IMG/VR virus record: IMGVR_UViG_3300029448_000035
Coordinates: 1 to 59,204 of that record
Reading direction: 5' to 3' (one strand)
DNA from: a virus
Taxonomy: Duplodnaviria > Caudoviricetes
Length of the DNA stretch: 59,204 bases
Shown here: one piece after another, positions 1 through 59,204 of the stretch
Position numbering within the stretch: position 1 is the stretch's first letter
Layout: each line of letters starts with the position of its first letter
The notes under the pieces: model-generated
What the model was told of the DNA's origin: nothing
The model's database searches: none
What the model saw: the letters and a program-made list of their open reading frames with translations, nothing else
Position numbers and translations under genes: made by a program

Positions 1-175
1 AGTGGCCGCACTCACCGAGCAGGACGAAGGTGGCCCCGAAGGTCTCCCCGCCAAGCAGAGCTTTGCACTTACGCACAGCGGCGTTACGAGCGTGGACCAC
101 GTTGCCGCACCGCATTGAACTCTTGAGTTCCTTGCCGCAGTTCGTGGTGAGTGTGAGGGTGTAATTCTCCATCAT
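1..175 (-). CDS. small early protein, runs off the left edge
   Basis: Open frame MMENYTLTLTTNCGKELKSS...GECGH from ATG at 175, with a CA-rich leader like other early genes; not in ORF track. Confidence 0.6.
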   Translation of the reverse strand, partial: MMENYTLTLTTNCGKELKSSMRCGNVVHARNAAVRKCKALLGGETFGATFVLLGECGH

Positions 176-200
176 TTGTCTGTGTGTTTGTGTGTGTGTA

Positions 201-276
201 TCAGAGGCAATCGTCCATGGAGATTTCGTCAGCAGGACAGCCGTAGCCATCCTGAAGGGCGGCCCAGCGGACAGCG
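201..276. repeat. 76-bp direct repeat, copy 1 (copy 2 at 59129-59204)
   Basis: tcagaggcaatc...cggacagcg identical at both sites. Confidence 0.95.
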
Positions 277-824
277 TCCTCCAACTCCAACCCCGCAGGA
301 ACTTCGGAGAAGTCGCACCAGGTCTTGCGGATGACGTGTGCCTTGGCTGGGTTCTTCACCTCAACCTCAACCTCCTTGCGGCGGTTGGTGGCCTCGTCCC
401 AGACCACGTCAACCTTGGGTGCGGTCTTCGCAGTGCGCTTCTGTGTGTTGGAGAGCGACTCCTTCTGAGCCTTGGCCTCCAACTTGCCGTTGCTGTCCTT
501 CGGACCTTTGCGGGCCTTGCGCTGAAGGGACTTGGCGGCGACCGACTTGGTCTTGGTCTCCATCGGCTTTGCCGCCATGCGGACCACAGGCTTGCTGTGT
601 GTCTGTGACACGGAGTCGTAGACAGCTTGGATGGAGGCCGCCTTGAGCTTGTCAGCCTTCTTGGCTACCTTGGTAGCCTTGCGCTCCTTCTTGTCTGTGT
701 ATGCCTTGAGAGCCTTGCGGTCCTCCTTCTCTGCGGCCCAAAGAGCCTTGTTGGCGGCCTTCCTGCCTTGCAGGGTGAGTGTCAGCTTCTGAGAAGCGGT
801 GAGGGTGTAGGTCATGTTTGCCAT
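201..824 (-). CDS. Lys/Ala-rich early protein (histone H1-like composition) with acidic C-terminal module
   Basis: ORF 201..899; likely start ATG 824 follows TTCAAACACTCAC leader and TACCTTTG promoter. Confidence 0.75.
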   Translation of the reverse strand: MANMTYTLTASQKLTLTLQGRKAANKALWAAEKEDRKALKAYTDKKERKATKVAKKADKLKAASIQAVYDSVSQTHSKPVVRMAAKPMETKTKSVAAKSLQRKARKGPKDSNGKLEAKAQKESLSNTQKRTAKTAPKVDVVWDEATNRRKEVEVEVKNPAKAHVIRKTWCDFSEVPAGLELEDAVRWAALQDGYGCPADEISMDDCL

Positions 825-827
825 GAG

Positions 828-900
828 GTGAGTGTTTGAAGCCCCAGCGGCGTTGCTGAGGACCACAAAGGTATGGACAACTTCTCGGTAAATGAGCAAA
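828..900 (-). promoter_or_regulatory. early promoter (-7 TACCTTTG 866-873), 5' hairpin and TTCAAACACTCAC leader
   Basis: Matches Bacteroidota TAnnTTTG; TTTG 23 nt upstream; hairpin cctcagc/gctgggg. Confidence 0.65.
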
Positions 901-1480
901 ATTGAGATGACAATCTGGTGCGCGATTTCTCCTGCGCATTATGCGTGGGGAAACAGGCGAAGATTCGCATGAGGCAGACACACACGCATGAGGCCCTGAT
1001 TCGACCCTGATTCGATGGGATGTTTGGAGGGCAAATGAAGCTGGATTGACGAAGCCCTCGCGAAGCGGAGCTTCCTGCATGGAACGGCATGGTTCCGAGT
1101 GTATTATGCGCACCGAACTGTAGGGTTCCGTGAAGCGGAGTGTCCAATCGGCTTTGAGGTCAAGTCGGTAAGCAAAGCTTAGGGGGTGTGGTTGTCCCCT
1201 CGGAGTCTCTGCGTAAGCAGAGGGCTAAGCCTCAACCAGTCCTTGAACCAGACCAGTCTAACAAGCTGAACCAGAGCAGTTTATGGCAGAATGCTGAATG
1301 TTTTGCCGACTGTGCGCATTATGCGTAGGGTCGGGGTCTGCGGATGCGTTTCGGGTGTACGTGTGCGTGTGTTGCTATATGTGTGAATCCCCAGGATCTG
1401 TATTACTCACCCCATTTTCTAAGCGGGTACTCTGTTCTAACACAACAAATTAGCTTGGATTCGTTATAATCTGCTTGAAG
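901..1480. other. divergent non-coding control region (candidate origin, packaging or terminus region)
   Basis: Largest non-coding gap, between divergent arms, with several short direct repeats and hairpins. Confidence 0.5.
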
Positions 1481-1482
1481 AC

Positions 1483-1513
1483 TTGCATATGTCAAAAATA
1501 CCCTGTAACTTCG
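1483..1513 (+). promoter_or_regulatory. host-type promoter TTG-N20-TAACTTCG
   Basis: One mismatch from TAnnTTTG with 20-nt spacing to TTG. Confidence 0.5.
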
Positions 1514-1630
1514 CCAAGCAGCTCAGCGCGATGATGGACATCCGAGTTGCGATAAGCTTCCCAAAAGGTTTTTTGAGTTGGACGAAAGTCTGGAAGCTGT
1601 TTTGCTGTGCTGGCGCAAGGACTATCTTGT

Positions 1631-1638
1631 TATATTTG
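1631..1638 (+). promoter_or_regulatory. late -7 box TATATTTG, 4 nt before ATG
   Basis: TATATTTG-CGTC-ATG. Confidence 0.7.
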
Positions 1639-1642
1639 CGTC

Positions 1643-1870
1643 ATGAGAGCCAAGAAAAGGAAGATCAAGAAGAAGGGTACTTACGACGTTGAGGTTGACG
1701 GTAAGACCTACCAGGTAAAAGGAAAGAAGGTAGAGAAGCGCGGGGGTCGTGTAACGAAGTTCAAAGCCAAAGGTGAAGGGGACGGCTTCAAGATTAAGAT
1801 CAAGGACAAACTCAAGAAGAGCAAGAGCGGCCTGGTCAAGAAGGATAAGAAACAGAGTAAGTACAAGTAA
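1643..1870 (+). CDS. small Lys-rich protein
   Basis: In-frame ATG 1643 (MRAKKRKIKK); stop overlaps next start. Confidence 0.75.
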   Translation: MRAKKRKIKKKGTYDVEVDGKTYQVKGKKVEKRGGRVTKFKAKGEGDGFKIKIKDKLKKSKSGLVKKDKKQSKYK

Positions 1871-2445
1871 TGCTAGGATTAGGAACATCAATAACTACAG
1901 GCTCTGTGAAGGCTAACCCCTATCCAAGTAAAGTTCTTTTTGAGAGAAGCGGGAATTGGACTTCTGATGACACAAGTCTAACTACATATAGAGCCAACCT
2001 GTCTGTTGGCACTACAGAGGTTGCAGGAATCAGCAACTATCTAGTCATTGAAATGACTTACTCAGGCGCCAGCGACGAAAGCGTAACGGACCCTAGGCTT
2101 AGAATTAGAGAGTCTGATTTATCAGGAGGTCTTTCTGACTACTTCGACAACAACGTTGGGGGAGACTATAAAATCACTGCGAAAGCGTTGTGGCCTTCAA
2201 GCAACAGTGGGACTATCGGAAACTCTTCTGTGCAGCCTGTAATTGGAGGTGTAGGTAGCGGACAAGCTTTTGGAACTGCCGATACTTGGGTTACAAGGTC
2301 AAACACAGAAGCGACAGAAGACAACGACATTTCAAACGATACATTTCCCTTTCAAGTGTTTTTCTTAGATAGTGACGTGGGTGAAATTCTAGATGGAGAC
2401 AAGATGTATTTGACTGATCTGAAGATAGAGTTTATCGCTGACTAA
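1870..2445 (+). CDS. putative virion beta-sandwich protein with MLGLG N-terminus
   Basis: 191 aa, S/T/G/D-rich, beta-strand pattern. Confidence 0.6.
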   Translation: MLGLGTSITTGSVKANPYPSKVLFERSGNWTSDDTSLTTYRANLSVGTTEVAGISNYLVIEMTYSGASDESVTDPRLRIRESDLSGGLSDYFDNNVGGDYKITAKALWPSSNSGTIGNSSVQPVIGGVGSGQAFGTADTWVTRSNTEATEDNDISNDTFPFQVFFLDSDVGEILDGDKMYLTDLKIEFIAD

Positions 2446-2452
2446 TAATAAC

Positions 2453-2460
2453 TATATTTG
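2453..2460 (+). promoter_or_regulatory. late -7 box TATATTTG, 4 nt before ATG
   Basis: TATATTTG-CCTC-ATG. Confidence 0.7.
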
Positions 2461-2464
2461 CCTC

Positions 2465-2731
2465 ATGGATACTACTCTTATTGATACCATCCCCGCCGTG
2501 ATCGATACCGTCACCGCCGTGATGGACAACCCCGAAGTCGTCATAGACGCTGTCGAAGAAGGCAGTGCCGTCTGGGACTTTATCGTCACGAACATTGGAG
2601 AGCTGGCTATCGGAATCCTTGCTTTCATTAAAATCATCGTCAACATCACCCCTACGGAAAAAGACAACAAAGTGTTTGGATGGCTCGATAGCCTCGTCAA
2701 CATGATCGTTTCAGACAGAAAGAAGAACTAA
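2465..2731 (+). CDS. small membrane protein, holin-like
   Basis: Hydrophobic helix LAIGILAFIKIIVNI then TPTEKD, basic C-terminus. Confidence 0.55.
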   Translation: MDTTLIDTIPAVIDTVTAVMDNPEVVIDAVEEGSAVWDFIVTNIGELAIGILAFIKIIVNITPTEKDNKVFGWLDSLVNMIVSDRKKN

Positions 2732-3186
2732 TGGTGAAAGCTAAGAAGACATACAAGAAGGGTGGAAAAATGAAACCCAAAACCACGGCAACCGCAAGGG
2801 GTGGATCTGTGGACGGAATGGCTAGAAAGAACTTCATGAAAGCCAGGAATAAAGCCGCTGAGCACATGAGAGGTTCTGCTCAGATGGCTGGTAAGGACGA
2901 TAAGCCTTCTGATTCTCTTAGGAAGAGAAAATACAAGAAGGGCGGTAAGGTCGTCGCTCAGGGTGCAGACAAGAAGGACGTCCGCCGAGAGAAGAAGCAA
3001 GACAGGGTAGCAGCTAGAGCCGCCAAGAAGGCCAAGCGTGTTGGAGACCGCAACTTCAAGCGTGACGTAAAGTCTGGTAAACTCAAAAAAAATTACGGTC
3101 ATGGCGGTAAGGTTGTTGCACAGGGTGCTGTCAAAAAGGCCGTGCGCCGCAAAACCAAAGGTATTGACCCAAAAGGAGGATCCTAA
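2731..3186 (+). CDS. basic protein with three YxxGG motifs
   Basis: YKKGG, YKKGG, YGHGG; GGKVVAQGA duplicated. Confidence 0.8.
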   Translation: MVKAKKTYKKGGKMKPKTTATARGGSVDGMARKNFMKARNKAAEHMRGSAQMAGKDDKPSDSLRKRKYKKGGKVVAQGADKKDVRREKKQDRVAARAAKKAKRVGDRNFKRDVKSGKLKKNYGHGGKVVAQGAVKKAVRRKTKGIDPKGGS

Positions 3187-3812
3187 TGATGCAGAATAGT
3201 ACAATGTCTGACATGATCAGACAAATGATGGAGCAGAAGCAGGGTGGTCAGCGCGTTCGTCGCGACAAAGACATGCCCGAAGAAATGATGATGGGGCAGG
3301 ACGCCTCTACCGTAAGGCAGGAGCAGGCCCCTGACGGGAGCATGCGGGAGTTCGTGTGGTACACCCCAGAAGGTGACGGCCCCATGTATGACGCTCCCGA
3401 CTCTGAATGGGAGAGCCAGACTGGTGCTATCAAAATCTACGGTAATTGGAACGAGTACGCCCAGGGTCAAGACGACCAGGGTGTCATGTTCCTCCCTGAC
3501 GATCAGTTCCCCTACAGACAGGGAGAGAACGGAGAGTTCATGCTCGACGAGTCCGTGAAAGAAGGGTCTATGCAATCCCCCCAGTTTGAGGAGACCATGC
3601 GCGGAAGAGAAGAGGGTGCCGAAATGGGCAGGAACCTCGGTGGTCCTGGGGCGTCCAAAATGGAAGACCTCATGCAGAAGCTTGCTGACAGGAACAGGAA
3701 GATGGGGATGGGGGGTAAGATTTACCGAAAGGGAGGTAAGTTCCCAGATCTCACTGGAGACGGAAGAGTCACCTTTGCAGACATCCTTAAAGGAAGAGGA
3801 GTAAAGCGATGA
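3186..3812 (+). CDS. Met-rich protein with MGMGG/YRKGG and C-terminal EF-hand-like loop
   Basis: DLTGDGRVTFAD fits a DxxxDGxVxxxD Ca-binding loop. Confidence 0.7.
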   Translation: MMQNSTMSDMIRQMMEQKQGGQRVRRDKDMPEEMMMGQDASTVRQEQAPDGSMREFVWYTPEGDGPMYDAPDSEWESQTGAIKIYGNWNEYAQGQDDQGVMFLPDDQFPYRQGENGEFMLDESVKEGSMQSPQFEETMRGREEGAEMGRNLGGPGASKMEDLMQKLADRNRKMGMGGKIYRKGGKFPDLTGDGRVTFADILKGRGVKR

Positions 3813-4030
3813 AAGCAAAAAAGAACCCCAGAAAGGTCGCTAGGCAGGCCAGGAAAGAAGATAAGTATACGGCTCGCAATAAAAGGATGCCTGATCCCAG
3901 GACTCCTGAGCAGAAGGCATCTGCATACCGCAAGCGCCGCAACAAGCGTCTCGTAAGAGGAGCGGCAGGGCTTATTACTGGCGCTGTCGTAGGAGGCGGA
4001 GAGTACAACGTCAGGCAGCGCAAGTCATGA
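3809..4030 (+). CDS. small basic protein
   Basis: 73 aa, overlaps neighbours (ATGA coupling). Confidence 0.7.
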   Translation: MKAKKNPRKVARQARKEDKYTARNKRMPDPRTPEQKASAYRKRRNKRLVRGAAGLITGAVVGGGEYNVRQRKS

Positions 4031-4260
4031 CGGGGGGCGACGACAAGAAAAAAAGAGGTGCAGCCGCACCGTCATCCGCTAACCTCTATGGGGGAACCCT
4101 TAGGCAGCGGAAGCCGAAGCCCGCAAAGGCAAAGAAGAAAAAGGTCAAAACCGTTTCGGGTAGAAGCGGAAAAGGCTTTTCCAGACGCAGGACAGGCGGA
4201 ATAAACTTTGGTAGAGGTGGAGGAAGAGGAATGAGGACGTCCAGGTCCTGTAGAAACTGA
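4027..4260 (+). CDS. small basic Gly/Arg-rich protein
   Basis: 77 aa, RGG-rich tail, coupled to upstream gene. Confidence 0.65.
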   Translation: MTGGDDKKKRGAAAPSSANLYGGTLRQRKPKPAKAKKKKVKTVSGRSGKGFSRRRTGGINFGRGGGRGMRTSRSCRN

Positions 4261-4320
4261 TGGGAAGCAAGGGTTACTTCAACCCACGAATGAAATCAAA
4301 AGACTTCAATAAGAAGAGGA

Positions 4321-4782
4321 ATGAAACTGTCCAAAAATTTGACCCTAAGGGAATGCACAAGAAGCATAACAGCATCCAGAAAGGGAATCGACAATACTCC
4401 AAAAGAAAAGGAAATAGCTAATCTCAAGCAGATAGCTGAAAATGTCTTTCAACCTCTCAGAGATCACTTTGGAGTCCCGATCTACGTTTCGTCGGGATAC
4501 AGGTCACAGCAACTCAATAAAGCCGTGGGCGGCAGTAGCGTGTCTCAGCATTGTCAAGGCCGCGCTCTTGACTTGGATGCTGATGTCTTCGGTGGGGTAA
4601 CCAATGCGGAAATATTTCACTATATCAAAGACTGCTTGGACTTTGATCAGCTCATATGGGAACTCGGTGATGACACCAATCCCGCATGGGTTCATGTCAG
4701 TTACAACTCCCCCACTGAAAACAGAGGGAGGGTCTTGAGGGCTTCGAGGAGGTCTAGCGCAACCGTGTACTCCCCATGGTAA
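4321..4782 (+). CDS. endolysin, peptidase M15 family
   Basis: SSGYRS...NKAVGG...SQHCQGRALD...WVHVSY Zn-peptidase motifs. Confidence 0.9.
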   Translation: MKLSKNLTLRECTRSITASRKGIDNTPKEKEIANLKQIAENVFQPLRDHFGVPIYVSSGYRSQQLNKAVGGSSVSQHCQGRALDLDADVFGGVTNAEIFHYIKDCLDFDQLIWELGDDTNPAWVHVSYNSPTENRGRVLRASRRSSATVYSPW

Positions 4783-5606
4783 AATTTACTCCAAGAACCT
4801 GTACATTTTTCATGGTGTACTACAAGCGTCCTGAGTTAACAAGGATGTCTATGTGGCACATGGCTAAGGCCATAAAGATGTTTAATGAGGCGGGCCACAA
4901 AACCAAAGGTATTGTAATTGGCTGCGGAAAATGCGAACCAAAAACCAAAGAGTACGCTGAGAAATTAGGGCTTCAGCACTTCGAAAAGCAAAACAATCCT
5001 CTGGGAAAGAAGTTTAGCTTTGCGTTCACTCAAGCTCTTTTACAAGAGACTGAATATATATGCTGGGTCGGAAGCAACAACTTTCATTCGAATGACTACT
5101 GGAAACACTGCATAAAGGTCATGGGGGGGCAAAGAGAAGTAAGCTTTGGGTCTAACAGGTTCTGCATCGTCAGTTCCGACCCTGAAAAACAAGAGACCTG
5201 TGTGTTTAAGACAAGAGAGAAAATGCATCTTTGTTCTTCGGGTCAGTTTTACTTAAACTACTCATTATCCAGGGCTGTAAACTTTAGGAGTATATACTCC
5301 GACAATCAGACGTGCAACTTTGACGGAAAGATCAACGGTGCAATATCTGGTCAATGGGATTCAAGTGTAATAAAGACAATACGTTCAGAAGAAAACGATT
5401 GCTTTGACGTAAAAAACGAAGAGAACATTCACTCTTACGAATCGTACATCAGGAAAAGAGGGGGAACTTATCCGCCCCACAAAGACAGAAAACAGCTTGT
5501 AGAGGAGTACGAAGAGATGAAGCTTTTAGATCTTGGATACTTCAAGCCAAGCTGCGATAAAATCGTTGAACCAGGAGCCGACCTTTCTGAGTTAGAGCGT
5601 ATCTAA
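4776..5606 (+). CDS. GT-A fold glycosyltransferase-like protein
   Basis: YYKRPEL start, NNPLGKK, YICWVGSNNF at the DxD position (degenerate). Confidence 0.55.
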   Translation: MVKFTPRTCTFFMVYYKRPELTRMSMWHMAKAIKMFNEAGHKTKGIVIGCGKCEPKTKEYAEKLGLQHFEKQNNPLGKKFSFAFTQALLQETEYICWVGSNNFHSNDYWKHCIKVMGGQREVSFGSNRFCIVSSDPEKQETCVFKTREKMHLCSSGQFYLNYSLSRAVNFRSIYSDNQTCNFDGKINGAISGQWDSSVIKTIRSEENDCFDVKNEENIHSYESYIRKRGGTYPPHKDRKQLVEEYEEMKLLDLGYFKPSCDKIVEPGADLSELERI

Positions 5607-5961
5607 CCCTGTAGTTGTATTTAGTCTCGTCTCTAAACAAGTGATCATCCATCTCTTGAGAGGGCGTGAGCTTGTCAAAATGCTTGTATAGCATCCCGTC
5701 GTTGACTAGCGGGTATATAACTCTGTTGGCTAGGTTGTCATGGTTCATTCCGTACTCCTGAGATGCATACGAGATGGTAAAGAACTCAAGATCGTAGGTC
5801 CAAATCAAGAACTCAAGATGACTCCAAGATATGTCGTTACTGTCGCAAAAAGAAAGCCTAACAGAATGTAGGTTCTTGAGGTGATTGTTTGCTACGTACC
5901 CCTCTCTTAAAAAAGAGAAGTCCCTAAACATGCGTTTCTTGGAGACTCTTGATCTGGGCAT
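5542..5961 (-). CDS. winged-helix DNA-binding protein
   Basis: MarR-like wing RVRYALTQKGRLLV. Confidence 0.65.
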   Translation of the reverse strand: MPRSRVSKKRMFRDFSFLREGYVANNHLKNLHSVRLSFCDSNDISWSHLEFLIWTYDLEFFTISYASQEYGMNHDNLANRVIYPLVNDGMLYKHFDKLTPSQEMDDHLFRDETKYNYRVRYALTQKGRLLVQRFYRSLA

Positions 5962-5968
5962 TTATCTC

Positions 5969-5976
5969 TATCTTTG
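5969..5976 (+). promoter_or_regulatory. late -7 box TATCTTTG, 4 nt before ATG
   Basis: TATCTTTG-ACAC-ATG. Confidence 0.65.
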
Positions 5977-5980
5977 ACAC

Positions 5981-6286
5981 ATGACCTCCAAGGACAAGGA
6001 ATTTATTTCAGAGGCCTACTCTTTGATTGTTCAGCTTGAAGAGCTAATCAAGAAGTACAACTACGAAGATAGGGTGATGTCGGCTCTTATGCTAGGGTTG
6101 ATTGACCTCGACCTGAGTAAGGACTACGAACAGGGCGACGAAGTAGAGCTTAAAAGCGTATTCAGCTACAATCTGGATAGCAAGCTAGAGCTGGAAATGG
6201 TGAAGGACATCATGACTCAGCAATTCCAAGACCCAGACGACGACCTGAGTTCACTGCTGGGAGACCTTGGAATATCCCTGAACTAA
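5981..6286 (+). CDS. acidic hypothetical protein
   Basis: 101-aa ORF, coupled to next gene. Confidence 0.75.
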   Translation: MTSKDKEFISEAYSLIVQLEELIKKYNYEDRVMSALMLGLIDLDLSKDYEQGDEVELKSVFSYNLDSKLELEMVKDIMTQQFQDPDDDLSSLLGDLGISLN

Positions 6287-6522
6287 TGAACGGATTGATA
6301 AGGAAGATCGTTATCGGGAAAGACCCGAAAAACGGCATGGCTTATTTCGTCGGAATGAGAGCTGGTGACAAAAACGTGTCAGCTATTATCCCTGATCAAG
6401 AGCATCTCCACAAGTACGGCAAAAGCAGATACCTAGTGTACATAGGAGATGAAGGGGGCATTGTGCTGTGGAAGGCGATTGATGAGATGCCATGTATACT
6501 TGAGTTTGATCTAGACTTCTAA
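6286..6522 (+). CDS. hypothetical protein upstream of GroES
   Basis: 78-aa beta-rich ORF. Confidence 0.75.
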   Translation: MNGLIRKIVIGKDPKNGMAYFVGMRAGDKNVSAIIPDQEHLHKYGKSRYLVYIGDEGGIVLWKAIDEMPCILEFDLDF

Positions 6523-6526
6523 TATA

Positions 6527-7111
6527 ATGAAATCACCCCTAAACTTTATCGTAAAAATAGACAGCACCACAAACAACAAAATGAAGACCGAAAGCGGTCT
6601 GGAGCTGTACGTAGACACCAAGTTCAATGAGTTTGATCACAGAACTACAGAAGGCGAAGTCCTGGCTGTACCAGAAAAAAGAGACACTCCTGTGGAGGTT
6701 GGAGATACGCTATATTTTCATCACCATGTGGTGCTCAACGGTGGGATGCCGATTAGCGAACTGGATAAGTGGTATATGGTTATCTATAACCCGCACCAAG
6801 CTGCATATAATCAAGCGATCGCCTACAAGAGCAAAAAGACGGGGAAGGTCAACCCGATTAAAGGTTGGTGTTTATTGGAGCCTGATCAAGAAGATCGCGA
6901 AAGACCTATTGAGTCTAAACTAGAGATAGTGAAGCTTAAAAAATCTCCAGTAACTACAGGTGTGGTATCCTTTCCGTCCAAAGAACTTGATGACATCGGC
7001 GTCTCCGATGGAGATGTGGTTGGCTTCAAAAAGAACAGAGACTATAGAATTAAGATCAATGAAAAAGAATACTACAGGGTCGCGGTCACAGAGCTCCTCT
7101 ACAAAATTTGA
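6527..7111 (+). CDS. co-chaperonin GroES-like protein (two tandem domains)
   Basis: TESGLEL...GEVLAVP...VEVGDTLYF and a second TGVV...VSDGDVVGF...INEKEYY unit. Confidence 0.75.
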   Translation: MKSPLNFIVKIDSTTNNKMKTESGLELYVDTKFNEFDHRTTEGEVLAVPEKRDTPVEVGDTLYFHHHVVLNGGMPISELDKWYMVIYNPHQAAYNQAIAYKSKKTGKVNPIKGWCLLEPDQEDRERPIESKLEIVKLKKSPVTTGVVSFPSKELDDIGVSDGDVVGFKKNRDYRIKINEKEYYRVAVTELLYKI

Positions 7112-7382
7112 CACGCTAGGGGCTGCGGTGAAGCTGATGAACGCGATGGCTATTGCCATTGACAACATGATCGAAGAGGTGAAAAAGCCAGTGGATCAGG
7201 ATGTTAACGGATCCGCGAGAAAGGCCGAACTTCAAGCCGTAAAACAAACCGCTGTAGACTGCAAGGAACTTATTAGGGAGAGGCAGTCTCTGGAGCAAAT
7301 GATAAAAGAGCTAAAAGAAAATGGAGAAGTCCAAGAAGAGAAAGACTACTCAGGAGGGTTTGCAGAGAAGTTCAGCAAGTAA
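7059..7382 (+). CDS. helical protein, possible terminase small subunit
   Basis: Coiled-coil pattern upstream of TerL; start uncertain (7059 or 7137). Confidence 0.5.
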   Translation: MKKNTTGSRSQSSSTKFDTLGAAVKLMNAMAIAIDNMIEEVKKPVDQDVNGSARKAELQAVKQTAVDCKELIRERQSLEQMIKELKENGEVQEEKDYSGGFAEKFSK

Positions 7383-7459
7383 CCATACTCTGACAGACAA
7401 GCACTTTAATTGGGTATCTTCGTCCACGACAGATCACGTATATTTTAACGACGAGTGGA

Positions 7460-7687
7460 ATGGCGAATACGAAGACTAGAGACTATGACAAAGAGTACAA
7501 AAAGTACGGGAAGTCCAGATCGGCGAAAAAGTATAGAGCTGAACTCAATAGGTATAACCGAAAGAAAGGGACGTATGGTAACGGGGATAAACTGGATGCG
7601 GCTCACGAAGGTGGTAAAATCAAAAGATTTGTTCGAGCTGCTGTAAACAGAGCAAACAATAGACCCTCACGCAGGGCAAGTAAATAA
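7460..7687 (+). CDS. small basic HNH-like protein
   Basis: RDYDKEY...GDKLDAAH...NRANN minimal HNH pattern. Confidence 0.55.
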   Translation: MANTKTRDYDKEYKKYGKSRSAKKYRAELNRYNRKKGTYGNGDKLDAAHEGGKIKRFVRAAVNRANNRPSRRASK

Positions 7688-7731
7688 ATTTTCGACGAGA
7701 CGGCCCCCTACGCAAAAGGGGTTGATCAAAC

Positions 7732-7805
7732 TGGGGCGTAGTTCAGTTGGTTAGAGCGTCTGTCTTATACACAGAAGGTCGAGGGTTCGAACCCCTCCGC
7801 CCCAA
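7732..7805 (+). tRNA. tRNA-Ile(UAU)
   Basis: Acceptor tggggcg/cgcccca, anticodon arm tctgt-CTTATAC-acaga, T arm gaggg-TTCGAAC-ccctc; no encoded CCA. Confidence 0.9.
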
Positions 7806-7817
7806 CAATTAAATACA

Positions 7818-7949
7818 ATGGCAAAACAAAACAGCACTTACGAAGCGAAGAAGAAGGTCAGCAGGCCTGGCGTGCATGCCAAAACCAAATCGTCGAAAAA
7901 CAAGTCCTCTCAGAACTACAGGAAGGCCTACAGGGGACAGGGGAGGTAA
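7818..7949 (+). CDS. 43-aa basic protein between the tRNAs
   Basis: MAKQNSTYEAKKKVSRPGVHAKTKSSKNKSSQNYRKAYRGQGR; A-rich leader; below ORF-track cutoff. Confidence 0.7.
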   Translation: MAKQNSTYEAKKKVSRPGVHAKTKSSKNKSSQNYRKAYRGQGR

Positions 7950-7964
7950 CTCTTCCCTATCTTT

Positions 7965-8038
7965 GCCCCTGTAGCTCAGTTGGATAGAGCAACAGCCTTC
8001 TAAGCTGTGGGTCCCAGGTTCGAACCCTGGCGGGGGTA
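7965..8038 (+). tRNA. tRNA-Arg(UCU)
   Basis: Cloverleaf with anticodon arm acagc-CTTCTAA-gctgt and GGTTCGAACC T loop. Confidence 0.92.
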
Positions 8039-8041
8039 CAA

Positions 8042-8719
8042 ATGAATGTTTATGCCACTATGTGTATGGTGCCTGACAGGTATCCTTCATCTCTGGATTG
8101 CGTCATGTCTTTAAAAGAGCAGGTTTCAAAAATATACTTGTGTCTGAACGGGTTTGATGAAGTACCAGAAGATCTAAAAGAGGACTGGATAGAGGTAATT
8201 CATATAGGAGAAAATCTTGGTGATGCGGCTCGATTTTTTAAGCTGCCTAGTATAGACGGCCATCTTATTTCGTGTGACGACGATCTTATATACCCTCATG
8301 GATATGTAGAGCAATTTTTGAAGTACAATTCTGTTTTTCCTGGATGTGTACTAACTCATCACGGAAAGCTGATGAGACCTGGAGGCTATGACATGAAGGT
8401 CATTGCTCACGCAATGGGAAACTCTCCAGACTCTGAAATGATAGACGTTCCAGGATCTGGGTGTTCGTTTCTCCCTTACAGGGTTATATCTGACAAGGAC
8501 TTTAAGTTCGGTGACCACACTGAGTTAAACATGTGTGACATACACCTGTTTGGTTTACTTAAATCTATGAGAGTCAACATAATTACGGTTCCTCATTTAA
8601 GAGGTTACTTTAAGTATGTCTCACCGCCTAAAGGCACTACTATATGGGAGACCGTTACTTCAAAAGAAGACTATAAGGAAAAGGTTAAATTGATATCTAA
8701 GTATTATTTAAATGTCTAA
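8042..8719 (+). CDS. glycosyltransferase (GT2-like, GT-A fold)
   Basis: ISCDDDLIYP DxD motif; DVPGSG and NMCD downstream. Confidence 0.8.
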   Translation: MNVYATMCMVPDRYPSSLDCVMSLKEQVSKIYLCLNGFDEVPEDLKEDWIEVIHIGENLGDAARFFKLPSIDGHLISCDDDLIYPHGYVEQFLKYNSVFPGCVLTHHGKLMRPGGYDMKVIAHAMGNSPDSEMIDVPGSGCSFLPYRVISDKDFKFGDHTELNMCDIHLFGLLKSMRVNIITVPHLRGYFKYVSPPKGTTIWETVTSKEDYKEKVKLISKYYLNV

Positions 8720-8894
8720 GTATAAGTGTGAATGCGGAAAAACCGCAGATATAACAGGTAGTGTAACGATCAAAGCGATTGACGGAGAGGTACGCCATGA
8801 CGTAAAGTGTGATTGCGGAAAGTACATGACTCTTGTCGAAAAGCGTAAAGGCATGCCGTCTTTTAAAAGCAACCGTTATGGACAAGTCCGATGA
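8712..8894 (+). CDS. small zinc-ribbon protein
   Basis: CECG...CDCG. Confidence 0.7.
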   Translation: MSKYKCECGKTADITGSVTIKAIDGEVRHDVKCDCGKYMTLVEKRKGMPSFKSNRYGQVR

Positions 8895-10989
8895 GGTTAT
8901 TCGGCTGGACAGCGGAAGCGACATGGGCGAGGTTATTTCGCTCCACGGTCTTGACATTGCTCTTCCGAAAATTCCAAAGAAATCAGACATTCTATTCCAC
9001 GACCTACCTAAAAGAATGCAGATGTGGCGCCGCACCGATGTGCCACAGGAATTGTCGAGGATTAGAAGTATGGATGAGTGGTTCGAGAAGCCAGCCGAGT
9101 TTCGACGCGCCTTTTCTCCTTTCGTCGAGCAAGAGTTTGAGCGCAGGCGTAACGGTGTTTGGTTTTACAATAATGGTGTGCCTACGTACATTACGGGAAG
9201 ACACTATATGTTCCTCCAGTGGTCGAAGATCGATATTGGCTATCCTTCGTACCTTGCGTTCCAGCGTGAGATCTTTATCCACATGGCTGCGTGCGAGGCT
9301 GATAGCCGTTGTATCGGTCAGCTATATACTAAGTGTCGCCGTTCTGGCTACACTAATATCTGTGCCTCTGTACTTGTTGACGAGGCTACGCAGGTAAAAG
9401 ACAAGCTCCTGGGAATACAGTCTAAGACTGGTAAAGACTCTCAGGAGAACATATTCATGAAGAAGGTAATCCCGATGTTTCGGAGCTACCCGTTCTTCTT
9501 TAAACCTATTCAGGATGGAACGACGAACCCACGTATGGAACTCGCTTTTCGGGAACCATCGAAACGAATCACCAAGAAGAATAAGACGTCACAGAAGGGG
9601 GATGCACTCAACACCATCATCAACTGGAAAAACACCACCAACAACGCTTACGACGGAGAAAAGCTACATATGCTCTACCTCGACGAGGCTGGAAAGTGGG
9701 AAAAGCCCGTCGACATCAAGGAAGCATGGCGGATTGAGCGAACTTGTCTCATCGTTGGTAAGAAAGTCGTAGGCAAAGCCCTCGTCGGTTCTACAGTGAA
9801 CCCGATGGACAAGGGTGGAGAGGAATACAAGAATTTGTGGGAGGACTCTGATCCCACGGAGAGAAACGCCAATGGTAGGACCCGAAGCGGGCTCTATAGG
9901 ATCTTTATCCCAGCGGACCAGGCATTGGAAGGATTCTTCGATAAATACGGGAACGCGGTTACTGAAACTCCGACTAAACCCATAGAAGGAATAGATGAAG
10001 AGATTATAGATCAGGGAAGTAGAGAATATCTAAAAAACGAGCGGGATTCCTTGAAACACGACCCTTCTGAACTCAACGAGATTATACGACAGTTTCCTTT
10101 AACTGAAGACGAAGCTTTTCGTGACAGCATTGAAGGAAGCGTATTTAACATCGGAAAGATTTATCAGCAAATAGACTGGAACAGCAACATGTACCCCAAC
10201 CCAGTCGTTACAGGCAACTTCATCTGGAAGGTGAAGGATAAGGAGGTGATGTTCTCTCCAGATCCTAAGGGGAGGTTCCATGTTAGCTGGATGCCACCTA
10301 AGGATAGGAGAAACGTAATACACGAAGAAAGAGGCAAGAGGGTGGCTCCGTTTTATCAGTATGGGTGCGGTGGAGTTGACTCGTATGACCTAGACGAAAC
10401 TGTTGACGGAAGGGGCTCTAAGGGGGCTCTTCACCTGTACAATAAGTTCAATATGGATGACAAAACCCCAAGCAACATGTTTGTGCTTGAGTATGCGTCC
10501 AGGCCAGATCTAGCCAGTATATTTTACGAAGATGTTCTTATGGCTTCTGTCTTCTATGGGTACCCACTACTCATTGAGAACAACAAGTATGGTATTGTAA
10601 GATACTTTGAAAAAAGAGGTTGGGACGGATATGTATTGGATCGACCCAAGCACCTAACCCCCCCAGGATCTACGGTGAAGGTCAAGACAAAGGGGATACC
10701 GTCTAACTCCGTTGATGTAATCCAGGCTCACGCGCACGCTATCGAAGCGTACATTCACAGTCACGTAGGGGTAAAGCCAGAGACCGCAGACTTTGGAAAC
10801 ATGTATTTTAACAGAACCCTTGAGGACTGGATAGGCTATAAAATAAGCAACAGAACAAAATACGACCTTACTATTAGTTCGGGTCTTGCGCTTCTTGCGG
10901 CTCAAAAAGTTAAGCAAGAAAGAAAAACCTCAAACTTCGAGGGGAAGAGGTTTGTCAGAAAGGTAAAGCCAAAAGAATGGCACCGCTAA
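8878..10989 (+). CDS. terL: terminase large subunit
   Basis: Walker A-like KCRRSGYT, Walker B LYLDEAGKW, VGST, nuclease GGVDSYD and YDLTIS; likely ATG 8878. Confidence 0.92.
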   Translation: MDKSDEVIRLDSGSDMGEVISLHGLDIALPKIPKKSDILFHDLPKRMQMWRRTDVPQELSRIRSMDEWFEKPAEFRRAFSPFVEQEFERRRNGVWFYNNGVPTYITGRHYMFLQWSKIDIGYPSYLAFQREIFIHMAACEADSRCIGQLYTKCRRSGYTNICASVLVDEATQVKDKLLGIQSKTGKDSQENIFMKKVIPMFRSYPFFFKPIQDGTTNPRMELAFREPSKRITKKNKTSQKGDALNTIINWKNTTNNAYDGEKLHMLYLDEAGKWEKPVDIKEAWRIERTCLIVGKKVVGKALVGSTVNPMDKGGEEYKNLWEDSDPTERNANGRTRSGLYRIFIPADQALEGFFDKYGNAVTETPTKPIEGIDEEIIDQGSREYLKNERDSLKHDPSELNEIIRQFPLTEDEAFRDSIEGSVFNIGKIYQQIDWNSNMYPNPVVTGNFIWKVKDKEVMFSPDPKGRFHVSWMPPKDRRNVIHEERGKRVAPFYQYGCGGVDSYDLDETVDGRGSKGALHLYNKFNMDDKTPSNMFVLEYASRPDLASIFYEDVLMASVFYGYPLLIENNKYGIVRYFEKRGWDGYVLDRPKHLTPPGSTVKVKTKGIPSNSVDVIQAHAHAIEAYIHSHVGVKPETADFGNMYFNRTLEDWIGYKISNRTKYDLTISSGLALLAAQKVKQERKTSNFEGKRFVRKVKPKEWHR

Positions 10990-10995
10990 GTTTGT

Positions 10996-11003
10996 TATAT
11001 TTG
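10996..11003 (+). promoter_or_regulatory. late -7 box TATATTTG, 7 nt before portal ATG
   Basis: TTGT-TATATTTG-CCGTTAG-ATG. Confidence 0.65.
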
Positions 11004-13465
11004 CCGTTAGATGTACGGTAAGCAAGGAAAGAATACTGTAGGCTTTCCGAATCCGCTGGCAAACAAGGCGGAGAAGGAGGGCAAGGAGTACGGTCTGTCA
11101 TACGCGAAGGCCATTTCCTCGCAGTGGGGCGCCGTGGAGCGCGACAACTCTCTGTATAAAAAGAGGTCCAGGACCTTTGAAAGAAACAGAGCTTACGCTA
11201 ACGGAACGCAAGACACGAGCATCTATAGGCAGTTGTTGAACAGCCTCGACCCGTCGAACAATGACGGAAGCTTCTTGAACCTTGACTTTACCCCTGTGCC
11301 GATCCTCCCCAAGTTTGTCAGGATCGTGGTAAACAAGATACTATCAAGTGATCCGTATCCGAACTTAGAAGCCGTCGACCCCCTCTCAGCCTCTGAAAAA
11401 GACGCAGAAAGGAGAAAGGTAAAGATGCTAGTCCAGAACAAGGACAAGATCTCCCAGATTAAAGATAAGATTGGGGTTGACTTAGCTCAGGGTCAGGATA
11501 TACCTGAAACCCTTGAGGAGGCTGAGATCTTCCTGGAGACCAATATAAAGTCTGCATCAGAGGTTGCGGCTCAGGTAGCTACCAACATGACCTTGAAGTG
11601 GAATGACTTCAACGACTCTACTTACAGGAGGTGTGTCAACGATATCGCCACCCTGGGTATGGCGGTCACTAAGAGAAGCAATGACCCGAACTACGGTATT
11701 AAGGTTGACTACGTAGACCCCAAAAATTTTGTTCACAGCTATACTGAGGACCCTAATTTCGGCGATATCGTCTATGCTGGTCATGTCAAGAGAATCTCTT
11801 TGCAAGAACTTCGTAGGGTTGCTGGTGATCAGTTTACTGACGAAGAGTATGAGAAGATTGCCAAGACCGTAGCTAAGAGGTATCAGTACGATACCACATC
11901 GATGCGGGCCTACTTGAACGATAGTAAAGGAAGAAATGAGTACGATCAGTATATGGTCGACGTTTTGGACTTTGAGTTTCTCTCTGTGGACACGATGGTC
12001 TTCGAAGAGAAGCAGAGCAAGTACGGAAACGTTGGCTTCTATCAGAAAGGAGAAAACTACAAGGCGCCAACCAATTCTGTATACAAGAGGTCTGTAACTA
12101 AAATGCCGAACGTAGCTGTCTACGGAGGCTCATACATAATGGGCTGTGACAAGCTCTTCAGCTACGGTGTAAAAAAGAACGTACCTAAGAACGTTCATGA
12201 CCTTAGTCGCACTAACCTATCTTATTCTGTCGTTGCTACTAATCTTGACGGAAACATTCCGAAATCCATGGTAGACAGCTGCATTGGTTTTGCAGACCAG
12301 TTGCAGCTTACACACCTGAAGATTCAGCAGGCAATAGCAAAAGCAAAGCCCGATGGCATCATCATTGATATCGAGGGTTTGGAGAACGTTCAGCTCGGAA
12401 AAGGGGGTGAGCTCCAACCTCTCGAACTGCACGACATCTACGAACAAACGGGTGTCTTCTACTACCGCAGCAAAAATCCCGAAGGCGGTTTCCAGAACCC
12501 TCCCATCAGGGAAATCGGTAACAACATACGGAACATCAACGAGTTCATCAACCTCTACAATCACTACCTGAGGCTGATTAGGGATGCCACGGGAATCAAC
12601 GAGGCTATGGATGCCTCTACCCCGAAGGGAGATCAACTTGTGGGTGTTAGGCAGCAGGCTATCGCGGCTGGAAACAACGCCATCTACGACATCACGAACT
12701 CGTCTATGGTTCTCTTTAAGAAGGTTTGCTCTGACATTGTAAAGTGCCTTCAGGTTATACCCAGGGGAAGTATTCTGTACAGGGCGTATGAGAACGCCAT
12801 AGGCAAGGAGAACGTGTCTATGCTTAACACCTTCTCTGACCTCCCGATGTACAACTTCGGAGTTACGGTCGTTAAGGAGATGGAGGAGATTGAAAAGCAG
12901 TACCTCGAACAAAATATACAGGCGTCTCTGGCTCAGAAAGAATTAGACATCGAAGACGCCATAGCGATCAGGCAGCTCAAGGATGTAAATCAGGCCGAGC
13001 GCCTTTTGATCGTAAGAAGAAAAAAGCGGATTTCCAGGAATCAGCAGATGGCCCAGCAAAACGTTCAAGCTCAGTCACAGGCACAGATTCAGTCTGCTCA
13101 GGCGGCGTCACAGGCTAAGCAGCAAGAGATGCAGATGCAGGCTCAGATCGACGCTCAGGCTATGCAGTTGAAAGCTCAGCTTGAGTCCCAGCTTGAAGTC
13201 CTTCGTCATCAGCACAAAAAAGAGATTGAAACTATGAAGGCTCAGGCTACTCTTGGATTCAAGACCGACGACCAGGAGTTCAGAGAGAAGCTGGAGGTTT
13301 TCAAGGAAGACCGAAAGGATATGCGGGTTGGTAAGCAGACCGCAGATCAAAGTAAACTGATTTCACAGAGACAAGGAACAAGAGGAGAAGTAGGAGAGCC
13401 TCAGCCCATTCAGCAGCAAGAAGGGCCGATGACTCCCGACCAAATAATACAGCAAGCAATACAAA

Positions 13466-19158
<5,693 letters not shown>

Positions 19159-19162
<4 letters not shown>

Positions 19163-19326
19163 GCAGCAAAACTTTAAAAAAAATACCTGAAGACCTCACC
19201 ATCGAGGGGTATGTGAAAACAGACCCATTGGCAAGTGATGCGAGTCTATCAGAAGTGATCTCTACCCTCAACGAAGTCATCCAGAAGACTGAAGAGTTGA
19301 TAGAAATACTTATTGGCGAAAGCTGA
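19159..19326 (+). CDS. 55-aa protein, possible fibre chaperone or decoration
   Basis: ATGA-coupled [16 protein letters not shown]...EILIGES fills the gap; not in ORF track. Confidence 0.6.
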
Positions 19327-19327
19327 T

Positions 19328-19335
19328 TATATTTG
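19328..19335 (+). promoter_or_regulatory. late -7 box TATATTTG, 5 nt before ATG
   Basis: TATATTTG-CATTT-ATG. Confidence 0.7.
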
Positions 19336-19340
19336 CATTT

Positions 19341-19634
19341 ATGAAAGCCCGCAAATCCTACAAAAAAGGAGGACGAGTCTCACTTAAAATGGGGAAGCAT
19401 AAGGACCGCAAAGGAGGTCTTACGCAGGCTGGAGTAGACAAGTACAACCGAGAGACGGGAAGTAACTTGAAGATGGCTGTTACGACCAAACCTTCTAAAC
19501 TAAAAAAAGGCAGCAAAGCCGCTAAAAGAAGAAAGAGTTTTTGTGCAAGGATGAGCGGCGTCAAAGGGCCCATGAAAAAGCCAAATGGAAAACCGACACG
19601 TAAAGCACTGGCTCTGAAAAAATGGAATTGTTAA
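19341..19634 (+). CDS. basic protein (DUF6321-like) with YKKGG leader
   Basis: KGGLTQAG...YNRETGSNLK...RRKSFCARM...ALKKWNC. Confidence 0.75.
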   Translation: MKARKSYKKGGRVSLKMGKHKDRKGGLTQAGVDKYNRETGSNLKMAVTTKPSKLKKGSKAAKRRKSFCARMSGVKGPMKKPNGKPTRKALALKKWNC

Positions 19635-19846
19635 AAGACATGGACACGCTCACGCAATTCGAACTCCTAGCTATTGCTGGTTCACTCATTGGGATGTGGA
19701 TCAAGTTTCAGACAGATTATACGGCCCTGAAGGCCAGAGTTCACGCCCTAGAAAGTGACAACGGAGAGCTGAAGCAAAACATAAAACAGCTTCTCCAAGA
19801 TATACAGGAGGTCAAACTTCTCTTAGCTAAAAACAAAGTAGTATGA
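19622..19846 (+). CDS. single-TM coiled-coil protein (holin or spanin-like)
   Basis: LLAIAGSLIGMWI followed by heptads. Confidence 0.6.
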   Translation: MELLKDMDTLTQFELLAIAGSLIGMWIKFQTDYTALKARVHALESDNGELKQNIKQLLQDIQEVKLLLAKNKVV

Positions 19847-20103
19847 AAAACACAGCCCTTACATCTTTTGGTCAGCACGGATACAAGTTGATCACTGACA
19901 CCACCGCAACAACTCCAGACACGGACACGAACTTCGTTGCCATAACTGTGCTCTCAGCGAGTACTACCGTCACGACCGAATCCTCCGACACGGACAGGTT
20001 CCCTAACATGTCTACTCAAGCCATCCCAAGCGGAGTCACTGTGTACGGAAGCTGGAGCAAAATTACCCTTGGCGCAGGTGCCGTCATAGCATACATGGCA
20101 TGA
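19843..20103 (+). CDS. small beta-rich virion protein
   Basis: IPSGVTVYGSWSKITL...VIAY. Confidence 0.65.
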   Translation: MKNTALTSFGQHGYKLITDTTATTPDTDTNFVAITVLSASTTVTTESSDTDRFPNMSTQAIPSGVTVYGSWSKITLGAGAVIAYMA

Positions 20104-20291
20104 AGGCAGTCAAGTATCAGAAGGGTGGAAAGCTGAAAGTGCTCAATAAGAAAGTGAGCATCGATCCTCCGAAGGGTTATCACTGGATGGAGGAGTCTGG
20201 ACGGTACTACCTCATGGAAGGGGATTACAAGCCTCACCCTGGAGCCGTTGCTAAAGCGTCATTTAAAACCGTGACCCATGGCAAAGGCTAA
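20100..20291 (+). CDS. small protein with YQKGG leader
   Basis: MKAVKYQKGG...PPKGYHWM. Confidence 0.75.
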   Translation: MKAVKYQKGGKLKVLNKKVSIDPPKGYHWMEESGRYYLMEGDYKPHPGAVAKASFKTVTHGKG

Positions 20292-20475
20292 AAAGTTTAA
20301 CCCAAAGTACACCACTGGCAGTGCTAACGTAGATGAAAGAAAAAAGCTGATGACTGAAATCAGCAACATTTATAAAAAGCACAGGGGAACGGCAGCGAAA
20401 AGAAAAAAGAAGGGGTTTCCTCCATCGGTGGAGGCAAGGCTCAAGTCGTTAATGAAAAGAAGAGACAAGATATGA
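20278..20475 (+). CDS. small basic protein
   Basis: 65-aa ORF, overlapping neighbours. Confidence 0.7.
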   Translation: MAKAKKFNPKYTTGSANVDERKKLMTEISNIYKKHRGTAAKRKKKGFPPSVEARLKSLMKRRDKI

Positions 20476-20675
20476 AGCCAGTAAAAAAGTACAAAAAGGG
20501 AGGTATGGCGGGCCTTAGTGCGGCTCAGAAGGAGGTGTACAGAAGGGGGCTTGCAGCATACATGAGCTCTGGAAACAGGCCCAAAGTGTCTCAACACGCA
20601 TGGGCCATGGCCAGGGTAAAGAGCGATTTTGGTCGCAAAGAAGCGGCTAAAATAAGGGCTAAAAAAGGGAAGTAA
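20472..20675 (+). CDS. small basic protein (DUF5824-like) with YKKGG leader
   Basis: VYRRGLAAY..GNRP..SQHAWAMARV. Confidence 0.7.
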   Translation: MKPVKKYKKGGMAGLSAAQKEVYRRGLAAYMSSGNRPKVSQHAWAMARVKSDFGRKEAAKIRAKKGK

Positions 20676-20683
20676 TCCCTAAC

Positions 20684-20691
20684 TATATTTG
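20684..20691 (+). promoter_or_regulatory. late -7 box TATATTTG
   Basis: AAC-TATATTTG, 14 nt before ATG 20706. Confidence 0.65.
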
Positions 20692-20705
20692 ATAAAATTT
20701 AATTC

Positions 20706-21773
20706 ATGGAGGAAAATACAATTCCTAACGATCAGCCGCAAGGGGAAGACCTGAGCAACTGGTCGTTTGCAGACGAAAGTGAAGTGCTGGAAGCCCAAAA
20801 GCAAGAAGGCCTGATAGATGAAGAACAGATTCCAGAAACCGAAACGGTAGAGGAAGAAGTCTACAAAGAGACCTCAACGGAGGATTCTCAGAGTGAATAT
20901 ATCGAAGACTACGACCAAGATGAACTGGAGGGTGCAGTTCTCGAATACATAAGCGAAAGGCTGGGGTTCGAGGTAGGCTCCCTTGAGGAACTCACGGAAG
21001 TAGAGCAGCAGCAAGCAGAGCTTGACGAAAGGATTGAGGTCATCATGGACTTTGTCGAACAGACGGGTCGAGACCCTCAAGACTGGTTTATCTACCAGCA
21101 GCTTAACCCCTCCGAAATGGATGACGTCACTGCAATTCAGGTTCAGCTGTCTAGTGACTACCCCAACCTGTCTCAGGATGAGGTCGTCACGCTGATGAAC
21201 AACAAGTACAAGCTCGATCCTGATCAGCACACAGATGATGAGGTGAAAGTTTCGCAGCTGCAGCTCAAGATCGATGCCCAGAATGCACGTCAGTCTATTG
21301 ACGAACTCAGAGAGCAGTACGCCGCCCCTGAAGTGCAGGAAGAAGCTGAAAGTCTTGGGAACCTTTTCGACGAGGATTGGTACGATGCCATGGAGGCTGA
21401 AACTGCCGCTCTAGACGCAGTCGAGTTTGATCTCGGTAACGGAATGAGCTTTACGTTCGGACTCAATGATGAGTATCGTAACGAGCTTGTCGACAAGAAC
21501 TCTCGCCTTGACGAGTACTTTGATCCCTACGTCCAACGGGATGGTAACTGGGACTACGACAAGCTGAATGTTCATAGGGCTGTGATTGACAATATGGAAG
21601 AGATTGTCCAAGCTGTATATAAGCAGGGAATGTCTGACGGTCAACGCGGTCTAGTGAATCAAGCAGCAAACGTTGGAGTCCCATCTCCGAATCAAGGTGG
21701 GCAACAACAGGAAGACAATCTTTCCAAGCAGCTTAGAGAAGCTCTTGGTGGTGACTCGACCTGGTCTTTTTAA
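20706..21773 (+). CDS. capsid scaffolding-like protein
   Basis: Very acidic, helical, directly upstream of the capsid gene. Confidence 0.65.
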   Translation: MEENTIPNDQPQGEDLSNWSFADESEVLEAQKQEGLIDEEQIPETETVEEEVYKETSTEDSQSEYIEDYDQDELEGAVLEYISERLGFEVGSLEELTEVEQQQAELDERIEVIMDFVEQTGRDPQDWFIYQQLNPSEMDDVTAIQVQLSSDYPNLSQDEVVTLMNNKYKLDPDQHTDDEVKVSQLQLKIDAQNARQSIDELREQYAAPEVQEEAESLGNLFDEDWYDAMEAETAALDAVEFDLGNGMSFTFGLNDEYRNELVDKNSRLDEYFDPYVQRDGNWDYDKLNVHRAVIDNMEEIVQAVYKQGMSDGQRGLVNQAANVGVPSPNQGGQQQEDNLSKQLREALGGDSTWSF

Positions 21774-21803
21774 AACCAACAACAACAAAACATATAAGCT
21801 ATT

Positions 21804-23273
21804 ATGGCTACACAGAATCATACTGACGTCGGCAACTTGCTGAAGTCGTCGCCAGATAAATACATCTCCCTTGGGGAGTTGCTCAAGTACAACAAGCCTG
21901 ACAACAGGGACTTGTTGATCAAAACCTACGGTGACCAAGGTATCACTGGTTTCCTTCAACTGACGGGTGCTACCCGCTCTGCTGGTGTTCAGGACGAAGT
22001 CCAATACTGGGAGGAGGGTCGTCTCCACAGAAAGTTCGAGGGTTTCTTCGATGCTTCCGCTGGTAAGATCTATGTTAAAGAGAACTCTGCTACTGCTGGG
22101 GACTACTTTGACAACAAGGGTATTCCTTGCCGAGTGAACGACGTTCTCATGACCAGAGACGGCATCCGTCTCGTTGTTACGGGAACCTCTGCTGATGCCA
22201 ACCCTGCTACCGCTGGTACTCAGGATCAAGACGCTACGGTGACCGTTAAGCGCCTTGACGGAGCTAATATGTCTACTGACGCTGGTACTGGTCCTGCATC
22301 CACATCCGCTACTGGAAACCAGGCTGATGTTCCGTTCATAGTTATCGGTAACATCCACGCTCAGGGAACCAAGCAGCCGAACAAGTTCTACCAAACGGAC
22401 GTGACCAAGAGAACCAACCCCTTCCTCATCACGAAGGAGACGTACCACGTCAACGGTTCTCAGGCTACGAACATTGGCTGGATCAACATCGGCAACGGTG
22501 ACTACCGCTGGTATGTTAAGGGTGAGATGGACACGCGGAAGCGTTTCATGGATCAGAGGGAGATGATGATGCTGTTCTCCGAGAAGGTGTCCAGCGGAAA
22601 CATCTCCATCCCGAACAGCCCGACCGACACCTCTAACAGTGGTAAGATCACTGGTTCTGAGGGCTACTTCCAGGCTGTGGAGGATCGCGGTATCACCACT
22701 GATGGATTCGGTTCGACCACTACGTTCAGCGATATTGACAACATCATCTTCGAGCTCGACAAGCAGGGCGCTCCTAGCGAGTACGCCATGTACGTCGACA
22801 ACAAGACGAGCCTCAATATCGACGACATGTTGGCCGCTGGTATCAACGCAGGTTCAGGTGGCGACTCGATGACCGCTGGTCTGCCTGGTCAGTTCGGTGC
22901 GTTTAACAACGACCGCGACATGGCTGTTCAGCTCGGATTCAAGAGCTTCACCCGTGGTGGATACACCTTCCACAAGCACGACTGGAAGCTCCTGAACGAC
23001 CCGACCCTCTTGGGTGCATTCTCCACGAAGCCTTACAGAGGCGCCATGGTTCCGATGACTCAGGTCACGGACGCCAAGACTGGCACCAAGGCTCCTGCTC
23101 TGGAGATGAACTTCAAGGAGACCAACGGCTACAGCAGAGAGCTGGAGCACTGGGTTGAAGGCGGTGGTGTCCTCGGATTCAAGACGAATGACGAGGACGT
23201 GGCTAAGTTCCACTACCGTTCTGAGTGCAACCTGATCACCCGCGCTGCTAACCAGCACGTGGTGTTGAACTAA
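21804..23273 (+). CDS. major capsid protein
   Basis: 489 aa after scaffold; YWEEGRLH, LGFKSFTRGGYTFHK; biased codon usage; followed by a hairpin. Confidence 0.85.
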   Translation: MATQNHTDVGNLLKSSPDKYISLGELLKYNKPDNRDLLIKTYGDQGITGFLQLTGATRSAGVQDEVQYWEEGRLHRKFEGFFDASAGKIYVKENSATAGDYFDNKGIPCRVNDVLMTRDGIRLVVTGTSADANPATAGTQDQDATVTVKRLDGANMSTDAGTGPASTSATGNQADVPFIVIGNIHAQGTKQPNKFYQTDVTKRTNPFLITKETYHVNGSQATNIGWINIGNGDYRWYVKGEMDTRKRFMDQREMMMLFSEKVSSGNISIPNSPTDTSNSGKITGSEGYFQAVEDRGITTDGFGSTTTFSDIDNIIFELDKQGAPSEYAMYVDNKTSLNIDDMLAAGINAGSGGDSMTAGLPGQFGAFNNDRDMAVQLGFKSFTRGGYTFHKHDWKLLNDPTLLGAFSTKPYRGAMVPMTQVTDAKTGTKAPALEMNFKETNGYSRELEHWVEGGGVLGFKTNDEDVAKFHYRSECNLITRAANQHVVLN

Positions 23274-23282
23274 GACGTATAG

Positions 23283-23322
23283 GTAAGGAGGGGGGAGGAG
23301 AACAGCTTCCCCCCTCACTTAC
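23283..23322 (+). terminator. hairpin or terminator after capsid gene
   Basis: gaggggggagg/cttcccccctc stem extended by gtaag/cttac. Confidence 0.65.
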
Positions 23323-23346
23323 TCTCTTTAATTAAACTGAAATTCA

Positions 23347-24168
23347 ATGAGTACTACAACTAAGAGGGGTCCAGGTCGGCCCGCTAAAACCACGACCAAA
23401 CCCGCTGCAAAAGCAACCACATCCAAGCCTAAGACACAGTTCAAAAGGCAAGAGAAAACAAACTCAATTCTTGAATACACCACCCTTAAAAAGAGAGGGG
23501 CTGTGTTTCTCATGAAGCAAGTAGGAACCACCGTTCACGACAAGGAGACAGATACGGTTAGAGAAATCCGATACTGCCCCAACGAAGGTTCTGTTTTTGT
23601 AGATGAGCAGTCCCAGTTCGCTGTAAACGAAGCGATTGTGTTCAATGATGGCAGGCTGTTTGTCCGCCCTGACCAACCGAACCTCAGGGACTACATGAAT
23701 ATACACCCAGGAAACGTGGCTAACGGTGGCTCTATGTTTAAGCTTGAGAACAAAGAGAAGAAGGCAGAGATCAAGGTTGATCAAGAATTCTTGATGGCTG
23801 ACGCTGTTTCTTTGGTTAGGGACAAGGATCTCAACGACTTGCTCGGCGTTGCCATCTCGTTCGGAATGAACGTTGATCGCCCAGTAAACGAAATCAAGCA
23901 TGACCTCCTTATCATGGCTAAAAAGAGCCCTAGGAAGTTCATTGACTCGTTCGATAACCCCGTTGTGGAAATGAAGGCTAAGCTTCGTCAGGCTGCCAAG
24001 ATGCAGATCATAAAGATGAGCCGTGACGGAGTTCGTTGGTACGACTCTAATCAGCTTATCGTATCTGTCCCTGCAGGTAAAGACCCCCTAGACGTGTTTG
24101 TGAGGTACTGCCTTACTGAGGCTGCAGTTCCTGTTGTTGAAGAGATAGACAAGCAACTGAACCGCTAA
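23347..24168 (+). CDS. conserved post-capsid protein with AT-hook-like N-terminus
   Basis: KRGPGRP plus K/T/A-rich start; 273 aa. Confidence 0.75.
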   Translation: MSTTTKRGPGRPAKTTTKPAAKATTSKPKTQFKRQEKTNSILEYTTLKKRGAVFLMKQVGTTVHDKETDTVREIRYCPNEGSVFVDEQSQFAVNEAIVFNDGRLFVRPDQPNLRDYMNIHPGNVANGGSMFKLENKEKKAEIKVDQEFLMADAVSLVRDKDLNDLLGVAISFGMNVDRPVNEIKHDLLIMAKKSPRKFIDSFDNPVVEMKAKLRQAAKMQIIKMSRDGVRWYDSNQLIVSVPAGKDPLDVFVRYCLTEAAVPVVEEIDKQLNR

Positions 24169-24187
24169 CTCGCATCACAACCCACGG

Positions 24188-24218
24188 AAAGAGCCGCCTA
24201 GAGCGGCTTTTTCTTTTT
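24188..24218 (+). terminator. rho-independent terminator
   Basis: aaagagccgc-ctaga-gcggcttttt then T tract. Confidence 0.8.
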
Positions 24219-24219
24219 G

Positions 24220-24227
24220 TATATTTG
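24220..24227 (+). promoter_or_regulatory. late -7 box TATATTTG, 4 nt before ATG
   Basis: TATATTTG-CTGT-ATG, immediately after a terminator. Confidence 0.75.
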
Positions 24228-24231
24228 CTGT

Positions 24232-24984
24232 ATGGCAAGCGTTCAAGCCGTATACAACACCCTTAAAGACGCCGTTAACAAAGAGCAGCGTGGATTCGTC
24301 ACGCCCGCCATGTTCAACAACTTTGCTCAGATCGCTCAGCTGAACGTCTACAATAGGCTCTTTCATGAGATGAAGGATGCTCACAGGAAGCAGAGAGCAG
24401 GCTTCAACCCTAAGGCTGACAAGTCCTACTTCAAAAGGGTAGAGGAGGACCTGGCCTACTTTTCTAGGTCAGCTACGATTACGAAAGCAAACGGGGTGTT
24501 CGACAAGGATCCCAATGACGACCTGTCTAGGATTATATCGGCCACGACATTCGGCACTATCATCATGGGCACGTCTACTCGTGTCCCGATCGAAATGGTG
24601 TACGACGAAAGCAAGATTGACAGGATACTGACCAGCGATCTCTTGGCTCCAAGCGAGTCGCACCCCGTTGCACTGGTAGGCGAGGATATTGAGGTGTTTC
24701 CGTCCAGTATACAAAGAATCCAGATGAGGTACTACAAGTATCCTCAGGGCAGGACTCTGGCTGGTGCAAGGAGTGCTAACCTCCCGAACTACGCAGTGAC
24801 GGCAATCGACGGCAACGACACGTTTGACCCCACGAACAGCATTGACTTCGAGCTTCCAGATCACTACCTCTCTGATCTGGTCTTTGAGGTGGCTCAACTG
24901 GCTGGCCTCTCAATAAGAGACAGCAACGTAATTAATTTGATGCAAACAGAAGAGGCTGAAAACCAAAGAGATAGAACCTTCTGA
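24232..24984 (+). CDS. head-tail adaptor / tail ring protein
   Basis: NKEQRGFVTP..FN..AQ..Q, YYKYP, FELPD; position in virion operon. Confidence 0.7.
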   Translation: MASVQAVYNTLKDAVNKEQRGFVTPAMFNNFAQIAQLNVYNRLFHEMKDAHRKQRAGFNPKADKSYFKRVEEDLAYFSRSATITKANGVFDKDPNDDLSRIISATTFGTIIMGTSTRVPIEMVYDESKIDRILTSDLLAPSESHPVALVGEDIEVFPSSIQRIQMRYYKYPQGRTLAGARSANLPNYAVTAIDGNDTFDPTNSIDFELPDHYLSDLVFEVAQLAGLSIRDSNVINLMQTEEAENQRDRTF

Positions 24985-25784
24985 TGGCAAAGAATTACGT
25001 AAAAGTTTCCGAGGTCATAAATGACTTCCTAATCACGCAAGACCACGACGACTACGCTGGCAGTGTCCCAGAGACGTCCATCAGGGCGCATGCCCTCAGG
25101 GGTGTAAGGGAGATGGGGTTTGACATGCTGCAAGTGGTGAGGTCCCTCAAGCTGTCTGTGAATGCCACTTCCGATTCTGTTGAACTGCCATGCGACTATG
25201 TGGACTGGACTAAGGTCGGGGTTGTCGGCAATGACGGGTTGGTCTACGTCCTGGGACACAATAAGAACATCAACTACTCTCAGAAGATGAAGGAGTGCGG
25301 TGAGTGCGAGGACAGAGAGGATTCCAAGACTGGCACGGCTGGGTTTTCTTCCGTTGGTGGTGATGGCATCAAAAGCGGATTTGACTCTCATATCTTCAGG
25401 AACTTCGTCTACCAGAACAACGAAGGTAGACTTTACGGCGTTGGTGGTGGGACTCTTTACGGGGAGTTTAGGATCAACTTAGATCAGAACAGAATCGAGC
25501 TCTCGGTAAACTCCGACATTACGGAGATTGTGCTAGAGTACATTGCTGATGAGGCCAGAGCAGAAGACCCCAGCGTTCACCTGTATGGAGAGCAGGCTCT
25601 CAGAAGTTACATATACTACAGAGCTATCGAAAGAAAGTCCTCTGTCCCAGCCAATGAAAAGGCCAGGGCCAGACAAGAGTACTACAACGAGCTCCGCAAG
25701 GCTAACGCTCGGATGAAATCCTTCACTAAGGAGGAGTTGCTCAAGACGATTAGAAAGAACTCCAAGCAATCACCTAAGCTCTAA
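24984..25784 (+). CDS. tail ring / tubular protein
   Basis: VELPCDYVDWTKVG, IVLEYIAD; coupled to neighbours. Confidence 0.7.
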   Translation: MAKNYVKVSEVINDFLITQDHDDYAGSVPETSIRAHALRGVREMGFDMLQVVRSLKLSVNATSDSVELPCDYVDWTKVGVVGNDGLVYVLGHNKNINYSQKMKECGECEDREDSKTGTAGFSSVGGDGIKSGFDSHIFRNFVYQNNEGRLYGVGGGTLYGEFRINLDQNRIELSVNSDITEIVLEYIADEARAEDPSVHLYGEQALRSYIYYRAIERKSSVPANEKARARQEYYNELRKANARMKSFTKEELLKTIRKNSKQSPKL

Positions 25785-28700
25785 TGATTGACAAGTTTGT
25801 ACCTAGGCATCTTAATACAGACAGCGATCAGAGATACCTTGAAGAAGGTGACCTTGTAGACGCCGTCAACATTACATTAAATGAAGACGGCGCTAACAGC
25901 GCTATTGTTTTAAAGAACATAAGAGGGACTAGGTCATACACGTATGCCAACTATAACGATAGGGTTCCTGACTACCCTATGACCGTAATTGGATCTGTGT
26001 CTGACCCTCAAAGAAGCAGGGTGTATGTGTTTGCTGCTTCAGACACAGATAACGCGGATTATGACGACATCATATTCATGATCGACATGAATACGGATCA
26101 GTACAGCGTGGTCTTTAGAACTGCCTCAAGCGAGAACACGATTGGAGGTCTTAGGTTTGATCCCAACTCCTTCATAAAAGCTGACGTTCTAAACAGGGAT
26201 GTTCAAAGAAACGGCACCATCCAGTCTATACTTTACTTTACGGACAACGTAAACCTTCCCAGGAAGATAAACGTAGACAGAGCTTTGGCTGGAGAGTATG
26301 AACAATACACTGCAGATCAGTTGAGGTTTGTGATTAACTCTATTGTTCCTGCACCAACGAGAGAGCCTATCTTTACGTTTGAGACAGACACTAGCGTGAC
26401 AGACAATAACCTTCTAGGAAGGTGCTTTCAGTTTGCCACTCAGTTTGTCTTTAATGACGGCGAAGAGTCGGCGATATCACCTTATTCAAAACTGGCTTTT
26501 GTTGACGAGTCTCGAACGTCTGCTGTTGTATTTGATGCGAACTCACCAAACGAGCCTGCTATATTCTCTTCCCTCAGGGAGGAAAATAATGTGTGCGTTA
26601 TAGATACCAAGTTTGCGACTGGATTTGATCCCGACCTTGTTCTAAATGAAAGCGTAGAAACACCAGATGTAGAGAACATCAGAATACTCGCTAGAGAGGA
26701 TAATGATGGGGCCTGGTTTGTTGTAGATGAGGTGCCAGTCAATGAAACAACTACAAGAAATATAGCGGGAACAAGCGTTGCTGTGTTTAACCCGCAGTCT
26801 GGCCTGTACAGGTTCTACAATGACGCTGGGTATAGGACCGTATCGAGCTTGCAATCCGACAAGCTTTACGACAACGTTCCTAGAATAGCCAGGGGTCAGG
26901 CCATATCAGGAAACAGGCTGGCCTACTCAAACTACATAGAGGGATATAACAACGCTGCGACACTTCCATCCATAACTATAACTCCAGAATACATAGGCCC
27001 TGAAACCGCTGACGGGAACGGGGGAATAGACACATCTAACTTGGTTACGTTTGTAACTACAGGTGATGCTAATGTAGATGACGGGTCAATAAAGGTTGAC
27101 TGGACAGCTTTGTTCACCTCCGCATCGGACCAAACGTATGCGCTGGAAGAAGGGTCTCAGACCGTCCTTTCTTTTTCTTGGACACCTAGGGGTACGGTTC
27201 AAAATAATACAACCGCAAGTGACGATGAGGTTTTGATGCAGTTTGAGGGAACAGACTCGGATGGAAACAACGTGAGGTTTGGTGTCGGTTCTCCTGATCA
27301 AACAGATAACAGTATATTTATAGGCCCAGCTATTGACGCCAACGTCGAGGACAGCAACAGGTGGTTTGTCAACTACCAGTACGTTGCCGAAGAAGGAGAC
27401 ACGATACAGGATTTGGCCGATGACTTTGCCGTGTATATAGAGAACCTAACATGGCTTAATAGATTTGATTACCCATTGCCTGGACTCAATGTTGGTCAGA
27501 TCACTTCAGGTCAAGATATTCACCCTTCAAACAAAACGGGAGATACATCCACTATAGCCCCAACCAGCAGGAGCTTTGGTCAAGTTAAAATGAGGCAATC
27601 ATGGAAGTTTGTAACAGAGTCGACTGGAGGTGTTTCATACATACACCCCCACATATTTTATGCGGCTATTGAAGAAAATCCGCCAGACGAGGGTCAAATA
27701 TTTACTACATACGGAGGTGTAAATCCAGGTTTTGACCCTGGATCAAATCCAGGATCAAACTTCTGGAATCTTTCTTTTCAGAGAGAAAATTTTGGGACTG
27801 GGCAAGGCGCAGAAACATACGACTTTAGCGGTGCGGTCGGCAATAGCGGAACCGATGTAGGAAACATTGCAGCTGCATCTGAAGCAGCATCTACTCAGCT
27901 TTCTTTTAAGGCGGGGGCTCTTCATGAGTTCGGGATGATGTACTACGACAGGTGGAACAGAAACGGACCCCTGATCAAGCTCGGAAGCGTATATGCAAAA
28001 ACCATAGCTGAAAGGTCTGCTACAGGCCCTACAGCCCCAGTAGAGAGAAAGGGTGCCATCCATATGAATTTTAACATCAATGGCGATGTGGCCACCATCC
28101 CAGACTGGGCTAGAGGTTACCGAATTCTATACGCGGGGAACCCCTATGACTCGGTCTTTACTGGAACCGTATCCAATGCGTTTGTCCCAACTGATGCAGC
28201 AGAGCAGGGCGCTACAGGGGCTTCGGCCTCAACGTTTGATCCAGATAGAAGAGAGATATACGTATCAATAGAGGGGATAGAAAAGACCAAGCAGTTCATG
28301 TCTGTCAACAGGTCTTACAGCTTTGCTGAAGGAGACGTTCTCAGAGTCGTTCAATACTTTAAGGCGCTGAGTCCTAATCAAGGAGTTAACGCGCCTCTGT
28401 CCTCCACAAACACGCTAATTGAGTTTGACGTAGTTAGAACCGTTACTCTTGAGGACGACCTAAACAACCCCCTTAGGTCTGGAACGTACAGCTTCGGGGA
28501 TTTGACTGACGCTGGAAAGACGGGCAGGTTCCTTGTGCTGAGAGCCCCAGAGGTTGACGCTGGTGTTCAGAACTCAAACGGAGACTACACTAAGTACCCA
28601 GGATTTGACTGGTTTCATGTCGCAGCATCTCAGAATGGAAGCGTGACAGCTGACAACAGATACCCCTACGACTCAGACAGTGACGGCACAAACGACGAGC

Positions 28701-30403
28701 CAGACACAACGAACTTCTGGAAGCAAGAGTGCGTAGTCGAAATACTAAGTAGGAGAAAAAGAACGTCAGACGACATCTATTACGAAATATCTCCTTACAG
28801 GGGGCTCAGGATAAGAAGAGGTGGAGGATCAAACGTTTATGGCCCTGCTTTTACTGTAGACAACGGGGACATGTTCTTTAGACCAGTTTTGTCTACCCGA
28901 AACCTTTTTGAAAACAGCGCCTGGACTGACGACCCTAAAAAGTGGCAATACAAATCCATTGTCATGGAGTCTGAGAGGTATTCCGACAGAAGAACCAAAG
29001 CGGATTGGGGGCAAGGCAGGGCCCACTTGCCGCTTACAGAGCCTCAAGAAAGAAGGAGGTACAATAGCATCACATACAGTGAGGCCGATGTATCTGACCT
29101 AAACACTTTGTTATTGTCTTCGTTCGATAAAAACCTGTCTAACTTCGTTGACTTAAACCCCAACTTCGGCGCACTGAACTACATCGGGGCTATGGGGGAA
29201 CAGCTTATAGGCGTACAGGAAAACAAGGTTTCACGGCTTTCTGTAGACCGACAGGTCATACAGTCCGCACAGGGTGATGACGTAGCCTTGGCTCTTACCT
29301 CATCCCCTTACAACGTAGACATCTACTTCTCTGGGGACTATGGATGTGGAGATAACCCTGAGTCCGTGCTCATACAGGACAATCAGGTGTTCTTTGCTGA
29401 CGTGTCCAGGTCTGCTGTATGCAGGCTTGCATCGAGCCAGCTATACGCTATATCTGAGAAAAGGACATCGAACCTGTTCAACACGATATTTGACAACGTT
29501 CGAGCTGCTGCGAACCCAAGAATTGTTTCTGGGTACGACCCCGCCAACGACACGTATTACATAACGTTTGGAAATATGGGGGGCAACAACGAAACCGTGG
29601 GCTACAATGTCTTTGGTGGCCGTGGCGGTGACGGAGGGTGGATCAGCAGATATACTTTCTACCCAACGAATTACAGCAACCAAAACAACTCGATGCTGTC
29701 CATGTCTTACTACGACCCCGACAATACGTTGGAGTACGACCAGCAGCTCATGCACGTTCATGATGGCAACGCCTACAACACGTTCTATGGGGACTACGAT
29801 CAGTCTGACATTACATACGTGTCTAAGCCTGACCCCAGTATGGTCAAGACGTATGACGCTCTTTCTCACGAAGGCAACTCAGGCAACTGGGTTGTGCAGT
29901 CAATAAACACCAACCTCATGGGTGCTAACGACAACGCGGGGACGCTGAACTTTGTAGAGCGGGAGGGTAGTTACTATGCGTACATAACGAGGGATCCTGG
30001 GGGCAGCAAGCACTTGCGGTTCCTTGGTACGATTGCATCGTCTACCACGAACAGCATCACCTTTGACAACAAAATAAATAACCAGCCAGTTCCAGCAAAC
30101 GCGGAGATGATGGCTGTTGTGGGCGGCAATCTTGTTACTATGTCTACGACAGCTGGAGAGGCCCTCGTTCAGTCTGTTACTGGAGCTAGAACTCTGGGAA
30201 CTTTGACCGCAAACATAGATACAGCGGTGGCGACAGACGGCACTCAGGTCGTCCTTAGAACGCCCGCCGCGCTGGATAGCGATCCGATCCGAGGTCACTA
30301 CGCCACGATTAGAATGACAAACAACGCAACGGCTCAGTTTGAGCTATACTGCGTAAACACAGTACTTACCCCGTCCCAGTTGCACCACAATAGAGGACAA
30401 TAA
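25784..30403 (+). CDS. tail nozzle / stabilisation protein (P22 gp10-like role)
   Basis: 1539 aa, beta-propeller-like; LYFTDNVNLPRKIN, ARGQAISGNRLAYSNYIEG, EREG.YY. Confidence 0.75.
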   Translation: MIDKFVPRHLNTDSDQRYLEEGDLVDAVNITLNEDGANSAIVLKNIRGTRSYTYANYNDRVPDYPMTVIGSVSDPQRSRVYVFAASDTDNADYDDIIFMIDMNTDQYSVVFRTASSENTIGGLRFDPNSFIKADVLNRDVQRNGTIQSILYFTDNVNLPRKINVDRALAGEYEQYTADQLRFVINSIVPAPTREPIFTFETDTSVTDNNLLGRCFQFATQFVFNDGEESAISPYSKLAFVDESRTSAVVFDANSPNEPAIFSSLREENNVCVIDTKFATGFDPDLVLNESVETPDVENIRILAREDNDGAWFVVDEVPVNETTTRNIAGTSVAVFNPQSGLYRFYNDAGYRTVSSLQSDKLYDNVPRIARGQAISGNRLAYSNYIEGYNNAATLPSITITPEYIGPETADGNGGIDTSNLVTFVTTGDANVDDGSIKVDWTALFTSASDQTYALEEGSQTVLSFSWTPRGTVQNNTTASDDEVLMQFEGTDSDGNNVRFGVGSPDQTDNSIFIGPAIDANVEDSNRWFVNYQYVAEEGDTIQDLADDFAVYIENLTWLNRFDYPLPGLNVGQITSGQDIHPSNKTGDTSTIAPTSRSFGQVKMRQSWKFVTESTGGVSYIHPHIFYAAIEENPPDEGQIFTTYGGVNPGFDPGSNPGSNFWNLSFQRENFGTGQGAETYDFSGAVGNSGTDVGNIAAASEAASTQLSFKAGALHEFGMMYYDRWNRNGPLIKLGSVYAKTIAERSATGPTAPVERKGAIHMNFNINGDVATIPDWARGYRILYAGNPYDSVFTGTVSNAFVPTDAAEQGATGASASTFDPDRREIYVSIEGIEKTKQFMSVNRSYSFAEGDVLRVVQYFKALSPNQGVNAPLSSTNTLIEFDVVRTVTLEDDLNNPLRSGTYSFGDLTDAGKTGRFLVLRAPEVDAGVQNSNGDYTKYPGFDWFHVAASQNGSVTADNRYPYDSDSDGTNDEPDTTNFWKQECVVEILSRRKRTSDDIYYEISPYRGLRIRRGGGSNVYGPAFTVDNGDMFFRPVLSTRNLFENSAWTDDPKKWQYKSIVMESERYSDRRTKADWGQGRAHLPLTEPQERRRYNSITYSEADVSDLNTLLLSSFDKNLSNFVDLNPNFGALNYIGAMGEQLIGVQENKVSRLSVDRQVIQSAQGDDVALALTSSPYNVDIYFSGDYGCGDNPESVLIQDNQVFFADVSRSAVCRLASSQLYAISEKRTSNLFNTIFDNVRAAANPRIVSGYDPANDTYYITFGNMGGNNETVGYNVFGGRGGDGGWISRYTFYPTNYSNQNNSMLSMSYYDPDNTLEYDQQLMHVHDGNAYNTFYGDYDQSDITYVSKPDPSMVKTYDALSHEGNSGNWVVQSINTNLMGANDNAGTLNFVEREGSYYAYITRDPGGSKHLRFLGTIASSTTNSITFDNKINNQPVPANAEMMAVVGGNLVTMSTTAGEALVQSVTGARTLGTLTANIDTAVATDGTQVVLRTPAALDSDPIRGHYATIRMTNNATAQFELYCVNTVLTPSQLHHNRGQ

Positions 30404-30405
30404 AC

Positions 30406-30413
30406 TATATTTG
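30406..30413 (+). promoter_or_regulatory. late -7 box TATATTTG, 4 nt before ATG
   Basis: TATATTTG-TATA-ATG. Confidence 0.7.
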
Positions 30414-30417
30414 TATA

Positions 30418-31389
30418 ATGCCACTACTCCTTCCATTGCTTGCGTCAGCTGGTTCTGCTTACCTCCAAAACAGGGGTCAGAAGAAGCAGCTTGAGCGTGA
30501 CGAAGCCAGAAACAAAGAACTACTCAATAAGAACAGGGCTGATGCCGCAAAGAGGCAAGCTCAAGTAGAGGGTAGTTTTGGTGTAAACAAGTATGCCCTA
30601 GAAGCTCTTGAACAAGCTAGAGGTAGGCAAGGCATTAAAGAAGCTCAGGATCAGTCGAACCTGTCGGCTGCAAACCAGATAGAGCTTGCCGCTAGGCTGG
30701 GGGCTAGGGGCGGGGTCAATGCCGCCGCCATCGAGAGAAGCAGACAGAACCAAGTCTTGCAGGCTGGTGCCGCACAGAGAAAAGAAGAGCGTGCCGCCTT
30801 GAACAAGGTTGGGTCAGAAAGAGCTAGGTTGGACGATGTCAAGAGATCACGAGACTCGCGATTGGAGTCCCAGGCCGCAGATACCGCCGCTAGAGCGCAG
30901 GAAAACCTGTTTAACGTAGAAGATCAAAAGTCTAACCTAAACAGGAACCTTGCCACCAACCTGATCAGCTCGGCCATGCCGCTGCTCGGAAGCATTGGTG
31001 GCGGGGGTGGCGGTGCAGGTGCTGGTGCCGCATCCACCTCAGGGTCTGGACTCAACTTAGGTGGGCAAATGGCGGGCAGCTTTAACGATTCTGGCGGATA
31101 TGAATTCCCAACTGGAGGATTTGGTTCCTACAACTTTGGAGCCACTGATGGTGGAGGTCTTCCACTCCCGTTTCGGCCTTTTCGAATGCGTCGATCTGGC
31201 AAGCACGGTATGAAGACGCCTGGTAAATTTAGCCATGAGTCTAACCCTATCAACCTGATGAAGGATGGAGCTAAGGTGGGTGAAGTCACTGGAGGTGAGT
31301 ACGTTGTAAATCCAGGTCAGGCGAAGAAGATCGCCGAGCAGAGCGCCTATGCAAGGATGCTATTTAAAAAGTTTGATAAAGAAGCGTAA
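30418..31389 (+). CDS. internal virion (ejection) protein 1
   Basis: Ala/Gln helical body, Gly-rich stretch, PGKFSH...EVTGGEYVVNP. Confidence 0.65.
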   Translation: MPLLLPLLASAGSAYLQNRGQKKQLERDEARNKELLNKNRADAAKRQAQVEGSFGVNKYALEALEQARGRQGIKEAQDQSNLSAANQIELAARLGARGGVNAAAIERSRQNQVLQAGAAQRKEERAALNKVGSERARLDDVKRSRDSRLESQAADTAARAQENLFNVEDQKSNLNRNLATNLISSAMPLLGSIGGGGGGAGAGAASTSGSGLNLGGQMAGSFNDSGGYEFPTGGFGSYNFGATDGGGLPLPFRPFRMRRSGKHGMKTPGKFSHESNPINLMKDGAKVGEVTGGEYVVNPGQAKKIAEQSAYARMLFKKFDKEA

Positions 31390-33407
31390 TGTCAATTTAC
31401 ACCAGAGGCGTTCGGGGGACAGCCCCGACCAGAGAAGAAAGTAGACCCATCGGCTCCAAGAGGCCGCTCGATGAGTTTAAGGAATTCTCTGAGCAGCACA
31501 TCAAGGAGAAGAAGGAGGCTGCCGCCCTGAAGGAGTCCGCTGAGTATCAGAGAAAGCAGCAAGAAGCAGCCAATCTAGAAGAAAGTAGGAAGCAAGCTGC
31601 GGAAATGCAGCAGGATGCAGAAAAGCAAGCAAAGGAGCAGAGAGAAAAAGAGCTAGAAATGTCTCAGGCCGCAAACGATGCGGGAAGGCCTGACACGACA
31701 TACATGTACAACAGCCACTATGACATGGTCAAGGAGTTTGCTGAGTACCTGTCTAATCCAGACACTATAAAACAGTATGCCTCTTCTCCAAAAGGTGAGA
31801 TGGAGTTTAATGGTCTGATCGACCAGCTGATGTCTATGACCAGCGACTTTGAGGCCTACTACAAAGAGACATATGGATCTCCTGAAGACGAAGACGAGAG
31901 GTACACGTTCATGGGGTCCGAGAACAGATTCAAACACGGAGTGTCTAACATCGGCGACCTTAACGTAAACACAAGTCACGAGGAGATGATGGCTAGGCTT
32001 ATGAAGCTAGACTCTCACCTTCATAAGGAGATGAAGATTGTAAATGGTAAAGCAGTCTTCGTTGGTGAGGACGGGGGGACGTTCAACCCCCAAGACTCTT
32101 TTGACATGGAGGTGTTTTATCCAGAGGTAGAAGAGAGGGCACCCGTAAGTGGAGATCAATATCTTAACTCCACATTCGATCCAAACTACTTTACTTCTAT
32201 AGAGTCTGTTGAGCGTCATGTTAGGTCGGCCTTGAATAACGACAAGGGGTTGCTCCGAGACACTATTAGAGGATATATTGAAAAAAGGCAAGACGAAGAC
32301 CCTGGCTTTAACGAGACTATAGAAAGCATTATTTCTCACGATCCAGAGCGACTGGAGGCTATAAAGCAAACCTTTATTGACGATGCAGTAAGGGCCTACG
32401 AAATCAAAACCCTGAAGCCAGAGGACGTTGAGATAAACATTGACGAGGAAGAAGAAGAGGCTCCTCAGGTATCTGAGCAAGCGGAAACTACAGAAGCTGC
32501 TGTTCAGGAGGACAATTCCGCTATTGAAGAGTCTACAGCTCAGCTAGAACAGGCTCTTGGAAGGACCCCTACAGAAGAGGAGATACAAATGTTGTTTGAG
32601 CCTGAAATGCAAGCCATGCTTAGGGCCATTGGCATTGACATGGATTTTTCCCCCGATGAACAGGCACCTGACGCTCAGTTTCAGAGTGCTGAAACTGAAC
32701 CCACACCAGCGGACTTACAGGACTTTGCTCAAGATATGGGACTAAACCTAAGGGACGTATCTATGGATATGTTCGAGCCAGACACGCCCCTTGGGGACGC
32801 CTTCAGGCAGTACAACATAGAAAGATCCAGGATTAGATCTCTAGTTGATGAGCAAAGAGCACTAAACGCTGAGAGAAACCAGACTATGGTTGACGACTTT
32901 GGAGATAAGTTTAGCGGCGACCTCCAAGAGGCACTGGCTAACTATGGTCAAACTCCAGAGGTTCAGACTCAACCGCAGGGAGATCCGTACTATGACTACG
33001 GAGACGAGAAGATCAACAAGATGATAAACGTCCCCGCCGCTTATACTACAGAGGGGTCTACCAGCACTAGAGGGTTTGAGGGGGACAATGTTAAACTAAA
33101 AACATCTCCAGATCCTAGTCAAGCGCCAAGCGACCTGATCGGAATGTCCTTTAATGCAGACGCAGGGGAGTTTGTAGTTACGCTTAGCGGTGACAGGCAG
33201 GTCAAGCTGTCTATTGATAGGGAAGGTAACATGCAGCTAGACCCCACTGACCTGTCTGGGTTCCTTGATGATGTGGGGAACAGAATACCCATAGGACTCA
33301 TTGTAATACAGGAGTTTAACAAGGTGTATGGTGACGGAGCATTCGGAGCTATAGCTGGAAGATTGCAGAACGAAGCCCTTAGGTCTGCTGGATTGCTGGT
33401 TGAATAA
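31389..33407 (+). CDS. internal virion (ejection) protein 2
   Basis: 672 aa, acidic and helical, between nozzle and giant protein. Confidence 0.6.
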   Translation: MSIYTRGVRGTAPTREESRPIGSKRPLDEFKEFSEQHIKEKKEAAALKESAEYQRKQQEAANLEESRKQAAEMQQDAEKQAKEQREKELEMSQAANDAGRPDTTYMYNSHYDMVKEFAEYLSNPDTIKQYASSPKGEMEFNGLIDQLMSMTSDFEAYYKETYGSPEDEDERYTFMGSENRFKHGVSNIGDLNVNTSHEEMMARLMKLDSHLHKEMKIVNGKAVFVGEDGGTFNPQDSFDMEVFYPEVEERAPVSGDQYLNSTFDPNYFTSIESVERHVRSALNNDKGLLRDTIRGYIEKRQDEDPGFNETIESIISHDPERLEAIKQTFIDDAVRAYEIKTLKPEDVEINIDEEEEEAPQVSEQAETTEAAVQEDNSAIEESTAQLEQALGRTPTEEEIQMLFEPEMQAMLRAIGIDMDFSPDEQAPDAQFQSAETEPTPADLQDFAQDMGLNLRDVSMDMFEPDTPLGDAFRQYNIERSRIRSLVDEQRALNAERNQTMVDDFGDKFSGDLQEALANYGQTPEVQTQPQGDPYYDYGDEKINKMINVPAAYTTEGSTSTRGFEGDNVKLKTSPDPSQAPSDLIGMSFNADAGEFVVTLSGDRQVKLSIDREGNMQLDPTDLSGFLDDVGNRIPIGLIVIQEFNKVYGDGAFGAIAGRLQNEALRSAGLLVE

Positions 33408-33411
33408 TTGT

Positions 33412-33419
33412 TATATTTG
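33412..33419 (+). promoter_or_regulatory. late -7 box TATATTTG
   Basis: TTGT-TATATTTG, 17 nt before ATG 33437. Confidence 0.65.
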
Positions 33420-33436
33420 CCTCTACAACTTGAGGC

Positions 33437-36400
33437 ATGGACGAAAAGTACTTTAAAGTAGTAGACAAGATGGTTAGTCAGGGAAAATCCTCTGACTACA
33501 TTCTTCAGGTATTGAACATGCAGCAGGCTGGGGTTTCCGAGGGAGACCTCGCCGCGTACATGGAACTAAAAAAAAAAGATTCAGGGTCGGGCGGACAAGG
33601 TTCAACACCTGGACCTTCTACTGGATCCAGTTCGGTAGACGGAAATTCGGAATCTACTCTGGGGTTTTCTGAAGCCTTTCAGCTCTCTGGAGAGCAGGGG
33701 GTTAGGATGAACGAGGTGGTTCAGGAAAAAATAGAAGACGACCCCACTGGACCAAGCATTACTCCAGACGACCCCAGATTTGACGAAGCCAAAGAGAGGG
33801 CAGAAGAAGCAAAGAGGTCGGGGTCTCTAAACAGGACTACAGAAGAAAGGACTGGGCTTGATTACGAATCCTACTTTGAAGAAAGAAATCTAGAAGAAAA
33901 TGTCGTACTCAATGACATTTGGAACTGGACTGAGTCTAAGCTTAACGAGGTCATGCCTGAGACCTTCGATAAGCTTGTTAACAGCGGAGACCTTCAGCAA
34001 GAGGTCGCTAGAATAAAAGATAGGCCTGACCTTCAGATTGGACAAACCTTTATAGACTACGGAGAGGCGGACATGATTCGAGAGCCTGGTGCTCCGTTTC
34101 TTGTCCCCGACTCGGCCAATGCGCCTCAATTCTATGTAGATGCGGATTTTAGGGCGGACAAGGTTTCTGAACTAAGAAACTATTGGGTTCAGGAAAAAGC
34201 AAATCAGTTTCTCCAAACGGAGTTTAAGGATCAGGTAAAGGATTACGTAAAAGAAAAGCACCCCGATCTTTCAGAAGACGCCCTTGAAGCTCTTACTGAC
34301 AAGATGTACTATGACTTCGGCATCGATGTCGACCTCGACGACGACAACAAGATTAACGAACAACCATGGGTACAGGACTTCGTGAATAGCGCTGGATCGT
34401 CCACAAGAGACTTGTTTGTTGGGGCGGTTCAGCTTGTTGCTGGAGGCATTAACGAAGTCGCCAATATAAACGACAGGACAAGAGCAGCCAGAAACGCAAG
34501 ATTGATATCTGAGGCTGGGAATTTTGGACCAAGAAACACTACTGTGTTTACGGGTGACAAAGAAGGCATGCTTACCGCCTTTGGAAACGGAAACTACGGT
34601 GCAGGATTTTGGCAGCTTGGAACTGGTATCGGTGAGGTTATACCTCAGACTGCTGCTATCGTAGGGTCTACAATGGCTGGAATGCCCAACGTTGGACTTG
34701 GTCTTGTAGTTGCCGCTGGGGGTGGGGGCGCTTACGCTCAAGCCGCTCTTGATCCCAACTCAACAGGTTTTTCTAGACTCGCTTACGCGGGTAGCGCGAT
34801 GGGCATAGAGTTCGTTGGGGGTAGAATTCTGCAAGGAATCACTAAGGGTAGCTCCAAGTGGATGCTAGAGAACATATCAAGGCTTGAGAGAAGAGGGCTT
34901 AGCAGGCAGGTGCTTAACAGTGGAAGAAGGTCCTGGCTCCACCCTCAGGCTGTCAGGGGTGTGTCTAACGCAAGTCAGCTTAGGGGTAGTTCTTCTTGGT
35001 TTGCTCATTCTCGCGCACTACTAGATACATGGAAGGCAACCTCCATGAGGCTTGGAATGGGGTCTTCTACAGAGGCGGCAGAAGAGGGTATTGCTTATGC
35101 TTTTGACGAGTTGGTTTCAAAGCCCCTGATACTGGGGCAGGAGTCAGACTTCAACCTGATCGATCTGTTTGAGCAAAGTATTCTCGGAGGATTTGGAGGT
35201 GCCATGGCTGTAGGTGGGGGTTTCGCTCACGGAAACTCTGTGGCTGGAGCAAGAAGCAGGGCCAACGCCAACGCTTTAGACATAAGAAATCTGGAGAGAA
35301 GGGCTGATGAGCTTGAGGTTAAGGCTCAAGAGGCTATCAACGAAGCAGAGAAAAGGGGGTATCAGCGGATGGCCGACAGCAATAGACTGAGGGCTCATCG
35401 CATGACCGAGGCAAATGCTAGGTTCTACGACATGCTTCAACTGAGACACCCTCAGTTGTTTGAGGCCGTTCAGAAGTTGGATCAGGAGATCAATGCCATG
35501 TCCAACATGATTGATCAAAACCAGACTCCAGACACAAACGTAGACCTTGAGTCTGAACTCAACAAGGCTGTTCAGGAGAGACAAAAGCTGGTGAACAGCG
35601 TAGCCTCTGAGACCGTCACCCTGACCGATCAGGAAAACGAAACAAAGTTTGATGCCGCTGCAGAGGCACAGATGAGTCAGCTTGACTTGGATGTCGCTCA
35701 GGTTGAGGCCGCAGCAGACGACATGATGAGTAGGATGCAGCGAGGAGAAACTACTTCTGACGCTGTTGATCAAGCATTTAAAGTTGCAGAGCAGGCAAGG
35801 CAGAAGAGGTCTGAGGTCAAGGCTCTTATCGAACAGCACAACGAAATAAAGGAGCAGCTGAAGCAAGAGGACGTAGATCCAGAGGTTGCTGCGGACCTTC
35901 AAAATCAGCAAGAAGACATTAGGCAGGAGCTTTCTCAAAAGACTGGGGTTGCGGCGGAGGCCTTTGGGTCTGTGTCAGAAGCAGAGACTCAGATCGAAGG
36001 GGAGGCACGACTTACTCAAGAGTGGTTGGACGGAACCATACAGGGCCTAGAGAACTCCTCCCTTTCTTCCGATAGGGTTAGAGAGATACTCGATGGGGAG
36101 GGTGACTTCGCCATGCTTACTGCGGAGAACCCCAACGCAAAAACTGTAAGTGAGGGCAAGAACATTCAGTTCAACAGGATGGCTCTGAGGTGGCTTGTAA
36201 GCAGAGGGTACGAAGGGAAGATTCATCGTATCGTAGGTAAGTACGATGCGGGGGAGAACAGCTTCCTTGTGGAGGATATGACCATTGAGGATTCTATTGA
36301 GTTCGCCAAGAAGTTTGGTCAAGAGAGCGTAGCTCACAGGACGGGTCTTGTGCAGGCTGACGGCTCCATCAACCTGTTCGAGGGTAAGCCCGTATATCAC

Positions 36401-39400
36401 GAGACCAACCCAGACAACTTCTTCTCGGTCATCAAAGACACTGAAGGGAACCAGACCTCGTTCTCGTTTATTCCTTCTGACCAGTACATGGATGCTGACG
36501 GCAACACCATTACTGGAGAGGAGTACACCGAAAGGTCCAAGCAAAACGCTAGGGACTTTTCTGACATCGAGGCTGCCATTCAGGAGAATCCAGTGCAGGA
36601 AGAAGGGCAGACTGAGCAAAAGGAGGGTGTAAATGCGGCTGAAGATGGATACGTCACGGTTCGCACAAACTCAGATGGATCCTCTGCTGTAGTTGCGGGA
36701 CAAAACGGAGTCGAGACTGCGGCTGAAGCCAAGGCTATAAACAACCTCACCAAACTGGTCAAGGCTCTGTTCGGGGACAATGTGGAAGTTAGGATCTACC
36801 AGAGTCAAGATGCGGCAGACGCTGTCGAGGCTGGCTCTTGGGGTGGCCTATTCACAAAGTCAGACGGTAAGAGGGTGATACACATAAACCCTCAGGCGAT
36901 TAGAGATAACGCAAGGCTGGAAGGTGAGCAGTTCAGAGGAGCCCTTAGGGAGAAATCCTTTAAGGAAACTCTCCAAGAGGAGGTTATGCACTCCGTCATA
37001 GGTGCAAGCCTATTTAACCTCTACATGAAGTCCCCCAGGCTGGCCTCCAGGATGGAGAGCCTAGTCATGAAGCTTGCCGAAAAGGAGAACCTTGATGATG
37101 GAAGCCTTGGACTGAGAGAGAGAGTTGAGTCGAAGAAAGCTCAGTATGGGAGAGGAGCAATTACTCAGAAACAAAAGGCGGAGGTATTTGAAGAGACTGT
37201 CATTGAGTTTCTCTCTGCGTACGCGGCTAACCCAGACAGGTTCCAATTCTCTCAAGTAGACAAGTTCAGGATTGCACTGAACAAGATGCTTGTCGACCTG
37301 TACGGAGCTATGGGTAAGACGTTCCAGATTGATAGCGTCGATACCCTCTTGGAAATTGGAAAGAAGTTCTCTGCAGCTCAAGAAAGAGGTGAGACCTTTA
37401 GGTTCGATGTCGAGGAAGCTGGGGATCAGAGAGCGTCAGAAAGAATATCCCCCACCCGAATCCCGACGAACGAGAACGGCAAGATTACTGTCAAGATGAA
37501 GGAGACGTTCTATAGGTACGACATAGGATTCAAGAAGGACATTGGTAGTGAAGAGATCACTAGGGAGTTTAACGATGTATGGCACTTCATAAACTGGTGG
37601 AAGAAGTCCACCAAAATGGGTGAGGATCAACACTTCTTTTCATTCGAAACCACAGACGGAACCCCAATCGACGTCGAAAGAATCAAAAACTACAAGTCTA
37701 GAAGAAGTGATCGAATAACGTCTGTTGAGTCATCAAAGCAAATTAACAGCATGATCTCCGATGCTGTGTCTCAGAAGATCATATCCCCTGTGGTTGCCGC
37801 TAGGATTCGCAACAAGATAAAAAGGACTCTTAACAAGATGTCCGTTATGGAAAGAAACAACAGGGTTAACTCTGACAGATATAAGAGGGAGGTTGCGCTC
37901 GTAAGAAGATTTGAGGAAAATACTGAGCAGCTAATACAGAAAGAAGCGAGAGCAAAAGGAAAAGAGTTTATTAGGGGCGGAATGGATGACGTGTCCAGAG
38001 CCTCTCACTACCTAAGGCTTGACCTAATGGGTCGGCTTGGCGCTGATGAGTACATGACCCGCAGGGCCAAGATAAAAGACTCTATACAGAGCTTGACTGG
38101 AATCAATCTGAACAGAGTAAAGAATAAGCTTGAGGAGGAAATACTTATTCGTCAGGCAATCATGAACATGCCTGAACACGTTCCCCCTGGCTACTCTGCT
38201 GGTGAGTTTGGGAGGTACAATGACTTAGAGTCCGTTAATGCCTCTTCTAAATTGGCTGACCTTGCCATGTACTACACGGGAGAAAGGTCTTCGGAGGTAA
38301 TAAAAGAAGTTTTTGAAGGAGAGAACCCGATTAAGTTTTTTGAAAACTACCATGAGGCAGCGACTACTAGAGTAAAAGAACTGATTGAAAGTGGCCGCCT
38401 TGACGGCACTGTTCAGGATAACATGATGAGACTTCACTTCATCATGGCATTTACTTCTGCTCAAAATAGGGCCAACCCGAATGTAGAGGTTGCCATGCAA
38501 ATCCTTGAACTGGCGAACAAAGACAAGGGTAGAAGAGGGGCGCACCTGATTCTGCCTCAGGCTATGATCGACTCCATGAAAAAGAGGGGGACGTTTCCTG
38601 GATTTGACAAAAAGAACTTGATTCCAGGTCACACTCTCTTAGGTGCCAGAAACTCGTTCGACAAGCTTAACGCTCTGATACAGGGGGACTTGAGTGCGTA
38701 TAGCAACAAGCAGATACCAGCAACCGTAAAAGACGCTCTCGTTAGAGCAACTGGAACCAGAGGAAACTTTATTGATGACAACGGAAACGTTATGTGGGAT
38801 TCCGTTATGAAGTTTCTTTTGTCTCCTTACGAGGGCTCTAGAGTTAGAAAAACTGGAACTGTAATGGCTCAGGAGTTGTTCTCTGCGAAGCTGGGTGCGT
38901 GGGCGCTTAACCTATCTCAGTACAGCATGCCCGATCTAAGTGTCGCGGATACAAAGCTTTCAGACGTCCTCACTATAGACAGTCACGTCATGAGAACTAT
39001 GTCCATGCTGTTGGGGAGTAATTACGGATTGGACATTGAAATGCAGATTGAAGCCAACATAGAAAAGCTGGCTGGATGGCTTGTTGAAAACCTGCCCACT
39101 CAAGGTGAATTCGGAAAGAGAAGAAGGTCTTTGAAGAGCAATATGTCTTCATATGGTAGGATATACACCACCTTTCCTGTTTCTGACATTGCGAAAAGAA
39201 CAGGTGTTGCTGCCATAGACATTGCTAGAGACTATTTGTCTACGATCTCAGACGCAGACACAGCAACAAAGCTTGAGGGCTTGCTTTCTGAAGCCATTAA
39301 CCCAACTACAAAGTTCTATGCAGACGATCTTACGAGAACTAGGCAGTTGGTTACAGCTGTTTCCGATGGCGAAATGACACCATCTCAGTTTGGTCAGCTC

Positions 39401-42400
39401 TTGTTTGCAGATAGTCAGGTTTCCACGGCAGAGATACTGAAGGGTAAGGCTCTAACCAGCAAGTACGAGACATATGCGTCCGCTATAAAGGCTTTGCCAA
39501 AAGACGAGGTCAGAGCATCTTCAAGGCTTACTCGACCCCTTTCAAACGGAGACGCTACTGAGTCTCCACTATACAGGCAGAGAACCCTTGATGAGGCTTC
39601 GAAAGTGCGCCCCAACCTCACTATTGATGACGAGGCCGTAATGGAGGCCTTGAGTACAGACGCAACCTCAAGGAGAATCATGGCTAAGGATTCTCAAATA
39701 TCTGAAGGTCAGAAGGTTGGTGTTAGGCTCAACCTCAACGTAATGAAGAACACAGGGGTTCCCGTTCAGACCATGCATGACAAGACCGCATCGGGGGAGG
39801 CGCTTAGGTACGCTGCTGCCGTTACGGTGAAGAACCCTACACTGTATGTCAACCAGAACGCAAGGAGAAAGATCCTTACCTTCCAGGAAAACAAGTTCCC
39901 GATGGCTAGTGTCAACGGGGAGTTCCTCACTGACAAGTTGAATCAAACAGATTTCAACGGTGTGAAAGCATTCTTCAATCCCTTTAAGCACAACGTGTTT
40001 GTAGACGCTTCTGGAAGACCGATTAAGTCTGCTGATGAGGCTACGATTATAGGTAGCGTAGTCTACCTCAGGGGAAACATTGAGTACTACGACTTCAACG
40101 ACCCTATTCTTTTTGAAGGTAGGACTGAGACGGAAGCTCAGAAAGAGAAGAGAACCAAGAGAGGCCCCAAGTATGACAGGGCGCTCAAGCGGTTCGCTGC
40201 ATACTCTAGTAGAATGGGGGTAGAGTTCACCAATCAGGAGGACTTGATGGAGGCATACGACAACATGCCTATCGCCTCTCAAGTTGCGATGAGCGAAAGC
40301 GAAGTCGTAGACAACATGGAGGAGGCTCAGAAGAGGGCAAGCGTCAGGCTCAGGCTTAGGCAGACGGCTGGTCGTGCATCTAGAACGTACCAAGGTGAGA
40401 CCAGAAAAACCATCCTCAACAATCCAAACAACTACTTTACACCTCAGGTCCTCAAGCAGCTCAAGCAACAGCTGGGGAACAAGACAGATGCGGAGCTGAT
40501 CGACATCATGACTGATGACGGTCTTGGTAGGCTGTCTCAGCGCAACGACGACTTGGGTGTTTTGGCTGCAGCAGAGATGATCAACAGGGCTGTTGCGAAT
40601 GGTGACATGGACGCTATACCAGACCTCATCGAGGAGGCAGCTGCCATGGGTACTACAGCTGGTAGGATACTGCGACACCTCAGGGAACTCAGGGGAAGCA
40701 CACCCAGGGGGATTGAGATGGTCATCCTGAAGGAGGTTGAAAGAAGAGGCAACTCCCTGTCGGACGAACAGAAGTCCAGACTCCAAAAGATGGCGGCTGA
40801 GATATTCAGGCTGGGAGCAGAGCACGAGGAGCTCATGAAGCGAGCTATCGCTGGAGAGGATTTAGAGGCTGAGCTGAAAGCTAAGACAAAAGAATACAAA
40901 GAGGCTGAGAAAAATCTAGAGACATTCGCTAACGCAGTGATCGAAAGAGGTTGGGGGCAGATCGGAGGATTGCTGATACAGGGTAATCTTCTTACTCCTA
41001 TGTCTCAGATAACCAACGTGGGGGCGAACATGGTCAACGCATTGGGCAAGGTAGCGGTGGACGCATTGGCTCTCCCGATAGAAAGGCTAGTCAATGTCCT
41101 TGGCATAGACTCCCCGATGAAAAGAAACTACTCTATCAACGCCTACATACATGGTATGAGAAGGTTTGGGGTGGGATTCATGGAGGCTATAGACCAAATT
41201 AAAACTGGTCAGGAGGCTGATGTAACGGAGTGGAGAATGGCTAGGGGCTTTGCTCCATTCAGGTCGCTTATGTCCGCTATGGGTAAAGGAGACTTGCCGC
41301 TTGGTCCTGATGGTAAGGTTTCTCTGAACACTCGCGCTAAGCTGTTTGTTCAGGGTACTCTCGGTATTCCTGCTGAGATCATGTTCCGATTCCTGTCTCT
41401 CGGTGACACTCCATTTAGGAGGTATGTCGAGGGCATTGAGCTGTATCAAATAGGTAGGAATCAGGGTCTTGAGGGTGAGGCACTGAAGAACTTCTTGAAG
41501 TTTCCGACCAAGCAGGCCATGGAGATGGCAGAGGCGGAAGGAAAGAAGCTCACCTACCAAGAGGAGACCATTGCATCGAGGACGGCAGATGACTTTGTGA
41601 AATTTGTGGAGAGGATGACGGCTAGATTCTTCGATTGGATTCCAGGGACCGATGGTAACGCTATAGCTAGATTCTTGATTAGGTCTAACATTCCTTACAG
41701 AAGGACCCCAGCAAACATCTTGTACGACACCCTGACGTTCGCTACACCCTATGTGGCTATCCCAAGAATGATGTCAGAGCTTAGAAATGGTGACGCTCGT
41801 AGCGCATCACAAACCTTGGCTAAGTCCATGATCGGCGGAATGGCTACGCAGGTTACGCTAATGATGATCAGGGAAGGTCTCATATCTGGTGCCATCGAAT
41901 GGAATGAGGATGAGGAGAGAAACATGGCTTACGACCAGTTCCCCCCGAACAGCATCAACATAAGCGCCCTTAACAGGTGGATCAACGGAGAGTCTACAGC
42001 TAAACAGGAGGACGACTACTTCATCTCCTACATGAAGCTCGGAATCATAGGCACCGTGATGGGAAGTGTTGTGAAGGGTGTAGACAGAGGGGAGTTGAAG
42101 AAGAGAGACTACAGTGGAGACAAGTGGGCGTCTCATGTTGTGCAAGACGCATTCGGAATACAGGCGTTTAGTTCCATCGCCCACATGATGGATCAGAGCT
42201 TTGTTCAAGGAATGAACAACTTCATACAAGTGATCTCTACTGGAGACGAAAGGACTTGGGAGAACTGGCTGGGCACTACGTTCCAAGCTATGTCTGCAAC
42301 GGTCCTTCCGAACACCATGACTGCTTTCTACAGGGCAGAGAGGGATTACCTTCCTGACAGCAGGATAACAAAAGACATGGGATTTGCAGAGAGGATCCTG

Positions 42401-42994
42401 AAGAAGTTTGAGTACACGATTAAGTCCAGAACGTTTGGCCTCGGCGAACTGCCCATCAGGAGAAACTGGAAGGGAGAAAAGATCGAGCAAACACCGAGAG
42501 GCACAAACGGTATAGCTTACCAGCTGTTCGACATCACCAAGGCTAGACAAGGTGAAGCTGATGCAGTGTCCAACGAAATCTGGAGGCTGTACGAGCAGAC
42601 AGAGGACCTGACACAGGCGTGTGGAACCCCTGGGTACGCGCAGAAGAGAAAGATCAACGTGCCTAACATAAGAAAGAAGCATCTCAAGATGCTTGAAGAA
42701 GAGGGTCTGGAGTATACGTGGGTAAACGACGAGGAGTTCATGGCTGATGCGCTGTACCTAAACACCAATGACCTCAACAGACTGATGGAGGCTTCAGGTA
42801 AGGAGAGGTACATGGAGATAGAAAAATTGATGGCTACGGAGGAGTACAACGCAATGGATGACTTCGAGAAGGTTGAAGCTCTCAACGATCTAAACGGAGG
42901 GTTCAACGGTGCCGTCGAGATAAACAACGGGCAGTTTAGGAATCACACCACGGTCCTGTTCGATATCATGCAAGAGAAGTATGAGCAGAGATAA
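33437..42994 (+). CDS. giant polyvalent internal virion protein (3185 aa)
   Basis: Gly-rich hydrophobic helices, coiled coil, DUF3293-like, zincin-like and HhH-glycosylase-like segments, helical C-terminus. Confidence 0.8.
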   Translation: MDEKYFKVVDKMVSQGKSSDYILQVLNMQQAGVSEGDLAAYMELKKKDSGSGGQGSTPGPSTGSSSVDGNSESTLGFSEAFQLSGEQGVRMNEVVQEKIEDDPTGPSITPDDPRFDEAKERAEEAKRSGSLNRTTEERTGLDYESYFEERNLEENVVLNDIWNWTESKLNEVMPETFDKLVNSGDLQQEVARIKDRPDLQIGQTFIDYGEADMIREPGAPFLVPDSANAPQFYVDADFRADKVSELRNYWVQEKANQFLQTEFKDQVKDYVKEKHPDLSEDALEALTDKMYYDFGIDVDLDDDNKINEQPWVQDFVNSAGSSTRDLFVGAVQLVAGGINEVANINDRTRAARNARLISEAGNFGPRNTTVFTGDKEGMLTAFGNGNYGAGFWQLGTGIGEVIPQTAAIVGSTMAGMPNVGLGLVVAAGGGGAYAQAALDPNSTGFSRLAYAGSAMGIEFVGGRILQGITKGSSKWMLENISRLERRGLSRQVLNSGRRSWLHPQAVRGVSNASQLRGSSSWFAHSRALLDTWKATSMRLGMGSSTEAAEEGIAYAFDELVSKPLILGQESDFNLIDLFEQSILGGFGGAMAVGGGFAHGNSVAGARSRANANALDIRNLERRADELEVKAQEAINEAEKRGYQRMADSNRLRAHRMTEANARFYDMLQLRHPQLFEAVQKLDQEINAMSNMIDQNQTPDTNVDLESELNKAVQERQKLVNSVASETVTLTDQENETKFDAAAEAQMSQLDLDVAQVEAAADDMMSRMQRGETTSDAVDQAFKVAEQARQKRSEVKALIEQHNEIKEQLKQEDVDPEVAADLQNQQEDIRQELSQKTGVAAEAFGSVSEAETQIEGEARLTQEWLDGTIQGLENSSLSSDRVREILDGEGDFAMLTAENPNAKTVSEGKNIQFNRMALRWLVSRGYEGKIHRIVGKYDAGENSFLVEDMTIEDSIEFAKKFGQESVAHRTGLVQADGSINLFEGKPVYHETNPDNFFSVIKDTEGNQTSFSFIPSDQYMDADGNTITGEEYTERSKQNARDFSDIEAAIQENPVQEEGQTEQKEGVNAAEDGYVTVRTNSDGSSAVVAGQNGVETAAEAKAINNLTKLVKALFGDNVEVRIYQSQDAADAVEAGSWGGLFTKSDGKRVIHINPQAIRDNARLEGEQFRGALREKSFKETLQEEVMHSVIGASLFNLYMKSPRLASRMESLVMKLAEKENLDDGSLGLRERVESKKAQYGRGAITQKQKAEVFEETVIEFLSAYAANPDRFQFSQVDKFRIALNKMLVDLYGAMGKTFQIDSVDTLLEIGKKFSAAQERGETFRFDVEEAGDQRASERISPTRIPTNENGKITVKMKETFYRYDIGFKKDIGSEEITREFNDVWHFINWWKKSTKMGEDQHFFSFETTDGTPIDVERIKNYKSRRSDRITSVESSKQINSMISDAVSQKIISPVVAARIRNKIKRTLNKMSVMERNNRVNSDRYKREVALVRRFEENTEQLIQKEARAKGKEFIRGGMDDVSRASHYLRLDLMGRLGADEYMTRRAKIKDSIQSLTGINLNRVKNKLEEEILIRQAIMNMPEHVPPGYSAGEFGRYNDLESVNASSKLADLAMYYTGERSSEVIKEVFEGENPIKFFENYHEAATTRVKELIESGRLDGTVQDNMMRLHFIMAFTSAQNRANPNVEVAMQILELANKDKGRRGAHLILPQAMIDSMKKRGTFPGFDKKNLIPGHTLLGARNSFDKLNALIQGDLSAYSNKQIPATVKDALVRATGTRGNFIDDNGNVMWDSVMKFLLSPYEGSRVRKTGTVMAQELFSAKLGAWALNLSQYSMPDLSVADTKLSDVLTIDSHVMRTMSMLLGSNYGLDIEMQIEANIEKLAGWLVENLPTQGEFGKRRRSLKSNMSSYGRIYTTFPVSDIAKRTGVAAIDIARDYLSTISDADTATKLEGLLSEAINPTTKFYADDLTRTRQLVTAVSDGEMTPSQFGQLLFADSQVSTAEILKGKALTSKYETYASAIKALPKDEVRASSRLTRPLSNGDATESPLYRQRTLDEASKVRPNLTIDDEAVMEALSTDATSRRIMAKDSQISEGQKVGVRLNLNVMKNTGVPVQTMHDKTASGEALRYAAAVTVKNPTLYVNQNARRKILTFQENKFPMASVNGEFLTDKLNQTDFNGVKAFFNPFKHNVFVDASGRPIKSADEATIIGSVVYLRGNIEYYDFNDPILFEGRTETEAQKEKRTKRGPKYDRALKRFAAYSSRMGVEFTNQEDLMEAYDNMPIASQVAMSESEVVDNMEEAQKRASVRLRLRQTAGRASRTYQGETRKTILNNPNNYFTPQVLKQLKQQLGNKTDAELIDIMTDDGLGRLSQRNDDLGVLAAAEMINRAVANGDMDAIPDLIEEAAAMGTTAGRILRHLRELRGSTPRGIEMVILKEVERRGNSLSDEQKSRLQKMAAEIFRLGAEHEELMKRAIAGEDLEAELKAKTKEYKEAEKNLETFANAVIERGWGQIGGLLIQGNLLTPMSQITNVGANMVNALGKVAVDALALPIERLVNVLGIDSPMKRNYSINAYIHGMRRFGVGFMEAIDQIKTGQEADVTEWRMARGFAPFRSLMSAMGKGDLPLGPDGKVSLNTRAKLFVQGTLGIPAEIMFRFLSLGDTPFRRYVEGIELYQIGRNQGLEGEALKNFLKFPTKQAMEMAEAEGKKLTYQEETIASRTADDFVKFVERMTARFFDWIPGTDGNAIARFLIRSNIPYRRTPANILYDTLTFATPYVAIPRMMSELRNGDARSASQTLAKSMIGGMATQVTLMMIREGLISGAIEWNEDEERNMAYDQFPPNSINISALNRWINGESTAKQEDDYFISYMKLGIIGTVMGSVVKGVDRGELKKRDYSGDKWASHVVQDAFGIQAFSSIAHMMDQSFVQGMNNFIQVISTGDERTWENWLGTTFQAMSATVLPNTMTAFYRAERDYLPDSRITKDMGFAERILKKFEYTIKSRTFGLGELPIRRNWKGEKIEQTPRGTNGIAYQLFDITKARQGEADAVSNEIWRLYEQTEDLTQACGTPGYAQKRKINVPNIRKKHLKMLEEEGLEYTWVNDEEFMADALYLNTNDLNRLMEASGKERYMEIEKLMATEEYNAMDDFEKVEALNDLNGGFNGAVEINNGQFRNHTTVLFDIMQEKYEQR

Positions 42995-43427
42995 AAAATT
43001 CAAGGACACCAAGGTTGGGAAGTGGGTGGCTGAAAAGCTTCCCGATGTGGCGGACACTCTCGGAGGCGTGCTTCCTGATCAGGGCGTACTCGGTATCGTC
43101 AAGCGAGTGGTCGCGGGTGACCCTGGATTATCGGCAGAGGACAAGATGGAGTTTGAAAGACTGGCCGCTGAAGAAGAGATGAACGCACAAGAGCAAGTGA
43201 CTAGAAGATGGGAGGCGGATGCAAAGGGTGACGTCAAGCTTGCTAAGTATATAAGGCCTGTCACGTTGATTACGCTGACTTTGTTCTTCATGATTATCAT
43301 GGTGTGGGATGGCCTTGATGTGACATTCATGCCCCCAGAGAACTACATAAACCTACTTGAAATTCTGATGCTTACCGTCTTCGGGGCGTATTTCGCGGGT
43401 AGGACGATAGAAAAGGTTAGAAAGTGA
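42981..43427 (+). CDS. holin (3TM, GTA-release type)
   Basis: VTRRWEAD...AKYIRP plus two TM helices and YFAGRTIEK. Confidence 0.75.
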   Translation: MSRDKKFKDTKVGKWVAEKLPDVADTLGGVLPDQGVLGIVKRVVAGDPGLSAEDKMEFERLAAEEEMNAQEQVTRRWEADAKGDVKLAKYIRPVTLITLTLFFMIIMVWDGLDVTFMPPENYINLLEILMLTVFGAYFAGRTIEKVRK

Positions 43428-44161
43428 AAACAATAATATTTGTAGCAGTAATTATGATTGGGCTTGGATTAGGATGTACTAGGTTTCAAAAACCAATATC
43501 GACGCTAGAGCCGTACAGTTTCACGTTTGACTTCACGTCTGCACCAGACCCATTGAATTCTGGCGGAGACGGAGACGATTGGTTGTTTGCAGCTGATAAT
43601 GGGGTTGGGTTTACTTCAGGAGCTCAAGTCTACAACACCTCTTACAACCAAGAGGTTGGTGGTAGGGTCGGTGTGGTGAAGTACACGCGCATACCTGGAA
43701 GCCCTGAAAGAGGTGGACTGTGGTACGCTACCGCTCCTGAAGCTCATACAGGTGAATCATGGTATAAGGAGCTAGGAAGAGTCAATAGCTTCCCAGACAA
43801 CTATAAGGATTACTCAACGTGGAGGTTAAGAACAGATATCTATCTATCTGGTCTCAATGAAGCCGCTTCTACTTTTCGGTCGGGAGGTCTTCGTGCGGGT
43901 CTTGGGATTTTTGGGTCCCAAGACTACATAAGATTCGTTGAGGACGGACTAAGCCCCTCTTCTTACGACATTGTAGAAGATCAATGGGTGACATGGGATA
44001 CTGGGGAACAGACTCTAGATCCTAGTACGTTTCAGTTCCCTCCTGAAGGTAACTGGTTTAGACTATACATCGACAGGCGATCAGGCGAAGATGAATTCAT
44101 TTTTAACACTGATCAATCTGTCATAGCCCTTGACAACTTTACAATAAGCTTTACACCATAA
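43424..44161 (+). CDS. beta-sandwich protein; lipoprotein or MIGLG-start virion protein
   Basis: GTG start gives signal peptide with LGLGC lipobox; ATG 43454 gives MIGLGLG like gene 1870. Confidence 0.6.
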   Translation: MKTIIFVAVIMIGLGLGCTRFQKPISTLEPYSFTFDFTSAPDPLNSGGDGDDWLFAADNGVGFTSGAQVYNTSYNQEVGGRVGVVKYTRIPGSPERGGLWYATAPEAHTGESWYKELGRVNSFPDNYKDYSTWRLRTDIYLSGLNEAASTFRSGGLRAGLGIFGSQDYIRFVEDGLSPSSYDIVEDQWVTWDTGEQTLDPSTFQFPPEGNWFRLYIDRRSGEDEFIFNTDQSVIALDNFTISFTP

Positions 44162-44166
44162 AGAAC

Positions 44167-44188
44167 GAGGGGCCCCGAAGGGCCCCTC
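44167..44188. terminator. terminator hairpin at the convergence of both arms
   Basis: gaggggccc-cgaa-gggcccctc; cUUCGg loop and GTTCTTT tail on - strand. Confidence 0.8.
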
Positions 44189-44265
44189 TAAGGTTAGCGA
44201 AATTACCCCGCACTATGTCGGTGTAACGGTGCTAAGATAGTACAACTGGCTGACCCAGCATTCGC

Positions 44266-46170
44266 TTATCGGACGGGACATGCTCCAGTATCGCAGTTGT
44301 CGATCTCGATATCGTCAAGCGAGAGCTTGTCCAAAGACGTGATCGGGGTGACACCAGCTTTCATCTCCTCGTACTTCTCCTTCGTAATCTCTTCCAGCGG
44401 AGCCTGATCGAAACCATGATCACTATGGAGGAGGAAGGAAACAGACTTTGTATCGACGTAGTGGTCGTGAAGCCACCATCGGATAGCCTCCAGCTCTTCC
44501 TTACGGTAGTAGATGGTGACGCTAACGCTGTTGTCTGACCACTCAGCCTGCAGCCTTCGGATCACGTCCAGTTGATCGCATGCACTCATGTCGTCAGCGA
44601 ACTGAGTGCCTTCAGGGAATGAGCAAGGAAAAGATACAACCACCGTGCTGTGGTCCTCTGTACCGTCGAAGTTGCGGACGTATTCTACGTGATACCCGTT
44701 AGCCCTAGCAACTCGTGCAAGCTCGCTATCTGTAGCCATTCGGATTCTCCTAATGTAATATTGGGAGTATCCAGGGTGAGCCCCTGGTGTAACACCAGCA
44801 AGTAGAGACAGCGTTCCAGAGGGTTTAACTGTAGTAAGCTTAATGGAAGGAGGGAACCCATGTTGTTCAGAGTATTCTTTGTCGTATGCGCGAAGATACG
44901 TATAGGCTTTGTCTAGCCAAGACTTTTGTTCTTCAGAAGCCTGAAGGTATCCAGTGACACCAATACCCATCCGCATGTTGCGGTGTACGATGTCCTCGGT
45001 TTCCTTAATGGAACACGGGATGGCAAGGCTGTGCTTGTTTACCCTGTACAGGTATCGAAGGACCTTCCTAAGTTCATCGTAGGTTTCGATGTTTGGGAGG
45101 TACACCTCAGCCAGACAGCAGGTCTCAAAGTTTTCAAGACTCTGTTCGGCACAGGGGTTGTAGCCCTGAACGTTAGGATCGGGATACTGTGTGTCTCCAG
45201 TCCTACCCATGGCACGAGAAGCTTTCAGGTTGATCAAGCCGTAAGGCTCTCCGTTACCCTTGTACCCCTCCCAGAACTCCTCTGGAAGCTTGGAGATGTC
45301 GTCACACACAACAGAGTTGTTGGACATGGCTCTCCAGTTCGGGATGTTACCGAGGTCCCAACGCTTGGCACGCAGGAAATCCATATCGTCGTAGTCACCC
45401 AGAGCAATCTGAGCAGACCTTCTGACGTTACCAGCCACCACGATCTTGCCAATGATGTTCATGATATCGAGGCAGTCCACGCTGGACAGGCGACGACCAG
45501 CCTTAGAGTTCAGGATCTTGTTAATCTCCATCATGCCCCAGACCAGGTCTTCGCTACCGCTGGCGGTACCACCGAACCCTTTGATCTTTGCACCCTTAGG
45601 ACGGATGAGGTGAGTGGCAAACGTAAAATCCTCACAGGACCCGTCCTGCCAGAAGTGAGATTCAATGACCCGCTCAAGAAGCTGGACCCATCCCTCACGA
45701 GAATCAGGAACGATGAAGTCTGCGTCATTGACATCAGCCCTCGTAATCTCGACTTTCTGGTTCCCGACCTTTGGGAGCTGGTAGATGTTTTCTCTCTGAA
45801 TGTTGAATCCAACTCCGCTACCCAACATTAACATTTCGAATGCCCACGTAAATGGGCGAACAGGCTCGTCCACAACAACGAACGCGCAGTTCTGAAGGGA
45901 TGGGAGCCCCAGTTTATCTACGGTCTTGGTTCCGAGTTGCCACAGGAATCGGCCAGCTACGGTACCTTTCAGGTCCAGCATGATGTTTCTCAACTCCTCT
46001 TGATCGACTTCGTTGAAGTTGCAACCAAGTTGGTCGTTGCATGCCTTGACTACGCGCTCGACCGTATCAGGCCACTCTTCTGTCTTGCCATCTTCGGTAG
46101 GTCGAGAGTACGTTCTCTTGAACGTGGGGTATCCTACCTCACCCCATGGAGTAAGTTTTTCTGTGCTCAT
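44266..46170 (-). CDS. nrdJ: ribonucleoside-triphosphate reductase, class II (adenosylcobalamin)
   Basis: NCAF, GNVRRSA, NPCAE, TTVKPSGT, C-terminal CDTGACPVR; no beta subunit. Confidence 0.93.
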   Translation of the reverse strand: MSTEKLTPWGEVGYPTFKRTYSRPTEDGKTEEWPDTVERVVKACNDQLGCNFNEVDQEELRNIMLDLKGTVAGRFLWQLGTKTVDKLGLPSLQNCAFVVVDEPVRPFTWAFEMLMLGSGVGFNIQRENIYQLPKVGNQKVEITRADVNDADFIVPDSREGWVQLLERVIESHFWQDGSCEDFTFATHLIRPKGAKIKGFGGTASGSEDLVWGMMEINKILNSKAGRRLSSVDCLDIMNIIGKIVVAGNVRRSAQIALGDYDDMDFLRAKRWDLGNIPNWRAMSNNSVVCDDISKLPEEFWEGYKGNGEPYGLINLKASRAMGRTGDTQYPDPNVQGYNPCAEQSLENFETCCLAEVYLPNIETYDELRKVLRYLYRVNKHSLAIPCSIKETEDIVHRNMRMGIGVTGYLQASEEQKSWLDKAYTYLRAYDKEYSEQHGFPPSIKLTTVKPSGTLSLLAGVTPGAHPGYSQYYIRRIRMATDSELARVARANGYHVEYVRNFDGTEDHSTVVVSFPCSFPEGTQFADDMSACDQLDVIRRLQAEWSDNSVSVTIYYRKEELEAIRWWLHDHYVDTKSVSFLLHSDHGFDQAPLEEITKEKYEEMKAGVTPITSLDKLSLDDIEIDNCDTGACPVR

Positions 46171-46200
46171 GTTTTTTTTTCGGAAAGGCCTACAAGATAC

Positions 46201-46701
46201 TCAGAATTCTTTTGAATACCTCCATATTCGGTAGGTATCTAAAGACCTGATGTCGTGTAAGTTAAGTTTAGTGATTAGATCTTGGCGGTCCTTCCTGCGA
46301 TACTTCTGCTTGTATGCGTCACGTTTGTTCGCGACCATAACAGCATCCCTGAGTTCATCCTCAGTGTAATGCACGAGCTCCGCCCGATCCACGATTGAGA
46401 ATCCACCTTCTTCTGGCATGTCGAAAGCGATTATCTTGGCGCCCCCATACAACCATCCAGCATTCCCTTGTACGTTCTTCAGCTCCACCCAAATCTCGTC
46501 GGGCAGATTGTTCCCTTTTACATCTACACCCCAGCGACCCATGTTGTTATGGGCCAACCAGTAGTCTACATGCTCATGTATGTCCTCAGTGTGTGAGGAC
46601 TTCTTTACGTCCAGTCCTAACTCCTCTGCCGCTCTCACAAACCGAACCTCAGCCACCCTTCCCGTCGAGCCCGAATAGGCCCTCCGCTTTTGGCTCACCA
46701 T
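46201..46701 (-). CDS. PD-(D/E)xK nuclease
   Basis: GRVAE...HVDYW...VDVKG...WVELKN..G.AGWLYG. Confidence 0.7.
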   Translation of the reverse strand: MVSQKRRAYSGSTGRVAEVRFVRAAEELGLDVKKSSHTEDIHEHVDYWLAHNNMGRWGVDVKGNNLPDEIWVELKNVQGNAGWLYGGAKIIAFDMPEEGGFSIVDRAELVHYTEDELRDAVMVANKRDAYKQKYRRKDRQDLITKLNLHDIRSLDTYRIWRYSKEF

Positions 46702-46912
46702 GAGCTTCGTAAAATTGGTTAGAGGCTTCTCTTACGAGGTCGAGTTCGTAGTTAATCTGCTGTCTCACTTTCTGTGTCAGCTCCACTACGTACCCTGGGT
46801 GTCTCTTCGGATCGCCCTCCCTGTTGAACAGGTCCTCGTAGAAGTTCGCTATCAGGCGGTGCATCCTTTCGGTTGCTACGCCGTAGCTTTTTCCCACGTC
46901 TTCTTTTGTCAT
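46649..46912 (-). CDS. hypothetical protein
   Basis: 87-aa helical ORF within the operon. Confidence 0.55.
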   Translation of the reverse strand: MTKEDVGKSYGVATERMHRLIANFYEDLFNREGDPKRHPGYVVELTQKVRQQINYELDLVREASNQFYEAHGEPKAEGLFGLDGKGG

Positions 46913-47363
46913 CTGGTATGTTGTCTTTGATTATACTTATAGCTTGTTCGACCTGCTGTCGATTCTTACAAATAAACAGCATAGGTAGCGGTTTTCCAAG
47001 TTCGGTTAAGTATTTCATAAACAACTTCCATCGCATAGGGAAGTCGTGATGAGAATGAAGAAAACCCTTCGTCTCTATGATCCAGCTCTCGTCCTTCGCA
47101 ACGAAGTCGGGCTTGTAACGTATCGGGAGTGCGATGCTGTCGCTCCGATCGGTCATGTCTTTCTTCTTCGAGGTCATCTTCCAGTACACACCCTCGTATC
47201 GGAACTTGTCCATGAGTGTATACTCGTGCTCCTCATAGGAGAAAGGTATCCCAGATTCAGCGAGAAGGTCAGCGCAGGCTTTCTCAAGCCCGCTCTTATA
47301 CCTCCCCAACTCCCTTTTCTTAGCGGACTTCCTCTTAGGAGTCTGTCCTCTCTTTCGCTTCAC
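46752..47363 (-). CDS. T7 endonuclease I-like Holliday junction resolvase
   Basis: YKSGLE...YE...YKPDF...IIETKG. Confidence 0.8.
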   Translation of the reverse strand: MKRKRGQTPKRKSAKKRELGRYKSGLEKACADLLAESGIPFSYEEHEYTLMDKFRYEGVYWKMTSKKKDMTDRSDSIALPIRYKPDFVAKDESWIIETKGFLHSHHDFPMRWKLFMKYLTELGKPLPMLFICKNRQQVEQAISIIKDNIPDDKRRRGKKLRRSNRKDAPPDSELLRGPVQQGGRSEETPRVRSGADTESETAD

Positions 47364-47379
47364 ATGGGAAAGTTACAGC

Positions 47380-49185
47380 TCAAATCGATGCGAAGGTCTC
47401 ATTTGGGGACATCTTAAAAGTTTTGTAGTTTTTGAACTCAGAACCAATAGGTTGGAACAGCTTGTCCTGTGTGTAATTCGACCTGAAGGCCGTCATGGAG
47501 CTGTCCATCGTAAAGGTTAGGGGCTCGTCAATCGACGTTGGGATACCTCCCGTCTCTACATCTCGAACCTTCCTGACATGAAGCTCAGTGGTTTTCTTGA
47601 TGTTGTGGTCGGGGGCCTGGACCTTACGGTGGATCGTCAGGAAGCAGTCAGCTCGGTTGACGAACTTACCACCGCCCTCGGTGTCCTCAGCATACGGGGC
47701 TACAGGCAGACCATCGTCACCCTTGCGGCGTTGCGCTTCGGTTACAGCGTGCATGTTGAGCCATACGGCTACGTCATTGGCGTTGGAGAACGTAAGGAAC
47801 TCCGAAGCCGCTTGGTAGTGGTAGTCATGACTGTTTCCCTGCCCGCTCAGCTCCAGCTTGAGGCTGTTGTACGGGTCTACCAGAACTGCGTCGAACTTCT
47901 GCTGACGATAAATCTTCTCAAGGAAGATGATGATGTCGCTGTAGCTGTACACCTGCTTGTTGCTGATGACTGTAAAGTGGTCGTTCACCCACTTGTATGC
48001 CGCCTTCCGCTGGTCGTAAGTCATGTCCCCAATCTTGCGGTTGGTTGCAAACTGCATGAGTGTCATCTTGAGTGAGGCCGTGCGATTCTCTGAGGAGTAC
48101 ACTACCCACTTCCAGTTGTGCCGACGAGCGGCGTTCACCATCAGGTACAGCATCATGGTTGTCTTGCCCACGTTGCTGTGTCCGTTGACGATAACGAACT
48201 CCTTCTTGTATCTGAAGTGCTCGTCCAGCTTTGCGTCACCCGTATCGAGTCCGACCTGGATGCGTCCGTTGGCGTAGTCATCAATCCACCTGAAGTCTTC
48301 GTCGTCAGAGGAGATGAAGGACATATCGCCGTCACTGATGAGGAGCTCACGCTGGGCGTTCTGCTCTGCACCGATGACATCCACCAGAGGGTCTTGCTTA
48401 CCTCGCTCCAATCCTTCTCGGATGGTTTTCTTGGCGTGGTCCTCAGAGTCGATGTCTCGCTTGGAAATCTCCCTGAGCAAAATCCTAGCGGCCTCTTCCT
48501 CTTCGATCCTGCCAGCGGATACAAACCCACCGAGCAGTCGAGCGGCGTTCCTAAGTGCGGCATGCTTCTCCCCATCCTCCGCCTGACGAATCATTCGGCA
48601 CGCGAGGTTCAGCTTCATGTAGTCCGTGAACTCACCAGCCTTAGCCTCTTGAACCTGTTCGCTTCGCTCGGATGCAAACGCCCCGAACTTTTGCGCCCCA
48701 GGATTGAGGATAAGGTCAGGGTCGTAGGACTCAAAGCAAGCGCGAGACTCGTTGACGCCAGACTCATCGACCTCAAGGTCGTATTGCTTGTTGAAGTAGT
48801 TCTTGAGGGCGCGGAAGTGATCGCGATGCCGCTCTGGGTTGGTTACACGGATGAGCGCCTTGAGCCCGTCACCCGATGGAGAAACCCAACAGGAATAGAC
48901 GTAATCGTCAGTAGCCAGTACCGTCTTGGATTTCTCAACGTCGATGTGATCGAAGTCCAGTACAATAAGTCCGCTGTGGTCAAACAGACCTTCGTCACTG
49001 CGGTCCGAGAACTCCCCGCTAAAGCAGACAATTGGGAGCTTCTTCTTTGCATCCTTATCGCCATCACGAACAGCCTCAATCGTGATTTTCGATTGGCCCT
49101 CTCGGATCCTCCCAAGGGCAGTATGGATGTCCACATGGTGCGGGCTGTCCTTGTCGTACAGATTCTTGAAGAAGGTTACTTTCAT
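47380..49185 (-). CDS. primase-helicase (VirE-N/BT4734-like domain plus DnaB-like helicase)
   Basis: KKKLP..FSG, SGLIVLDFD, SPSGDGLK; Walker A GHSNVGKT; LVDPYN. Confidence 0.88.
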   Translation of the reverse strand: MKVTFFKNLYDKDSPHHVDIHTALGRIREGQSKITIEAVRDGDKDAKKKLPIVCFSGEFSDRSDEGLFDHSGLIVLDFDHIDVEKSKTVLATDDYVYSCWVSPSGDGLKALIRVTNPERHRDHFRALKNYFNKQYDLEVDESGVNESRACFESYDPDLILNPGAQKFGAFASERSEQVQEAKAGEFTDYMKLNLACRMIRQAEDGEKHAALRNAARLLGGFVSAGRIEEEEAARILLREISKRDIDSEDHAKKTIREGLERGKQDPLVDVIGAEQNAQRELLISDGDMSFISSDDEDFRWIDDYANGRIQVGLDTGDAKLDEHFRYKKEFVIVNGHSNVGKTTMMLYLMVNAARRHNWKWVVYSSENRTASLKMTLMQFATNRKIGDMTYDQRKAAYKWVNDHFTVISNKQVYSYSDIIIFLEKIYRQQKFDAVLVDPYNSLKLELSGQGNSHDYHYQAASEFLTFSNANDVAVWLNMHAVTEAQRRKGDDGLPVAPYAEDTEGGGKFVNRADCFLTIHRKVQAPDHNIKKTTELHVRKVRDVETGGIPTSIDEPLTFTMDSSMTAFRSNYTQDKLFQPIGSEFKNYKTFKMSPNETFASI

Positions 49186-49366
49186 CGGTGTATTGATCTT
49201 TAATTATGAATTGCAGGTACTCAATAGCTTTTAGGATGTCCTGCTTACCACCCTTGTTTTTGTGTCTACACACATACTTGATTACGTTAGCCTCCAAGAA
49301 CGGGATGTCATTTTCTACAATGAACTCCACTGGAGGAATCTTCATGTCATAGTGTTTAGGCTTCAT
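49076..49366 (-). CDS. DUF3310 family protein
   Basis: PKHY...F..ANVIKYVCR...KGGKQDILKA. Confidence 0.8.
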   Translation of the reverse strand: MKPKHYDMKIPPVEFIVENDIPFLEANVIKYVCRHKNKGGKQDILKAIEYLQFIIKDQYTDESNLLQESVRQGQPAPCGHPYCPWEDPRGPIENHD

Positions 49367-49620
49367 ATTGCGTTGCTGTTTACGTATCCATGGGTTTTGA
49401 TGTCCTTGCACTCCCTGATGATGATGCGCTTCTCACCCTTGAACTTCTTGCCGTAGCACTCTTGTGCCAGCCTTTCCATCGTTCGGTTGCAATGCTTCAT
49501 GATGTCAGCAGGGGTGCAGTATCGGGACACCGCCCAGGATTCTTTCTTTCTGGTAGCCTTGTTCTTCTTGTAGGCCACCTCAAGAGTCATGGAGTATATC
49601 TGGGGCCTTGAGGTTTGCAT
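49363..49620 (-). CDS. hypothetical protein
   Basis: 85-aa ORF coupled to next gene. Confidence 0.6.
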   Translation of the reverse strand: MQTSRPQIYSMTLEVAYKKNKATRKKESWAVSRYCTPADIMKHCNRTMERLAQECYGKKFKGEKRIIIRECKDIKTHGYVNSNAI

Positions 49621-49897
49621 TCCACTTGCGCTTTAGTTTCTTGGACATCCATACCATGTCTACCCTCTGTCCGATCTTCTCCCACGAATCTTGTCGAGTC
49701 AGGATGACGCAGTTATCACCCTCTTTGTTCGGAATGAACAGGAGCAGGAAGTCGGTGTCGAATTTAGGGACGGATACCGTGAAGTCTTTGTCGTAGTTCT
49801 CCGCGTGAACGTAGAAGGACATGCGCCTTCCGTTCTTACAGGCAGAGAAAGTTTGGGGGCTGAGAAACTCGATGTCCCTCAACCCCCATTCCATCAT
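49580..49897 (-). CDS. hypothetical protein
   Basis: Distal part of ORF 49580..50014; start uncertain. Confidence 0.55.
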   Translation of the reverse strand: MMEWGLRDIEFLSPQTFSACKNGRRMSFYVHAENYDKDFTVSVPKFDTDFLLLFIPNKEGDNCVILTRQDSWEKIGQRVDMVWMSKKLKRKWNANLKAPDILHDS

Positions 49898-49916
49898 GGC
49901 GTATAGCCCAAACCCC

Positions 49917-50222
49917 TTAGAAAGGAAGGTCATCCTGAGCCACTTGCTGGCTGGCGGCCTTAGCCTCGCGCTTCTCCTTGGCAGCTTCGCTGTTCGGATT
50001 GAAGACACGGGCACAGGCCTTGCCGTTTTTACTCATGAAGAGAGTGAGGTATACGTTACCTCCTCGCCCTTCTTCATCACGGCGTGTAACGTACTGGTCA
50101 AGCATGTCCTTGAGTTCGTTGTCCTTGAGTCGGACGGACCATGCGATCAGCTCGTTATTGTCATTGTACTTGGGGTCGTCAGCCCAGCCGACGAGAACGG
50201 AGTCATACTTAGTATCGCTCAT
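49917..50222 (-). CDS. single-stranded DNA-binding protein
   Basis: C-terminal DDLPF tail; beside exonuclease and recombinase. Confidence 0.7.
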   Translation of the reverse strand: MSDTKYDSVLVGWADDPKYNDNNELIAWSVRLKDNELKDMLDQYVTRRDEEGRGGNVYLTLFMSKNGKACARVFNPNSEAAKEKREAKAASQQVAQDDLPF

Positions 50223-50312
50223 AATAGTGTATTGATTAGAATTGAAAAAATTGAGATTACGGTTGTGTAGATGAGTACCATGACGCCCCCTATAAGGAGC
50301 GGAGTACCCCAT

Positions 50313-51101
50313 TCAGATTTTAAGTTGGAGATAATCCGATGAAGGTTGGGAGTCATTAATGAGGAATGATTGAATTTTACTTACTGCATCGTTGAACTTC
50401 ATTTCCCCAGAAAAGAGAGTTTCTTCGGAGCACTCAATAATTGCGGGAAGATACGGCGAGGTCTTTTCTTGGGCAAGCCAATAGAACCTGTCAATATCGA
50501 ACACCTTTGTGTAGATGTAGGCCTGAATGTCGTAGCTGAAGTCACGGACGCTGTACCTAAACTTAGAGATGGACTTGGTCGACTTAGAGTCTACAATAAA
50601 CCCATCACCCAAGCAATCCAAGAAGCCTTTCACCTTGACAGGGCCAAGCATCTCGTTAAACTCTACCTGATACTGCCCGTCAGACAAGTACATAGAGGAT
50701 AGTCCACATGCATCAAGCCTCCCGATCATGTCGTTAGCCATCTTCCAGTCCTCAGGAGACACGAGCTTATTCCCGTTGGATTCAGCCTCCTCTACGAGCT
50801 CCTTCTTGCGCTTCTTGAACTCGGCTGACATAGTGGGCCGTTTCATCTGCCTTACAGCGGATGTACACATGTCCAGGATCTTGTCGTCAGAAACAACCGT
50901 GTACAGATCCATGGCCTTTTCACGCTCAAACAGGAGCATGTCGTAAAGAGTTCCGAAATCCAATGCAGGGGACTCAAACTTGAGTTCACGCTTCATGTAC
51001 AGGTCGAACTTAGCCATGTCGTCAAGCGCAACCTTGAGAGAGGAGTACGACAAGTGTGCCTTGCCGTACCTCTCTTCGAGGGCAGATGGAATATCAATCA
51101 T
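50313..51101 (-). CDS. RecE/ExoVIII-like exonuclease (DUF3799-type PD-(D/E)xK)
   Basis: LSYSSLK, DFGT, KGFLD, VDSKST, YDIQAYIY. Confidence 0.8.
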   Translation of the reverse strand: MIDIPSALEERYGKAHLSYSSLKVALDDMAKFDLYMKRELKFESPALDFGTLYDMLLFEREKAMDLYTVVSDDKILDMCTSAVRQMKRPTMSAEFKKRKKELVEEAESNGNKLVSPEDWKMANDMIGRLDACGLSSMYLSDGQYQVEFNEMLGPVKVKGFLDCLGDGFIVDSKSTKSISKFRYSVRDFSYDIQAYIYTKVFDIDRFYWLAQEKTSPYLPAIIECSEETLFSGEMKFNDAVSKIQSFLINDSQPSSDYLQLKI

Positions 51102-51242
51102 TGAAATAGGGGTGAAGTGATAATGCAGTTGGACACCAGATACCTACGTACAGGGAGGCCATTTGACTCCCCGTAAACCAAAGGGTTAGGGAGAGTGTCA
51201 TCGAAGCCAGCGCAAAGGCCAGCAGGAATTTCTGTGTATTGT

Positions 51243-51788
51243 TCATCGCACAAACTTTTTAAGTCCAGTCTTCTGCTTGTCAGTCAGCTGGTCACCATAC
51301 TTGGTAATGATGCTGTCGAAAGCCTTTTTCTTGTCAACCGCACCCTTGATGTAGGTCACGGCCTTGTCCATGATCGAGACCTCGTCTTTCTTGGACTTGG
51401 CTGTCGTCGCAGGCTTATCGGGGGCTGAGTCCTGCTTAGCAATCGCATCTTGCACCTCATTCGCAGAAGCGATAGAAGCATCAATACCGATACCAAGCAT
51501 AGCCAGAGCACGCCCTACAGCTGAGGTCTCGCAGTTCTCTACGTAGCTCGTCTTGTTGATGTTGCTTGCGGTCTTCACCTCGTGGGCATGTCCCACTGCA
51601 ATCGTGTGTCCGTCTGCGTCGACGATGGAAGCTCGGCAAAGGCACTCGGCATCGGTGAGCATGGGAAACTCAGTATGGATGCCCCAGTTCTTGTACTGGT
51701 CCTCTTGACGAAAAAACTTGATACGCTCGTTGACTTCGACGTACTGCTTGCCACGGATGTTCGTGGTCTTGAACTTGTAATTACTCAT
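51243..51788 (-). CDS. single-strand annealing recombinase (Rad52/Sak-like)
   Basis: GKQYVEVNERI...ENCETSAVGRAL..LGIG..SIASA.EV; paired with exonuclease. Confidence 0.7.
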   Translation of the reverse strand: MSNYKFKTTNIRGKQYVEVNERIKFFRQEDQYKNWGIHTEFPMLTDAECLCRASIVDADGHTIAVGHAHEVKTASNINKTSYVENCETSAVGRALAMLGIGIDASIASANEVQDAIAKQDSAPDKPATTAKSKKDEVSIMDKAVTYIKGAVDKKKAFDSIITKYGDQLTDKQKTGLKKFVR

Positions 51789-52207
51789 TTGTTTTCAGTT
51801 TGCGGGATTGGGATTGAGTCGAGTTCGTTGCGGAGCACTGCGCACTCCTGTTCTAAAATGTAGATTTGATTTGTGAGGTTAGCAAGGCGGTCTGCTTTGC
51901 TGGTTGCTGAAAGCCGATTGTCTACGATAAGTTTCGCTTTCTCGTATAGGTCTTGATAACCCTTCCAGAACTGAAGGTTATCCATGTGATTGATGGTCAT
52001 GTGTGCTATGGTCGATCGGTCTCGTCTGAGCACCTCTGCGACTTCTTGCTGATTGTCTGCCCAATGAGACAGGGCTACGCCGATGGCGTTACGCGCTTTG
52101 ACTTGGTCTGCCCGCCGACTATCGTCGGGGAGCATGCCAATCGCCGCGTAATAAGTCTCGATGGCTGATAGCATCAAGAGCTTGCGATTGTGTGGGTTGA
52201 ATTTCAT
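51785..52207 (-). CDS. DnaA C-terminal-like HTH protein
   Basis: RRADQVKAR...VAEVLRRDRSTIAH resembles the DnaA domain IV RDHSTV motif. Confidence 0.65.
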   Translation of the reverse strand: MKFNPHNRKLLMLSAIETYYAAIGMLPDDSRRADQVKARNAIGVALSHWADNQQEVAEVLRRDRSTIAHMTINHMDNLQFWKGYQDLYEKAKLIVDNRLSATSKADRLANLTNQIYILEQECAVLRNELDSIPIPQTENK

Positions 52208-52325
52208 TTGGGATGTGAATTTAGTGTGTTATTGTCTAATCCGCAAGGAAAAAGCGGACTTTGTTTCTTCGGGCTACTCACGGCCTGTCACGGGCTCTCC
52301 CCGCGCACCATACGTCCGCCCTGGG

Positions 52326-52667
52326 TCAGCGTTCTGACTCCGATTCCTTGGTGACTGACTCGTGGATAGCGGCGTACTTAATCATGGAGATGATGACAGA
52401 CTCCATCTTATCGCGCAGGTTGTGCATCTCGATCTTTACGCCATCGTCGTATCCGAAGATGTCGCAACGCTCGTCGATAAACTTCGAGGCAATGCTGTTG
52501 TTGTGTTCGATGAACTGGTGGAGGTGTGCCGATGTGGGAACAGAAGTCCACAGCATTACATCATCTTCCAAGATGTCCTCACAGGCAAACACCTTGGCGA
52601 CAACGTCTTCCTTGGTGTTCTCTGCGGTCATCTCCGCTACGATGCGGATGGCTCGCTCATTTGTCAT
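52326..52667 (-). CDS. hypothetical protein
   Basis: 113-aa ORF. Confidence 0.7.
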   Translation of the reverse strand: MTNERAIRIVAEMTAENTKEDVVAKVFACEDILEDDVMLWTSVPTSAHLHQFIEHNNSIASKFIDERCDIFGYDDGVKIEMHNLRDKMESVIISMIKYAAIHESVTKESESER

Positions 52668-52803
52668 TTGGTCGGTGGTGGATTAGAACTGGGTCACCAG
52701 TGCCGCGCTGGTCGGCAAATTCCCAGTCGGGGGTTACACAAATTTCTCCAGTGCTGAGCTTGTATGCCCAGATGCACTCGTCTTGGGGGTCGGTCACTAT
52801 CAT
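52657..52803 (-). CDS. 48-aa hypothetical protein
   Basis: MIVTDPQDECIWAYKLSTG...; coupled to upstream stop; fills gap. Confidence 0.55.
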   Translation of the reverse strand: MIVTDPQDECIWAYKLSTGEICVTPDWEFADQRGTGDPVLIHHRPNDK

Positions 52804-53036
52804 CAGTCTTTGTTTTCGATTTTGTAGTATTTGTCTGCGAGCTCGTGGTGCGACATGTCCGTCGACATATACTGGTCGAGGAGCTTAGCCTTGTCTCTGT
52901 ATTTGAGTAGTCTGTTCAGCTTAACGCGGGAGTACGCCTCGGCTGAGCGTTCCCTTTTGAGTTCTACGACTGTCTGTACTGCCATAGAGACAGCCGCCGC
53001 CGAAACAAAGAGGACTGCAATTAATGATGTATCCAT
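52803..53036 (-). CDS. small protein with N-terminal TM helix
   Basis: LIAVLFVSAAAVSMAV. Confidence 0.6.
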   Translation of the reverse strand: MDTSLIAVLFVSAAAVSMAVQTVVELKRERSAEAYSRVKLNRLLKYRDKAKLLDQYMSTDMSHHELADKYYKIENKD

Positions 53037-53079
53037 TATCCGATTGTTTTTCCGTAAATCTTTTCTTCTCGCTTCTGGT

Positions 53080-53172
53080 TCATGGTGACACGTATAAGGC
53101 GGCTATAGAAAGTGCGAGTAGGGCGATGGCGGTGTACGCCAGTAGCACCCAGAAACTTGGGCTATCCTTCAT
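53080..53172 (-). CDS. 30-aa single-TM peptide
   Basis: MKDSPSFWVLLAYTAIALLALSIAALYVSP. Confidence 0.45.
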   Translation of the reverse strand: MKDSPSFWVLLAYTAIALLALSIAALYVSP

Positions 53173-53320
53173 CTTGAGTTTTGAGTTTGAGTTTTGCTTC
53201 GTATCCATTGACCATGGCTTCCAGCATGATGACGTACCTGCGGTCGCCAGTCTCTTCGAGACGATCCGTCAGGTGTTCAATCATGGAGAGCATGTCGTTC
53301 ATGTATTCATCGGTTATCAT
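53162..53320 (-). CDS. 52-aa hypothetical protein
   Basis: MITDEYMNDMLSMIEHLTDRLEE...; fills gap. Confidence 0.5.
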   Translation of the reverse strand: MITDEYMNDMLSMIEHLTDRLEETGDRRYVIMLEAMVNGYEAKLKLKTQDEG

Positions 53321-53927
53321 GTGCGGCTAATAGTTGGCGTTCAAGTGACGCGATGGTTGCTTTTAGGATGTCAATTTCCTTCTTGAGTTCGATCTTGTCT
53401 ACGAGGTGGTTCGCCGCCTCTTCATCCACAGTATTGAAGTCGGATTGCAACTGGTCCAACCGCTCTTTCCACTCGTCGATAGCGGCAAGGGCCTCGACGT
53501 ATCGCGCATGCAGAGAGTTGCATGAGGAGGTGATGGCGGCCATCTCGTCACCCACGGTGTCGAGGAAGACACCGATGTATTCGAGATTGTTAGCCATGGT
53601 GCGCAACGAAGACAGGGATAGTGTAGAGTCAAGTTTACCCACTTCCTCAAGGAGCCATTCGTTCCATTCGATGCAATCGATGATGCGCTTGTTTGCGCCT
53701 TCGATAGTGGTTTCCATAACGGGTGTGTTCTTGCTCATCTTGGGTTGGACAGGGATGTTCGGGAGTGTACCCACCAGGAACGCCTTGATTACCGTTGCGT
53801 CCTCGAAGTCATCGTCCTCTACGTTTTCAGACCAGAGCAGTCGGTTGACCGCTTCGATAGCCTGTGCCGCCGTGAACGTCTCGTTCGGGAGCGGGTTGTC
53901 GATGTTGTTCAGTTCTTCTTTAATCAT
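53307..53927 (-). CDS. acidic coiled-coil protein
   Basis: 206-aa ORF with C-terminal heptads. Confidence 0.75.
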   Translation of the reverse strand: MIKEELNNIDNPLPNETFTAAQAIEAVNRLLWSENVEDDDFEDATVIKAFLVGTLPNIPVQPKMSKNTPVMETTIEGANKRIIDCIEWNEWLLEEVGKLDSTLSLSSLRTMANNLEYIGVFLDTVGDEMAAITSSCNSLHARYVEALAAIDEWKERLDQLQSDFNTVDEEAANHLVDKIELKKEIDILKATIASLERQLLAAHDNR

Positions 53928-53940
53928 TGCGTGAGGATGT

Positions 53941-54114
53941 TCATGATTGTGAGTTTAGCCATTCGTCGGCGCGGAAGATGATTTCCGCATCGGAGATTTC
54001 TACATAGACATCGTTACCTACGTGAACGTAGACAGACGAGTCGTCATCTTGGTATGCGTTTACGTCGATTGACTCGAAGTGCTTGAGGCAGTCCTCGATA
54101 GTTGACTTGTTCAT
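53941..54114 (-). CDS. 57-aa acidic protein
   Basis: MNKSTIEDCLKHF...DDSSVYVHVG...EISDAEIIFRADEW; ATGA-coupled. Confidence 0.65.
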   Translation of the reverse strand: MNKSTIEDCLKHFESIDVNAYQDDDSSVYVHVGNDVYVEISDAEIIFRADEWLNSQS

Positions 54115-54359
54115 TGGTTCTTGTATCGTTGGATGAGTTCTTTCTTCGGGTTGTCGTAGAAGTCTTGCATTAACTTCATCTCGTTGAACCTGTCCCCATC
54201 GCGCAGGGCGTTGGCGAGTTCGTCCAGCCAGTCACGTTCGTACTCGATAACCCACTTGTTGAAGCGGAGGTCAAGGATAATCATTGCAATTTCTTGCAGG
54301 CTCTTGCGCTCAATCTCACGGACTACTCCGTCGATGCGTTCTTGTTTGAATGTGTTCAT
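54111..54359 (-). CDS. hypothetical early protein
   Basis: 82 aa, preceded by AAACACTCAC leader. Confidence 0.75.
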   Translation of the reverse strand: MNTFKQERIDGVVREIERKSLQEIAMIILDLRFNKWVIEYERDWLDELANALRDGDRFNEMKLMQDFYDNPKKELIQRYKNQ

Positions 54360-54382
54360 GGTTGTGAGTGTTTAAATGTTTG

Positions 54383-54454
54383 TACCCCCAAGAGGAATCG
54401 AACCTCTATCTGCGGTTTAGGAAACCGATGCTCTATCCGTTGAGCTATGGGGGC
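54383..54454 (-). tRNA. tRNA-Arg(CCU)
   Basis: GCCCCCATAGCTCAACGGATAGAGCA...TTCCTAA...GGTTCGATTCC...TGGGGGTA; one anticodon-stem mismatch. Confidence 0.9.
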
Positions 54455-54462
54455 GGGGGAGC

Positions 54463-55068
54463 TTACTCCCACTCATCCATTTCGTCCATGCCTTCCTGCC
54501 AAGTAAAGCCCGTCATGGAGTCCTTTTCGGTAGGGTCCGTACCCTTCTCGGACGTGAAGCCGAGGTCGTGGAACAGAATCGCCGCGTTCGCCTCTTCCAA
54601 TCTGCGGCCCTCTTCGTCCTGTGGCTGAGGGGTGCGACCCTCTGCGTCGAGGTAGACACGCTTGTTCTCTTGGTTGCGTCCAAACTCGGTGATGCTCGAC
54701 GGGCATTGCACCTCATCGTTCTCTGCCATGTCCAAGGCTCGGCTCTTCATGTACTCGACACGGACCAGGTTTAGGTAGATGCACCCACGTCCGTGGTTGT
54801 AGGTCATCATGATGCCGTAGGTGGCAGGGTCTTGGTCGTACCGCTCAGCGAGAGCCTGAGCCTCGCGCAGTTCACCAGCCCAGTACGAGTACGCCCCCTC
54901 AGGATCCGTGGGTGAGATGACGGTGGCTTCCGCATCATTAGCGTAGTAGTAGAACCCATAGGATTGCGGGTTGAGGAGTGCGTCACAGGTGACGATGCTC
55001 TGACCGAAGGCGATGGCGCGACCGAGAGACTCGGCGAAGGCGCGGGTGTTGGTGTTATTGTTCAGCAT
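54463..55068 (-). CDS. hypothetical early protein
   Basis: 201-aa ORF. Confidence 0.75.
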   Translation of the reverse strand: MLNNNTNTRAFAESLGRAIAFGQSIVTCDALLNPQSYGFYYYANDAEATVISPTDPEGAYSYWAGELREAQALAERYDQDPATYGIMMTYNHGRGCIYLNLVRVEYMKSRALDMAENDEVQCPSSITEFGRNQENKRVYLDAEGRTPQPQDEEGRRLEEANAAILFHDLGFTSEKGTDPTEKDSMTGFTWQEGMDEMDEWE

Positions 55069-55148
55069 TGTTCTTGTGCTTTTTCTTTCGTGTGTACTTG
55101 GACTTGTCTTTGTGTACTCGGTTAGCGGGTTGCTTGAAGTACTTGCCG

Positions 55149-55451
55149 TCAGGCAGGGTCTTGTTCAAACTCATTGGGCAAGGTTCCGAAGGTTTCGTAG
55201 TTCAGGTGCGGGTTCCACTCCTTCATGTCCTCCACAATCTCGCGGGCTTTCATGAGTGAGTAGTCTCGCTTCTGCGTCTCCGTCCCTGTACGCTGTGGTG
55301 AGGGGAGACCGATGTACTTCAGCCAGCTACACCCTTCCTCGGTGTCGTACACGTCGATGCTGTACTTCTCTTCTCCGTTACGGATGGAGCGGGCGATTGA
55401 GTTGACGTAGCCTTCTACTGCGTCGAGGTATGCGATTAGTTTGCGATTCAT
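55149..55451 (-). CDS. hypothetical early protein
   Basis: 100 aa; leader AAACACTCACAGAC-ATG. Confidence 0.75.
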   Translation of the reverse strand: MNRKLIAYLDAVEGYVNSIARSIRNGEEKYSIDVYDTEEGCSWLKYIGLPSPQRTGTETQKRDYSLMKAREIVEDMKEWNPHLNYETFGTLPNEFEQDPA

Positions 55452-55463
55452 GTCTGTGAGTGT

Positions 55464-55679
55464 TTAGAGTTTTTCTTCGTACATATCCATCAGGCCTTCC
55501 ATGATGTCCAGCAAGTCTTGGCGGGTGTAGTCCCACCAGTTGACGAACGGGTCCATCTCGTCAATCCAGTCCCGCATCATTCTCATGAAGCAGAGGTGGG
55601 TGTGGATGGCAACGTCTGGGTGAACCTTGTCTTTGTTCAGGTCGGCGATGTGCGCCTCGGTGGATGAGGGTTGATTCAT
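55464..55679 (-). CDS. hypothetical early protein
   Basis: ATG 55679 after TTCAAACCTCAC leader. Confidence 0.7.
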   Translation of the reverse strand: MNQPSSTEAHIADLNKDKVHPDVAIHTHLCFMRMMRDWIDEMDPFVNWWDYTRQDLLDIMEGLMDMYEEKL

Positions 55680-55706
55680 GTGTTGTGAGGTTTGAATTAT
55701 CGTGGA

Positions 55707-55738
55707 CAAAGTTACAACGATTGTTCCTTATTTCCAAA
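55707..55738 (-). promoter_or_regulatory. early promoter TTTG-N20-TAACTTTG
   Basis: Perfect Bacteroidota -33/-7 consensus. Confidence 0.85.
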
Positions 55739-55739
55739 T

Positions 55740-55985
55740 TTATTTTACCTCCTCTTTAGAGGAGAGTTCTTGTGCGTTCATGTTTGCTTGTGCGAGGATC
55801 CGCCCCATCGTCCACGTGTCGTAGTTTGGCTCCCTAATGCCCTCAAGCTGGGCGGCCACGGCGTACCAAGTCCGTGATTGAAGCGGGTCGGACACGTCCC
55901 TCCAGTTCTGGATGGACATGTCGATGAGTTGCTCGACCATGGCTTTGTGTGTGCGGTTCACGTCCGCTTCTGTGTACTTGTTCAT
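55740..55985 (-). CDS. hypothetical early protein
   Basis: 81 aa, coupled to upstream gene. Confidence 0.7.
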   Translation of the reverse strand: MNKYTEADVNRTHKAMVEQLIDMSIQNWRDVSDPLQSRTWYAVAAQLEGIREPNYDTWTMGRILAQANMNAQELSSKEEVK

Positions 55986-56680
55986 AATGTTGTGATTCGG
56001 TTGTCGTTCGTGTAGACCATCTGCTTCATAGCTTGGATGGGGAGGTAGTGGGTGCAGGTGTCGTCGATGTCCACCATGACATCCTGCGGATACTCAAGGT
56101 CACGCACCACCTCAGCGAGGCAGTCGTAAGCGTAGATGAGGTTGGTGACGTAGCCGTTGCGGACGAGCGGGGTGTCTTTGTCGTCTCGCAACCGAGTCTT
56201 GATGCGCCCCACGTCGAGGGAGATAGTCTCCTCTGCCATGCGGATGGCGGTGGACTTGCGTGTGATGGTGAGGACCATGTCATCCATCTGGTCGTACACA
56301 ACCACGCCGTCACCGAGCATGACCCCGTCATACACCTGGATGAAGAGGGTGTGGGCAGACTCGAAGTCCACTTGCCCTGCAAGTTCAGGGGAGAAGTGGT
56401 CAGGTGCGAAGCAGACCCTGTGCCACCCGCCGTGCTTGCACTGGTCGTGGATGACTTTGATGTGCTTGATGTCGACACCAAGCTCGTCACACAGGCCAGA
56501 GTAGTACTCGTGTGTGCTGTGAATCCACTGGTCGATGTACTCCTCGACCATAGCCTTGGCGAGGCCAGGAGCCTTCACATCCTCGATGCGGCGGCAGGTG
56601 GTGTCTGAGTATCCCTCGTTCATGCCTCCGATGGAGTCGATGACGAAGTAGTGAGGGGCAATGCGTAGTGCAGTGTTCAT
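55982..56680 (-). CDS. hypothetical early protein
   Basis: 232 aa after promoter and leader. Confidence 0.8.
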   Translation of the reverse strand: MNTALRIAPHYFVIDSIGGMNEGYSDTTCRRIEDVKAPGLAKAMVEEYIDQWIHSTHEYYSGLCDELGVDIKHIKVIHDQCKHGGWHRVCFAPDHFSPELAGQVDFESAHTLFIQVYDGVMLGDGVVVYDQMDDMVLTITRKSTAIRMAEETISLDVGRIKTRLRDDKDTPLVRNGYVTNLIYAYDCLAEVVRDLEYPQDVMVDIDDTCTHYLPIQAMKQMVYTNDNRITTL

Positions 56681-56720
56681 GAGTGTGAGTTTTGAATGTC
56701 GTTGGCTGAATTGCCGTGGA

Positions 56721-56752
56721 CAAAGTTAAGGCAAATGTTCCTATCTACCAAA
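56721..56752 (-). promoter_or_regulatory. early promoter TTTG-N20-TAACTTTG
   Basis: Perfect consensus; shares TAACTTTGTCCACG and AAAATAAATTTGG with the 55707 promoter. Confidence 0.85.
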
Positions 56753-56775
56753 TTTATTTTCTAAGTGGCTGACTT

Positions 56776-57051
56776 TCAGCACTCTTTGCTTCTGACGAGC
56801 AGGTCGGTGAACCTGTCGTCCTCTCCGTCTGTACGCTCCAGCGCCCAGTCAAGGACAGCATCGAACCCGTAAATGGTCTCGTTGGGGCGGCGATTCCGCT
56901 CAAGGTCCTTTTCACGCACCCACCGCTGTACACGGATGGGGCGACCAAGGTCCATGGCGTGGTCGAGGTGGTCCGCAAGGTCGTCGAGGATGTTGCCATC
57001 GTTGCGCTGATAGATGTCGCCGTTGGCGGCGTGGATGAGATACGTCTGCAT
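56776..57051 (-). CDS. hypothetical early protein
   Basis: 91-aa ORF. Confidence 0.7.
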   Translation of the reverse strand: MQTYLIHAANGDIYQRNDGNILDDLADHLDHAMDLGRPIRVQRWVREKDLERNRRPNETIYGFDAVLDWALERTDGEDDRFTDLLVRSKEC

Positions 57052-57206
57052 TAGTCCGTGTACTTGAGGGTGATACCGACAGCCTCGCTCAGCACCTTGC
57101 CGAGCGGATTACCCATCTTCTCGATGGTGTCGATGGGGGTGGCGATGAAGAACATCTCCGCCAACATGAGTGCCTGTTGCACCTTTTGGATTTCGTCTTG
57201 CGTCAT
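57051..57206 (-). CDS. hypothetical early protein
   Basis: ACAGAC-ATG start MTQDEIQK. Confidence 0.65.
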   Translation of the reverse strand: MTQDEIQKVQQALMLAEMFFIATPIDTIEKMGNPLGKVLSEAVGITLKYTD

Positions 57207-57213
57207 GTCTGTA

Positions 57214-57432
57214 TTATTCGTCGTTGAAGTGGTAGTTGTACATCTCGTCAATCTGTGCGTCTGTGTCACCACTGAGTGACTCTTCGATGGATTCGTAGAC
57301 GTAGTGGTACATGGCTTTCCAATCCATGCCTTCGATAACGCTTTCGATGTAGCGTTGAATTTTCTCTTCTCGTGTCATGCTTGTCTGTTTGGGCAGGACA
57401 GGGAATCCTGCGTGTGGGTTTGTGTCTGTCAT
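57214..57432 (-). CDS. acidic early protein
   Basis: ACAGAC-ATG start MTDTNPH (alternative MTREEK). Confidence 0.65.
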   Translation of the reverse strand: MTDTNPHAGFPVLPKQTSMTREEKIQRYIESVIEGMDWKAMYHYVYESIEESLSGDTDAQIDEMYNYHFNDE

Positions 57433-57439
57433 GTCTGTG

Positions 57440-57721
57440 TCAGTTGAAGCAGTATCCGCACTCGTTGCAGAAGGGGTGAACGTCCGTGTACTCTTGATAC
57501 TGGTCATCGAAGGTGACGTTGCCGCAGTCAGGGCAATCGACCTTGTACACGCACACAAGATCCGCGAACTCTGTAGTGCCTCGCCTGTCTGACTCGTCCT
57601 TGGGGAGGTACTCGTCGAGGGCCTTCATGACCTTGTCTACAGGGAGGCCTGTGTCAGGGTGGTAACCGAGGCGGCGGAGGATGCGGACCGCAAGGTCACG
57701 CTTGTAGTCTTCGTAGTTCAT
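57440..57721 (-). CDS. zinc-ribbon early protein
   Basis: CPDCG...CNECG. Confidence 0.75.
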   Translation of the reverse strand: MNYEDYKRDLAVRILRRLGYHPDTGLPVDKVMKALDEYLPKDESDRRGTTEFADLVCVYKVDCPDCGNVTFDDQYQEYTDVHPFCNECGYCFN

Positions 57722-57724
57722 GTC

Positions 57725-57886
57725 TTAGAAGTGTTTGTGGATGAGGGTGTGCAGGAGGAGTTGGTTCTCAATCTTGGGAATGAGGAGGTCGGCCTTGAGC
57801 AGGTCCACCACTTCGTCGACCTCGACCACGAGGTTCGGGTCAACTTCGCACTCCGTGCAGATACCGAGGAAATCGTTCTTGGTCAT
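57725..57886 (-). CDS. 53-aa early protein
   Basis: MTKNDFLGICTECEVDPNLVVE...; CA-rich leader; fills gap. Confidence 0.65.
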   Translation of the reverse strand: MTKNDFLGICTECEVDPNLVVEVDEVVDLLKADLLIPKIENQLLLHTLIHKHF

Positions 57887-57897
57887 GTGTGTCTGTA

Positions 57898-58398
57898 TTA
57901 GAGGGTGATTTCTTTGCTGTTCTCGATGCTGTAGATGGCCTTCTCTTCGCGCATCCTGCCGAGTGCCTTTGCCACGGAGAGGTCCTCCACGAGGGTGGTG
58001 ACATCGAAGACAATGTCCTCACCATCCACCCATGTGCCGACACACAGGGGGTGCTGGGGCATCCATCCGTGTTCGTAGGCGGCGTGCCAAGTCTGCTCGA
58101 AGAGCCGCTTGAACTCCTTAAACAGGACCTGTGGGTGCTTAGAGTCGAGGTAGCCCTCGGCGATGTCCTCCCGAAGCTCCACCATGGACAGGCGAGCCTC
58201 AGGGACACAGCCACCGACTGCGTGACCCCAACAGGGACGCCATGGGTCGGTTGGGAGGTCGTCGTAGTTGAGGGTCCCAGACTTGAACGTGTAGCGTGGG
58301 TGTCCAGGGGTGAGCAGAATGGTGTCTCCGCCGTCAGCGAGGGTGCGACCGAAGGATTCGGCGATGAGTTGGAAGTGGGGGTATTCGTAGGTCTTCAT
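57898..58398 (-). CDS. early protein, possible SAM-lyase-like fold
   Basis: GTWVDGEDIVFDV...AKALGRMREEKAIY pattern. Confidence 0.6.
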   Translation of the reverse strand: MKTYEYPHFQLIAESFGRTLADGGDTILLTPGHPRYTFKSGTLNYDDLPTDPWRPCWGHAVGGCVPEARLSMVELREDIAEGYLDSKHPQVLFKEFKRLFEQTWHAAYEHGWMPQHPLCVGTWVDGEDIVFDVTTLVEDLSVAKALGRMREEKAIYSIENSKEITL

Positions 58399-58601
58399 GC
58401 TTGTGTGTTTGCGAGGTTGGTGAAGTAGAGGTCGTAGCTCTGTGCGAGGTACTCTACCTCGTTTTCGTGGATGCGGAACACGATGTCATCTACGTCTGTG
58501 GAGATGTACACCATGTCGTCGTTGATTCCTGCGATTTCTGCTTCGGTCATTCCGCAAGCAATGTCGTTGACGTAGGCAACTGCCTTTTCGTACTTCGTCA
58601 T
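58395..58601 (-). CDS. acidic early protein
   Basis: TTCAAACACTCACAGAC-ATG start MTKYEKAV. Confidence 0.7.
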   Translation of the reverse strand: MTKYEKAVAYVNDIACGMTEAEIAGINDDMVYISTDVDDIVFRIHENEVEYLAQSYDLYFTNLANTQA

Positions 58602-58630
58602 GTCTGTGAGTGTTTGAATGTGTGTGTCTG

Positions 58631-58831
58631 TCAGAGCATCATTGAGACGCTCCACGCATTGATGAAGTCGGGGATGTCGTCGAAGGAGAGGGCGTACACC
58701 TCCCCATCCTCCTTGAAGGTGACGAAGTTGTCATAGGTTGACATGTACTCCATGTGTGGACCCGTCACTGACGTGTCGATGACGTGGATGAGGCTCTTGA
58801 GTTGGGTGATGAGGTTCTCCATGTGTGTCAT
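58631..58831 (-). CDS. hypothetical early protein
   Basis: 66 aa after promoter and leader. Confidence 0.7.
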   Translation of the reverse strand: MTHMENLITQLKSLIHVIDTSVTGPHMEYMSTYDNFVTFKEDGEVYALSFDDIPDFINAWSVSMML

Positions 58832-58880
58832 GTGGTGTGAGTGTTTGAATGTTCGATTGAGGTGGTGTCGAATCGGACCG

Positions 58881-58913
58881 CTAAGTTAAGCACATCGAAT
58901 CCACATTTCCAAA
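58881..58913 (-). promoter_or_regulatory. early promoter TTTG-N21-TAACTTAG
   Basis: One mismatch from consensus; followed by a hairpin and TTCAAACACTCAC. Confidence 0.7.
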
Positions 58914-58922
58914 TCTAATTTC

Positions 58923-59099
58923 TTACCCTTTAGGGTAGATTGCTTCGAAGGCCTCTTGCTGGCGGGCCATCTGTGCCACTTCCGTGTTTGTGTACATCAC
59001 GCAATCGCCACACGATAGGCGGAACACGGAGGCGCCGTGGGAGGTGAACAGGGGTTCTGCGTTGAGGTAGGCCGCCGCCTTCAGAGTGTCAATCATCAT
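58923..59099 (-). CDS. hypothetical early protein
   Basis: ATG 59099 (MMIDTLK) after (CA)n leader. Confidence 0.65.
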   Translation of the reverse strand: MMIDTLKAAAYLNAEPLFTSHGASVFRLSCGDCVMYTNTEVAQMARQQEAFEAIYPKG

Positions 59100-59128
59100 G
59101 TGTGGTCGATCTTGTGTGTGTGTGTGTC

Positions 59129-59204
59129 TCAGAGGCAATCGTCCATGGAGATTTCGTCAGCAGGACAGCCGTAGCCATCCTGAAGGGCGGCCCAGCGGAC
59201 AGCG
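59129..59204. repeat. 76-bp direct repeat, copy 2 (3' end of gene 201-824)
   Basis: Identical to 201-276. Confidence 0.95.

Follow-up and report, generated by a model that had tools for sequence, protein, structure and literature searches.

Genes and Hooks in the Two Clusters

We analysed a window of 59,204 nucleotides (positions 1 to 59,204 of IMG/VR record IMGVR_UViG_3300029448_000035; Caudoviricetes), in which two gene clusters encode a short lysine-rich peptide ending in Gly-Gly. This peptide, which we call the hook, fronts unrelated small late proteins and has the consensus K-K-[Y/M/F]-x-K-G-G-[K/R]-[V/L/A].

Cluster 1 (1643-4260, + strand) opens with a very basic 75-aa protein (1643..1870; net charge +23) that has an MRAKK leader and no Gly-Gly hook. 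The gene at 2731..3186 encodes a basic protein of 151 aa (net +39) that matches no family and carries three hooks: one at the N-terminus (MVKAKKTYKKGG, with its Tyr at 2752) and two internal ones, YKKGG (2932) and YGHGG (3094), each of which fronts one copy of a duplicated mini-module, KVVAQGA.KK.VRR. Its Atlas model has a mean pLDDT of 0.56. The 208-aa protein at 3186..3812 consists of an acidic N-terminal domain, two hooks (MGMGG at 3702 and YRKGG at 3723) and a C-terminal EF-hand/dockerin-like mini-module (KFPDLTGDGRVTFADILKGRGV). Two basic proteins without a hook complete the cluster, one of 73 aa (3809..4030; net +19) with an MKAKK leader and a Gly-rich one of 77 aa (4027..4260; net +22) with one FGRGG string. 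Directly downstream lies a Peptidase M15 endolysin (4321..4782, + strand).

In cluster 2, three + strand genes have the hook as their leader: a 97-aa DUF6321 protein (19341..19634; MKARKSYKKGG, residues 1-11), a 63-aa protein that we term B-type (20100..20291; MKAVKYQKGG, residues 1-10) and a 67-aa DUF5824 protein (20472..20675; MKPVKKYKKGG, residues 1-11). Both family assignments exceed the Pfam gathering scores (DUF6321, PF19846, 87.7 bits against 28.5, 7.8e-25; DUF5824, PF19141, 34.9 bits against 25, 2e-8), and both matches leave the leader uncovered, starting at residues 20 and 17, respectively; the remaining hook-bearing bodies belong to no Pfam family. The cluster also includes a 74-aa membrane and coiled-coil ORF (19622-19846) and a hookless basic protein of 65 aa (20278..20475, + strand) whose leader is MAKAKK. 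A 355-aa scaffold-like protein (20706..21773, + strand) begins 30 nt downstream, with the major capsid gene (21804-23273) just beyond it; equivalents of the scaffold-like protein are strongly acidic throughout the relatives (80 of 80; net -32 to -68).

The hook genes form tightly packed, co-oriented late-arm strings with overlaps of 1 to 14 nt, which end 30 nt before the scaffold gene or just before the endolysin. Near-identical contigs from the RNA libraries of two studies span 20100-20710, although DNA carry-over could account for them. The Pfam KGG stress-protein repeat matched neither the window proteins (E up to 1) nor ten hook-rich relatives (E up to 0.1).

The Hook Is a Selected, Portable and Virus-Restricted Peptide

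All N-terminal and internal copies listed above, and the three short leaders (MRAKK, MKAKK and MAKAKK), had been reported in the original prediction and were recovered here. A six-frame translation of the window contains six Y-x-K-G-G strings, all on the + strand and none on the - strand; all six lie within the ORFs named above, four of them at most 11 residues from the start Met. As a control, 75 proteins from a crude gene call of the window were each shuffled 1000 times with the first Met kept in place. The six observed Y.KGG strings compare with a shuffle mean of 0.24, and the four proteins with Y.KGG in their first 15 residues with a mean of 0.014; none of the 1000 shuffles reached either count. 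Plain KGG is not enriched (10 versus a mean of 7.1; 167 of 1000 shuffles reach 10), and the signal therefore lies in the Tyr and its position rather than in Lys and Gly content, which eliminates composition as the cause of the motif's frequency. Codons for Lys, Tyr and Gly vary among the seven hook copies in the window, bearing out the earlier claim that conservation is at the peptide level. The bodies behind the hook are unrelated, as had also been proposed: they fall into different Pfam families, and their similarity is limited to short K-rich stretches. The hook is real and selected at the peptide level.

Among 80 metagenomic relatives, the hook fronts at least six unrelated bodies: DUF6321, B-type, DUF5824, D (PSAYASG), E (EF-hand-like) and F (WSARKAQ). 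It ends one to three residues ahead of each conserved body and is found at each junction where modules are fused (E+C, E+B, E+F), and some proteins consist solely of tandem hooks, in three to about ten copies. Across the 1.415 Mb of these relatives, Y.KGG occurs 87 times in + frames versus once in - frames, while scrambled pentapeptides occur 6 to 21 times. When the back-translated leader was scanned against the whole collection, it returned 84 stretches, in viral contigs, versus 3 for a scrambled leader, and the Tyr/Met and Gly-Gly are found in three or more phage lineages. The nearest Atlas clusters are 100% viral. Searching 596 Gb of prokaryote genomes for the leader pattern yielded only 26 stretches: 12 are instances of a single C-terminal tail on longer ORFs (SRP54 in the one case tested), and the other 14 are mostly ORFs of at most a few dozen residues, unlike the phage proteins. 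The hook is a portable module and is restricted to viruses.

In AlphaFold2 models, leader residues 1-10 of the B-type protein (20100) have a mean pLDDT of 53 in front of a confident, beta-rich body that starts at L12, and leader residues 1-11 of the DUF6321 protein (19341) fall below pLDDT 50 in front of a confident helical one. The leader is thus predicted to be intrinsically disordered in both families, as expected of a linear motif. The B-type body has no family or PDB match, and fold searches with the two bodies yielded no DNA-binding analogue (best Z 3.7 for one, none with Z>=2 for the other).

Bodies Also Occur without the Hook

Within the window's own clade, the motif is missing from 22 of 69 B, 15 of 28 DUF6321, 8 of 20 D and 20 of 22 F bodies. 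In sister genomes every body is also found behind a plain Lys-rich M-K-x-K-K leader without Gly-Gly, and the presence of the hook is not coordinated among the proteins of one genome. All of these small proteins start with M-K/R-x-x-K, hook or not. The B alignment conserves K5, K11 and L12 at 90% or more, with Tyr and Gly-Gly below that level. The hook is present in just 14 of the top 120 DUF6321 homologues; some DUF6321 relatives have acidic N-terminal extensions in place of basic ones, and long proteins with a C-terminal DUF6321 have no such motif near the junction in 106 of 119 cases, this junction being mostly KYK.GSK.VSL, that is, Gly-Ser and not Gly-Gly. No Y.KGG was found within the stretch fetched for 28 of the 80 relatives, and the cultured relatives phi38:1 and elemoE have no such ORFs. 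Given these absences, the hook is dispensable and no assembly phenotype lends it support.

Comparison with Known Tags and Motifs

The tag of phage T4 is not known to be lysine-rich or to occur anywhere but at the N-terminus, and the prohead protease gp21 cleaves it at a terminal Glu-type site. This capsid targeting sequence is described as a short N-terminal peptide on diverse small, often basic proteins inside the head (IPI-III, Alt), portable to foreign cargo (PMC3012670). The hook likewise places the same short N-terminal peptide on unrelated small proteins (four in the window, and at least six body families); unlike the T4 tag, it is Lys-rich, ends in Gly-Gly, also occurs internally and in tandem, and is optional among orthologues. 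The leader lacks the Glu-type gp21 site, and Pfam identified no prohead protease among the 72 window proteins, the M15 endolysin being the only peptidase family; this agrees with the absence of a recognisable head protease remarked on in the original prediction, though a protease invisible to Pfam could be present.

Adenain, C39 and LXGG proteases recognise a hydrophobic residue four positions before the cut (P4) and Gly-Gly at P2-P1. Hook proteins resemble the adenovirus core precursors cut by adenain (pVII, pre-mu) and the substrates of ASFV pS273R, C39 and LXGG deubiquitinases in having Gly-Gly at a boundary, and the likeness extends to the basic, DNA-condensing or leader-bearing nature of such precursors. 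Unlike adenain, C39 and LXGG substrates, the hook has Tyr/Met in the fifth and Lys in the third position before the putative cut. Among 331 unique KGG contexts, which the search defines as having Lys at P3, Tyr occupies P5 (0.44) and P4 is variable (K 0.40, N 0.11). The hook accordingly departs from the consensus of Gly-Gly-protease substrates, and the putative cleavage dipeptide is not conserved among orthologues of B, DUF6321, D and F. Pfam scans of the 72 window proteins found no clan CE or C39 domain.

AT-hook, SPKK and RGG-type motifs are known mainly from eukaryotes. Like them, the hook is short, disordered, basic and Gly-containing, is attached in one to many copies to unrelated domains, and in some proteins makes up most of the sequence as repeats. 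Its core differs in lacking R-G-R-P, S-P-K-K and R-G-G, and binding is predicted by analogy. Identity with an HMGA-type AT-hook can be dismissed, as K-K-Y-x-K-G-G-K-V contains no R-G-R-P; the likeness is one of logic only.

The window also resembles crassviruses in encoding a 1539-aa protein with a crAss muzzle C-terminal domain (1.9e-9). The available text on PhiCrAss001 reports that its heads and tails hold several MDa of cargo protein together with DNA, that the cargo detected consists of large proteins of 60-277 kDa, and describes no small lysine-rich cargo; the terms 'cleav', 'proteolytic' and 'basic' are absent from its main text (PMC10172136).

Alternative Explanations

The original prediction held that the leader is a portable tag on unrelated small basic late proteins, which is borne out, and that this tag is read for head loading and/or cut after Gly-Gly, which drew no support from any test. 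In that second reading, which we consider unlikely, the leader would direct basic cargo into the procapsid as an address label and/or serve as a site of processing; cutting would then release identical mature mini-proteins whether the modules are encoded fused or split, and would break tandem arrays down into short basic peptides. The position of the hook just ahead of bodies and at every fusion junction is what a polyprotein or leader site would show, and its modelled disorder would make it accessible; the genes adjoin those for scaffold and capsid, the acidic scaffold-like protein could carry basic tags in, and T4 provides a precedent for one N-terminal targeting sequence on diverse internal proteins (PMC3012670). 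Many orthologues, however, have lost the Gly-Gly and Tyr with the body intact, bodies occur without the motif in a manner uncoordinated within a genome, and long DUF6321 proteins have mostly Gly-Ser at the junction. Pure tandem arrays have no cargo to load, the conserved hydrophobic residue is at P5 rather than at P4 as for known Gly-Gly proteases, and the sole Pfam peptidase is the endolysin.

The small cationic proteins might instead act in lysis, for example as outer-membrane-disrupting peptides alongside the endolysin, and the hook would then bind membrane or lipopolysaccharide. Cluster 1 ends directly ahead of the M15 endolysin, pelagiphages HTVC106P and HTVC111P have homologous small basic genes directly downstream of theirs, and Y.KGG ORFs lie within 5 kb in 17 of 80 endolysin-anchored loci, with 21 of 21 such ORFs on the endolysin strand; cluster 2 contains a membrane and coiled-coil ORF. 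We nevertheless regard a role in lysis as very improbable: cluster 2 adjoins scaffold and capsid genes instead, in the locus examined from cyanophage KBS-P-1A the neighbours of DUF6321 are psbA and an acidic protein next to the portal, the bodies are predicted to be conserved folded domains rather than amphipathic helices, and about ten such genes per genome are many for a single lysis step. It is also quite unlikely that the hook has little function of its own and is a flexible junction left from repeated shuffling of mini-modules, retained at the N-terminus where A-rich Lys codons after the ATG would favour translation of mRNAs with very short leaders. Module shuffling is indeed extensive, the hook is optional in every body family, the M-K/R-x-x-K start is common to all these proteins regardless of it, and at 19341 a TATATTTG box is just 5 nt upstream of the ATG, which would make the leader RNA very short. 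Against this, the peptide is kept while codons differ, its Tyr/Met and Gly-Gly are recurrent across lineages, the real leader far outnumbers the scrambled one (84 versus 3), and internal and tandem copies do not serve initiation.

A Putative Polyanion-Binding Arm

Our leading but tentative explanation is that the hook is an uncleaved, disordered polyanion-binding arm on small late proteins that are probably DNA-associated; we consider a nucleic-acid-binding arm more likely than a cut-off address label. We infer nucleic-acid binding, a location in the virion and the absence of cleavage. The hook itself would be the working unit and would hold a polyanion, most probably nucleic acid, by electrostatic attraction. 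Lys would supply the charge, Gly-Gly would keep the chain flexible, and Tyr or Met would make a contact by stacking or wedging; binding would strengthen with copy number. Aquatic phages use it ahead of many unrelated mini-domains, between fused ones and as pure tandem arrays. The proteins that bear it would be accessory and DNA-associated, made together with scaffold and capsid, and would probably finish with the DNA inside the head.

Several observations weigh against such an arm. Conservation of Tyr/Met and Gly-Gly exceeds what charge alone needs, and a sequence-specific reader could therefore exist. The hook is absent from part of each body family, and the endolysin-adjacent clusters also fit lysis. 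Some DUF6321 relatives have acidic N-terminal extensions, and the fold searches returned no DNA-binding analogue.

A bolder possibility, which we consider unlikely, is that abundant phages from several unrelated marine lineages share a construction kit in which dozens of portable mini-domains are joined by the hook, giving protamine-like, sticker-and-spacer proteins. Inside the head these would cover or compact the phage genome, with which they would then be delivered into the cell. The hook would play in prokaryotic viruses the part of an AT-hook or RGG motif, with copy number tuning its affinity for DNA, and separate functions would come from the mini-domains (a Ca-binding loop, a His-rich beta fold, the Cys-bearing DUF6321).

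Occurrence and Implications

Hook and body genes are common in ocean viromes. Among the candidates scored, at least 7,999 DUF6321 homologues are near the query length and at least 7,975 are longer, and the window phage occurs in near-identical form, in whole or in part, in 20 marine metagenome runs from 12 studies. Literature and database searches returned neither a paper on the motif or its bodies nor any assigned function or structure for them. If the hook were cut after Gly-Gly instead, podoviruses thought to lack a maturation protease would have an unrecognised one. A hook that does bind nucleic acid would account for a large set of small basic phage genes annotated as 'hypothetical', add a new short linear motif to those of phages, and offer a simple tag for loading proteins or tethering them to DNA in marine phages.

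The hook in the window

Each leader string listed in the original prediction was confirmed at its coordinate, and the central proposal, that a portable tag is selected at the peptide level, was borne out. The six-frame translation of the window contains six copies of Y-x-K-G-G, the core of this lysine-rich leader (hereafter the hook), all six on the plus strand and in named open reading frames (ORFs), with four copies no more than 11 residues from the initiator methionine. When each of 75 window proteins, taken from a crude longest-ORF call, was shuffled, a mean of 0.24 copies was obtained versus the six observed, and none of 1,000 shuffles reached six; proteins with an N-terminal copy number four, as compared with 0.014 in the shuffles (0 of 1,000 as high). 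Plain KGG is without enrichment (10 versus 7.1; 167 of 1,000 shuffles as high). The shuffles indicate that the motif is not explained by composition; lysine and glycine content, which the original prediction had named as a possible source of the motif's frequency, is ruled out as its cause by these shuffles and by the scrambled leader and scrambled pentapeptides used as controls in the scans below. The codons differ among the seven copies compared, as had been noted, and a DNA-level repeat or recent copying is therefore ruled out. A Shine-Dalgarno-like GGAGG within the Gly-Gly codons was likewise rejected; it is present in some copies only, and in none is it suitably spaced from an ATG.

The bodies that follow the hook are indeed unrelated, having nothing in common beyond short lysine-rich stretches. 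The body of the protein starting at 19341 is a DUF6321 domain and that of the protein starting at 20472 is DUF5824; the remaining hook-protein bodies matched no Pfam, NCBIfam or informative PHROG family. PHROGs placed the small proteins of the window only in families of 'unknown function', and none of them matched an NCBIfam family. A literature search found no paper mentioning DUF6321 or DUF5824, and searches with the motif strings (YKKGG; KKGG with phage) returned no paper on phage proteins among the matches listed.

Genomic setting

The window is a phage genome arm encoding a large terminase (8833-10989), a portal (11011-13500), an acidic scaffold-like protein (20706-21773), a major capsid protein (21804-23273) and further virion proteins. 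Cellulophaga phages phi38:1 and Calle and the Flavobacterium 'elemo' phages have capsid proteins that share about 30% identity with that of the window. In those isolates the genes for terminase, portal, scaffold and capsid form an uninterrupted block; portal and scaffold of the window are separated by about 7 kb, occupied by collagen-like fibre genes and then by the second of two clusters of small basic genes. This second cluster ends 30 nt before the scaffold gene, while the first (1643-4260) ends just upstream of the endolysin gene, and in both clusters neighbouring genes are co-oriented and overlap by 1-14 nt. Complex prediction with the scaffold alignment and the alignment of the protein encoded at 20100-20291 (the B-type protein, below) gave a score of 0.17 (mark 0.32) and returned no answer.

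Near-identical DNA is present in marine metagenome runs, 20 of which, from 12 studies, contain all or part of the phage. Positions 20100-20710 are matched by RNA-library contigs of two studies (X17; X19 and X20) with 0-3 differences per piece, which is consistent with transcription, DNA carry-over in the libraries being also possible; parts of the 17200-23300 stretch lack coverage in these contigs. A TATATTTG box, which resembles the Bacteroidota -7 promoter box, lies 5 nt upstream of the ATG at 19341 (box region 19316-19340), the first gene of the second cluster; as a promoter element it would leave the mRNA almost leaderless.

Other genes of the window include one for a 1539-aa virion protein (25784-30403) with a Crassvirus muzzle protein C-terminal domain (PF25729, 1.9e-9). 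Given this domain, and a capsid nearest to those of phi38:1-type podoviruses of Cellulophaga, the tail tip may be crass-like. In a giant protein of 3185 aa (33437-42994), residues 894-965 are a DUF3293 domain and residues 2088-2209 a domain like mycobacteriophage L5 gp82, and the C-terminal half of a 194-aa protein (6527-7111) is Cpn10/GroES-like.

Hook proteins in the relatives

Scanning IMG/VR for the capsid protein gave 313 confirmed relatives, of which 80 loci with 51-87% identity were fetched. Taken together, the window, the fetched loci and two isolate records contain 76 ORFs beginning M-x(3-8)-Y-x-[KR]-G-G, a count that includes nested alternative starts (three in L071, two each in L078 and L081, and 3702/3708 in the window), and 75 of them are on the capsid-gene strand. 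In the 1.415 Mb of these 80 loci, plus frames contain 87 copies of Y.KGG and minus frames one; the counts for scrambled pentapeptides are 6-21.

At least six unrelated bodies follow the leader in the relatives: DUF6321 (A), a 61-aa 'HWME..GRYYLM' protein (B), DUF5824 (C), 'KDACY..PSAYASG..KCRK' (D), an EF-hand/dockerin-like loop, 'KFPDLTGDGKVT.ADILKGRGV' (E), and 'GQWSARKAQ' (F). Where genes are fused (E+C, E+B, E+F and others), [Y/F/M]-x-K-G-G is present at each junction. Body E is a portable mini-module of about 22 residues, PDL[TN].DGK[VI]T.AD[IV]LKGRGV, found in the window (3738-3809), in L088, L111, L156 and L176, and in gp44 of HTVC027P (L170:1492-1758); one relative has a weak Dockerin_1 match (E 0.042). 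This putative calcium-binding loop would suit a protein exposed to seawater calcium. In pelagiphage HTVC027P, FKKGG comes after the EF-hand-like module of gp44, and gp47 contains GYKVGG, MRGG and MYKKGG. The main text of the HTVC027P transcriptome paper does not name gp44 or gp47 (PMC12753301). In Roseobacter phage CRP-901 (L168:1100-1640), B-type and D-type bodies lie in different frames within an unannotated 0.5-kb gap, with no ATG between the preceding stop and the B-type body; small genes missed in annotation, or a string broken by a frameshift, could account for them.

The hook is optional

Every body except E also occurs without the hook. Strict Y.KGG, looser variants and no motif were counted, respectively, in 10, 3 and 15 cases for A; 41, 6 and 22 for B; 13, 5 and 3 for C; 10, 2 and 8 for D; 5, 2 and 0 for E; and 2, 0 and 20 for F. 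Orthologues lacking the motif have instead a simple basic leader (for example, MPKVKKKK or MKAKK), and presence of the hook is uncoordinated among the proteins of one genome (for example, L050). Hook-less versions of the same bodies are found in pelagiphages HTVC106P (gp28 and gp26) and HTVC111P (gp59) and in cyanophages KBS-P-1A and MED4-184; no such ORFs were found in the cultured relatives phi38:1 and elemoE. In the B-type alignment, built from 49 of 78 unique sequences, all invariant columns fall within the body; conservation reaches 90% or more at K5, K11 and L12 but not at the tyrosine or Gly-Gly.

Among the best 120 DUF6321 homologues whose length is similar, a [YFM]xxGG junction is present in 14, a bare GG in 4 and neither in 102, and many carry acidic N-terminal extensions. 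Of 120 long proteins, 119 had a locatable DUF6321 core, which in most sits at the very C-terminal end (median relative end 0.99). Their junction is mostly K-Y-K-x-G-S-K-x-V-S-L, that is, Gly-Ser, and only 13 of the 119 have [YFMW]x[KRNSQ]GG nearby. Two homologues (P0182 and P0189) fuse DUF6321 and DUF5824 in one protein. Another of 769 aa (P0203) combines a weak tail-associated-lysin-like stretch (phrog_1047, 2e-8), the sole such PHROGs match from ten long DUF6321 proteins, with a C-terminal DUF6321.

Predicted structures

The AlphaFold2 model from the B-type alignment has a mean pLDDT of 85.5, with residues 1-10 averaging 53 and lacking secondary structure, and a beta-rich body from L12 onward. 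The DUF6321 model, whose alignment combined 49 of the 120 listed homologues with the window protein and a sequence from one locus, has a mean of 77.9, with residues 1-6 and 8-11 below 50, followed by three helices. Because leader residues are unconfident in both models, the hook is predicted to be a disordered arm outside either fold, and the idea that it forms a beta-hairpin with the first strand is not supported.

The B-type body (20100-20291) has invariant histidines (H28, H46 and H60) together with invariant W29, R35 and Y43, and could represent a novel type of small metal-binding fold. Foldseek found no PDB match to this model at E up to 0.001, a wide VIA-align search reached at most Z 3.7 for DUF6321 and had no match with a Z of 2 or above for B, and PDB sequence searches with the DUF6321 and B-type alignments and the DUF5824 protein gave nothing below E 0.1.

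Hooks beyond the clade

An exact IMG/VR scan with the back-translated leader matched 84 stretches; with the leader scrambled, its composition unchanged, the count was 3. Of 80 loci fetched, 33 have hallmark genes of the window's clade, 6 have only a terminase of 22-24% identity, and 41 have none. One (L122) encodes a distant terminase and portal assigned to the same PHROGs as those of the window, and another (L103) a terminase of a different family and a ferredoxin gene. A scan for internal motifs found at least 118 stretches; among the matches listed, lysine plus arginine reaches at least 20% in 68 of the 81 ORF instances examined. Protein atlas neighbours are 100% viral and comprise hypothetical clusters only.

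Outside the window's clade there are also proteins made only of tandem hooks, in 3 to about 10 copies. Many hook arrays there end in a recurrent 'KVRGAGIARKGVRPAKM'-type cap, K[VI]RG.G[IM]A.[KR]G.[RK]..KM, an undescribed C-terminal mini-module absent from the window (L258, L269, L270, L282, L287, L298, L309, L311, L317, L318, L325, L328 and L329). A giant-virus MAG contig (L284) provides a single case of a 61-aa ORF with T-Y-K-K-G-G followed by a Lys/Pro-rich tail.

The leader pattern was found in only 26 stretches of 596 Gb of prokaryote genomes. Twelve of these (within L365-L390) are one recurring start of a C-terminal tail, M-K-x-M-K-x-Y-K-K-G-G, in longer ORFs of Bacilli-type genomes; the one tested is SRP54/Ffh, confirmed by Pfam (e.g., L378:3799-5163), and the setting in which this similar basic Gly-Gly arm stands is unrelated. 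Most of the remaining 14 are ORFs no longer than a few dozen residues, unlike the phage proteins.

Possible function

The original prediction held that the tag loads proteins into the head and/or is cleaved after Gly-Gly. This gained no support, and we consider a cleavable or targeting tag unlikely. The dipeptide is dispensable among orthologues, and tag-only arrays carry nothing to deliver. Adenain, C39 and LXGG proteases require a hydrophobic residue at the fourth position before the cut; among 331 unique KGG contexts this position is variable in the hook, whereas tyrosine (frequency 0.44) stands two residues before the lysine, five before a cut after Gly-Gly. Nor was a protease seen: in agreement with the earlier failure to recognize a dedicated head protease, Pfam scans of 72 window proteins, which covered ORFs of 45 aa or more except one collagen-like protein of 1102 aa, identified the M15 endolysin as the only peptidase family. 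The recurrent endolysin neighbourhood suggests a cationic role associated with lysis, which we regard as the least probable reading; a largely neutral junction combined with an initiation-favoured N-terminus appears scarcely more probable.

The best fit to all data is that the hook itself is the functional unit, perhaps a lysine-rich arm, flexible and multivalent, that makes one contact through an aromatic residue or methionine, for which a plain lysine-rich arm could substitute and whose effect could be amplified by copy number. AT-hook, SPKK and RGG motifs share this logic of a basic multivalent arm, and we class the hook with two known kinds, basic motifs that are short and portable, and the small, basic proteins of phages. 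On the analogy with the three motifs we tentatively propose that the hook may bind a polyanion, most likely nucleic acid. The proteins carrying it may be accessory late proteins associated with phage DNA; their location in the virion, like the binding itself, is an inference.

Follow-up and report, generated by a model that had tools for sequence, protein, structure and literature searches.

A variant zincin-like domain and a recurrent junction peptide in a giant protein of a marine podovirus-like phage

Known systems and the setting of the giant gene

Zincin-like MPTases have been proposed to process the polyvalent proteins that carry them (Iyer, Burroughs, Anand, de Souza and Aravind, 2017; PMC5512222), and a sequence-only reading of the DNA studied here took this as its premise, which is indeed in print; the term "linker" is absent from its main text, and "cleavage site" appears only in its reference list. 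The same source describes the giant virion protein of phage N4, which has an MPTase domain, as packaged uncut, and for phage phiRIO-1 processing of the virion proteins was not seen (PMC4819975). The T7-type internal virion protein D family, which includes N4 gp50, is described as hosting passenger domains (Hardies et al., 2016; PMC4819975).

The window, i.e. the whole stretch of 59,204 nucleotides analysed here, comes from an uncultured marine phage of ~59 kb and podovirus-like character, the nearest cultured relatives of which are Flavobacterium Elemovirus and Cellulophaga phages. Its giant ORF (Table 1) is part of the late structural block, where it follows a crAss-muzzle-like gene and two unassigned ORFs and precedes the holin. 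Like T7 gp16, it is the last and largest gene of the tail/internal-protein block, just before the holin; the two proteins show no similarity (hhalign probability 1.2%), and it is by position alone that the giant protein might be assigned to the T7-type internal virion protein D family. It fits the idea that internal virion proteins host cytoplasm-bound domains (PMC4819975). The RNA polymerase motif D-x-D-G-D is absent from the giant protein, which is probably a virion-packaged polyvalent protein.

The closest cultured counterpart is the "structural protein" gp18 of Elemovirus (NC_055853.1 48718-59802, 3694 aa), which occupies the same position in a ~60-kb genome. Both genomes have the order terminase, portal, virion proteins, 1493-aa protein and giant gene, and their terminases are 40% identical. 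The giant proteins share DUF3293 (33% identity over 232 aa), the only common part found by BLAST, and the zincin-like domain, which an HMM of aa 1070-1325 detects at aa 1466-1664 of gp18 (L001:38719-49803) with 30.5 bits; the remainder of gp18, the gp82-like and C-terminal parts included, shows no similarity. Gp18 further differs in having a canonical HEIFH and no RAS at all.

With polyvalent proteins built around an MPTase hub the giant protein has in common its size, its multiple modules and a zincin-like domain of a kind proposed to self-cut (PMC5512222). It is unlike them in that its domain gives no match to PF18818 (MPTase-PolyVal; a search of the whole window with E <= 10 allowed was empty), that Glu replaces the first His in all members, and that a defined junction peptide is present. 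One sister protein with HExxH bears ART-PolyVal (PF18760, 48.6 bits).

Table 1. Coordinates of the giant ORF and its parts. Conservation counts of residues and junctions are from an alignment of 96 rows.
Feature	Residues (span or first)	Nucleotides	Strand	Basis or remark
Giant ORF (P0001), 3185 aa	1-3185	33437..42994	+	all motifs inside a single frame
N-terminal part, poorly conserved	1-880	33437..36076	+	without RAS junction motifs
DUF3293 module	894-965	36116..36331	+	Pfam match; in 8/16 members scanned
Zincin-like domain	1070-1325	36644..37411	+	AF2, fold rows, profile match to HExxH domains
E-E-V-M-H	1181-1185	36977..36991	+	aligns to H-E-x-x-H of sister proteins
Glu1253, later helix	1253	37193..37195	+	candidate third metal ligand; conserved, 95/96 rows
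Junction 1, RASERI	1332	37430..37447	+	R 55, A 60, S 62 of 96
Module M1, small alpha/beta domain, 84 aa	1338-1421	37448..37699	+	AF2, conservation
Junction 2, RRSDRI	1422	37700..37717	+	R 69, S 59 of 96; family keeps R-x-S
Module M2, three-helix bundle, 93 aa	1428-1520	37718..37996	+	AF2 model
Junction 3, RASHYL	1521	37997..38014	+	R 56, A 72, S 70 of 96
Module M3, 499 aa	1527-2025	38015..39511	+	span between junctions 3 and 4
Junction 4, RASSRL	2026	39512..39529	+	R 47, A 61, S 74 of 96
Phage_L5_gp82-like module, 268 aa	2032-2299	39530..40333	+	Pfam match aa 2088-2209
Junction 5, RASVRL	2300	40334..40351	+	R 84, A 94, S 81 of 96
C-terminal 880 aa, highly conserved		40352..42991	+	kept even in most distant relative

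The variant zincin-like domain

The elements of the domain are the strands GGLF (aa 1136, nt 36842) and IHIN (in IHINP, aa 1148, nt 36878), the helix with EEVMH, Tyr1237 and Glu1253. Among the 96 colinear homologues of the giant protein, of about 3000 aa each, E1181, E1182, H1185 and E1253 are each found in 95 of the 96 rows, the sole gap being a fragment that lacks the domain, while Y1237 is kept in 94 and K1233 in 91; the first His is replaced by Glu in all 95 domain-bearing homologues. The HMM of the domain also matches seven of seven metagenomic proteins (20.0-46.0 bits), all of which read TVAHExxHA, and on Elemovirus gp18 it aligns EEvlH with HEIFH, the IHIN strand and the later Glu being kept. 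Pfam scans of the giant protein, its segments and 16 relatives returned no peptidase family, and the domain has no sequence-level match among PDB chains.

The AF2 model of the domain (pLDDT 81.3, pTM 0.78) has as its top three of 48,161 chains in the VIA wide search YbeY-family hydrolases of the zincin fold, with Z 6.2 (1xm5; rmsd 3.7, 119 aa), 6.0 and 5.4; rows for 3e11, lethal factor and HtpX come next at Z 4.4-4.6. A second fold comparison gives the lethal-factor catalytic domain (4pkv) Z 5.4 over 156 aa with rmsd 5.0, gives PPEP-1/Zmp1 Z 4.0-4.3 over 136-148 aa (6r56, Z 4.3, 144 aa), and also lists Ste24, MATCAP, ERAP1 and DPP III; all these Z are below 8, a level which the tool calls possibly "only a common arrangement". 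The alignments to lethal factor and PPEP-1 (136-156 aa) are longer than those to YbeY (119-123 aa). The best Foldseek E-value against the PDB is 0.053; in BFVD the Elemovirus structural protein is matched (E 2.3e-3, prob 1.0), alongside phage proteins annotated as polyvalent, ART-PolyVal, lethal factor and IrrE, and others named capsid maturation protease and MuF-like. The predicted fold thus points, weakly, to the zincins as its nearest relatives.

The invariance of the motif, the profile homology to HExxH proteins and the zincin-rich fold neighbours together support the view that EExxH is a zincin-like active-site helix with Glu for the first His, as the sequence-only reading had supposed. 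In gluzincins and YbeY, too, Tyr and Glu come on helices after the motif helix; they differ from the present domain in sequence (identity 8-14%) and in that the first ligand here is Glu, not His. The putative catalytic Glu (E1182), Tyr1237 and Glu1253 are retained, as would be expected of a lethal-factor-type gluzincin. Lacking the canonical first His, the site might hold a different metal, carry out other chemistry or only bind; the substitution probably alters the preferred metal without killing the site.

The junction peptide and its possible role

All five joints downstream of the domain carry a peptide of the form acidic-x-R-[A]-S-x-x-[LIV], apparently in flexible, otherwise variable linkers. 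Every letter of the motifs listed in the sequence-only reading is in place within one ORF, and the pieces between them (84, 93, 499 and 268 aa) have the sizes it had estimated. Its claim that the R-A-S motifs delimit modules is supported by low-pLDDT segments, indel peaks and junction counts. The AF2 model covers junctions 1-3 and has three segments with pLDDT < 50 (aa 1324-1334, 1421-1426 and 1516-1530), each of which holds one junction motif, the one at junction 3 lying at the end of the model. Junctions 1 (20.1), 4 (19.7) and 3 (13.7) have higher indel loads than any other site in the protein. Junction 5, the best conserved copy, is followed by R-x-T-A-G-[RK] and lies in a gap-free, well-conserved stretch; it may be part of a folded helix. 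The family consensus is [ED]x-R-A-S-x-[RK]-V-S-P at junction 1 and [ED]-x-R-A-S-(x)-Q-L-x-F-P at junction 4; a further RAS occurs at aa 2313, and RRS at aa 497 and 1896.

For patterns chosen post hoc, RAS occurs 5 times in the giant protein against a mean of 1.25 in 20,000 shuffles (p 0.009), and RAS.R, present 3 times, averages 0.084 per shuffle and reaches that count in none of the 20,000. At the family level RAS recurs as a conserved tripeptide 4 times, EAL 6 times and EEA 5 times, and a multiplicity of at least 4 was reached in 657 of 2000 shuffles. The recurrence of RAS alone is unexceptional; its indel-rich context is exceptional: RAS accounts for 3 of 42 conserved tripeptide positions in indel-rich surroundings, where every other tripeptide occurs just once.

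Across 110 relatives, 215 of 299 exact RAS sit in junction gaps that make up 16,819 of 314,993 residues (5%), a count that is partly circular because the module borders were drawn from RAS positions. Exact RAS is found at 35 of 102 EExxH/M1, 15 of 81 M1/M2, 41 of 83 M2/M3, 48 of 104 M3/gp82 and 74 of 107 gp82/C-terminal junctions, and at 0 of 325 upstream of the EExxH domain; in the 96-row alignment its occupancy ranges from 14 to 69 by site. Of 295 distinct site peptides, 251 have L, I or V as the third residue past the Ser, and the positions preceding Arg are rich in Glu and Asp. In a lineage that is ~30% identical (L002, a 3087-aa ORF), four of the junctions bear RAS-x-R-L, whereas P0116 and P0097 have no exact RAS, P0116 retaining R-K-S and R-R-S variants. 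The RAS motif is absent from the sister proteins with HExxH, so the pairing of protease and motif is not general.

We tentatively favour, as a distinct possibility, a polyvalent virion protein that is cut by its own variant metallopeptidase at acidic-R-A-S-x-x-L linkers. Residues ~1070-1325 would form a zincin-like metallopeptidase with E-E-x-x-H ... Tyr ... Glu, which would cut its own chain at the junction peptides, either in cis or between copies; in the AF2 model none of the three linkers occupies the cleft of its own chain. Cutting at all five joints would yield an N-terminal carrier of about 1330 aa that includes the protease, the small modules M1 and M2 (about 85 and 93 aa), M3 of about 500 aa, an L5-gp82-like piece of about 270 aa and a conserved C-terminal piece of about 880 aa. 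We infer that the protein would be packaged in the virion and cut in the head or after ejection. Viral polyproteins and head-protease substrates have consensus cut sites, as for picornavirus 3C, T4 gp21 (L/I-x-E) and phiKZ-type proteases (S/A/G-x-E). The giant protein is like viral polyproteins in having one short peptide at every joint and a candidate protease encoded in the same system, and unlike them in that this candidate is a variant zincin-like domain within the substrate chain. The junction peptide is probably a site of chain cutting.

Somewhat unlikely, in our estimate, is that the protein stays whole like N4 gp50 and that the R-A-S peptides serve as short linear motifs for some other purpose, either docking to the portal, the capsid interior or a chaperone while the genome is packaged, or acting as a hinge or a threading signal for tail passage. 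Conserved islands in disordered linkers are as typical of docking motifs as of cut sites, and the best conserved copy, site 5, is within a conserved, gap-free stretch; the N4 virion RNA polymerase with its MPTase domain is packaged unprocessed (PMC5512222), and the phiRIO-1 virion proteins are described as free of proteolytic processing (PMC4819975). Yet the motif is present only downstream of the protease-like domain and there at every module joint, as would be more natural for a cutting code than for one docking site; moreover, the same chain has an invariant catalytic-type site, and no docking partner is known.

That the linkers are cut by a different protease, either a phage maturation enzyme that escaped recognition or one of the host, with EExxH being a host-directed effector, we regard as clearly unlikely. 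Many of the window's ORFs lack a functional assignment, the capsid maturation protease and MuF-like names are among the BFVD neighbours of the domain, and host-directed roles for such peptidases are also considered by Iyer et al. (PMC5512222). Against this, the scan of 20 other ORFs of the window recognised no protease family and no prohead protease, and the motif is exclusively C-terminal to the EExxH domain. Head proteases usually also cut capsid, portal and other structural proteins, but RAS is absent from the terminase, portal, fibres, capsid-like and muzzle-like proteins of the window and occurs only 3 times in its 75 other crude ORFs.

Quite improbable is a third reading, in which EExxH is no peptidase but either another type of zincin-fold hydrolase, for instance a nuclease like YbeY, or a pseudo-enzyme that binds metal, and in which the R-A-S peptides have nothing to do with it. 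The YbeY endoribonucleases as top fold rows, the loss of the first His in all 95 members and the lack of matches to curated peptidase models speak for it, as does, by analogy, the altered metal selectivity that EEXXH for HEXXH brings about in the ZIP8/ZIP14 transporters (PMC10457451). It is at odds with the sister domains, which retain the full peptidase signature of HExxH and Glu, with the keeping of E1182, Tyr1237 and Glu1253, and with the longer alignments to lethal factor and PPEP-1.

Modules and their arrangement

The sequence-only reading had presented the modules as swappable effector domains. At least one lineage, represented by two contigs (P0101 and P0114), does lack modules exactly at RAS: M1, M2 and M3 are missing, and the EExxH domain joins the gp82-like module directly at one RAS, alignable with site 1 as well as site 4, junction 4 being the downstream breakpoint. 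The module order is, however, identical in 65 of the 110 relatives, and most of the others are either incomplete or depart from it just by having no DUF3293 or no M2 that can be detected; with most relatives colinear, free swapping is unsupported and "swappable" is too strong. That the repeated motif is a historical trace, of one duplicated linker or of old recombination joints between cassettes, is very improbable: a deletion or insertion with both ends at RAS sites in one lineage and the chance recurrence of conserved tripeptides would suit it, but codons differ among the five sites, which indicates selection on the peptide rather than a DNA repeat, and the motif is kept in ~30%-identical lineages while its flanks diverged and gained indels, which needs purifying selection on the peptide.

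None of the modules matches a known effector family. M3, which the sequence-only reading had called glycosylase-like, has no Pfam or PDB match and, in the family alignment, no Glu that reaches at least 90% conservation; no search supports that label. DUF7178, a language-model lead for M3, was not backed by HMM. M1 has the invariant residues F1378, F1384, N1386 and W1388, while the fold search with M2 returned generic helical-bundle rows only. The N-terminal part has Gly-rich, moderately hydrophobic segments at aa 326-430 and 574-600 and a coiled-coil-like stretch at aa 620-880, its PDB search giving coiled-coil-type rows only (E >= 0.06); the DUF3293 module that follows is missing or shortened in some relatives. 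The gp82-like module (PF25735, E 2.8e-10) is present in 15 of 16 members scanned and forms, with the C-terminus, the most conserved part of the giant protein (column identity up to 0.99), the C-terminal part being 34% identical to P0097 over 1133 aa.

Genomic setting and distribution of the giant protein

The IMG/VR virus record (59,204 bases) has a completeness rating of 93%, and its principal genes, together with the five junction peptides (sites 1-5) of the giant protein, are collected in the table below. By terminase its nearest cultured phages are the Elemovirus podoviruses of Flavobacterium (40% identity), the terminase matches amounting to 93 records in total, 68 of them from Flavobacterium and 15 from Cellulophaga. 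A crAss muzzle domain inside a 59-kb genome ties these marine podoviruses structurally to crAss-like phages. A tblastn search with aa 1002-3185 of the giant protein against 50,697 phage records gave no match; aa 1100-2320, used as the query against 5.8 billion proteins, gave 96 matches, nearly all of them 2960-3320 aa in length and none of them named. The family is abundant in marine viromes, Tara samples among them, with about 100 clusters of ~3000-aa proteins, and no cultured member was found.

Genes of the virus record and conservation of the five junction peptides of the giant protein across the 96-row alignment
Feature	Position	Strand	Remarks
Large terminase	8833-10989	+	
Portal	11011-13500	+	
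Two long collagen-repeat fibre genes	13818-19162	+	PF01391, 167 and 51 bits; between portal and capsid-like genes
Capsid-like and other virion proteins	downstream of fibre genes	+	
1539-aa protein with crAss muzzle C-terminal domain	25784-30403	+	PF25729, 38.2 bits
Two ORFs without assigned function	between muzzle-domain gene and giant ORF	+	
Giant ORF, 3185 aa	33437-42994	+	single ORF containing 36780-40351
Holin	42981-43427	+	after giant ORF
Replication genes (ribonucleotide reductase, primase/helicase, exonuclease)	after holin	-	
Site 1, RASERI	aa 1332		R 55, A 60, S 62 of 96 rows; exact RAS 27/96
Site 2, RRSDRI	aa 1422		R 69, A variable, S 59 of 96 rows; exact RAS 14/96
Site 3, RASHYL	aa 1521		R 56, A 72, S 70 of 96 rows; exact RAS 43/96
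Site 4, RASSRL	aa 2026		R 47, A 61, S 74 of 96 rows; exact RAS 42/96
Site 5, RASVRL	aa 2300		R 84, A 94, S 81 of 96 rows; exact RAS 69/96

The EExxH domain and its HExxH sisters

The domain at aa 1070-1325 is zincin-like, as the sequence-only reading had proposed, of the type carried by phage polyvalent proteins; it lies outside the Pfam model and invariably has a Glu where the first His would stand. This assignment is carried jointly by HMM homology to HExxH domains, by the neighbors of its fold and by viral predicted structures. In the MAFFT alignment of the family (P0001-P0096, with the distant relative P0097 left out), E1181, E1182, H1185 and E1253 are each present in 95/96 rows, the sole gap being a fragment that does not have the domain, while Y1237 is found in 94 and K1233 in 91 of the 96. 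All 95 domain-bearing members read E-E-x-x-H rather than the canonical H-E-x-x-H. The catalytic Glu and the second His are kept, and alignment to the HEIFH and TVAHExxHA of the HExxH sisters, i.e. Elemovirus gp18 and seven metagenomic proteins, shows which position the first His would take.

Elemovirus gp18 (NC_055853.1, 3694 aa) is the product of a syntenic giant gene annotated as 'structural protein', and its BLAST similarity to our protein is confined to the DUF3293 region. An HMM of aa 1070-1325 matches gp18 at aa 1466-1664 (30.5 bits), with EEvlH falling on HEIFH, the IHIN strand kept, and E1253, the candidate third metal ligand, on a Glu. The same HMM matches all seven metagenomic relatives of the Elemovirus domain (20.0-46.0 bits), every one of which reads TVAHExxHA and one of which also has ART-PolyVal. 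This TVAHExxHA domain, common to the giant proteins of cultured Flavobacterium phages and metagenomic P0122-P0128, is itself outside any Pfam model. A phmmer search with our domain against 1.84 billion representatives returned 18 matches (E <= 0.001), all of them large proteins or fragments that belong, where checked by module content, to the same family, so that the EExxH domain appears confined to its own family; the HExxH sisters were beyond the reach of phmmer.

For structural comparison the domain was folded alone, since rows for the three-helix bundle of module M2 dominate the fold search when a 461-residue model of three domains is used. The resulting model (aa 1050-1335; pLDDT 81.3, pTM 0.78) has an order of secondary structure elements that fits the zincin fold, with E1253 on helix 195-215 of the model. 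In VIA (48,161 chains) the top three rows are YbeY-family zincin-fold hydrolases (Z 6.2, 6.0 and 5.4); 3e11, lethal factor and HtpX rank below them. When Foldseek's best 1000 were looked at again, PPEP-1/Zmp1, Ste24, MATCAP, ERAP1, DPP III and lethal factor made up most rows, with the catalytic domain of lethal factor at Z 5.4 over 156 aa. Zincins lead both VIA lists, at Z of no more than 6.2. These matches are weak (all Z <8; best Foldseek PDB E-value 0.053) and, taken alone, are only suggestive of a zincin. In a comparison with predicted structures of viral proteins, the domain comes closest to the Elemovirus structural protein (probability 1.0) and to large proteins of phages that bear the names polyvalent, ART-PolyVal, lethal factor or IrrE.

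With Pfam, neither the protein nor its ten segments nor 16 relatives showed a peptidase, DUF3293 and Phage_L5_gp82 being the only families recovered, and PF18818 (MPTase-PolyVal; mark 27.5 bits) matched nowhere in the window at E <= 10. A language-model lead to LPD23 (PF18838), consisting of one cluster in which 18% of members have LPD23, was set aside on finding no HMM match in the window at E <= 10; LPD23 is absent from the main text of PMC5512222, whose supplements may define it. PDB sequence searches with the protein gave nothing relevant, and with a 64-row profile the best E was 0.063, to coiled-coil rows. The literature found under the term EExxH concerns ZIP transporters only, with no earlier description of the phage domain; none was found on DUF3293, and that on Elemovirus, by title or abstract, gives no account of the giant protein.

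RAS peptides and the modules they delimit

The sequence-only reading had listed five RAS-like motifs as delimiting successive modules, and every one is present where it was placed; a sixth RAS (aa 2313) and RRS at aa 497 and 1896 had been missed. The five motifs occupy the same alignment columns across the 96 rows and are conserved there to the extents given in the table. The peptide, not a DNA repeat, is what is kept, because the codons differ among the five sites, and a DNA-level repeat was rejected on the same ground. Among the 295 distinct site peptides pooled over the five sites, L/I/V stands at Ser+3 in 251 and acidic residues precede the Arg; therefore, the consensus is roughly [DE]-x-x-R-A-S-x-x-[LIV]. 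A ~30% identical lineage (L002, a 3087-aa IMG/VR ORF) has RAS-x-R-L at four junctions, while one relative with no exact RAS (P0116) keeps R-K-S and R-R-S variants at three. The two further R-R-S tripeptides lie at 34925-34933 (aa 497-499) and 39122-39136 (aa 1896-1900); the latter (KRRRSLKS) belongs to an M3 loop missing from about half of the relatives and could therefore be a lineage-specific extra site. A K-G-G leader noted elsewhere in the window showed no link to the giant protein beyond one FIRGG.

Single-protein shuffles gave a striking enrichment, but for patterns picked post hoc. In a fairer test the four-fold recurrence of a conserved tripeptide is not rare (EAL is found six times, EEA five times, and a count of four is reached in 657 of 2000 shuffles). 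When only the 42 conserved tripeptide positions in indel-rich surroundings are considered, RAS alone recurs (three times), and those three positions are the three most indel-rich spots of the whole protein. It is the context of RAS, rather than its recurrence, that stands out.

In a predicted structure sites 1-3 lie at domain boundaries. The AF2 model that covers aa 1070-1530, built from 26 aligned rows (pLDDT 78.9), has only three segments with pLDDT <50, namely aa 1324-1334, 1421-1426 and 1516-1530, each holding one motif (sites 1-3), the last being weaker evidence because it is at the end of the model. The folded pieces between these linkers are an alpha/beta-plus-helical domain, the small beta-rich M1 and the three-helix bundle M2. 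The heaviest indels of the 96-row alignment flank site 4. Site 5 sits in a gap-free, conserved stretch and is no more than a possible linker. When HMMs of ten modules were run on 110 proteins of at least 1000 aa, 215 of the 299 exact RAS fell in junction gaps holding 5.3% of residues, all downstream of the EExxH domain, a count that is partly circular because the module borders were drawn from RAS positions; upstream of the domain the same survey found RAS in 0 of 325 junctions.

The idea that the modules are swappable mostly did not hold. Every module is present in every relative of the 96-row alignment at nearly the same size, the only departures being a trimmed DUF3293 in three rows and a smaller M3 in one clade. 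Among the 110 proteins, 65 have the full module order, 18 have no detectable M2 and five do not have DUF3293, the rest being fragments. There is one clear loss at the motif, in P0101 (1678 aa) and P0114 (1758 aa), metagenomic relatives from different contigs that are 99.8% identical. Their order is N1-N2-CC, 186 unmatched residues in the usual place of DUF3293, the EExxH domain, the gp82-like module and the C-terminus. The single RAS at their joint corresponds to site 1 on its upstream side and to site 4 on its downstream side, showing that M1-M3 (~690 aa) are absent with both breakpoints at the motif. At site 5 the same two proteins have R-A-Y instead of R-A-S. Genes split at the motif were also considered and rejected: the 15 shorter matches mostly start and end arbitrarily, several with out-of-frame-looking tails, and look like broken gene calls rather than natural splits, leaving only P0101 and P0114 as informative. 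At greater distance the Elemovirus protein has two modules in common with the giant ORF and nothing else; therefore, cassettes have been turned over, but slowly.

With respect to individual modules, PF25735 (Phage_L5_gp82; mark 27 bits) matches aa 2088-2209 with 40.6 bits in the whole protein and 45.3 bits in the segment, and is found in 15 of 16 relatives. PF11697 (DUF3293; mark 25 bits) matches aa 894-965 (29.6 and 32.9 bits), and is found in eight of the 16. A further match of this DUF3293 module (36116-36331) is to a hypothetical protein from Myxococcus phage Mx1 (30.5% identity, E 2e-5); the module is missing or cut down in several relatives, and is the sole BLAST-detected part in common with Elemovirus gp18. 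The description of M3 as glycosylase-like found no backing in Pfam or PDB sequence matches, and its columns conserved at >=90% (aa 1527-2022: S1674, N1682, A1686, G1722, G1820, D1848 and Q1987) include no Glu. A language-model lead to DUF7178 for M3 (26/30 matches, score 0.94, recognition only 1609) found no confirmation when the HMM was run on the window. Conservation is highest in the gp82-like module and the C-terminal 880 aa, which persist even in P0097, the most distant relative, at 34% identity over 1133 aa. The region aa 2032-3185 (39530-42991), which has many invariant columns (e.g. GNLLTP..SQ..N and GDTPFRRY), must, it would seem, hold the core function of the protein.

Possible self-processing, its alternatives and presumed ejection

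The reading that explains most is self-processing, in which the EExxH domain would cut its own chain at the RAS junction peptides; with a candidate protease and candidate sites only, we hold it tentatively, at somewhat less than an even chance. It would account for a catalytic-type site kept in every member, for one peptide at each joint downstream of the EExxH domain and none upstream, for the absence of the motif from the other structural ORFs of the phage, and for no other protease being recognized among the 20 other ORFs scanned in the window. It agrees with the proposal of 2017 that a built-in zincin cuts giant polyvalent phage proteins into separate enzymes, as set out in PMC5512222. The scissile bond would be, at a guess, the one preceding the conserved Leu/Ile, a hydrophobic P1' residue being favored by many zincins. 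What the sequence-only reading observed is confirmed and its interpretation is supported in part: the zincin-like domain and the motifs at joints have support, the glycosylase-like and freely swappable modules do not. Counted against it are the AF2 model, which left the linkers undocked, and the absence of RAS from the HExxH sisters. A complex predicted for aa 1070-1325, a peptide spanning site 4 (aa 2008-2047) and Zn scored 0.02 against a mark of 0.32 and is neutral on binding.

The foremost alternative is that the giant protein stays uncut and RAS is a docking or hinge motif. Precedents favor it: the giant protein of N4 is packaged whole according to PMC5512222, and phiRIO-1 shows no proteolytic processing according to PMC4819975. 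The confinement of the peptide to joints downstream of a catalytic-type site is better accounted for by self-cutting, and we regard the uncut protein as unlikely. Cutting of the linkers by another protease is less probable again, none having been recognized in the ORF scan; a general head-protease site in particular was rejected, the other structural ORFs having no motif. Slightly below this we place a non-peptidase role of the EExxH domain, for which the failure of Pfam to recognize a peptidase speaks and against which the invariant catalytic-type residues stand. That RAS is a historical trace is the least probable reading of all.

The 2017 proposal came without known cut sites; here the exact residues of five candidate sites are given, and their place beside a candidate protease with three invariant residues makes the idea directly testable. 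Literature on polyvalent proteins and cleavage sites describes, by title or abstract, no junction motifs; what is new here is a putative polyvalent protein of a phage that combines an EExxH variant of a zincin with a candidate cutting code resolved to single residues. Self-processing, if shown, would annotate about a sixth of each such marine viral genome. In a bolder version, which is rather unlikely, the invariant His-to-Glu change would mark a new branch of phage zincins that uses a harder metal (Mn or Fe vs Zn) and recognizes a code of its own, acidic-R-A-S-x-x-L, so that six defined pieces arise from a packaged protein of 350 kDa. If so, no polyvalent phage protein before this one would have had its protease and cut sites known to the residue, and there would be a hint, since the HExxH sisters do not have RAS, that each protease branch has its own co-evolved junction peptide. 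As an analogy only, EEXXH instead of HEXXH goes with Mn transport in the ZIP8/ZIP14 transporters, as related in PMC10457451, and the invariant EExxH may be viewed as a natural experiment on metal choice in a zincin site.

The giant protein has about ten modules, and the structural neighbors of its EExxH domain are polyvalent proteins. Whereas polyvalent proteins, as PMC5512222 presents them, combine several unrelated domains, including conflict-type enzymes, and are delivered with the DNA, none of the ~10 modules here matches a known effector family. We infer packaging and ejection from the gene position, from the 'structural protein' label of Elemovirus gp18 and from the framework of internal virion proteins hosting passenger domains (Hardies et al., PMC4819975). 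With regard to the T7 internal virion protein D family, for which Hardies et al. needed joined HMMs, hhalign of a 64-row profile against the single T7 gp16 sequence found no similarity (probability 1.2%). A virion RNA polymerase of crAss-like or N4 type was rejected, there being no D-x-D-G-D motif and no polymerase family. Gly-rich, moderately hydrophobic stretches lie in the variable N-terminal part at 34412-34726 and 35156-35236 (aa 326-430 and 574-600), with Kyte-Doolittle values of 1.2-1.5 over 19 residues, and more occur in the C-terminal part at aa 2539, 2637, 2793 and 2861; these may be membrane-active segments of an ejection protein.
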